From: Cystobasidiomycetes sp. EMM_F5
Taxonomy: Eukaryota
DNA: 43,939 bases
Assembly: GCA_051047955.1 (NCBI GenBank)
Contig: JBPGPT010000033.1
Location: forward strand, 124,001 to 167,939
Reading direction: 5' to 3'
The position numbers and the translations under genes are program-made. This document shows, piece after piece, positions 1 to 43,939 of this stretch (the stretch's first letter is position 1; every line of letters starts with the position of its first letter). The notes beneath the pieces were generated by a model. The model was not told the DNA's origin and ran no database searches. It saw only the letters and a program-made list of their open reading frames with translations.

Positions 1-730
1 GTGTATGACTGCTTACGGCAGAGGGTCTTTGCCAAAGCGCTCGAAACCGCCACTTGTACTATCGAAGCATTGTCAGACGCCATAGTCCTTCGAAGACCAT
101 CCGCACTGACCGCTGTGCACATTCTCTGTGCTATCCTGCTCGACCGCCGGATATAATTCTCGAAGACTGTGCACTACCGCTTCATCCAGTATTCGGAAAG
201 TCTGGTACGAGTTCGAGTCTGCGGCAGCTGCGCCTTCGAGCTGGAGATCTGGAGAAGGTTGGACAGCACCGCTAGACTTGTGCGTAGCTTTTCGCTGCGC
301 ATGTATAGACGAGTATAGCAGTGTACTGGCACAATGTACATTCCCGTCAATCGCGCGGGCTGAAAGCTTGCAGCATCCCAGCTCACCTCTGTCCTAGACC
401 AGCAGCGTAGATGACCAGATGATTCTCAAACCTCAAAGCCATGTGTGCGTTTGCCAGGACGAGCATACTTCGGACTGCATCTTCAAAGCTGAGCGAGTCG
501 ACGATTTCCTTGCCATCTTGACCGCTCGAGCGAGTCTCGATGCCGCACGCATGCCATGCTAGCGGATTGACGTCGAGCTGATAGTGTCAGCGGAGAGAAT
601 CGTTTGCAAGTCAGCTAGAATAATGGACCGGATCCAGCAGGCCTACTATGATGGCCAATAAATCTGCAGGCGCTGCAGTCTCGCCTTCCACGGCTGATAG
701 AGCAGCTGCAGGACCAGCTGTGGACGCCAT
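1..730 (-). CDS. TFB4: TFIIH subunit Tfb4/p34, 5' part; gene continues past the left edge of the window
   Basis: Spliced by eye: MASTAGP...DLLAII|LDVNPLAWHACG...SMLVLANAHMALRFENHLVIYAAG...SNSYQTFRILDEAV...SSALAKTLC. Matches the Tfb4 vWA-like N-terminus pattern (LD.NP.AW, NAH.A...N). GT-AG introns. Confidence 0.8.
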
Positions 731-934
731 AGTGCGGGAGTCATGAGGACATTTCGGTCGGTTGTGGTGGGGCAAGAAGCAAATACACAGGTCATAACGA
801 GAAATAGTGGTGCGGCACACAGTCATTTCAAAATAGCATCACAATTTACCCTACAATCTGCCCTTCAAGCTCTGTCGCCCGTCGGCTGAGCCTGGCTGAG
901 AGGCTGGAGACTTGGGCGTGCTTCCACCTCTTTC

Positions 935-2603
935 CTAAGCTCCAGTAATAAAGTTGGCGCCCTGCCATACGAAGTGCGATTAGTCACCTTTCTACGCTGG
1001 CACTATGCCATAGATGCCATACCTTGGTGATGTTGCCCTTGAGCTCGCCAACGCATGCCGATAGCAGCTTTTTCTCGTAGTCAGTCAAGCTGCCGAGCGA
1101 GTGGACATCCTTGACACCGTCTGGGCCAAGCTCGACTGGCAGCGAGAAGAAGTCGATGCCCTCTGCTTCTTTGCCAACAAGACCTTCGAGTGCCTTTGGT
1201 GCGTTCGGCGACGCCGAGAGGTGTATGTCTACGAAAGTGGACAGATAAGTACTGGTGAGCCTACTGCCCATCGTAGCATAGTATGTACTCACATGTATCC
1301 TCGATCAAGCCAGACTTGCCGTTGAATTTGGCTTGTAGCAGCGCCTCAGCGAAGCGGAAACCGGCGTAAGCCATCGACAGCTACAAGCGCCAATTGATGT
1401 AAGTCCCAGTACTAAGCCAGTGCAGAACAGCGAGCATGAGCTCACAGTAGCGGAACCTGCGCCGTCCTTGGCCTTGACGACTTCATCACCTCCGAATTGG
1501 ATCCGGTTGACAAGCTTCTCCAGCTCCTCTTGGTTGTCCAGCAGCTTGCTGTCTACGCTTGGCTTGGCCTGCGAGAGGAGCGGGACGATGGTGGTACCAG
1601 AGTGACCTCCGACAACCGGCACAGCATACTTTGGTGCCTCCGTTGGGATGCCGAGAGAAGCGGTTACAAATGTGCTTGCACGGACAATGTCGAGCGTTGT
1701 GACTCCGAAGAGTCTGGGTTGACGTCAGTCAGCGGGACTTTGTAACACCCGTACATGGCCATTTTGCCTACTTTTTAGGGTCAAAGACGTTAGCCTTCTT
1801 CAAGACTTCCGCAACAATGGGCACGGTCGAGTTGACTGGGTTGGAGATGACGCAAATGAAAGCCTTCGGGCAGTTCTCCGCAATGGCAGTAGCGAGATCG
1901 CGAACAATGCCGGCATTGATCTGCCGGTAAGCGACGTAACTCAGCAGTGTCGACGTTTAGAGTAGCGTTGGTATACCTTGAATAGATCATCACGAGTCAT
2001 GCCCGGCTATAAGGAAAGCAACGATTTAAGTCAGCATCGTAGAGCGATGCTAAACATCTCCGCAGATTATACCTTTCGTGGGACACCAGCTGGGATGACT
2101 ACGATGTCTGCATCCTTGAGAGCTTTGGCAAGACCATCGTTCTCCTTTGTGTAGCCGGTAACTACGGACGGCGTGTTGACGTGCGAGATGCTAGTTTTCC
2201 GGACAGTGGAGCTTTAGCTGTGCGACTGGATTCGCAGCAATTGCGCCAGCTCACTCTGCAGCGACACCGATGACGGATGGCACAACGTCAAACAGAGCAA
2301 GCTCCGTGGGGATTTGCGACTGTTTGAGGAGGAGCGACACTGTTGGCAGGACGGGGCATTCATTGTGGGCACGCAGCACATCAGCGTACGAGACGGGCAA
2401 TCCCGTCAACCTCTTGCAATGCTCACATGGCTGTCCAATACCGCCGGCACTACCGAGAACGACTGCTTTGCATCCGCTGTTTGAAGCAGCAGACCATCGA
2501 TATTGCGTATTCGCGCCGGGAAACAAGACCAACAGGGAAGTCGGGCAAGCAGGCTCAGCTCACAGGCTGCTCATCGCATTGTGCGCTACGGAGCTCACGT
2601 CAT
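935..2603 (-). CDS. MDH: NAD-dependent malate dehydrogenase, multi-exon, no N-terminal mitochondrial presequence
   Basis: [85 protein letters not shown]. Last exon 935-961 reads GANFITGA*. Confidence 0.95.
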
Positions 2604-2940
2604 AGTGTAAGGTCTTGCTGGAGTATACTGATCTTGCGGGGGTTTATAGGAAAGCCAGCTATGTGTTGCGTGCAAGAATGGTTAAGGCAGGGGCGAGGCT
2701 GCAACTCAGGCTGTTACAGCTTACTACTGGTTCCGATATGCTGATCTGAACGAGTAACGAGCTTGTGGTCTGTCAACGAGCGACTAACCGGGCGGCGGAA
2801 CTCGCAGCGGTCCGTCAGTCGGTGCCTGGATTCCCCATCATCCTGGCTGTAAGTCACACCGGTATCTCCCGAGAGTTGCATTCAACAACAAGGCACTGAG
2901 ACAGCTAGACTACTGACAGACGAGAACGCTGTGCAATACA

Positions 2941-5900
2941 TCAGAGTCGGCTCACAAATTGACTGGGTCGCTGAGACGGAGCGTCCCGGTAGAGATGCAG
3001 CAGACGGTCTCCAAAGGCGATTTCCAGTGCTTGCCAGACATTCTCCACATACTCAATCTGCACTTCCTCCTTGATCCGAGCGGGAAGATCAGCTACAGCG
3101 TCTTTACGATTGCGTCTAAGGAAGCGAGATGAGCGGGGGGTATAGCTTTGCGCAGGTTGAAAGGCTTACAGAGGCAGCATGACACGCTTTACGCCAGCAC
3201 GGTGCGCACCGAGAACCTTCTCTTTGACACCACCAATAGCTGTAACTTTGCCTACGATTACGTTTCAGCCAGATTCTTTCGCACGCGTTAATTCCAGCCG
3301 ACATACCTCGCAACGAGACCTCGCCGGTCATGCTACACAAAAAGTAATGTCAGTCCTCGTCAGCGGAGTACCGACATGAGCACACTCACGCTAATCGCGG
3401 ATCTATAGTCAACCCAGAGAATAAGCTGACCATGGCCAAGACAAAGGCTACTCCAGCTGACGGGCCATCTTTCGGTATACTGCCAGCTGGCATGTGTACG
3501 TGCAAATTTAGACCTTTTGTCAGATCCTCCTTCTTGTCTGCCGTTAAACCCAGCTCGTATGCATTCGCCTTTATCCAGCTGAGAGCAATCTCGGCAGACT
3601 CCAAGATGACCTTGCCCAGCGACCCTGTCATCCGCAGTCTACCGGATCCTGGGAAACTTGTCACTTCGACAGTCAGTACCCCGCCATTCCCTGATCCCAT
3701 ATACGCTAGACCAGTAGCGGTACCCGGTCTGACACTTTCGAGGGAATCCAGCTCTTCCTCTTCGTGATAGTTCGCTCCGAGAATGGTAGCCAAGTCATCC
3801 TGTGTCACGACTGGATTGTAGCCTGGAATGTCGATTGCATCCAAGCTGGGTCTATCCGACAGTTTATCTCGTACGGTGATGAGTTCGACGGCTTTCGATC
3901 GGACGACAGCGCCGATCTGGCGCTCCAGAGTACGTACGCCAGATTCCCATTGAGCATACCGATGTATCAGGTGCATGAGGACGTCATCGCTGATACTGAC
4001 GTGCCCTGGTTGCAATTGGTTTGCATCCACTTGCTTTGGAAGGAGGAATCGCTTGCCAATTTGCATCTTCTCTACGTCGACATATCCGCTCAAACGAATG
4101 ACCTCCATGCGGTCTCTCAGCGGCGCCGGTATGGTAGAAATGTCATTGGCAGAAGCAATAAAGGTGACACTAGACAGATCGATGGGCGTGTTGATGTAAT
4201 GATCCGTAAATGAGTGGTTCTGTTCCGGATCCAGTACTTCCAGCATCGCAGCTGATGGATCACCCCGTATTTGAGCTCCGCTACTCAACTTGTCGATCTC
4301 GTCTAGTAGGATGACTGGATCGTTGACTCCAACGCGACGAAGAGCCTGTACAAAGTTGCCAGGCATTGCACCAACATAAGTTCGCTTGAAGCCGCGAATC
4401 TCAGCTTCATCGTGCACGCCACCTAGTGCGATACGCGTATATGGTCTACCCAAAGCAGTTGCCAGACTTTTTGCTATACTTGTCTTGCCAACTCCAGGCG
4501 GGCCAAGGAGCAGAAGGATGGGCGCTTTTGACTTTGGCGACCGATTGCGCGGGCTTGCCGCAATGGCTTTTGGCTTGACCGCCGCTTTCGCGCTCTTCTT
4601 GCCACGTTTCGCTGTAGAATCCTTACTGACGACGGCATTGCTTTCCGTTGCAGCAGCAGCTTCATCAATCTTACGCTGAGCTTCCTCCTCTGCAGCGACT
4701 TCGGCCAAGCGTTTCTGCTCCTTGGCTTCCCAGGCTTCGTTCCGTAGCCTGATGACTGCCAGGTATTGCAACAAGCGATCCTTGACCTTGTCAATACCAA
4801 AATGATCGTCATCCAGTTGCTGTCTCGCTTTTACCAAGAAATCAGACTCCATCGCCCTGACCGCTTCTGCAGTTTCGTACGTGCTCTTCTCCCAAGGCAG
4901 AGATGTCATCCAGTCAAGGTAGTTGCTAATGACACTGTGTTCTGCGCTCATAGGCGAGATGTTCTTGAGCCGCTTAAATTCCCGCGTGACAATCTTGCGC
5001 GCGTCTTCTGGCATACTCGATTCATTGATCTTGCGCTCAATAGCCACCATTTCATCTTCCTCCACATCAGCGTCAGCGTCACCGCCCGATTGTCTTGGAC
5101 CTCCCATGATTCTGATGCTGCCCGGACCGTCGTCGGAATCATCGTCCTGACCAGATTTGTGCAAGGCACGGAGCTCTTGATGTATTGCTTCTAGCAAGCC
5201 TCTCAAGACAGCCTCCTTTGTCCGTTTATTCATGTTTTGCGCATATCGCACGCCAATGGCTTCACGCGAATCTAGCTCAGTCTTGAGAATCTCCAGCTGG
5301 CTGATCGCGTGCTCGACACGTTCCTTTGTGCTGTTCAGCGATAAATGTTGCAGTTTCGCAGGATAAGAAGCTGCACGGGATGATGGGAGTAGCGAAGTCA
5401 TGAGAATATCAGACGTCTCGTCTGCTGTTTCGGCGCTATAATTGCGAAGTTGACTACGGAGCCGTTTGACAGCTATTGCAGAGAGTGCTGCTGGAACAGC
5501 TGGGAGAGGCGTGCGAGATGTACCACTGCTGGCGGGTGCACCGAGAATCTCTATGCACTTGTTTGCAACATCAAGGAGCTTGTCTGCCATTTCGGCATCC
5601 ACTGGGGCTGAGTGCAAGTATGTCAGCCACGATGACGGGGATGGAGTAGCATTCTACTACACACCTCCGGTCCGTGGATAGGATGTTACTTGTGCCTCAA
5701 AGAACGGACGTCCAACAGACGTGAACCGGTCCAGATGGATGCGCGTCAGACCTTCGACAATAAGTACGTAGCCAGAGTGTGTAGTGGTGGTTTCATTGTT
5801 TATAGTGACGGTACTAGACATTTTCTCGATGCGGAGAACACGGGCAGCTGTGGACACCAGATGAGCACGTTACGTTGCATCCCGGTCGTCAGTACAGCGC

Positions 5901-6408
5901 TTACCGCACGCCCCTTTTTAAGCAGGTGACAGAATAAAGATTACTTCATCAGCTGTCCGTGCGATATGCGGGTATGTTGTATCTCACATTCGGATAGATC
6001 CCTAACTGACGGCACAAACGAGTCATCCGGAGTCGATGTCGCCAAATGAGCTGGCAGTCTAACAATCTGGAGGGAAGTCTTCGATTTGCTGTGCCCCGCT
6101 TTGTCGTCGTCGCTTGCACCAGCATCGCTTTCCGGCGACCCGGTGTCTTCGTCATGACTTGGGTTACCCTTGTCGGCGGCAGATTTGGCGAGTGCTGCGA
6201 GCTGTATGGGCGTTATGGCCAGGATTGCACTCGTCCGCGACCGCTCTGCGTCCGTCAGCACACTCTGCAGCAGCTGAATGTTCTCTTTGCGTTGGATCTG
6301 GATGGACATTACCCCAGCGGGCAGCAGGACATGCGGTGGGCCAATTGGCAGCACCGGCAGCGTGTCAGGTATGCCATCAGCAGCAGGCGAGCTTCTAGGT
6401 CGCAACAT
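2941..6408 (-). CDS. Peroxisomal Lon protease (LONP2-like)
   Basis: LON N-domain (LPVLP...LLPAGV), Walker [25 protein letters not shown] catalytic Ser motif, MTGEVSLRG. The spliced C-terminus is ...SQFVSRL*, a canonical PTS1. Confidence 0.93.
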
Positions 6409-6625
6409 GGTTGGGGTGAGTCGGAAAGAGAGATGGCCTGAATAGCTGACGCCTCGTTTGGCCACAAGGTAGACATCGGTAATACCGTCAGCGCTATGCA
6501 TTCATGACGTTCAGATGCGTGCTTTGCAGAGCACTCAAGCGTATAGACTACTGCGCTGACGTTGATTTCAACTGCTGCAATTGCTCCTAAAACGACATCA
6601 TACCCTCTTACTTGCGACCACCATC

Positions 6626-7462
6626 TCAAACGAACGGATTCTCTATCGCGCCAAAGCCCTCCACTGGATTGAGAATGACCAGCGCGGTCCCTCGTATCAC
6701 TGCAAGTCCGAGCGTCCTTGTCTGCGCAGGTTGCACAGGCTGCAGAGTGACCGGATCTAGAATATGATTGGAACAGCCGTCTCTCAGCATTTGCGCAGCG
6801 AACGATGCGTAGGGCAGGGTACACACACCCCGTACGACTTCCTCGACATCGTCCAAGACCAGATTGAGCAGAGGATCCCAACCTTTTAAAACGCCTTCGA
6901 CTGTGTTGACGATGACAACAAGCAGCAATCAGCCTGATTGAACAGCTCTTCGCACTGTACCATACTCCCTCTGACGCACCTTCTCTCCCACCAGAGAATT
7001 TGACCCGCACGCGCTTGTCTGCATATCTGTTGTGGTGTTTCAGAGTATATCAAAAGTCGTTGCAGTCGGTCAGTCAGAACACTGGCAGCATGGGTGTCTG
7101 TCAGCGCACTTTGCGAGGTCGAGAATAGCTTCTCGTTTTCGTTGTTCTTGTTGACTGTCGCCATGTCCAGTCCCTCCACCGCCTGAACTGCCGCCTCGAC
7201 CACCTCGCTGCCCTGTAGAGCCGCCTCGACCACTACCACGTCCACCTCTTGAGCCTCCCTAGATTTGAACAATGACGGAAGATATGAGATGTGGTCAGCT
7301 TGACTGCCCTTCCTGTCCATGGTATATTTCTCAAGAGTGCATAATGTTTCGAAGCATAATCGGTGACGATCTTCCATGCCTTCATAGCTGAGCGCAGAGT
7401 CGACCATTGGCTCAGTGTCCGTGAGCGCTGAGACTCACTCGGCCGCCTCCTCTTTCGGACAT
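6626..7462 (-). CDS. LSM7: U6 snRNA-associated Sm-like protein Lsm7
   Basis: MSERGGGR|GGSRGGRG...KREAILDLAK|YADKRVRVKFSGGRE|VEGVLKGWDPLLNLVLDDVEE...RTLGLAVIRGTALVILNPVEG..IENPF; four introns. Confidence 0.92.
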
Positions 7463-7641
7463 GGTTTTTGGCAAGATTGGGTGCAAGTCAAGTGCATATC
7501 AGGTGAAGCAGTCGTAATTCATATGGCAAACATTTTCAGAGTACATCTGATTGCGAAAAGCCATACATGTAGTAGAAAGGGTGAGACACGAATGCTCTGT
7601 TGCAAATTACAGCCCCGCAAACGCCGCACTCAATCTCGCCT

Positions 7642-8301
7642 TTAAGCTTGTTCAAGCTGCCGAAGGAGTACATTAGTAAGGAGCGTTCATGCTAGCCAGC
7701 TCAAGCGTCCTTACTTCCGCCTTGTAGCCTTGTGCCTCTGTCGAGTCGCTGGCTTCGAGGATCTGATGTCGCGCGCGAGATTAGCAGTTAGTCTCCGTCC
7801 CCCATCGATTGTACTCACCGCCAACAATTTGGCGGCGTACTCGGTCTGAGCATCCTCCTGTGACATGCCCTTTTTGGCGTTCCAGGCGTTCCACTTGGCT
7901 TTGCCAGTAAAGTCCATCATGCCTGGCTTGGGAGTGTTGACATCACCAATGGTAGCTCTGTGCGACACAGCCATTCATTGTCAGCAGAAAGCGAGACCCC
8001 ACTCGCGTAGCTCTGCGTACTGCTTGTAGAGCGAGTAGAACTTTTGCAGTCGGTTGCAGTGGTTGTCGGGGGTTGGAAAGATCAGTTGAGGACCGCATAC
8101 AAGCGTCAGTACAAATGCGCCAGAGAAGATTCAAGCAGCCAGCGGCTACCTCGAGCTGCTGAGTAGTATCAGGCTTGACGGGCCCATCCTTGGGCAAAGA
8201 TCCGACAATGGCGACTGTCCGATGCGACGTCAGATTCCAGCATGTCTCCCTTGAGATACCCCCGCCGTACCGGCTTTCTGAAACTTTGCTTCTGCAGACA
8301 T
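7642..8301 (-). CDS. ACB1: Acyl-CoA-binding protein
   Basis: [25 protein letters not shown]...|[32 protein letters not shown]...|LEQA*. Contains the ACBP signature motifs. Confidence 0.92.
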
Positions 8302-8519
8302 TGTGCAATGTTGAGATGGCGAGACTGATTGGCAGAAGGAAAAGGAAAAGAAAGCCTGACCAGCCTCTATCCGTCATAAAGGCCGACCTCGATTGCTCAT
8401 CCGGACTTTGACCTCAGCTCAACTCGCACTGCAGACTGCCGGCTCGACATCAGGACCTCTGCATCACCGACGTAGCTGCGGCGTCGCACTCGGAGCTGCT
8501 CCTGCTCGGTTTCAGCGAG

Positions 8520-10249
8520 ATGGCCGCTCTAAACCAGCCATACGCAGCCAGTCCGGGACAGTCAAGACAAACCCGCTCAGTTTCGCCAAACACTTCAGAC
8601 ACGGACGAAGACCTGCGCCAGACCGACAACACTCCCACGCCCGGCGCCGCTCCCAGCAGCAAGAAGCGCCTGGCCGCTATATCCGAAGTTGAAGGCTCTC
8701 CGGTGACCGACTACTCTGCCGCCAGCGACGACGAGGATGCTACCCCCCATAATGAGCTGCACATGCACAACCTCAGCCTCGAGGAGCAGCAGCGTCGTCA
8801 GGAATATCAAGCCGACTTTGCCGAGAGGCAGCAAATAGGAGGTGGCATGCTGCGGCAGGTCACAATCAAGAGCGGCTATCTGCACAAGAAGGGAGAGAAG
8901 AGAAAGGTAGGATCGGTGCAGTACTGCCGCCCGTCGGTGCCTCGCCTGACCGCTGTCCCAATGTATCTCCGTTCATGCAGACTTGGAAGAAGCGTTATTT
9001 CGTGCTGCGGCCCGACTGGTTGTGCTACTACAAGGATGACAAGGTATGTCAAATACTCTGCTATCGTCGGATGCAATCGGCTGATGTGAGACTGTCCCAG
9101 GAATACCAAATATTACGCCATATTGCCATACCAGAAGTTCATGCCTGCGCTCAAGTCGAAGTGAAACGCTACGATAATTCTTTCGGCATAGTTACTCCAA
9201 AGCGGACATATTACGTACGAGCTTCGTCGCCCACAGAAGCAGAGGATTGGGTGAATAGCATAAACGCAGCTCGTGCAGCCATAGAGCAAGCTAAAGCCAG
9301 TGCAGCGAAAGCGCAGGCTCACACATCACCGCCTCGCCCTCAACCGCAGACTCAAGCTGCACAACCCATTCCTCTTTCGGGTGTCCAGGAAGGCACTTCA
9401 TCCGGTCCCGACACATACTTGTCCTCTTCATTCGCATCCACCGGAACCAGCGGCGAAGCATCCGAAGTGCCTTTGTCGTTGGCCTTGTCATCAAGCGAGG
9501 AGGAAGATGAACCCGGTGCTCCGACACACGCTATGAATGTGCCGCCCACGCCCTCGCCGCAAGCTATCGTTGGTTCATCTGCTCCTGGCACAGGTGGTAC
9601 TCAAGCCCACCGAGCACTGTCCAATATGGAACCCAATCGCGCGATTGTCGCAGGCTATTTGGTGAAGCAGGGCAAACGAAAGTCATGGCGCAAACGCTGG
9701 TTTGTCCTGACGAGTCAACGTCTGATGTACGCGCGCTCGCACGTCGACAGCAGAGTCAACCGCAGTATACCACTCGATCAAATACTGGATGTCATGGAGG
9801 TGTCAGCGCCAGCCAGGGGAAGATCAGCGTCTTCAGCTGGTAACCCAGGGGGACAAGGCGGTAGCAGCACCACATCTCCTTCAATGGGCAATGGAGACGC
9901 AGGACAAGCGCAACGCATGACCAACTGCTTCAAGATTATAACGCCGTCGCGAACGTTTATCGTCTCTGCACCTACGGAGGAAGATGAAATACAATGGCTT
10001 TCAGCTATACGCGTGCTGCTGAATGCTCGTCGCAAGCCTTCTGTCCAAAATCCTCCGCCTCAACAGCTGTCTGTGTCCCCTGCGGCTGTTGCTGCTGCGG
10101 CTGTAGTGTCTGCAAGCCCTGCACCACCACCACAACCACCACAACCTATTGCCCAGGGTGACGAAGAGCGGTACACAGCAAGGGGCAACTACCCGAGTAT
10201 ACATTCAAAGTTTGAAGCGCCTCTGCAAAGCCAGCATATTCCATTCTAA
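8520..10249 (+). CDS. Tandem PH-domain protein (Opy1-like)
   Basis: PH1: KSGYLHKKGEKRK|TWKKRYFVLR...EAEDWVNSI. PH2: AGYLVKQGKRKSWRKRWFVLT...DEIQWLSAI. Introns at ~8908-8980 and ~9043-9100. Confidence 0.85.
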
Positions 10250-10542
10250 TAGCTGTCCGTCAATGTATCATAACTTAGTCTTCTGTCTCACGATTGCAAC
10301 GGCACTTCCAAGCCCAAACAAACCGATCGATTGCAGTCTTGAAGGTGACCGTCTCGCTCTTGCTACACGTTCACCTTGCGATAATCTGTACAGTGCACGA
10401 GATGGACCAACTTTGGGGGGCAGGGTCAGTGGGGTATTTGATGTCGCAGTCTGCGTCTTAAGGGCTGACAGGGGCGGTCTTTCGTGTCTGACAATGTCGC
10501 AGAGGCTTTCGCCCGCAAGACGTAGCTCGAGCCATCGAGGAA

Positions 10543-12002
10543 ATGGGACGGGTTTCTGTCGAGCGAGAACGGCGCAAGCTCATGGAGCAGTATAATTATG
10601 ACCTTCAGCTAAAGGAGCGCGAACTACGCCAGAGATCCGCAATATACGTGGACACTTACAAGAGGAAGCAAGAGCAGCGACTTCGCCATCAGTATCCGGA
10701 TTTCTTTGGCCCCAAAGGTCCCGGAGCTGCCTTACTCTCGGGAGGAGATTTTGCCAACGATGGCGCAGGCCTCGCATCCGCTGTGAACCCGCAGGCCGTG
10801 GCCAGCTTTACATCAGTTACTGGGGACTCGGGTTGAGTGCTACTGACATCAGAAAGTTGAATCGCGCTGACGAGATGTATGTCAGTTCCAGGATATACAG
10901 TTGACCGAGTCTTTGGTTCGCTTAGCTCTTCCCACGTGTATATGTAAGCTTTTCTCAGCGGACGGCGCGCAGAAAAGGCAACCAGCTGATCACATCCGGT
11001 ATATGCAGGGATCCAGATACCGACGAGCTGGATCAGATGGATAGCGCCGCGATTGCACAGCGAGACAAATTGGCACGAGACACTGCCCAAGCTCAGCTCG
11101 TCCGCAAAGCAATCGCAACGGGCGCAAACGCCTTGATAGCAATTCGATTCGACCGGAGTCCGCGATTTGCGCATGCGTACGAAATTATGGCGTACGGAAC
11201 AGCCGTCAAGATTAAAAAGGAAGAGAATAAACCGAGCGTCAAGGAGGGCAACAAACATGGAGAAGTGAGCGGCTGCAGACTAAGCGAGTTCGTTGAGAGA
11301 TCTCTCTGAGGGAAGGAACAGCTTGACCCAGCAGATCTACTGCGATGGGCTTTGACAGGCGAGACGAAAACGTCCAAAAAGCAGGCTGCTCAACCCAAGG
11401 TGAGTTTCATCAGCTCATCTATCCACTCCGTAATCATGGGTCATTCGTGGTCGTAGAAAGAAGAGTTTACGTATGCCCAGCTGAAGGCTGTGGTCAACTT
11501 GATCGCGGATGGGTATCAGCCTCCAAAGCCAGAAACAAGCTCAGCATGGTCTAGTAACTACGGCAATAACAACAACGACTCTAATACCAGTTGGAATCAG
11601 GGCGGCACTGGGGGAGGTGGTGGAGCTTGGAACGGCCCGAAGTGGGGCGGATGGGCAGAAGAGCTCAGTGAAGATGAAGAGGAAGAAGACGACAGAGGCG
11701 ACGGGAAGAAGAAGGAGAAGCAGAGTACAGGGTGGGGTATTGCCGACAAGCCCATCTATGATGGACCAGGCCAGTGGATACACAAGCCTACGACAAAGAA
11801 GCCAGAAATGAACCGCCGTCTTGATCGCTTCTACACCCACGAGGACTGGAAGAAGGAGAGTCCGCTCCTAGCAGATACTCTGCTGAGCGGCAAGACGTCG
11901 AGCAGAAGAGACCGAAAAGGGAAGAAGTCCTCTCGTCGGCACTACAGTAGTCCTTCGGAGGACGAAGATGCGGGAAGCTTCAGCTGGGAGAAGCATGTCT
12001 GA
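10543..12002 (+). CDS. Protein with a YbjQ/UPF0145-like domain plus a low-complexity Trp/Gly/acidic tail
   Basis: Spliced: FTSVTGDS|VPGYTVDRVFG...ARDTAQAQLVRKAIATGANALIAIRFD...EIMAYGTAVKI, which resembles the UPF0145 motifs GANA...RFD and AYGTAV. The exon joins in the 3' half are approximate. Confidence 0.65.
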
Positions 12003-12184
12003 CAGGTGTATGCATGTTGACAGGAGGTTGGAGTCGGTCTACTATGACTTTGTTGCGTGTTGTTTGTGCGAAGGTTGGCTACCGGTAGACCGGCAATGAT
12101 GATGATCGTCATGAAAGGTGAAAGGACATCCTCACTACTCATGCATCTGTGCAATCAAGAGTCTGCCGCAATTCCGCATACAAA

Positions 12185-12716
12185 ATGTGAGCAGAGCGGT
12201 ACTGTACTGAAACGGCACGCACTGACTGAGCTGCCGCCGCAGGGCCCTCGCACTCGAGTCTCATCCAAGCTCAAAGTTGTTTGACGACTTGGCCGACAGT
12301 CTGGCCAAAAGCGATGACAAAGAGAAGAAGGAGATGCTCAAGAAAGTGAATGGCATCTTTGAATTGAAGCTCACGAATGCAGCTGGCGTCACGGAGACAT
12401 GGGTCATTGAGATGAAAAAGGTGCGTATGTATTTACAACTTTGAATCACTCTGACTGACCATCGCCTGCGGGCATTGTTTTGTTACTGCATAATCCCCGT
12501 CAACAGAAAGGCGAGGTCGTGCGCATCAAGGACGGCCAGCCAAAGATCAAACCAGACGTGACGATATCCCTGAGCGATGAGACCTTTTCGCAACTAGCTA
12601 GCGGCAGCCTGAACGGGCAGAAGGCATTTATGTCTGGCAAGCTCAAGGTCAAGGGACAGATTATGCTCGCTACCAAGCTCGATACCGTCCTCAAGAACGC
12701 CAAAGCCAAGTTGTAG
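12185..12716 (+). CDS. SCP2 sterol-carrier / nonspecific lipid-transfer protein, peroxisomal
   Basis: AT|G split by intron 12187-12242. Reads MALALESHPS...KVNGIFELKL...WVIEMKK|...PDVTISLSDETF...GQKAFMSGKLKVKGQIMLATKL...AKL* (PTS1). Confidence 0.9.
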
Positions 12717-12923
12717 CCGTTTATACTATTCAGCCATTTGACACGGATAGCTTTCAGTCTTCATGCAAACGCAGTCTAGTGTCTTGAATGATGTTTATGC
12801 AGTCATTGCAGCGAATGTTGTGATCCACAAGTCCGAGTTGAAAACGATGGAGTTATTTCGGAGTTGCAATGGCATTGCTTTGGTTCGTTTCACCACTTGT
12901 TTCATTCAATACCACTGAAGCAA

Positions 12924-14348
12924 ATGTCGAAAGCGAACGGCCATGCGTCGCCCAAGCGCAACGCGCAGTCTCTTCCAGCGCAGATGTACCGCGACCTGAC
13001 GTCGCTCAGATGGATGGTCAACCCTGGTCAGGCTCGAGGCTTCACAAATTCAAACACCAAGATACTCGACACGCTGACCCGACCCTGTTTGCAGCCTCGT
13101 CAGCGCGGCTGCTCATACTCGCAGTGTCACTCCATGTAGCATGCACCGCTCTCGGTGTCGCCAAATACTCCAGCGCCTTTCTGTCGATATCCTACCCGCT
13201 GCCGCTTCGGGCAGAAGACGCGTCAATTCAGCGTTACGGCAAAGGCCCGAAAGACTTGTGCTTCCTCGTATTCTATATCCTCGTATTCAGCTTGATAAGG
13301 CAGGGAGCTATACAATACTTTATCACTCCCCTCGCTCGACTAGGGGGCATATCCAACAAGAAGCTGGACCGCTTTAATGAACAGGGCTACGCGCTGCTCT
13401 ACTGGTCAGCATCAAGTATTGTTGGGCTGGTACGCTCTGCTCTCAAGCTTGCATAGGCGCAGCGCTGACCTTCCACCCATCCTAAAACAGTATGTCATGG
13501 CTCAGCAACCGACATGGTGGTACAACACTTCGGCCTTCTGGGTCGGCTATCCTCACTGGAGGATGGCTGGGGCTCTCAAGTGGTACTACCTCCTCCAATT
13601 TAGCTACTGGCTACAACAATTGCTTGTCCTCGTATTGCGACTAGAGAAGCCTCGCAGCGATTTCAAGGAACTTTGCCTGCATGTGAGACCGCATGTTTTG
13701 ATTGACACATGATTCTGGCGTGACGGTCCTGACTATCACGACGTGCACCAGCATATTGTTACTCTCTGGCTGATTGGCTGGAGTTGGGCTATCAACCTCA
13801 CATGCAAGTCGCGGCATCGATACATCCACCTGCCATCAAGGACGAGACTCACAATTTCCTCTTTGCAGACATTGGCGTCGCAATCTTCTTCAGCATGGAC
13901 ATTGCCGACGTCTTCCTAGCTGGTTCAAAGCTGCTCAACTACCTGCAGCTTCAGCGAACTTCGGAAGTCTCGTTTGCTGCTCTTCTCTGCGTATGGACAT
14001 ACTTCAGGCACTGGCAGAACCTTCGAATACTCTACTCTGTGTGGACAGAGTACGATGTCTTGGTACCAGAGGAGGCTCGCATCTTCGACTTGCCAAACGG
14101 CACGGCCCTCTGCTGGTGGATGAAGTACCAAGTATTCGCTCCCATACTCGCATTACAATTTCTCAATTTCTTCTGGTATGTCCTGATGTGGCGCATCGTT
14201 GTCCGGTACGCCTGCTTTCCCTATAATGAGACAACACACCTATGTCTGCTAAATCAACGAAAATACAATGGTTCTCCTTAATAGTATGCTCAATGGCAAT
14301 AATGCGACCGACGTGCGCGAAGAAGATGAGGACGACAAAGACGATTAG
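12924..14348 (+). CDS. Ceramide synthase (Lag1/Lac1, TLC domain)
   Basis: YGKGPKDLCF, KLDRFNEQGY, KWYYLLQFSYW, EKPRSDFKELCLH|HIVT Lag1 motif, MDIADVFLAGSKLLNY, acidic tail DVREEDEDDKDD*. Confidence 0.92.
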
Positions 14349-14414
14349 GTACCTTGACAAGCGCACTCTAAGTAGGCTTGATCAGAGAGCCAAGTCAGGA
14401 GCTACGACAATGGG

Positions 14415-15257
14415 TCATGCCCTGCTGCCTAGACGAGATAGAGTGTCTTCGCTCTGCTCCTGCTCTTCGACTGCGTCACTTTGTGCTATAGCTCGCAGGA
14501 CGCTCTTCTTGCTCGAATCTTGTACCTCGCCGGCAATAATGATCTCGTCGAGAATCTGGCAAAACAAGACAGCAAGAACGATCACGGACACGTCATATCT
14601 CAGAAGGCGAGTCCGCAAAGGTAGCGTGGGGTTCCATACCGTGTAAGCCTTCTGGAAATTGAAGATGCTGTTGGGCGTCAGAGCGGTCAGTATGAGGGAT
14701 ATATGTATGGATATTGTTTGGAAAGCATACAGATCGAGCTCGCAGACCTTTGCAATGGTTTCAGAGGCATTATCAGCTTGTATACCATGTAAGCTTGCAC
14801 CGACAGGTCGCCTTACGTTGCCAAAGTATTTGTCAAGCAACTCGACGTAGCGATGGATTATTTCCAGGGCGGCGAGTTCATTGTCCCCCGCAGAGATGCC
14901 AGTGACGAAGAAGAGAGACGCATACCGTCTATAAACGACCTTTGTGTCTTTATCCCAAGCCGCAAAAACGTCAGGTTGATTGAATGTCACCCCAGCCAGC
15001 AGTCGCGCGCTCAACTCACCCTTGTATTCGAGAAAGTTGCACATCCGGGTTCTGCGTGCCAGTACGAGCTGCGTAACATCCTTGACGACCTTTGCCTTCT
15101 GCTTGGCTGGCAGCGTTGAAAACCACTTGGCAAGCCGGACTTTGCCTTGACGCGACACCAGCAGGACGTAGTTTACCTGCGGACGGCGAGAGGACACAGT
15201 ATGAGTATGGAGTGCAACTGCATGGAGCGCGTCGAAAAGGTTACAGCGTACAGTCAT
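14415..15257 (-). CDS. APS1: AP-1 clathrin adaptor sigma subunit
   Basis: MT|VNYVLLVSRQGKVRLAKWF...RRTRMCNFLEYK|DTKVVYRRYASLFF...IHRYVELLDKYFGN|VCELDL|IFNFQKAYT|ILDEIIIAGE; five introns. Confidence 0.93.
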   Translation of the reverse strand: MTVRCNLFDALHAVALHTHTVSSRRPQVNYVLLVSRQGKVRLAKWFSTLPAKQKAKVVKDVTQLVLARRTRMCNFLEYKGELSARLLAGVTFNQPDVFAAWDKDTKVVYRRYASLFFVTGISAGDNELAALEIIHRYVELLDKYFGNVRRPVGASLHGIQADNASETIAKVCELDLYAFQTISIHISLILTALTPNSIFNFQKAYTVWNPTLPLRTRLLRYDVSVIVLAVLFCQILDEIIIAGEVQDSSKKSVLRAIAQSDAVEEQEQSEDTLSRLGSRA

Positions 15258-16191
15258 AAGATGCTGTTATTGCAGAGTCAAGCCGAGTCGTATCAAGCGA
15301 AGCTGTACGAAGTCATATTCGTCCAACTATCAGCCTCCCGGCTCGTAAAGATACTGTTACAACGGCCATAATCTGAACCTGCAGTGCTTCGAGCCGTGTC
15401 ATCATGAAGTGTTTAAATACACTTGTCTCTCGAGGAAACGACTGCGCCATTGCACAATCTTTTACGTAGCTCGTTGTGCATCAGGGTGGCTCGGCCGGGC
15501 CAATCGCCATAATTGTCGGCCGACTCGCAGCATCTGCCTGCCAATCAATGTAATTTTCATTCCAGCTGAAGCACTGCGACCCTTTCTGCACGTTCCACAC
15601 CGCGCGGCTTGTCGATATTGGGATAGCGTTCCCCTGTAGTAATGCCTTGATCTGAATAGAATCGGCAAACTAATCAGCTCTGGTAATACACTAACCGTTT
15701 ACATTTGCTCTTCTCACCGGCTGCGTGCGGGCATCGTCGCTCTTTGTGGTATTGACTGACGCCGCCGCTGCAAAGACAATGCCTTTCCGCCAGACAGAAT
15801 GATAAGGACTCCGTAGCTTGCGGTCCAGACACACCTAGCTGTCGTATGCTTTATCCAGCAAAGATGAAGCAAAGCAAACATGACGGGAAGTGCGAAGAGC
15901 TTGGTAGATGCGGTTGGTAAGCGCAGCAGTCTGACGAACGGGACTGCGAGCGTAAAGCCACAACTATCGCCAACAACGAAGAGGACAGGGCGATTAAGTG
16001 ATTCCGGCGTATTGGAAGAGTAGATTTTTGAATTGCCGGTAGAAGTAGACCTTACGCGACTCGAATTTGCGGCAGGCGGACGTTGTCACATCGCGCGCGC
16101 ATCCCACCCGAAGCGCAGTCCATTACGCGCTGACGTTGGACTACAGCGTACGTGTCTTCTGTGCGGCTACTCAGTGCGAGCCAGCATCCCC

Positions 16192-16743
16192 TCAAGCTTC
16201 TTGTTGTATCGTGAAGACGGGAGTGGCGCCTGTGCGACTTTGAGCCCACGAGACTTGAAACATCTTGCTTGTATATCCCTCAAATGCAGGGTTGGGCAAA
16301 ATACCCTTACACTCGATGCCTTGAATCGTGGCGGCTGGTCGACTTGCCGCGATTTCATCGTAATGCTCCAACGCCCCTACAGCATGGCACAGCAGGATGG
16401 GCGACCTACTGGACATTGCCCGGAGAACACTCTGGGCGGAAAAGCCAGCGTTTGACATGAGTATCGCCAGGGACGTGTGGGACTCGTTTCTCGAATAATA
16501 CGAGTGCGTACCCTCCAGCTCGCGGATAATGCGCGGTCCGAGTCGCTTCGATGTGTGTTTGCACTGCACGATAACATAAATGTTGCGTCCACCCAAGCGC
16601 CAGTGACCTTGGAGATCGACGCCATTGTCGTTTGCGCCGCCAACGCGCTCCGTGTCCATTCGCAAGAAGTGCTTCAGAAAGTTCCGGCAGGCATTCTCGT
16701 ATGCACGGCCTCGTGCAACAGTCGATAGCGCAGTCACGCTCAT
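16192..16743 (-). CDS. Rrg7/DUF2034-like PD-(D/E)xK restriction-endonuclease-fold protein, intronless
   Basis: GRAYE...RVGGANDNGVDLQGHW...VIVQCK...LGPRIIRELEG...GFS...A...S..PI, typical of the fungal Rrg7 family. Confidence 0.75.
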   Translation of the reverse strand: MSVTALSTVARGRAYENACRNFLKHFLRMDTERVGGANDNGVDLQGHWRLGGRNIYVIVQCKHTSKRLGPRIIRELEGTHSYYSRNESHTSLAILMSNAGFSAQSVLRAMSSRSPILLCHAVGALEHYDEIAASRPAATIQGIECKGILPNPAFEGYTSKMFQVSWAQSRTGATPVFTIQQEA

Positions 16744-17158
16744 GTCATAGTGACCTCGTTGCGACGAGAGAGGAGCTCATCTTTTCAGTGACAGCCAGAG
16801 CTGCCTGCACACCAAAGTACAAATTATAAAACGGAATACATAGAGTCTTCCATGGTCATTTTTCACGTTCTTACAGTGCAGGTTGATACGGTCTTGCGCC
16901 TCAGACATAATCATTGGAGCTTGAAAGACATGTAGACAACAAGATTCCGCCGCCAACAGTCGGTGGCCTCTCGCTTGCAAGGACCTGTAGCCGGTTTATG
17001 GCTATCACTTTTGAGTCTCAGACCGACCAAGTAGCCATAATGAGATGGCGACGTGCGCAAATCAGACGATTTATTCTGTATTACGAGATCTGCAAAGTCC
17101 GTAAGATGCGTTGCAGCTTCCTGGCGTTTTCAGTAGCCTATAACGGAAGGACAGCCTG

Positions 17159-19418
17159 TCAGTAAGGGTGCCTTAGACGTCTAGCGGCTGTACTCGCATC
17201 GCTCTCTACTGCCAGGGCTTTGGCAAGGTATAGATCTGCGAGAGCCAAGTCTCCTACAACGCGCATCTTGCGATGGGCAACGTGATGTTCGCCCATTTCG
17301 AAGGCTGCGAGGAGGTTGTACACTTGGACGAGGTCTTCTGAGTGAGCACCCTGGGACATTCGCACTGCCGTCAGCCAGAGTTTTCCGTACCCGCAACTGA
17401 AGCTTACTGCAGAGGTGTCGACTATCCGCATCCAATATACTGCCGCCTCGGAGAACAGTTGCATCGACAAACACTGGTCGCCAAGGCGTAACAGTACAGT
17501 GACGTCGTCCTGCTCAGCCAAAAGCTGTGCTCGCTTTAGACACTTGAGCGTTTCGTGAGGTCTAGCGCAAAAGCTCAATGATACATACAAACTCCGGAGA
17601 GGAACGACGTCGCACCTCGACAATTTGCTATAACTGTTTGCCAGAGCTTGCCACATTCGCATGTCAAATGGTCTGCAGAAGGAAATATGATATCGAAGCC
17701 GTGAGTTGCGCGAGAAGGCTCATCAAGGCAGCCCGACTGACCTGAGGCAAGCTGCTCTTTGAAAGTAGCGCAGAGAGTAGGTATGCATGCCCAGTATTTC
17801 GTATGCTTGTCCAAGCCCATACCAAGCTCGATAGTCCTTCCGGTCAATGTCTGACAACAAGCACGTCAGCGACGTTCGTGTACGCTCGACAATTGTAAGC
17901 TGCTACTCACCGCATGCATTACGATAAGCTTCGATGGCGGCATGAGTATTGGCCATCTCGACATACTCATGACCCATCAACGTCCATGCGGATAGGGCTC
18001 GACCGTCTAGTTTTATAGCGCGACGGAAATACGTAATCGCTTGGCCATGCTCTCCCCGTAGTGAATAAAAGTTACCTGGTTGAAGCGCAATTTCAGGCTC
18101 GCATGTGGTGCCGCATGACACGTCGAGTGCTTACCTATAAGACAGCAGGTTTCTGGCCGGTTTCTATCCACACGCATATAGTGATGTGCAAGTTGAGACA
18201 ATTTTGCTCTATTCCCCATCACGTAGAGTATATTGCTGTAAGTCTCCAGGTTATCCGTCCGACTTGGGTCCAGCTTGTAGATTTGATCAAATTGCGTCTC
18301 TGCTGCGTCAAAATCTGAATTATACGCATGGTTTAGCCGAAAGGCACTCATCCTGCGTAGCGCTGTCAGACATGCCTCTCAAGTGGTAGTCCAGGAGAGC
18401 GAGCTGTGCCATAAGATGGAGGCTTTCGGGGAAAACGCGTTGAAGGCTGTGTATACGGTCGCGAAGCGCCTCTGTCGCCCGGTGTACTTCGAGACTTGCG
18501 ACGATCTCAAAAATCTCCGTCATGAAGCTTGGTGGCAACTTGCTCATCACGGTATAAAGCTGGGTACAGGATCACGATAGACGGGTCAAATGTGCGCGCC
18601 ACAAGCTTACGCGTTTGCTGAAATACGCACCTCATCCTCTCCGTCGAGCAATTCAACGATTTTGAGCCAGGCAGACCAGTTGTAGGGAAAGAGGGATACC
18701 GACTGCACTAGCGATGTTATTGCTTCCGCTCTTTGGGACGTGACAGACAGTGCAAGCCCTCGCCTGATGAAGACATACACGAATCAGTCCTGCTAATATC
18801 GGGACTCTTGTCATGCGAGCTCTGACAGCAGTGCAGATTAAGCTCACAGATAGAGTAAGAATGCATCATTTGTGTCGCGGAGTTCGTAGACCATGCTCAG
18901 GATGGTGTCGGACTGGACATTCTTGCCTGACGAGGCTATAGTTATGCAGAGTATGCGACGTCAGCTGGGCGCGTCTGAGGAGTTTCTAGAGAATGCTTAC
19001 TGCATGCGTTGACTGTCTGCTACAGCCTACAAGGTGAGAGACTTTGCGCAAGTCCCGCGCTTTTCCCACAGGCTCACCAGGAAAGTGCAGTACAACCGCA
19101 GCCATGTGCACGTCGGATGCACCAGACCTTGCAATGAACGTGTGCACGCTTCGTACTCGCGCATATCGTAATACCTTTTGGCGAGATTGTAGGCGCGCTG
19201 ATCTGACGAGAGACTCCACTTCGTGCAAGTAATCTCCGGTATACGTTGTTCGTCTTCGTTGCCGCTCGAAGCGCAATGCAGTTCCGCCAACCTATCTCGA
19301 CGAATGCAGTGTCAGACCGCAAGTACGTATACGTTGGCGCACGCCCTTACCAGCGGGCAGCGAAGTGCAGACCACGGTCACATAGCTCCTGTACGGCTTC
19401 GCTCAGTGTGCGATCCAT
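17159..19418 (-). CDS. CDC23: Anaphase-promoting complex subunit 8 (TPR protein)
   Basis: [91 protein letters not shown]. Start codon uncertain. Confidence 0.9.
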
Positions 19419-19638
19419 GCTTTGCTAATGAAGCAAGATGCAGCTGAGAGCAAACCTGTGCATAGGTCGCAGCCGAATCTCTGAATGCAACCCGCGTGCC
19501 CACTTGCAGGCAGTCAAGCTGCATTCCGACTCGCTGTACGTGTATACTGAAGCTAGATGGTACAAATATGTCTTTCTCATAGGCTGAATGCAATTAGTAT
19601 CCAGTACTTCTGAGCCGTTTCCAGGGTCTTCCGTCATC

Positions 19639-20360
19639 TTAATACTTCCGATGCAGACCATTTGTCCTCAAGGCTGCTTCGATTACTCTTTGCGCCTTGG
19701 TATGCAGCTGATTCTCTTCCCGCTTCTCCACACCGCCACCATCAATAGCGGACGTAGACTTCCAGCACGCAATGGCTTTCTCTACGGCTTCAGCCAACTC
19801 TTCTGCATCGCTTTGCGGTACTTCAGACTGTTCTCCAATTCCATGCGAGAGCGTTACTCGATTAGCATTCTTGAAGACTCCAGCCTGTACAACATGAATT
19901 GGCTCACCGCATCAGATGGCTCGCCAATTGTCCCGCCACGCTTCCAAATACTATTTCTGCAGCATCAACTGCATCTTCAGCGCTGACCCAGTGCTAACAA
20001 AAGGCTTTGTCTGGAAGGCTGGCGGTCACTTACACGATAGCTCTGCTCGGACTTGCCCAGCGCTGCCTTCGCCTCATCTCCGAAAGATAGCACCTTTATG
20101 TGTGGTACAGTATCAACCATCAATGAGAGTATCAGTGCTGTGTAACAAGCTTACGCTACTTCGGATCCGCAGCGCTGGTAAAGGTCTCAGTTCTGCGTAC
20201 TGAAGAACCTGACAACTTCTCCCTTCTACCGTGGTAGCTCCCGAGCGTTTCGTTGCTTCAACTGCCGGTAGACGTCGAAAAGCAGATGCTGCTTGTGAAC
20301 ATCTCTTCGCTTAATCTAAACTGATCGATTGTTTGGTCCAACGGTCCAACGCGAAGCTGG
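19639..20360 (-). CDS. Orphan gene A copy 1 (hypothetical, possibly degraded); 5' structure unresolved
   Basis: Open frame AGVFKNANRV...DAEELAEAVEKAIACWKS...ENQLHTKAQRVIEAALRTNGLHRKY* (stop at 19639), homologous at protein level to 22.5-22.8 kb. An upstream block VGPLDQTIDQFRLSEE matches VEPFDLTINQIRLTED at ~23.2 kb. Confidence 0.45.
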
Positions 20361-20661
20361 CCGGAAACTCGGAAATCTCATCACTGCATGTACTAGGGGG
20401 TTGGCTTCGCTCCCGGCTGCGTACCACTCAAAAAAGCGTCGACCATTTCCAGAAGCAAAACGGAAGTGAGGGTGCGGGGGGAAGGCACAGCGTCGCTCCG
20501 CTTGAACTTCACTTCGCGTAGATCAATTACGCCATAAACACTGCGACACTTGTCGACGCCTACAGACTGTAATTCAATTCGAAATTGACAACCTGGCCGC
20601 GCCTACATCGAATCCCTCCGAATCGTGGTCTCGAGAAATTCGGTAGCACCGGGCTGCCGGG

Positions 20662-21563
20662 ATGAGTGAGTCTGCGTACGTCGTACGGGCTTTCTACGCA
20701 CGTCCAGTCAATGCAGTCCCCAAGAATGGTCGCTACGGCACCCCCCTTGATGCCACGTACTTCGCATGCCTGGATGTCCACGATCTCGAGGTATTGTTGA
20801 AACAGCAAGAGGGGCACGACGATGAGGAAACGGCAGTCAAGTGGTTCTTAAGCTGTCCCGTTCATGCATGGCAGTATCATGACCTCCTCGGCCCAGCCAT
20901 ACAAGACATACACGACATGTTGCCCGGCCGCGGTGGTCCATCTCAACAGGACTTTCGCGATTACTACATACCTCTGGCCACATTGACTCTGCCGAAAAAA
21001 GACTGGTCCGCGTTCCGTGACGAGGGCATCCCAATGATCAGCATCCTGCAGAATTATGTGAACCATTTCCTGCTCTCTGGCACATGCACACAACGTCTGG
21101 AAGCACTCAATCAGCTTCGCTTGCGCCTCCGGACCGAGTTCGGAATAAAAAATGGTGTGAACGCCACTTTTCTGACCTTCCGGACCGCAGGCTAAACGAG
21201 ATAGGCCAGGACTAAACCTTCGAGAAGCAGAATGGCGGCCCTACCCTGTCGATAATGCTGCATGTGGGCGGGTTTGTACGTACTCCAGTAGAAACGGTCC
21301 CCTGCCTTGCTAATGACTATCTTGTCCCAGCCGTTCATGCACTGAGACAAGCCATGACAGACTCACTTGACGCATCCGGAGAGCAACAGGTCGAGGATGG
21401 CGGCGGGTCGGTCGGATCATCTCGTTCTAGAAAATGGCTTTTGCGCTCGAGTTGGCTGCTTAAGACTGCTAAAAAAGTGGCACGGCCATCGCGCAATGTA
21501 TTGACTGTGCGTCCAAACATCTCCCTTACTGAGTTGAGATATTCTAACCAGATTCCTAAATAG
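20662..21563 (+). CDS. Orphan gene B copy 1 (hypothetical protein, 2-3 introns)
   Basis: MSESAYVVRAFYARP...DATYFACLDVHDLE...CPVHAWQYHDLLGP...DFRDYYIPLATLTLPK...|GLNLREAEWRPYPVDNAAC|...HALRQAM. Frame and intron positions are conserved with the paralog at 23369. No recognisable domain. Confidence 0.75.
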
Positions 21564-22388
21564 CCTGCCCGATCGAGCGCCTCGATGAAAAACTCTATTA
21601 CCAGCGGCAAGACTTGATGGGCCAAGACTTCTCCACTTGTATGTACGCGCAGAGTAATTCTGCATCTTGGGCCTCCGCTCTGAATGCATTGCGCGACAGT
21701 TCTATTATGCCATTTCGAGAGCTAGGCAACCATTCTGTTTTTCGTAGCCCATTCCTCTGTATTACATAGCGACACGCAACCTGTCAAACCGACGCATCTA
21801 CAAAATTGTCCTCTGGCCTCATTTTAAAATACTCCTGCCTCATTTTCAAGCGGTGTTCGTGATCCTCCTCGGCAAAAGCTCGTAGTCATGAACTATCATG
21901 CAGCTGGACTCGACTTCAGATCATTTGACAGCGAGTACCGAAGACTTCTTGCCCGCAGAGGCTGCTGACGGCAAATGAGCAGGTCAAACCCGCCTGCAGA
22001 TGACTGCATTAAGCATGGAGCTTGCAAAGCGAAAGGATTGCACGTACACCTAGCAGGTTCGCGGTCTCGGCCGTGTCCCGAGAATCCTTCTAACGTTGAC
22101 AGTCTACTAGGGTCCGCCTGTTCTGTCGGCACCCTCTCTCGCGGTACTTACTGCGACATTCCAGACTTACTGCCAAAGATGTCCGACCTTAGTGTCCGAT
22201 CTTACAGAGCATGCCATGCTCTGCGAACAACTCAGCGAAATACTGTCAATTTACATGCTGCGGCTTCTTGGATGCATCTTTCTGACAGGAGAAGTGTCAG
22301 GACTACACGGCTTGCCCTGACTACGGAGCTACCGACAGCTGGTCACGTTTCAGTCTGCAGGTTCCGGTTTGTGTTTGTGGCGCGGCTT

Positions 22389-23245
22389 TCACTCAAGTCT
22401 CACGTACTTAGTCTCCAATTTCTCATGATATTCGAGGTCATCCTGTCCGGTTACAATTGTTGCATATTTCGGACCTAGGGCGGCGTGCGCGGCGGCTCTG
22501 CTCAAACTATAGCCGGCTGGTGTGGTTTTTCCAGAATGCCAATGATCATGGAGATGTGCTTTCCTCAAAGCTGCCTCGATCACCTTTTGAGCTTTGGTCT
22601 CTAGCTGATTCTCTGTTACTTTCGTCTTTCGAACCCATCGAATCACGCAGAGACTTCCAGTACGTCACAGCATCTTCAATGGCTGCGACCAGCTCTTCTG
22701 TATCAGCATCGCCTTGTCCCGTTACAGACTATTCTCACACCCGTCAGCGTAGAATCCGACCAAATTCCTATGACTCCCGCCCCTACAGTAGTACGGTGAC
22801 TTTCCGTATTCGATGGCTCTTTGCGCTTCTTCGGGCCGAGCTGTCGAACTTTATGACTATCAATAATGATGCCTTAGCGCAGGGCACTACCACCGCCTTT
22901 CTACTATAATTCACAAGATACTCCTTGGCATTGACGAGCTGTGCTCTTCTCCTATTTCCGCGAGATCATCGCCTCTACCTTCAATACCGGTCAGCTCGTA
23001 CTTCAAAAGGTAAATATGATGAGAAGTGCTTACCTTGTTGCATGTCGTTGCCCACTACAATTCCGGTTGGATGAGCTGACGATGCTAGGGATTTGTGCAG
23101 CACTACATACCGTGGGATCCTGTGCGCTCTCAAGTGCTGCGGTCGTGGTCTAAAGAACCACCATTGTCTTGAACATCTTCCGTCAGCCTGATCTGATTGA
23201 TTGTTAGGTCAAACGGTTCGACGTTGCCCGACGAAAATTGCATCC
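22389..23245 (-). pseudogene. Orphan gene A copy 2, disrupted
   Basis: DTEELVAAIEDAVTYWKS, then a frameshift (37 nt versus 39 nt in copy 1) before ENQLETKAQKVIEAALR. In-frame TAG where copy 1 has CAG. Confidence 0.55.
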
Positions 23246-23368
23246 TGTAACTTACGTACAGTAACCGGCATTTGTCCCGGAACGACGAAGAGCCCGGGCC
23301 ACATCGATTTTCGAAACAGCGACCCCTCCCCATTCGGGACTTGCGAGTCCGGCTCGCAGCAGGCCAGG

Positions 23369-24334
23369 ATGAGTGAATCTGCATACGTCGTGCGGGCTTT
23401 CTATGCACGTCCGATCATGTCGACCGCAAAGACGGATTGCTGCGGTGCATCCCGTGATGCAACGTACTTCGCAAGTCTTGATATCTACGACCTCGAGGAG
23501 TTATTGAAACAGCAAGATGGTCGAGACGCTGAATAGACAGCTGTTCAGTGGTTTCTACACTGCCCTGTTCACGCGTGGCAGTATCACGATCTCCTAGGCC
23601 CGAAAATTCAAGACTTACACGAGGCGCTTCCCGGTCGCCCTTCGGCTATCGATTTTCGCGATTACTATATCCCGCTGGCCACATTGACGCTGCCAAAAGT
23701 AGAATGGTCTGCATACTGTGACAAGGGCGTCCCGATGATCGACACTCTAGGGGAGTACATGCACACTTTTCTGCGGGCGACTACGTGTACAGAACGTGTA
23801 TCTGCTCTCCACCAGCTTCGTATGCGCTTGCGGTCCGGTTTTGGTGCTGCAGACGGTGTTTACGTCTTTTACGTGGTTTTCGGACTGCGGCTGAAAGAGT
23901 GATCACAGAACTAAACCTTCGAGAAGCAGAATGGCGACCATATCCTGTGGACAATGCTGCTTGTGCATGGGTTTGTACGTGTGTCATTTTGGCTACAAAC
24001 GATAGGGTCTGCTCATTGCCTCTGGCATAGGTGTGAACACGTTAAGAGAGGCTATGTCTGAACCGCTGAAGGCTTCAGCTGTACGATTCACCGATCATCA
24101 AGGCGGGTCGCCAGATGAAGATCATTACGAGAAAAAGGTCTCTTCGATCTCTGGTTGGCTGCGCAAAACTGCAATCAGGATATCGTCGTCCAGACGATCG
24201 TCTCGCTCAATTTTGACAGTACGTTTGTGAGAAATGTGGCTCTGTTGCGAGAGGCCAAGTGGATCGTGACGCAGCCTGCCCGGTCTCACGCATCGCTGCA
24301 AAACTCTAGCAGCAGGCTTAAGGCTTGGTGCTGA
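23369..24334 (+). pseudogene. Orphan gene B copy 2 with one in-frame TAG (23534-23536)
   Basis: Identical N-terminus MSESAYVVRAFYARP; DAE*TAVQWFLHCPVHAWQYHDLLGP versus DEETAVKWFLSCPVHAWQYHDLLGP. The rest of the frame and the intron positions are retained. 3' end uncertain. Confidence 0.65.
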
Positions 24335-24795
24335 AGACTGCTCAGTATCCTGCGCCGTCTTATTTGTCATACAAGGACGACGACGCGGCATCCAGAACAC
24401 AGCGATACCATGCTAAGGCCTCTAGGCGCAGCATTCTAGTCTGGATATGTGCAATCAGAATCAGCTGACTTCAAATTGAGGCGCAAAGAGGAGAAAGGTG
24501 AGGAATACGCATACTCCTGATGCCGAACGTGATGTGACTTGGAATACTGATTGCTGTAATATTTGTAGGAGGCAATACTGAAGCATCACAGTCTAGATCC
24601 TGAAAGAGATAGGTGAGTATTCGCGCCAATGCAGTTCGGCCATGAACGTCAAGAATCGTTTGTAGGTAGGAGTCACTTAAGTGTGGGCAAAATGTATTCG
24701 TCAGGTCAACACAAATAGTGGGGGTTAGTTGCTCATATTACGTCTATCCTGAGCGCCGCATCACTTGGGCATCTGGCGAGCGCAAGCCTGCAGGC

Positions 24796-24960
24796 GTGAG
24801 CGAGTCAGCACAGCACTTCGTTATCGACCAGTATCATGACTCCCTTGGCAGCGGTGTGCCCGGCCTTCTTTGTCGATTCGAAGCCATCGCCTTGCCTTCA
24901 ATACTTTGAGATTGCCAACAATATCAGCGAAAAAGGCGTCCACGGGATGGTGCTGTATTC
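24796..24960 (+). pseudogene. Probable third, internally deleted remnant of orphan gene B
   Basis: GTG-AGC-GAG-TCA-GCA (VSESA), cagtatcatgac QYHDSLG (versus QYHDLLG), a cccggcc block and KGV (versus KGVPM) occur in colinear order. Confidence 0.4.
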
Positions 24961-25494
24961 GCTGAGTCTGCAGACAGGCTATCACTCATCAGCAGCAATT
25001 CACTTTCTGCAGGTCCGAGTTTGCACTACGCTGGCGGTTCCTCGCCTTCCCTTGGTGATGAGCCTCACTTAACAAAGACTCTGACAATCATCACATTTTA
25101 CCCATCGACTCTAGTCTGTCCACGAGCCAAATAGCCAGAACCGTCGATGATGGCCATGGTTGTCAGGTGGCTGGAGATCTCGGAATAGTATGCTGCCCAG
25201 CTGGCAGGTGAAAAGGTGATTAAGTTGACATGCGATCTTAACTACCGCTCGCAGAGACTATGATCGGTAGCGCATACCCTCAAGCGCAGGGTAACCCCTT
25301 ACAAATCTCGCCAGTTGCTGCGACGTCCAGATCGTATTTTACAGCAGCGACTTGGCGTTTCGACCGTAAAGTCCGCCATGCTACAATATCTGATATCCGT
25401 ACTCAAATTATTATCCTCAAGTCGCGCCTTGTGTCAACATCCGTCATCGCGGAGTGGATCTTATGAGGTATATTGAGGCAAATCGCATTGGGAG

Positions 25495-26451
25495 TCATGA
25501 CCTGCGTATGTACGTCCACGATGTGACTTCGATGCGTCTGACTATGCTCCGCTTCAAAATTGTGGAGCGCGACTGAGGTTACGGACTACCATGCGATGTT
25601 GTAGCGCGTTACTCTTGGCTTGTCCACCAGGACATTCCGGGCGAGCTTTTCGTAAAGAGGGGGGTTTGGTCGATCTGATTCCTCCAATGATCGCAATTCC
25701 TCCGTGTCGTACTCGGTGTTGACATAGTAGCCAATTCGTACAAATTCTTGATTCGAGTATGAAGCGCTCAGCAGGATGACTGTGACACCGATAAGATCTG
25801 TTGGAGGTATATGTTCAGGGGCGGGGGCGGCTGCCTAATGAATTTGGTGCAGATGTAGCAGACGGCGAGTTCATCAGTATCGATACTATGCACAATGCGA
25901 TAAGATATGACGACATGGATGACCTCCGACATTGACGCTCTCGGCATCAAGCACACTGGTCATGCCTTCCGGGTCATGCAATCTTTGCAGTGACGAGAGG
26001 GATGGAATAAGGATTGCCTTACTTCGAATTCAAAGCTGTTGACGCCTATAGGTACCGGCCCGACCATGCAAGTGTCGAGTTCTTGATCGAAGCTTTCGTT
26101 TTCGGCGGACCCCACATATGTAAGCTTCCATTCAATGTCTGTTGATGGGCGAGCACGCATTTCCGCAAGTCAGTCTTGTGCAAATCTTCGGTCTTCCTGA
26201 GCTTGCTTGCAGAACACCGGCGCAGGAGTGTGCTTGGAGTGAAGGGTCGCGTGTAGACACGCGTCGCAGCCTCATCCGCCATGGTCTGCCAATGAGCAGA
26301 TGCGTGGATTCGGGTATGGCTGCACGGCGACCAGGAACCCACCTTCGGGTAAGTCTGCGATACACTCGAATGTAATCTTGAATGTATATGGGTCCCCAAA
26401 ACGAGATGGATTGTTGAGGACCGCGACTTCGGTGATGTTGATGACGGACAT
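25495..26451 (-). CDS. ASF1: Histone chaperone Asf1
   Basis: [44 protein letters not shown]...DQELD...[14 protein letters not shown]|...[22 protein letters not shown]...[12 protein letters not shown]. Confidence 0.95.
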
Positions 26452-26690
26452 GCTCGAGCACGCTGCGCCCGGGAGGCGATATCGAGACCAGGGCAGGAGA
26501 GTGGTAGCAGTATCAAACTGCGCTACCGACGCTTTCGAGCGCGACAGTCAGAAGAGCCGAGCGAGTTGGCGTGTGGCAGAAGTCCATCCACAGACTTCGT
26601 CTTGACGCCGTCTTGACGCAAGACGAACACTACAGCACAGCAAGCAAAGACGGAAGGGCTCAACAGTCGCCGCATCGCATCTCCGCTGCA

Positions 26691-29600
26691 ATGGCGTCCG
26701 CCAGCACGGCAGTATCCGAAGCCATGGTATTGGATCGAGCGCGCTATCAAGCCGGAGGGTCCGCTGGCATAATCTACATTTTGCGGTATCTCGACAACCT
26801 CGAGCAATGCCTGCACAGATCAGAACCGGTACGTCTCTGCAAATACGCCCGCGCACTTGGGTGGGCTGATGCGTTTCCGACGTCTGCGTCAAACGTATCC
26901 TCCATGGCTCTTCGGGTGCACGCTGTGCTTCATATTCACGATACCTTATATACGCGCATCTTACCTTCGAACGTATAGCTCAACCTGACCCTTTACCAAG
27001 ACACTTTCCAAACATCAATGCAACAGATCACTTCTCCACCTCCAGCGCAAAGCGCAGACTGGCTCGGTAGACCTATACGTCGTGCCCTCGGTCGTGTCTA
27101 CGTCGCGTGGTTCGCGCACAGCAACGGACGAGGTGTCTACGACGCGATCTGCCAATGGATGTCAATCGTTGATGTTGGGAAGGCTCACCCGGCAGTGCAG
27201 ATGTAGGTCAGAATACATTATACACAGTATCGTAAAACATGGCTAATTCAACCCTCTGCCAGTTTATCGATGTACCTTGTTGGCGTGGTATTCACCGCGT
27301 ACGGCTCTTACGTGAGTTAACGGAAACGAAGTCTACGCATCTGTACGTAGCTCTTGGGAGGCTTGGGAGCTGACCACTGACTAGACATGCAGTCGATATC
27401 GCTGTCTGCCGATATTGTGGCTGCTTGTTTGCGTTCGGCTCGAAATACACATTTGGTATGATGTCCGCTGCAAAATAGACAGACACATCCTTTGCTGATG
27501 TTTTTCTAGTCCATCAATATGCGCTTCACGGCTGCGGATGCACTTGCCAAAGTTGCGCACATAGCTGTACCTACTTGCAGCCGCACCACGCATAAGGATA
27601 TAATCAGGCACTTGCGATCGCTTCTACTGGACCGATCCACTACTGTGGTAAGAGCGGCAGCTTCTGTGGGTGCTATACTTGCTTCTCGATAAGTTTCTGG
27701 TATTCAGACGCTTACATGTGAATGCTATTTGTCTATCTTACCTTCGCTCGTGCGAACGCATGCGGTAGGCACTCGCGTGCGTGCTGACGACACCCTCTAG
27801 CCTGGCTGAGCGATCAGAGCTTGACAACACTTTGAACGTGTGCGTAAAGGCTATGGAAACCAATGACATTAGCACCCGGCACCAAGTTGTCGATTTAGCA
27901 GCCGCAATTCTGCTCAAGAACACTGCAGCAGTTGCGCAAACTGCGGGCCTTGCCGATCCGGGAACTAGCTCGCTCAACAACAATGATGATTCGGTCGAAC
28001 TTTCGTCGTCCCATCCGCCAACGACTCTCGAGATCTTTCAGCGAATTTCCCAGATTTATCAAAAGCCGACTGGTTCGCGTCGTTTACGCAATTGTCTGTG
28101 GAGCTTGATGTCAGCAATTATTACACACATGGACCACGCAACGTTCACCGCTCAGTCCAGAGACATTCTCAGAGCAATGTTGATGGAAGTCGCAGGTCCC
28201 ACGTACAGTCTGTTCGGTGATTTTGAGACGAAATCGATGCGGACAGCTGCTCTGATTGTATTGAAGGAAAACTTTGTCGGGCGCTTGACCGGCGAGAGTG
28301 AGCGTCTGTCTTTCTTCGCCGACATATGTGCTACCTACCTCCACAAGTCAGAGGAGCAATCATCGACTACACTCATCCTGGCTTTGGACACTTTGGCTAT
28401 GCTGCTCGACGCGAGCGGAATGGTGCTGAGCGACATTTTGGTGGCATCTAGCGATGTCCTGTTCGAGATGCTGGAACACACTGAGTCAACTGTTCGAACA
28501 CATGCAGCCTTGGTGCTGTGTAAGCTTGTAAAGGCTGCTCCGACTACTTATACACATGCTTCAAATCGCTTACTCGACCAACTATCGCAAGCCACAGCCT
28601 TACTGGCTGTTTCTTCGAATGACCCACGTACGCCCGATCGTATTCATGGATGGACTGCAGCGTTTTCTGGTCTCCTGTGTATGAGTGCCAGCCTCTCTCT
28701 CTATGCGTCAAAGGACGGACCCACTCGAGCGGTGTCTCTTGCTATGCGTATCTTGCGAGAAAGCGGCGACTTGAACATTAATGCAGCGACCGCCGCCATT
28801 TGCTGTGCCTGGAAGATTTTGGCATCGGTCATGCACAAAGGACCAGACTTTATTGGAGTACATTTACCTCAACTCATGCTGCTGTGGAAGAACGCGTTGC
28901 CAAAGCCGTTGGCGAAAGACTCCGAGATCGCAGAAAAGCGCACTATGGCCGAATGGCTGTTTCTTCTACGGATACGAGAGGCGTCTTTACGCTGCATTCA
29001 CATGTTTCTCGTCAACAACTCGCTCCTGCTGTCCTTCGACGTAGAGCGCCGCATCACAGCAGCACTCAGTAACTGCTTGAGTTTCTCGACGGCATATGCG
29101 GCTAATAGTCCCTTTGGTACGACTTTGCTACTATCTCAAGATCCAAATGATGATCTCATGGCGATAACGACTCGAGACGCTTTCTGTCAGTTCCGTTATA
29201 GACTCTTACAGAGTTTCACGAGGGTGTGTGATCGGCCTTCGGCCGAGCCTCTGCGGGCTTCTGTCCTTGCATTATGTAGCGCTCTTTTCTGTCAGCCGAC
29301 CAGAGCAGTCCTGGGGCGGCGCCACTCGTCGGTTACATCCCCATCCGCTTCGTCATTGTGGGATCCGCCTGATGACTGGGCTAGCGGACTATCATCCTCC
29401 GTTGTGGATCAAAATTTTGGCAGACATGACCGTGTCACGCTTTCTGTCTACGATACAATCGATGTGCGGCTGGAACGCATACTTCGAATGCCCATCTTGA
29501 AATCGCTCGAATCTGACGACGATAATATGTATAACATTGATGCAAAGCTCGAAGATACATACTCACCGCCGATGTTGACAGCGCTGATCGATTGCGCAAT

Positions 29601-32600
29601 GGATGTATTCAGTCGGACACTACCATATGTGTCCTCGGAAACATGTACCGAGCTCATTTTGCAGATCGTGAACAACTATCGGCACCTTACCCTTAAGTAC
29701 CATGCATCTCAACGCAAACAAGCCGTAGTCTTCAACGTCATCACCACATTGTCAAGAGCATTTACGAATTTCGCAGCACTCGGGGCATCGATCTTGGTAC
29801 CCGAAGTGTTTCAAAAGCAAGAGGCCTTTTTCTCCATTGTCATGGTCAGTCTAACCTGAGAAGTAAGTTGTCACTAGCGGTGCCTCTGACTTTTGCTGCA
29901 GGATGCTCTGGTTGACAAAGATAGTCATCTGCGCGATCTTGCTGCCGAAGCATTGGGGTGCTGGTGCAATGCAGACCCTTCCTTCCTCGCTGTCTGCGTT
30001 CAAGCACTGGTTGCACGTGTAGTCGCTGACACCGACCCGTACGCGCGAGCAGGATGCGTGCAAGCGTGTGCTGCAATCTATGCAAGGGCTGGCGTTCTTT
30101 CCGCTGCACCAGTCTTGCGCATCATAGCGGACGTGACAATCTCCTTGGCAGCCGACCCTCACCCACTCGTGCATCGATGGGCTTTGCAATCTCTTGCATC
30201 ACTGCTTCATACTGCTGGTCTGGGCGGAGATTCGATCACGACCGCTGTTTTGGGTATGGTCACTCAAGTGTACTGCAACGATAGCTACAACCCGGAAAGC
30301 GAAAGTTCGACTGCTCTTTTCCACAGAAAAGATCTCGATGTTATATCTGCAATATGTATGGTGCATGACGGGCTTATTGTCACTCTCGACCCGCTGGAGA
30401 ATACTGGAAATGCTACTCTAGCTATTTTGACCTGTCTCATGCGCCACTTTCTCGCCGAAGCTGATACTCGTGCCGTAGTACAAGGCAACATCTTACTGCA
30501 GCATATGCTTCTCCTTTTTCCCAACGCTTTACCGCTGCCGGATCTTGTACAGGTCATTCACGATCAGCTCAACCACTCATCTTTGGCCGTCAAGCAAGCT
30601 GCCATGGGTTCCGTCTACCAAATGGTCAATCGACAAGTAAATACAATGTCTACCTTGGGTGGAGACAAATTCGTCAATAAGCTCTTCCTCATCTTGGACA
30701 CGTGTCCGGATATGGATGGTGTTGTATTCGTCATCGAAAGCTGGCTCAACCAGACCGCGCGTGCCAACCCGATTGGGTGGATAGAAATATGCAAACGAGT
30801 CACAGATCGCAATTCTGTCTCCAATCTACCACGCGGGACGAATAAGGCGGACGCAAGGCAATGGGCGGATGACGAGTCAAGTAGTCTTGGTAGAACATCC
30901 CTCGAAACGTCAAACGTTCCATCGCTACGACAGACCCGCTGGCAGACGCGAGCTTTCGCTCTTAGGTGTCTCTGCACCATCTTGCGATTGGCCCGCATGG
31001 GAATATCTCCGTTTCATATTGCTAGTGGCAACGAGAGCCATGTCAGCTCTGCACACCTAATTGCACAACTTGCGAATCTTGTTCGCATCGCTTCAACGGC
31101 GATTGGTTCTGAAGTCGAAGCTCTCAGACTCAACGGAATCGCCTTGCTTTCCGAGATTACCGATGTAAGCTCGTTCCCGCAGTAATTGCAAAATTGATGA
31201 CGGAGAAATGATCTGTTTAGACCTTCTGCGCGCTCCGCGACGGTGATGCAGAAGGGTCTCCAATCTTGCGACAATACCAGGCGGCCATAGTCGCAGCTGT
31301 GCTACCGCTGATGACCGGGACTGCCAGCGTAGACTTGAAAGTCAGGGCAATCTCATTTAGCGGAGCACTCATTGCGTCTCGCATATGGCTGGATCTTGCT
31401 GATGTCAGTCGACTGGTCCGGCTTCTCAGAAACTTCGCCGAGTGCCTCACCGGTAAGCTTGTGTTATTATGTGCTCTCGCAAAGTACTTCAAACCGACAC
31501 TAAGTGTGAACATACTTGGTATAGACACGACTTTGCTTGCGCATACTGCTGGCTTGGGTGACTGTGTAACAGAACATGCTACTACAACAATACGGTACGC
31601 GATTTTGTCGGCATGGGCCGAGATCTGCGTAGCTGCCCACACCCACAACAACGGTGATCTGTGTGCTCTCGTCTCGTCGAATCGAGACCTCCTTATACCA
31701 TTGTGGTCGTCCACACTTCACCAATCTGCAGATCTTCTTGTAGATAGCAAGGACACCAATATCACGTTGGATGCAGAGGCTACCGATGTATGGTATTCTG
31801 CGAGTCATACCAGCGCGATGTCCTTAATGGTAAATTGGACACATTGTTACTCGGAAGACAAAAAACTGAGAACCGCTTCAGTACTCTGATTGCAGTATTC
31901 TGAATGCCTTGGCACTGTCGCTGCTTCCGGATCAGTCTGTACAGGCTTCAAGGCGTTCTAACTCAGTCGACGTTGAGATGGACGTCTTCGTTGGTTTGTC
32001 GGCTCACATCTTATGGGCAGCGGTGCGCGAAGTCGCAACTGCCGCGTCGGAGCGCTCCTTCGTTTTACGGGCATTGCGAGCCCACCAGAAGTCGACTTCG
32101 CTAATGTATGAAATCTCAAATGTCATCGAGCCTTCGATGTTCGACGATTCGATGCTACTATACCATCGTATGTTTGGATTGGACGATATCACAGTGGATG
32201 AGGGATTAGCGTCGATGTTGAACACGTATGCCGATGCCTTTTTAAGGCTGACTGTCAAGAAAGTGTAAGTGCGTATTAACCACTAGTAGACTCTGCTAAT
32301 AATCACCCGATAGTGATGTTGTCAGAGAAGTTATGCATTGCGAGCATCTGGCGTATGCTATACTTCGGAGATCGATCCGCACTGGTCCGTCACAATTCGT
32401 GGTTGGTTCTAACGTCACTGAAATACGCTGCGCATATGCAGGTAGCGAAGTGTCTCTAGACATGGCATGGACCGCGTTATTGCGCCTATCATCATGTGCA
32501 CCGGTTTCGCTCGCTCGGCACGTTCATGCCGCCTTACTGAAGGAAATATTAGGTGAGTATATGAAGTACCCCTTTAGACTTGGCAATGCATGTGCTAACC

Positions 32601-33598
32601 CAGCGCAGACGGTGTAGAGGGTTTGGACCAATCGCCTGCATTACTCAGAGCACTTACCAAAAGCTGCGCGTTCATGCGTGCTCAATCGTCGGAGATGCGT
32701 GAATTCCAGAAGCCGGTATATACACGAGCTCTTCTGGCCTACTCTCAGGCACTTCAATCGGTCTTCAAGACTGTGGCTGGCGATGGCGCAACTCCCAACA
32801 ATGATGACGCTCTACATCATGTACAGCAGCCATCGAGAGGCACGGTAAAGGTCTCGGAACTGCAAAGCACTGTTGGTCTATTATTGTCCGTGGTTGCAGA
32901 AGCACAGATGAGTCCGGTTGCCGAGTCCGTGCTCAGAGCGGCAAGCTGCGCGTTGCTGGACACCTTTTCGGCTGGTAATAGCCACGTACGTTGTTTTGTG
33001 CAAGTTCCCTGTTTGTGTCGGGCTGAGCGTGTCTCATATCCCAGTTATCCGGCGCTCTTCGTACGATTTTGCAGATGCTTCTCCGCACATCCCGCCCAGA
33101 AAGTGCACAAAGCTGGATCTACGGAAACATATTGGCAGCTGTCGTTAGCTTCGCAGGTGTCGAATCTAGTGTCGGTACGCAAGGAGCGGCGGGGTTAAAC
33201 ATCTTCGTGGACCTCGTCGCAGAGGCCGGCTCCATCCGAATACCAGGTAGGTGGTGATGATGCGTACGACTGTTTTCGCACCCTAACAAGCGTATCATGC
33301 AGTAATAGAGGGAGCGCTCGTCCCGCTGCAATTATCGATCTACATCTGGCTACTTCAATGGACGGACGCAACAGACGCTTTACGCACAAAATCGCAGCAT
33401 GGCCTGAATGCGCTTGTGAAGACTCATAGCGCGTCCGTAAAAGAGACTGTAGCTCAAATGGAGCCCAATCATCAAAGATTGCTGAATCGACAGCTGGAAG
33501 CCGCCCTCGCCGGTGCTGGCAAATACGAGGCGGAGGGAAGGCTTCACTCAATGCCCAGCATATCTCTGAAGGGCTTTGCGGCGGCTAAAAGCGCATAG
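26691..33598 (+). CDS. LAA1: Large HEAT-repeat protein, Laa1/HEATR5 family (AP-1 accessory)
   Basis: GRPIRRALGR, HLPQLMLLWKNALPKP, DTDPYARAGC, LAADPHPLVHRWAL, TRWQTRAFALRCL, SPILRQYQAAI, C-terminal PSISLKGF. Many introns. Confidence 0.85.
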
Positions 33599-33618
33599 AC
33601 CAATGTATGCAATGGAAA

Positions 33619-36210
33619 TCAATTGGATGCAGCCTGCTGAACGATCAAGTGGCGCCCTAGATAGTGGCTATCTCGAAGGCCTGACAATGCTGCCAACGCT
33701 TGGTCTGCTGATGCAAATTGCGCAAACGCGAAGCCGCGTAGAGCGTTGCCAGATTTGCGCGGTAGACGGATAGACAGCACTTGACCATACGATCTGCACG
33801 AAGTAGAGGAGGTCAGTACATGGCGCGGTTGGCAATGTGCTAAATTTAGGATTATTTACGCTAACAGCTTGCTGAGGTCAGTCTTGTTGGCTTCGAAGGG
33901 CAAGTTCTTAATGACGATTTTCGTGGAGTTTGCGCCAGACGCTATACTGTCGTCATCGTTCGTGGGACGTATCTTGCGTTCAGACTGCTTGCAGACCAAC
34001 GCATATCCGTCGAGAACGTGTCCATCTTTGAGTCTCATTGCGTTATCTGCTGACGGCCAATCCGTGAACGCAACCCAGCCATATCCAGAATGGCGGCCTT
34101 CCGGTACCTGTTTGCTATTTGCTAGGCTGAGCGAAATGTAGCCGGGTAGATCGCAAAAGACGGCTTCCACTTCTTGGGTAGTGCTAGCGAAGTTTATATT
34201 CTTGACAAACAAGGCTATTTTACCAGAATGGTCAGCCTCGATGGACTTTGAGCAGACTGATTGATGAACGACGGAATTTAAGTCATCGCTCGTTTCTTCC
34301 AGCTCCCAGATGTCGTCTGATAGCGACCTCGCGTAAACAATGGATTTCCCTAGCTTGAGATAGGATAGGGATTTCAGTGCCTTTGTGGCCTGCAGAGAGT
34401 TCTGAAGTTGTATCACGGATATAGATCCTGCCGGTGGCAACAAGAGGCGCACGATATCCAAGTCGATACCGGACACAATGGATCGTACAGTAGTTTCCGA
34501 CGTTCCTACCGGTAAATTTGTCAATAAGAGCGATCGTGACGGCGTCAGCGCTGATGCATCTTTGCGAGATGTGTTTGGCTTTGCATTCACGTCCTTGTCG
34601 AATTGCGGAAGTCGTACGCCATGCTGTGATAGCCGGACTCAGGCTCTACCGCACTGCAATAGACAGAGAGCCATGCTTACAGTCTGAAGGTAGTCTCGCG
34701 TTTCTTCGAGAAGTACGGTCTCAGCCAATGTCTGCTCTAGGGCTGAATGACTGGAATAAGCATCGAATATTCGGTGCTTGCGAGTCTGAAACCGCTGCGC
34801 CACGCTTTCCATGGCAGCATCGCTCTGTGACAGGAGTGAGCACTGTGGTAAAGAGATTTGATATTTTGGCACTGACTCCAATCAACAAAGCACCGCCTGA
34901 TTTGCCGTTTCCATTGTTGTGGGTGGACGGAGGATGGTGAGCCGAAGGGTCATAGGTCCAGGGATGGCTGCCTTCAGGAGAAGTGTCCCGATGAACCGCA
35001 GGAAGAACTTGCAGTACTCTTCCCTGGAAAGGCTGCTGATCTAATTCAATACGTGCTTTGTCTGCGTACTGCGGCGACGCGAACTGGACAAATGCCACCC
35101 CCTTCGAACGGCCATCCTTATTGGAGACAACATGTACCTGTTTACGTGAAGGGCGAACGCCGCGTTATTGTTTTACATGGTATACAGGGAGAGATAGCTG
35201 ACTCACGCTAACTATATCGCCGTATGTATCAAAATGCGCGCGTAATTCATCTGGCGTCGCTGTGTATGATAGATTACGCACAAAGAGACGAGATACAGCA
35301 GCGGCGCCGGTAGTCTTGCTACTGGGTTCCTGCTACAATCGCACGAGTTAGACTTGGGAGAATGCTGGTGGAAAACACTTGCCTCGATGGCGGTCCCGGA
35401 CGCAGTCTGAGGCAGGTTGTGCTGAGTCATGTGACGCCGACGTCTGGAGATAAGGTATTCCTCGTCCGTAGCATTGTGCGAGACCGATGATAAGGGCGTT
35501 TCTGCCACTTGGGAGGCGACATCCGAGTGATTACCGGGCGGAGGCGGAGGCGGAGTTGCGATGAAAGTTGTTTCCCACGTACGACCAGGCGGAAGAAAGC
35601 CGTTGTGCTCTACGTCACCTTGCGACATAGACATGTGCTTCCTTTTTCCAGAATATTTGGGTGGGGCAGCATTGATCTGTAATGAAAGCGGCAAATACAG
35701 GTATGCACACACACATATACACGTATACCGACGGCAGTAGTATCGTCAGAAGATCTCGTTAATCATCTTGGACATGTTTGCCTCACCACCTTTGCAAAGT
35801 CAACCTGAATTCTTGATCCTTTGAACCAGGTGCCATCAAACCAATTTCTCGCGCAGACGGCGTCATTCTCGGTCTTATAGCCCACAAACCCCATGCAGCG
35901 GGACTGTCCGTGACTGGTATAAAGTACTTTTGCATCTGTGACCGAGAGCCCGGTTGATGCAAAGTACTCGTTGAGCGCGGACGAGGTCACGTCTGACTTT
36001 AGCGAAAAGACGACCAATCTTGAAGATGGCTTTCTGAGGTTGTCACGGTGATGCACGGGCGGGATTGGTACCCAGACAGTGAAGAGTTTGCCACATTCCG
36101 GTTTTTTTTTCTCTACCGCATCAGCACTTGGACTGGCGCCTGTTTTGCGGTGAAGCAGCTCACGAAACCGTTCCAGCACGCGTGGGCGACGGTGCGCGTA
36201 CAGCCGACAT
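33619..36210 (-). CDS. MRD1: Multiple RRM-domain ribosome biogenesis protein Mrd1 (diverged)
   Basis: RRM1 SRLVV...SRCMGFVGYKT...WFDGTW..SRIQVDFAK; RRM2 SRLFVRNLSY...SKGVAFVQF...FQGRVLQVLPA; linker LAETVLLEETRDY; further RRMs LFVKNINF and KIVIKNLPFEA...RGFAFAQF...HYLGRHL. Start codon uncertain. Confidence 0.85.
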
Positions 36211-36343
36211 AGCTTTCAAAACGAACCGTCTGGTCGGTTGCGGGCAAAGCTGCTCAATCTGGCGTTGCAAATCAGGCGTCATTGATCCACCTCCCGCTTG
36301 CTCGAGCATCACAAGGATCTAGACGGTTTCCAACTCCAATGCT

Positions 36344-37030
36344 ATGTCCGTACTGCTATCTGCGCCCCGATCCCGTCTGGCCTTGTGCGCCCGTCAACTG
36401 CGTCAGTTTGCAAGCTCGACTGCGGTCCAGTCCCACGTTGGGTCGGCGCCCATACGTCTACCAGAAGGTGTAGACTGCGTGGTTGATCCGACGTCGACAT
36501 CCGTCCGCATTTCTGGGCCCCGCGGTCATCAGGTTGTCCAGCTCGCGTCTGGAATCAACGCCCGCCTGAGTGCCTCCGGCAGTCCGCAAACAGCAGAGGG
36601 CTTACTCGTAGTAACCTGCGCGGATCCCCTAGACAAGGCGCAACGCTCTCAATGGGGTCTCCGACGAGCTTTGGTCGCCAACGCTGTGACTGGCGTCTCG
36701 ACCGGCTTCCAGCTACCAGTGAAGCTTGTAGGCGTAGGGTATAGGGCTACCGTTGAGAGCACGCCCGCGAACCCGCCGAAATCTCAACATTCCAACAAGA
36801 CTCTAGTCTTGCGACTTGGCTATCCGCAGCCTATACGACTGTCCATTCCCGACGCCATCGAGTGCTCTGTGTCCTCGCCAACAGACATCCTCCTTTCAGG
36901 AGCAGACAGGAATGCCCTGGGTAGTCTCGCAGCCGTAATCCGCAACCTGAGAGTTCCCGAACCGTATAACGGAAAAGGCGTCTTTGTAGGCAATGAACAA
37001 GTAAAACGAAAGGAAGTACGGAAGAAGTGA
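36344..37030 (+). CDS. MRPL6: Mitochondrial ribosomal protein uL6m, intronless
   Basis: Presequence-like N-terminus, SHVGSAPI, QWGLRRALVANAVTGVS.GF, LVGVGYRA, PEPYNGKGVF. Confidence 0.93.
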   Translation: MSVLLSAPRSRLALCARQLRQFASSTAVQSHVGSAPIRLPEGVDCVVDPTSTSVRISGPRGHQVVQLASGINARLSASGSPQTAEGLLVVTCADPLDKAQRSQWGLRRALVANAVTGVSTGFQLPVKLVGVGYRATVESTPANPPKSQHSNKTLVLRLGYPQPIRLSIPDAIECSVSSPTDILLSGADRNALGSLAAVIRNLRVPEPYNGKGVFVGNEQVKRKEVRKK

Positions 37031-37071
37031 ATCTCCTGTCATCTGCCGTCTTCTATGGAAGCCTAATGCCG

Positions 37072-38931
37072 TCAAATGTATGGTGGACCGAGCTGCTTTC
37101 GGAAGGCCGACAAGGTGAACTCTACGACCAGCAAGAGCAAGCCTCCACCAGGAGCTAGCCGCAGAACCTTGGGCAGGAAACCTTTGTACAGCGCACCAAA
37201 GCCCTCTTCACGAGCCACGACGAACAGAGATGGTATGGCCCACTGAAAAATTAGGCACCACGTCATTGACTGCACAGCAGAAGATGCCACGTGCAGCTTA
37301 CGTTGTATTTGGGCAGTTGACCTTTGACCTAAGGCGTTACAGCGGAAGGTGATTGACGGTCATTTCAGTAGTCGTGCTGAGCTGGTCAGATTGCTCACTT
37401 TTGGCGAATTCTGAACCCGTGACTTGATGACGTCGACTGTATGGTGAGGTCAGCTCTGCTCGATGGCATGTTCGTCACAGGCTACGTGCAGGGTGTGTTG
37501 AGAAGTGTGCCGACGAAGCCTCCGATAGTGCCTCTGTCAAAGTACCGTCACCCTCAGTGCACGGGACGCTTATGCATGCACTGACGATATCAGATTGTTC
37601 ACCAGCTCCGCAGATTTAGTCTGTTGCCGGATCGCTTCCAGTCAGAACAGTCTCGTTTCTGGACACCACCAAGCTCACCTGCGCTTTCGGCAGCAATGAT
37701 CTCACTTGAAATATGCATCCGAAATAACCGCCATTCCATACAACATGACTGCCGTCGAGGGAACGGACGCACGTGTGAGTTTATGCCGCGTCATGTAAAG
37801 CTTCGATGCATCTACGTACCGCCAAAAGGTTGGTTCTAGGCCATTGTAAAAACCAAGTACACCCTCGTTCTTCAGGATTTGCGATACGCAGTCCATTGGT
37901 CCCTTGTAGCGTCCAGCGCTGTTGCGATCTTGGAGGCGGATCTTTACCAATTCAAATGGTACGACAACGACGCTCTCGGTAGCGCCAGCAGAGCAGCCTG
38001 TGAGGATAGACAGTGCCTGCGTAGGCTTCTGTGCATCAAACGCCTGTCGGTAGGTCTGACCCCACCAGTCATTCGCGCTGGCAGAGGAGGCAGCTTCAGT
38101 CTCTGTGTGCAAAAGGTACCGCTCGCACGGCGGCCACCTCAGAACAGATATCGCAACTCACGCAAACTTGACCGCCCGCTTGGGCGCTTCCAACATCAAA
38201 GGAGGTATCAGTCCCCTGTACAAACGGGAAAATCTGGTATATCATGGTGAATGTCAGAATTGTCAAGCGGGCTAGCTGGAACCACGTGTGCTTGCCCCTC
38301 CTCTGCAATGATCTTTCTAAAGCAATCAACCATGCCTGTATATTGCGTTCCCGTTGCCGAAGGTAAGCCAGACTGTAATTGAATACGTGTTTTGACCTGA
38401 GATGGGCAGAGGGGTCAGCTGTCTCACGACTTTATTGAAAGTAGGTGTAGCCGACCACATCTGTGAAATCGTCACAACACCGTCAATAACATTCCCGCGA
38501 CTGCGACACAGAGATTAGGCAAGACTCTCACCGAGAGGGTATAGACATAGAAGCTCTGTCACTCCACTGGAGCACATAAACCGCGCATATTCCAGGTATT
38601 GTGCAATGAGTTAGCACGCGTTCTATTACACAGTCTCCGTTTCACCCGGCTAGACCAGATGCCCATCGACTGCTGCCAAACTCACGCAATCGCTCCGGCG
38701 GTGAATTGGTCTGCGGTAGCGGTGGCAGCGTCAGCGTCAGCGTCAGCCAACCCGTTTCGAGATAGCGTGTGTCCCAAACTTGCATATGAAAGGTAGTGCT
38801 GGGCGGCATTGGATTCGAAATATTGAGCAAAAGGCGGAAGAGGCAGAAGTATGGTCAGCTCATGCAGCCATGAAGTGTGGACAGGTTGAATGTGTCCCAC
38901 GCTTCAATGTTCGCTGTCCAGCGTCTGCCAT
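37072..38931 (-). CDS. Mitochondrial 2-oxodicarboxylate carrier (ODC family)
   Basis: MADAGQRTLK|PLPFI|YQFTAGAIA|GVTELLCLYPL|D, LLMLEAPKRAVKF, VVVPFELVKIRLQ, NTP|FDVIKSRVQ, LYKGFLPKVLRLAPGGG. Confidence 0.9.
38725..38748 (-). repeat. (GCTGAC)3 hexamer repeat giving a triplicated branch-point motif in an ODC intron
   Basis: Minus strand reads GCTGACGCTGACGCTGACGCTG just upstream of the CAG acceptor at 38711. Confidence 0.6.
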
Positions 38932-39108
38932 GATGGTGCTTGTATGAGCAGCGGCAAAGTACAGACATCGCATGGCAGGCCTTCAACTCCACATGATGTT
39001 AGCACAGAGTGATCATGCTGTACTCGCATCATGCCTGGCATGCAAGCAAACAGACAACATGAATGGCGTCCTTGACGCGCGCAGCAATTCGCTACATTTC
39101 GTTCAGTT

Positions 39109-40730
39109 TCAAACATACATACTGCTGCTGCGAGTCAATTTCTGCAAGGACAAGGAAATATTGTCCGCGTTCGTGGGTTTGTATGCTGCGCGTTCAGTCA
39201 GTGCATCAAGCGTCCTGCCTCACTGGCAACGCCAGCCGCAGGCTACCCAGCTTGCCAAGAAGCACCCCGACAGCCGCTGGTAGCAGGTCCACCGCATCAT
39301 ACTGGCCAACGGACTCTATGTCAACTGATAGGAGGAAATTATCAGGTATGCTTCGAAGGTATGGGAATGCTGGCTGCCCTCACAAATAAAGTGATTCCTT
39401 TTTCTGCCCAAAATAACTGACTCCTCGAATTCCGCGTATCGCAACACCTCGCGGCTGACCGTGTCACGTCGACAGCTGCTTACGGATGCACGGTAGGAGC
39501 CATCGGCGTCCTTCTGCAGCTCGATCACACCTGGGGCGAAGCACTCCGCAAATTGATGACACAGAGCGGACGGGATTGGCTTGATGATATCAATGGTTGG
39601 CATCAATCGATATGATGCAGTAGCTATGTTGTTTTGACGTGAGAATGAGAAATGCGCGAGATGATTTAGGAGGCTGCTCACCGACGGGTGACCATTTGGC
39701 ATGCTCTTTGCCGATGCCCTTCTGGCAATGCATCTCCATGACGATCTCCTTCATCCGCGATCGTTAGCCGCTACCGCCAATCTGCTCAATGAAATGACTA
39801 CATACTTGACCCGGGCGAAGTTTTGCAATTAATATATCATCTGCGACAGGTCGAGGCGCCCTTCCGGCAAAGTAATCGCTCTGAATGCCTTTAGCCTGCC
39901 AGACGAACGCCGACGAGTACACTGCGTCAGCGGAACAGATTGAGTCAGTCATACACCTCGCTTATGAAGGAGGGATGGTCGACACACCATGCTCGTTCGT
40001 GTAGCGCTGATCAGTGAGACTTGAACTAGCAGATGGCAGGTTGCCTTGGTCATCGCAGCTTACGACCAGGCTGAACACAACTGTATTTAGATCGGTTGGT
40101 TCTTCAGCGGCTGTAATGGAGGCCGTAAGCTAGCAATATTCACACGAAGCTCAGTCAGCTTCGGCTCACCGAGCTTGTATTCGATTTTAGCGGGATCTAT
40201 TCGCAATGGTACCAGCCCGAGCCTTTGCGATAGTACCTCGTCCTGTATGAGGGATGTGTTATTCCAGATGTAGACGTCTTCAACGGCGACGGTGGGAACC
40301 TGCAAAACAGGGTCAAATATAACCCACGAAGCGGGAGCAACAGCACACACCTCGGCGATGAGGACTCTCCGGATAGCGTTTGCTATTGAAGCGTCTACGC
40401 CAACAAGATCTAGCTCGACCCGCTGAGCCGAAACATGCCCAACCTTGACCCGTATACTCTACAGACCAGTTGCGTCAGGCATGAAGCCGGCTTGCAGGAG
40501 TAGAGCGTGCATACCTACCCTGCGAGCGCTCTCCTCGTTCCACGACAAGTCCTCGCCCGGATACACGCCAGGGAAGTCGCGAGCCGAGACCTGTGCCATG
40601 CAGTACCGTTATCGTCAGCAGATTTGGCTGCCTCCGATGCCCACGGGTGCAATCCTACATTTGCGACGGTCTCCTTTCCAAGTCTTACGTGCGTTCGCGG
40701 ATCATAAGCAGTATCTCCCAGACTGTCCAT
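39109..40730 (-). CDS. RPC40: RNA polymerase I/III shared subunit AC40 (RPAC1)
   Basis: DFPGVYPGED, DLVGVDASIANAIRRVLIAE|VPTVAVE, NNTSLIQDEVLSQRLGLVPL, ILIAKLRPGQ, ASYRLMP, RRDTVSREVLR, HFI|FDIESVG. The start could extend to 40766. Confidence 0.93.
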
Positions 40731-40850
40731 GACATCGGCATATTGTCTCATTGCGAAAGCCTTCATGGCACAAATTTCTCAATCTGACCGAGAGCGATCG
40801 GAGCCAACAGCTACAAGTAACGCTACGCAAATCATGTCGTATGCGATGAT

Positions 40851-41451
40851 TCACCGTTTCGCCAGCGGCTTTTTCTTTTTGCCCTTCTTGACATTGCTGC
40901 CTCCGCCGTCCTGCTGTATGCCGCTGCTAAGCAACGGTTCTGCCCCACTACTAGTATTTACCAGAGCTTGGGCGGGCGAACGGGAAAAGGCCGTTACCGA
41001 TGGTTTACGGGCTTGCATAGTGGACATGATTTGCGATGTAAGAATTTCAAAGCGATTGAGCACGACGCTCGACCGAGTCTTGTACATGAGGGACTATGTG
41101 CGCACACTAGCTAATCAGTGATATATTTTCAGCGTCAATCAAAGGATCACAACTCGCACCTTCTTATCGTTAGTCACCTTCAAAACCAATGAGCCTTTCG
41201 AGTAATTCCAGCGAACAGTAGCGCGTGTCTGCGAACCGCATTTGCCAATCAGTTCGATACTCTAGGCAGCAAGGCTACTATGCGAGACAGCGAAGGTCTT
41301 GCTACTGCCAGACCTCCAGACAGGTGCATCGTCGCTAGATTACAGGGGGACGTATGCCTGTGAGCGGCTGCTGCTCTACCTTTTCTGAGTCCGCATCGAC
41401 CATTCCGCGGGCACCCTCCGCGAACGTCGACCACGAGCGCATGTAAACCAT
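40851..41451 (-). CDS. Signal recognition particle Alu-domain subunit SRP9/Srp21
   Basis: MVYMRSWSTFAEGA...|TRATVRW...LVLKVTND..|..YKTRSSVVLNRFE, followed by a Lys-rich tail. Confidence 0.8.
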
Positions 41452-41566
41452 ATTGCAGCAGTCGTAAGAGCGTACGAGTGCGTGCAATGTGCGCCTGTGA
41501 TGCTCCGACCCTTGCCTGTCGGTCAGAAACAAGTCTACGTAATGTCGGCTTTCTCTTCGCGCAATC

Positions 41567-43669
41567 ATGTCTCGACAGACTGTTGCAGCCATTCAAGTGC
41601 TGCAAAGCGTCTTTCGAGTACTGAATCATGCTGCAGAAATGCACATCAAGAGAGGGCTCCCATCTGTGCCTCTTGCTGGCAGTATGCGTGACGTCGGTCC
41701 TAGAGATGTTCCTGTTCCGAAGGAAAGTGGACTATTCGAAGACGCGCACAGCGTCCCTGCTGGTGCCCTTGGTGACGAAAGAAGGGCAAATTGCCAATCT
41801 CCGGAAACTTTCCTGCAATCACAATCCTCCCAAGCCATAACCTCGCCCTCTTCGTTTCCAGCGAAAGATGTATCGGACGCGAGCTCATCGGTACCGTTTC
41901 ATGACAATGCGGTATCAGCGGTTACTTCGATGCGCGTATGTCCTCCATAACTGCCATGCTCTTTCCTAGCCTGACCAGTCTGTGCAGGTCTCAACAGTAC
42001 CAAGCTCTCGCGTAGCACGTTTCCTGCAGTATGGCCGTACGTGATTCGATCTAGCTTTCTTGACAGGCAAATAGTGACTTTATCTGGATCGGAACAAGAA
42101 TTAGCTGCCGGCGTCAGCTTGGGCAGCGTGGGCGGACTGCTAAACCGTCTATCCGGGTCCACCACATCAAAGCCTTCCGTGGTACTCACAGACGCAAATA
42201 TACGTCGAATAGTGAAATCTCTTTCGCGTATGCGGGGAGCTGCTCTCAAGCTCGGCCAATTTCTAAGCATTCAAGGTAGTAAAACTCGTGCATATCCGCT
42301 GGTACACACCTGAATATGCGTGATGGGTAGAATCTAAACTGTTGCCGCCGGAATTGGAGGCCATCCTGTCGCGTGTACAGAACGCTGCCGATTTTATGCC
42401 GTCCTGGCAAACCGAGGTGCGCGAGCCAGCCAGATTTAGGCATACGTATTGCGATCAATGCTGATGATGACGATGACTAGGCCGTGCTGGAGTCTGAGCT
42501 GGGCTATGATTGGCGAAGCAAGTTCGAGACTTTCGACCTGACTCCAATAGCTTCTGCCTCTATCGGCCAAGTACATTCAGCGACCCTGAGCACTGGCCAA
42601 CGAGTGGCAGTCAAGATACAGTTTCCAGGTATAGCACAAGCCATCAATTCGGATCTCTCCAATATTGCAATGCTCCTGTCCTTTTCTTCTCTACTTCCAA
42701 AAGGACTTTATCTCGAAAATAGCTTGGAAGCTATGAGAAGCGAGTTGATTGACGAATGCGACTACGTTCAAGAAGCTGCTTCAGCCAAGATCTTTCGAAA
42801 CCTCTTGCAAGATGATTCAGATTTCTCTGTTCCGACTATCGTTGCTGACCTCAGTACGGCACGCATCCTCACCGCCGAATACATGCATGGCGTCCCTATA
42901 AATAAGGTGACAGGCTTGTCGGCACCGCAACGCAATCACGTAAGTTCGGAGCGTCTTTGTTTTGTCCTGCTCTGAGAAGTTCATGTCTTTGTCGATCAGA
43001 TTGGATCCGCCATACTTAGCTTGTGTTTGCGAGAGCTTTTCGCATTTCAACTCATGCAGACAGATCCCAACTGGAGCAACTTTCTGTGGAACAGTAGCAA
43101 CGAAAAAGTTGGTCGAACGTTCCATTACTGTTGAAACCCTGCGTCGACGATCTCTGACGAAATTGCATAGATCGAACTCTTAGACTTCGGGGCTACGCGA
43201 TCCTATGAGGGTGACTTTGCCGATAGTTACCTGTCCTTACTCGAGGCTGCAGTCGAGAAAGACACGGCTGTATGTATACGCTTGTCCCGGAGAATGGGGT
43301 ATTTGAGAGATACCGATGGAGAGGTCAGTGGGAAACATTTGTATATGAGGCTAGACCATACACTGATTTGCAATATACTAGACAATGATCAATGCACATG
43401 TGGACAGTATGATTGCACTGGCAGAGCCGTTTCGACACGACAGCTTCGATTTTGGAAAGCAAGACATCATCTCTGCTGTGCAGGCTAAAATACCTGTCAT
43501 GCTACATAATCGTACGGGCCCGCCCCCAAAGGCGACCTACAGCTTGAACAGGAAATTGAGCGGCTGTTTCCTGCTCTGTGCAAGATTGGGCAGCGTCGTG
43601 AATTGTCAAACGATTTTGCGAAATGCGACTATTGGCCGCAGGCACGCAACGCACGCCAAACCGGGCTAG
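41567..43669 (+). CDS. COQ8: ABC1/UbiB atypical kinase Coq8
   Basis: LSRMRGAALKLGQFLSIQ, PIASASIGQVH, VAVKIQFPG, ELIDECDY..EA, MQTDPNWSNF, LLDFGATR, YSLNRKLSGCFLLC. Confidence 0.93.
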
Positions 43670-43939
43670 GCGTCTTCGAATCTCAAGCACAGGAGCACAG
43701 GTATACATAGACAAACAAAGACGTCGGTTTTATTACCCTCCTATGGGGCAACGTCGAAATGATACAACTGCAGCGACCTTCAATGGCTGTCGGAAAATTG
43801 CTGGTAGTTAGTACACACGGACGATCACCTGTCTTCAGCTAGCTGATAAGCCTCTTTCTTGTTATCACACGCGTCGGATATGTATATGATCCGACCGACA
43901 CCCCTCATAATTGCGCCTTGGATCTACTGCGTTGTGAGA

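Follow-up and report, generated by a model that had tools for sequence, protein, structure and literature searches.

In the window, the whole 43,939-nt stretch of Cystobasidiomycetes sp. EMM_F5 DNA that was analysed, a head-to-head gene pair, with A on the minus and B on the plus strand, was present twice in direct orientation in the interval between CDC23 and ASF1, the two units lying about 2.7-2.9 kb apart (Table 1). In both units transcription was divergent, from a short intergenic region of 359 nt (A1-B1) or 192 nt (A2-B2), measured from ATG to ATG.

Table 1. Features of the duplicated A/B units and their surroundings (window positions; P/R, pheromone/receptor mating-type locus).
Feature	Position	Strand	Description
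LSM-family gene	6626..6928	-	Left of the cassette; Pfam LSM, presumably LSM7; P/R-associated marker
CDC23/APC8 exon	19030..19311	-	Left flank; Pfam ANAPC8, E 1.4e-9; gene start near 19420 by eye
A1	19639..20302	-	Orphan gene, five exons, ~130 codons
A1 exons	20302-20230, 20174-20155, 20093-20034, 19956-19908, 19827-19639	-
A1-B1 divergent intergenic region	20303..20661		359 nt, ATG to ATG
B1	20662..21617	+	Intact orphan gene, four exons, 262 aa
B1 exons	20662-21154, 21210-21275, 21331-21506, 21564-21617	+
Spacer, unit 1 to unit 2	21618..22388		Without similarity to A, B or the stretch right of B2
A2	22389..23176	-	Pseudogene, five-exon plan as A1
A2 exons	23176-23111, 23054-23034, 22974-22915, 22856-22805, 22728 onward	-
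A2-B2 divergent intergenic region	23177..23368		192 nt
B2	23369..24334	+	Same four-exon structure as B1, 266 codons, one premature TAG at codon 56
B2 exons	23369-23855, 23909-23974, 24031-24218, 24275-24334	+
ASF1 exon	25589..25834	-	Right flank; Pfam ASF1_hist_chap, E 3.3e-27; gene start near 26451 by eye
Multi-RRM gene (presumably MRD1), ribosomal L6, mitochondrial carrier, RNA polymerase dimerisation-domain subunit (presumably RPAC1), ABC1 kinase	33856..43669		Right of the cassette; Pfam; P/R-associated markers

The direct duplication described in the initial annotation was confirmed by blastn, which paired 20605-21281 with 23316-23980 (71%, E 4e-79), 19665-19835 with 22562-22736 (69%) and 20255-20351 with 23126-23223 (70%), and by the local score of A1 against A2 (161), above the shuffle maximum of 39. 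The proposal that A and B were copied as a single unit also held. The repeated birth and death envisaged for the pair was not borne out, as evidence was found for one duplication event only; no third A or B copy was detected across the whole 18.3-Mb genome. The duplication could be followed to about 24335, and a candidate third A copy beyond it, at 24.4-25.3 kb, was rejected: among 548 control windows, 5 reached its score of 36.5 against A2 and 406 its score of 26 against A1. Further local duplicates were observed nearby, at 66.9/68.2 kb of the contig carrying the window (C181) and at 10.9/13.8 kb of contig C173. The similarity score between A and B was reached in 156 of 500 shuffles, indicating that the two genes are unrelated. 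The base composition of the region was the same as that of its flanks, Rfam gave no match at E 0.1 within 19300-25600, and the spacer ORF at 21969-22478(+) had no Pfam match. A 48-nt block of the A1-B1 intergenic region (20303-20350) was conserved with 23175-23222 at 35 of 48 positions, and it may represent either a shared promoter/5′ UTR element or coding sequence that lengthens A at its N-terminus.

The three introns of B1 and B2, all GT-AG and 53-57 nt long, were identical in position and phase, and the differences between the copies at codon positions 1, 2 and 3 numbered 72, 53 and 127, in agreement with the conserved frame and third-position excess reported earlier; all four conserved blocks cited then, including YVVRAFYARP and DFRDYYIPLA, were found. 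The dN/dS computed between the copies was 0.26 (95% CI 0.17-0.36; 261 codons) at a dS of ~1.1, which implies that both were conserved over a long time and that B is or was a real protein gene under purifying selection. Their N-termini were the most conserved part, the first 15 residues being identical. The B1 protein comprises a conserved acidic N-terminal domain (residues 1-187, pI 5.8) and a basic Ser/Arg/Lys-rich tail (residues 213-262, pI 12), with no hydrophobic segment (19-residue hydropathy maximum of 0.8). The public B1 model, KAL7005126.1, ends within intron 1. The premature TAG of B2 was supported by a 55-aa product ending there in an independent Logan assembly and aligned with a Glu codon of B1, as an ordinary nonsense change would; judged by its sequence, B2 is a recent pseudogene.

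The A genes were in a poorer state. The A1 frame was open over 129 codons up to its stop, and the ATG common to A1 and A2 was out of frame with it, denoting an early frameshift. The donor of A1 intron 1 was weak (GTAGAA), and those of introns 2-4 matched the consensus at 4/4; the 78 splice paths that would formally rescue the gene all required a donor scoring ≤1/4. Hence, A1 is a probable pseudogene or N-terminally truncated gene. A2 carried four lesions, namely a TAG at codon 9, an exon 2 one base longer than that of A1, GA instead of GT at the intron-4 donor, and a frameshift in the last exon. A basic PKKRK stretch was present in A2, and no hydrophobic segment was found in A. The comparison of A1 with A2 gave a pS of 0.50 against a pN of 0.16 (40 codons, Fisher p=2e-4), with the synonymous excess in the minus frame, and a dN/dS of 0.21 for the A blocks, a value biased low since these blocks were chosen for being alignable. 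These figures support the claim that A was also a real protein gene, under past purifying selection. The plus-strand ORFs lying over A (19588-19986 and 22412-22909) were rejected as genes and considered antisense shadows, because the stop-free synonymous excess sits in the minus frame. Likewise, editing or read-through at a TGA apparently common to A1 and A2 was not needed, as this TGA is out of frame in the shared-ATG model.

The searches run for homologues, families and folds agreed with the statement that B has no recognisable domain. The large databases were queried with exon pieces (164 of the 262 aa of B and 62 of the ~130 aa of A). In a 5.8-billion-protein set, B exon 1 gave one match among 18 candidates of near length, this organism's own, and none among 2850 longer ones; in 1.84 billion representatives, only two self matches were obtained besides two repeat-protein matches (E 2e-4) judged spurious, and none of 92 candidates from metagenome contigs matched. 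For the last exon of A, proteins 49-158 aa long yielded no candidate. These sets contain few Cystobasidiomycetes, so that orphan here means that a relative was undetectable, not absent. With Pfam at E up to 10, exon 1 of B, its 3′ ORF and the last exon of A all remained without a match, HET/NLR, homeodomain, transposase and toxin-like families included. Moreover, the best ESM Atlas language-model score was 0.80, which is uninformative, and the AlphaFold2 model of B from a two-sequence alignment (pLDDT 47) was too weak for judging the fold; with it, Foldseek gave no match at E ≤0.001 and VIA a best Z of 5.7 to a generic helical hairpin. A complex predicted between exon 1 of B1 and the last exon of A1 scored 0.01, which is evidence neither way.

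It was considered whether B could belong to a known family from which it has diverged extremely, such as the STE12-like factors or, in degenerate form, the GNAT acetyltransferases. A STE12-like gene is listed at Rhodotorula P/R loci in bioRxiv 10.1101/2025.09.11.675505, this genome gave no STE-domain match (in one scan the positive control was silent), and a weak PDB sequence match of B pointed to an aminoglycoside acetyltransferase (E 0.27). Against this, a STE profile of 18 distinct fungal sequences, narrow and mostly ascomycete-like, scored B1 at 0.0 bits, as high as in 21 of 500 shuffles, and B2 at -1.8; a GNAT profile of 21 E. coli proteins reported neither copy, whereas its leave-one-out controls reached 15-76 bits; hhalign gave a probability of 0.1% for each family; and no language-model feature exceeded 0.80. 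Both leads were rejected and a diverged origin of this kind is quite improbable. Similarly, an origin of A and B as a transposon remnant or a domesticated mobile-element piece might be suspected from orphan genes without detectable relatives amid conserved ones and from the transposable elements common at Rhodotorula P/R loci according to the same preprint. Such an origin is very improbable given that only two copies exist, that composition is host-like with no RIP-type dinucleotide shift, that the longest flanking repeat is 10 nt, and that short host-type introns and strong purifying selection occur with no transposase family. A match of B to a known housekeeping or transposon family, which would have spoken against the initial annotation, was not obtained with Pfam or the protein sets.

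The surroundings of the cassette bear on its possible link to mating. Of the 15 families listed as associated with the P/R locus of Rhodotorula (bioRxiv 10.1101/2025.09.11.675505), LSM included, six were found in the window (LSM, L6, RNA polymerase subunit, carrier, ABC1 and multi-RRM), with orthology judged by Pfam family and not by trees. The window thus resembles the red-yeast P/R-associated block of Rhodotorula and Sporidiobolus (PMC2916851), which supports the suggestion of mating-type-linked accessory genes as far as gene content is concerned. As to physical linkage, STE3, a PBD-kinase (STE20-type) and L18ae were together on contig C222, no sequence overlap joining it to C181 was found even when contig-end repeats were tried, and the linkage of the cassette to STE3 and the P/R locus is accordingly one that we infer. 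In addition, the nearest neighbours of the cassette (CDC23, ASF1, LAG1-like, AP sigma and HEAT-repeat genes) are absent from the Rhodotorula list in the part of the source available, and the main texts of the P/R locus papers, in the portions available, contain neither CDC23 nor ASF1 and no duplicated orphan pair.

This address, together with the architecture, suggests comparison with the HD1/HD2 (bE/bW) genes of basidiomycetes, which are likewise arranged head-to-head with a short intergenic region and duplicated as a unit. Mushroom HD pairs are divergent and duplicated into sub-loci, and A and B could be a mating or non-self recognition module of this design, a heterodimer of non-homeodomain proteins whose nuclear import would be compatible with the PKKRK of A2 and the basic tail of B. 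Nevertheless, a genuine divergent Homeobox_KN/Homeodomain pair was located on contig C2, a genome-wide Homeodomain search gave nine matches with none on C181, and B1 survives with one partner lost. B1 and B2 are conserved at the N-terminus, unlike HD proteins, whose specificity N-termini are described as variable in bioRxiv 10.1101/2025.09.11.675505. Non-self recognition, as raised initially, found no support, since no HET, NLR or homeodomain match was obtained in the pieces scanned by Pfam, and the module is rather doubtful. In heterokaryon incompatibility and NLR pairs, HET, NACHT/NB-ARC, HeLo and gasdermin-like domains are characteristic features; both A and B proteins are short.

The decay of the cassette proposed in the initial annotation was evident in the lesions, which numbered four in A2, one in A1, one in B2 and none in B1, and three of the four genes (A1, A2 and B2) look broken. 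A makes up a third of the coding length, yet it carried five of the six (binomial p=0.017), and four of the five in unit 2 (p=0.044), p-values based on six events and on the gene models of this analysis; A probably died before B. The co-dependence suggested for the pair was not supported: any adjacent genes will be copied jointly when a 2.9-kb segment is duplicated in tandem, and B1 has stayed intact with both A copies apparently broken, which indicates that B needs no A and makes a B toxin guarded by A unlikely. The rule that no intact toxin exists without an intact antidote would be violated if B were the toxin, an assignment thus disfavoured, and respected if A were, given the sequence-based status of A1; a toxin A with an antidote B fits the decay order.

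A decayed toxin-antidote or drive element would then consist of A as a small toxin and B as its antidote, sheltered in a low-recombination P/R block, with divergent paralogous pairs of distinct specificities in which loss of the toxins then allowed the antidotes to decay as well. The bias of lesions towards A is the order such pairs must follow, and the tight divergent linkage, the long conservation of both pairs after duplication, the orphan status of A and B and the P/R-associated address are compatible with it. Neurospora poison-antidote elements sit in recombination-suppressed regions. Lineage restriction, tight linkage and pseudogenised copies are also traits of Neurospora Sk-2 rfk-1/rsk and S. 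pombe wtf, to which no sequence or domain similarity was found; the early stop of rfk-1 is reported to be bypassed by RNA editing, whereas the TAG of B2 looks like an ordinary nonsense change. However, only two adjacent copies exist with no dispersal, Pfam showed no toxin-like family at E up to 10, A lacks a hydrophobic segment, and A-first loss is also expected if A was simply less needed. Such an element is therefore unlikely, and its fuller version, a new two-family module of basidiomycete yeasts, lodged in the P/R block, duplicated into two specificities and dying toxin-first with B1 as the last antidote, is rather improbable.

On balance, the probable reading is a lineage-specific co-regulated pair, once tandemly duplicated and decaying in a P/R-associated block, with B1 as the survivor. 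A and B would be unrelated intracellular proteins expressed divergently from one short shared promoter, and a segment of ~2.9 kb with both genes was duplicated once, long ago (dS ~1.1), presumably by unequal crossing-over. Both copies of each gene were then held by purifying selection, which would later have relaxed, with A2 lost first, as the lesion numbers suggest, then A1 and B2, leaving B1 to function without A. The folded domain, basic tail and lack of a hydrophobic segment suggest that the B1 product is soluble and probably nuclear, perhaps a nucleic-acid- or chromatin-associated accessory protein, and the genomic address makes a mating or sexual programme its likeliest context; low recombination near P/R would favour the persistence of the duplicates and then their decay. 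One local duplication, purifying selection and later copy loss are all shared with tandem taxon-restricted genes undergoing pseudogenisation, from which A/B differ in the joint copying of two divergent genes, the retention of both pairs to dS ~1 and the loss biased to one partner. Pure neutrality leaves these last two traits unexplained, and the weak-donor splice paths of A1, the unjoined STE3 contig and the neighbours outside the Rhodotorula list also count against this reading.

A literature search on MAT loci in Cystobasidiomycetes found no describing paper, and one for selfish elements made of two genes at mating loci of basidiomycetes returned a general review only; were the toxin-antidote reading true, the cassette would be such an element, with new proteins on both sides. 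As most likely read, the locus provides a clear case of orphan-gene duplication followed by decay, adds two uncharacterised protein families and a corrected B1 model of 262 aa in place of the 160 aa of the public annotation, and gives a first outline of how the P/R gene block and the HD locus look in a Cystobasidiomycete.

The cassette of divergent orphan genes A and B, present as the pairs A1/B1 and A2/B2 in the final 44 kb of contig C181 (fungal assembly of 18.3 Mb, 253 contigs), is real and was well described by the initial annotation. Self-comparison recovered three direct repeat blocks (table), and the 720-nt alignment of A1 with A2 scored 161, with shuffles reaching at most 39, which bears out the tandem direct duplication proposed there. 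Own-genome searches revealed at least two copies each of A and B, and the DNA search of that genome found no further matches to the cassette. A candidate third A copy at 24.4-25.3 kb was rejected: of 548 control windows, 5 scored as high when compared with A2 and 406 when compared with A1. Two intervals without an assignable gene, dissimilar to each other and to A and B, may represent sequence that decayed earlier, or long UTRs. The base composition of the cassette was that of its flanks, and the longest repeat flanking it was 10 nt; its origin as a transposon relic is highly improbable.

Coordinates of the A/B cassette, its surroundings and the mating-related genes (window positions unless a contig or fetched piece, L, is named)
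Feature	Location	Strand	Remarks
CDC23	flanking gene	-	Pfam ANAPC8
ASF1	flanking gene	-	Pfam
A1; A2	19639-20302; 22389-23176	-	common ATG at 20302, 23176
B1; B2	20662-21617; 23369-24334	+
Direct repeat block	20605-21281/23316-23980		71%
Direct repeat block	19665-19835/22562-22736		69%
Direct repeat block	20255-20351/23126-23223		70%
Block upstream of A ATG	20303-20350/23175-23222		48 nt
Upstream ATG of A2	23243
No assignable gene	21618-22388; 24335-25580		about 0.8 and 1.2 kb
LSM	left of cassette		P/R-associated; Pfam
Ribosomal L6, RNA polymerase subunit, mitochondrial carrier, ABC1, multi-RRM gene	right of cassette		P/R-associated; Pfam
106-bp repeat	43834-43939 (C181 end); C173:125-230 (C173 start)		98%, inverted
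Other tandem duplicates	C181:66900-68600 (L018); C173:10925-11185 and 13752-14015 (L031)
STE20-type PBD kinase	C222 (L010-L012), 2.6-4.0 kb		P/R core
STE3	C222, 22.6-23.5 kb		P/R core
Ribosomal L18ae	C222, near 25 kb		P/R core
ORF, 222 aa	C222, L012:1113-1778	+	flanks STE3; no Pfam match; dissimilar to A, B
ORF, 157 aa	C222, L012:5962-6432	+	flanks STE3; no Pfam match; dissimilar to A, B
Homeobox_KN/Homeodomain	C2:114903-118010 (L039)	-/+	divergent pair

Both B copies presented three GT-AG introns of 53-57 nt with identical positions and phases; the B1 product was intact (262 aa), and B2 (266 codons) carried a sole TAG at codon 56. The copies differed at 72, 53 and 127 sites of codon positions 1, 2 and 3, with dS 1.10, dN 0.285 and dN/dS 0.26 (95% bootstrap 0.17-0.36; 261 aligned codons), a ratio indicating purifying selection and supporting the initial view that B is or was a real protein. 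From these values and the single B2 stop it follows that the duplication is old, that constraint acted on the two copies over most of the period since, and that B2 was lost recently. The stop is not confined to one assembler, since a 55-aa protein ending at it is present in a Logan assembly, although the reads are possibly the same. The high conservation of exon 2 argues that the public B1 model, of 160 aa and ending within intron 1, is incomplete. B1 comprises an acidic conserved domain (residues 1-187) followed by a basic tail of pI 12, and no hydrophobic segment was found in it.

Gene A, unrelated to B, is laid out in both copies as five exons totalling about 130 codons. Its minus-strand frame showed pS 0.50 versus pN 0.16 in three alignable blocks (40 codons, Fisher p=2e-4), values biased low by picking blocks for alignability. 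The decay noted initially was evident: besides the B2 stop, four lesions marked A2, in which codon 9 is a stop, exon 2 differs in length by one base, GA stands in place of a GT donor and the last exon is frameshifted. A1 retained 129 open codons with its ATG out of frame and a weak first donor, and each of its 78 formal rescue splice paths needed a donor scored at most 1/4; A1 is thus probably, not certainly, broken. The true A start is uncertain because the 48-nt block upstream of the common ATG is codon-like (pS 0.54, pN 0.20) and in frame with the upstream A2 ATG; this conserved block may instead be a shared regulatory element. The word GATTGTT, which resembles an HMG-box site, occurred once per A-B intergenic region (background 0.13 per kb in fetched DNA). 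Gene A, one third of the coding sequence by length, held five of the six lesions (p=0.017), a decay order that, like the lengthy persistence of two divergent pairs, would match A as toxin and B as antidote; we consider such a module unlikely. The drivers rfk-1/rsk and wtf, as well as incompatibility pairs, served as comparators, as far as the available parts of their descriptions extend.

Consistent with the initial remark that no domain was recognisable in B, Pfam gave nothing meaningful for A or B pieces up to E 10, and no Atlas score exceeded 0.80. Protein searches detected no relative of the last exon of A beyond the source organism, nor did searches of protein sets and metagenome contigs yield one for B exon 1; the sole database relative of B is labelled 'hypothetical protein', from a Cystobasidiomycetes species. 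The B structure model (pLDDT 47) was unreliable and fold searches on it were uninformative. Two putative resemblances of B, to STE12 and to GNAT, were tested. Against a STE12 profile (18 distinct sequences, from 20 of 80 loci with both domain ends) B1 scored 0.0 bits, equalled or bettered by 21 of 500 shuffles; a GNAT profile (21 of 25 E. coli matches) left B unreported, with leave-one-out controls at 15-76 bits. The hhalign probability was 0.1% for each. Both identities were rejected, and a known family diverged past recognition is quite improbable. The STE (STE12) domain was not found in the whole genome by Pfam family or by a motif pattern with 3 mismatches, run without a positive control; the gene may have been lost, may have diverged strongly or may be absent from the assembly.

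Three window genes are tentatively named LSM7 (LSM), RPAC1 (RNA polymerase subunit) and MRD1 (multi-RRM). According to the available part of a Rhodotorula study, the genes associated with the pheromone/receptor (P/R) mating locus comprise 8 core and 7 extension genes (10.1101/2025.09.11.675505), and 6 of these 15, matched by Pfam family, occur in the window; because of them, the cassette is placed in the ancestral P/R-associated block, possibly inside the non-recombining locus. LSm7 and RibL6 are also placed beside STE3 in the accessible part of PMC2916851. The suggested mating-type link held to this extent, but STE3 itself lies on a separate contig, C222 (26.8 kb), a compact P/R core bounded at either contig end by 91-bp inverted repeats (97%), and no sequence overlap joining it to C181 or C173 was found. 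The 106-bp repeats common to C181 and C173 may form the outer arms of inverted repeats that surround the P/R core, and the pattern would fit C222 between both contigs across collapsed repeats; C173 overlaps in its first 55 nt with contig C172 (509 bp). A simple CAAX scan recognised no pheromone precursor on C222; the precursor may lie inside collapsed repeats. A/B is not the homeodomain locus, because a genuine divergent homeodomain pair, likely the HD1/HD2 mating locus, sits on C2, a contig other than that of STE3; a non-homeodomain recognition pair is an improbable reading of A/B.

What the data show is a single, old tandem duplication of the divergent pair, prolonged purifying selection on A and B, and then decay sparing B1. 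That the two genes were duplicated together does not argue for a partnership, and other local duplicates (38-51% amino-acid identity; 78% nucleotide identity) occur on C181 and C173; with B1 outliving the loss of A, the proposed co-dependence is unsupported, and B as toxin conflicts with that survival. Three of the four genes look dead, so the working undescribed system once envisaged is doubtful and distinctly unlikely. We lean, with modest confidence, towards a lineage-specific, co-regulated pair in which neither partner would be obligatory: after the duplication and long constraint, selection would have relaxed on all but B1, leading to decay of A1, A2 and B2, and B1 would be an accessory protein, soluble and probably nuclear, that plausibly belongs to the mating programme. 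The first description of this cassette is usefully extended by its mating-locus neighbourhood.
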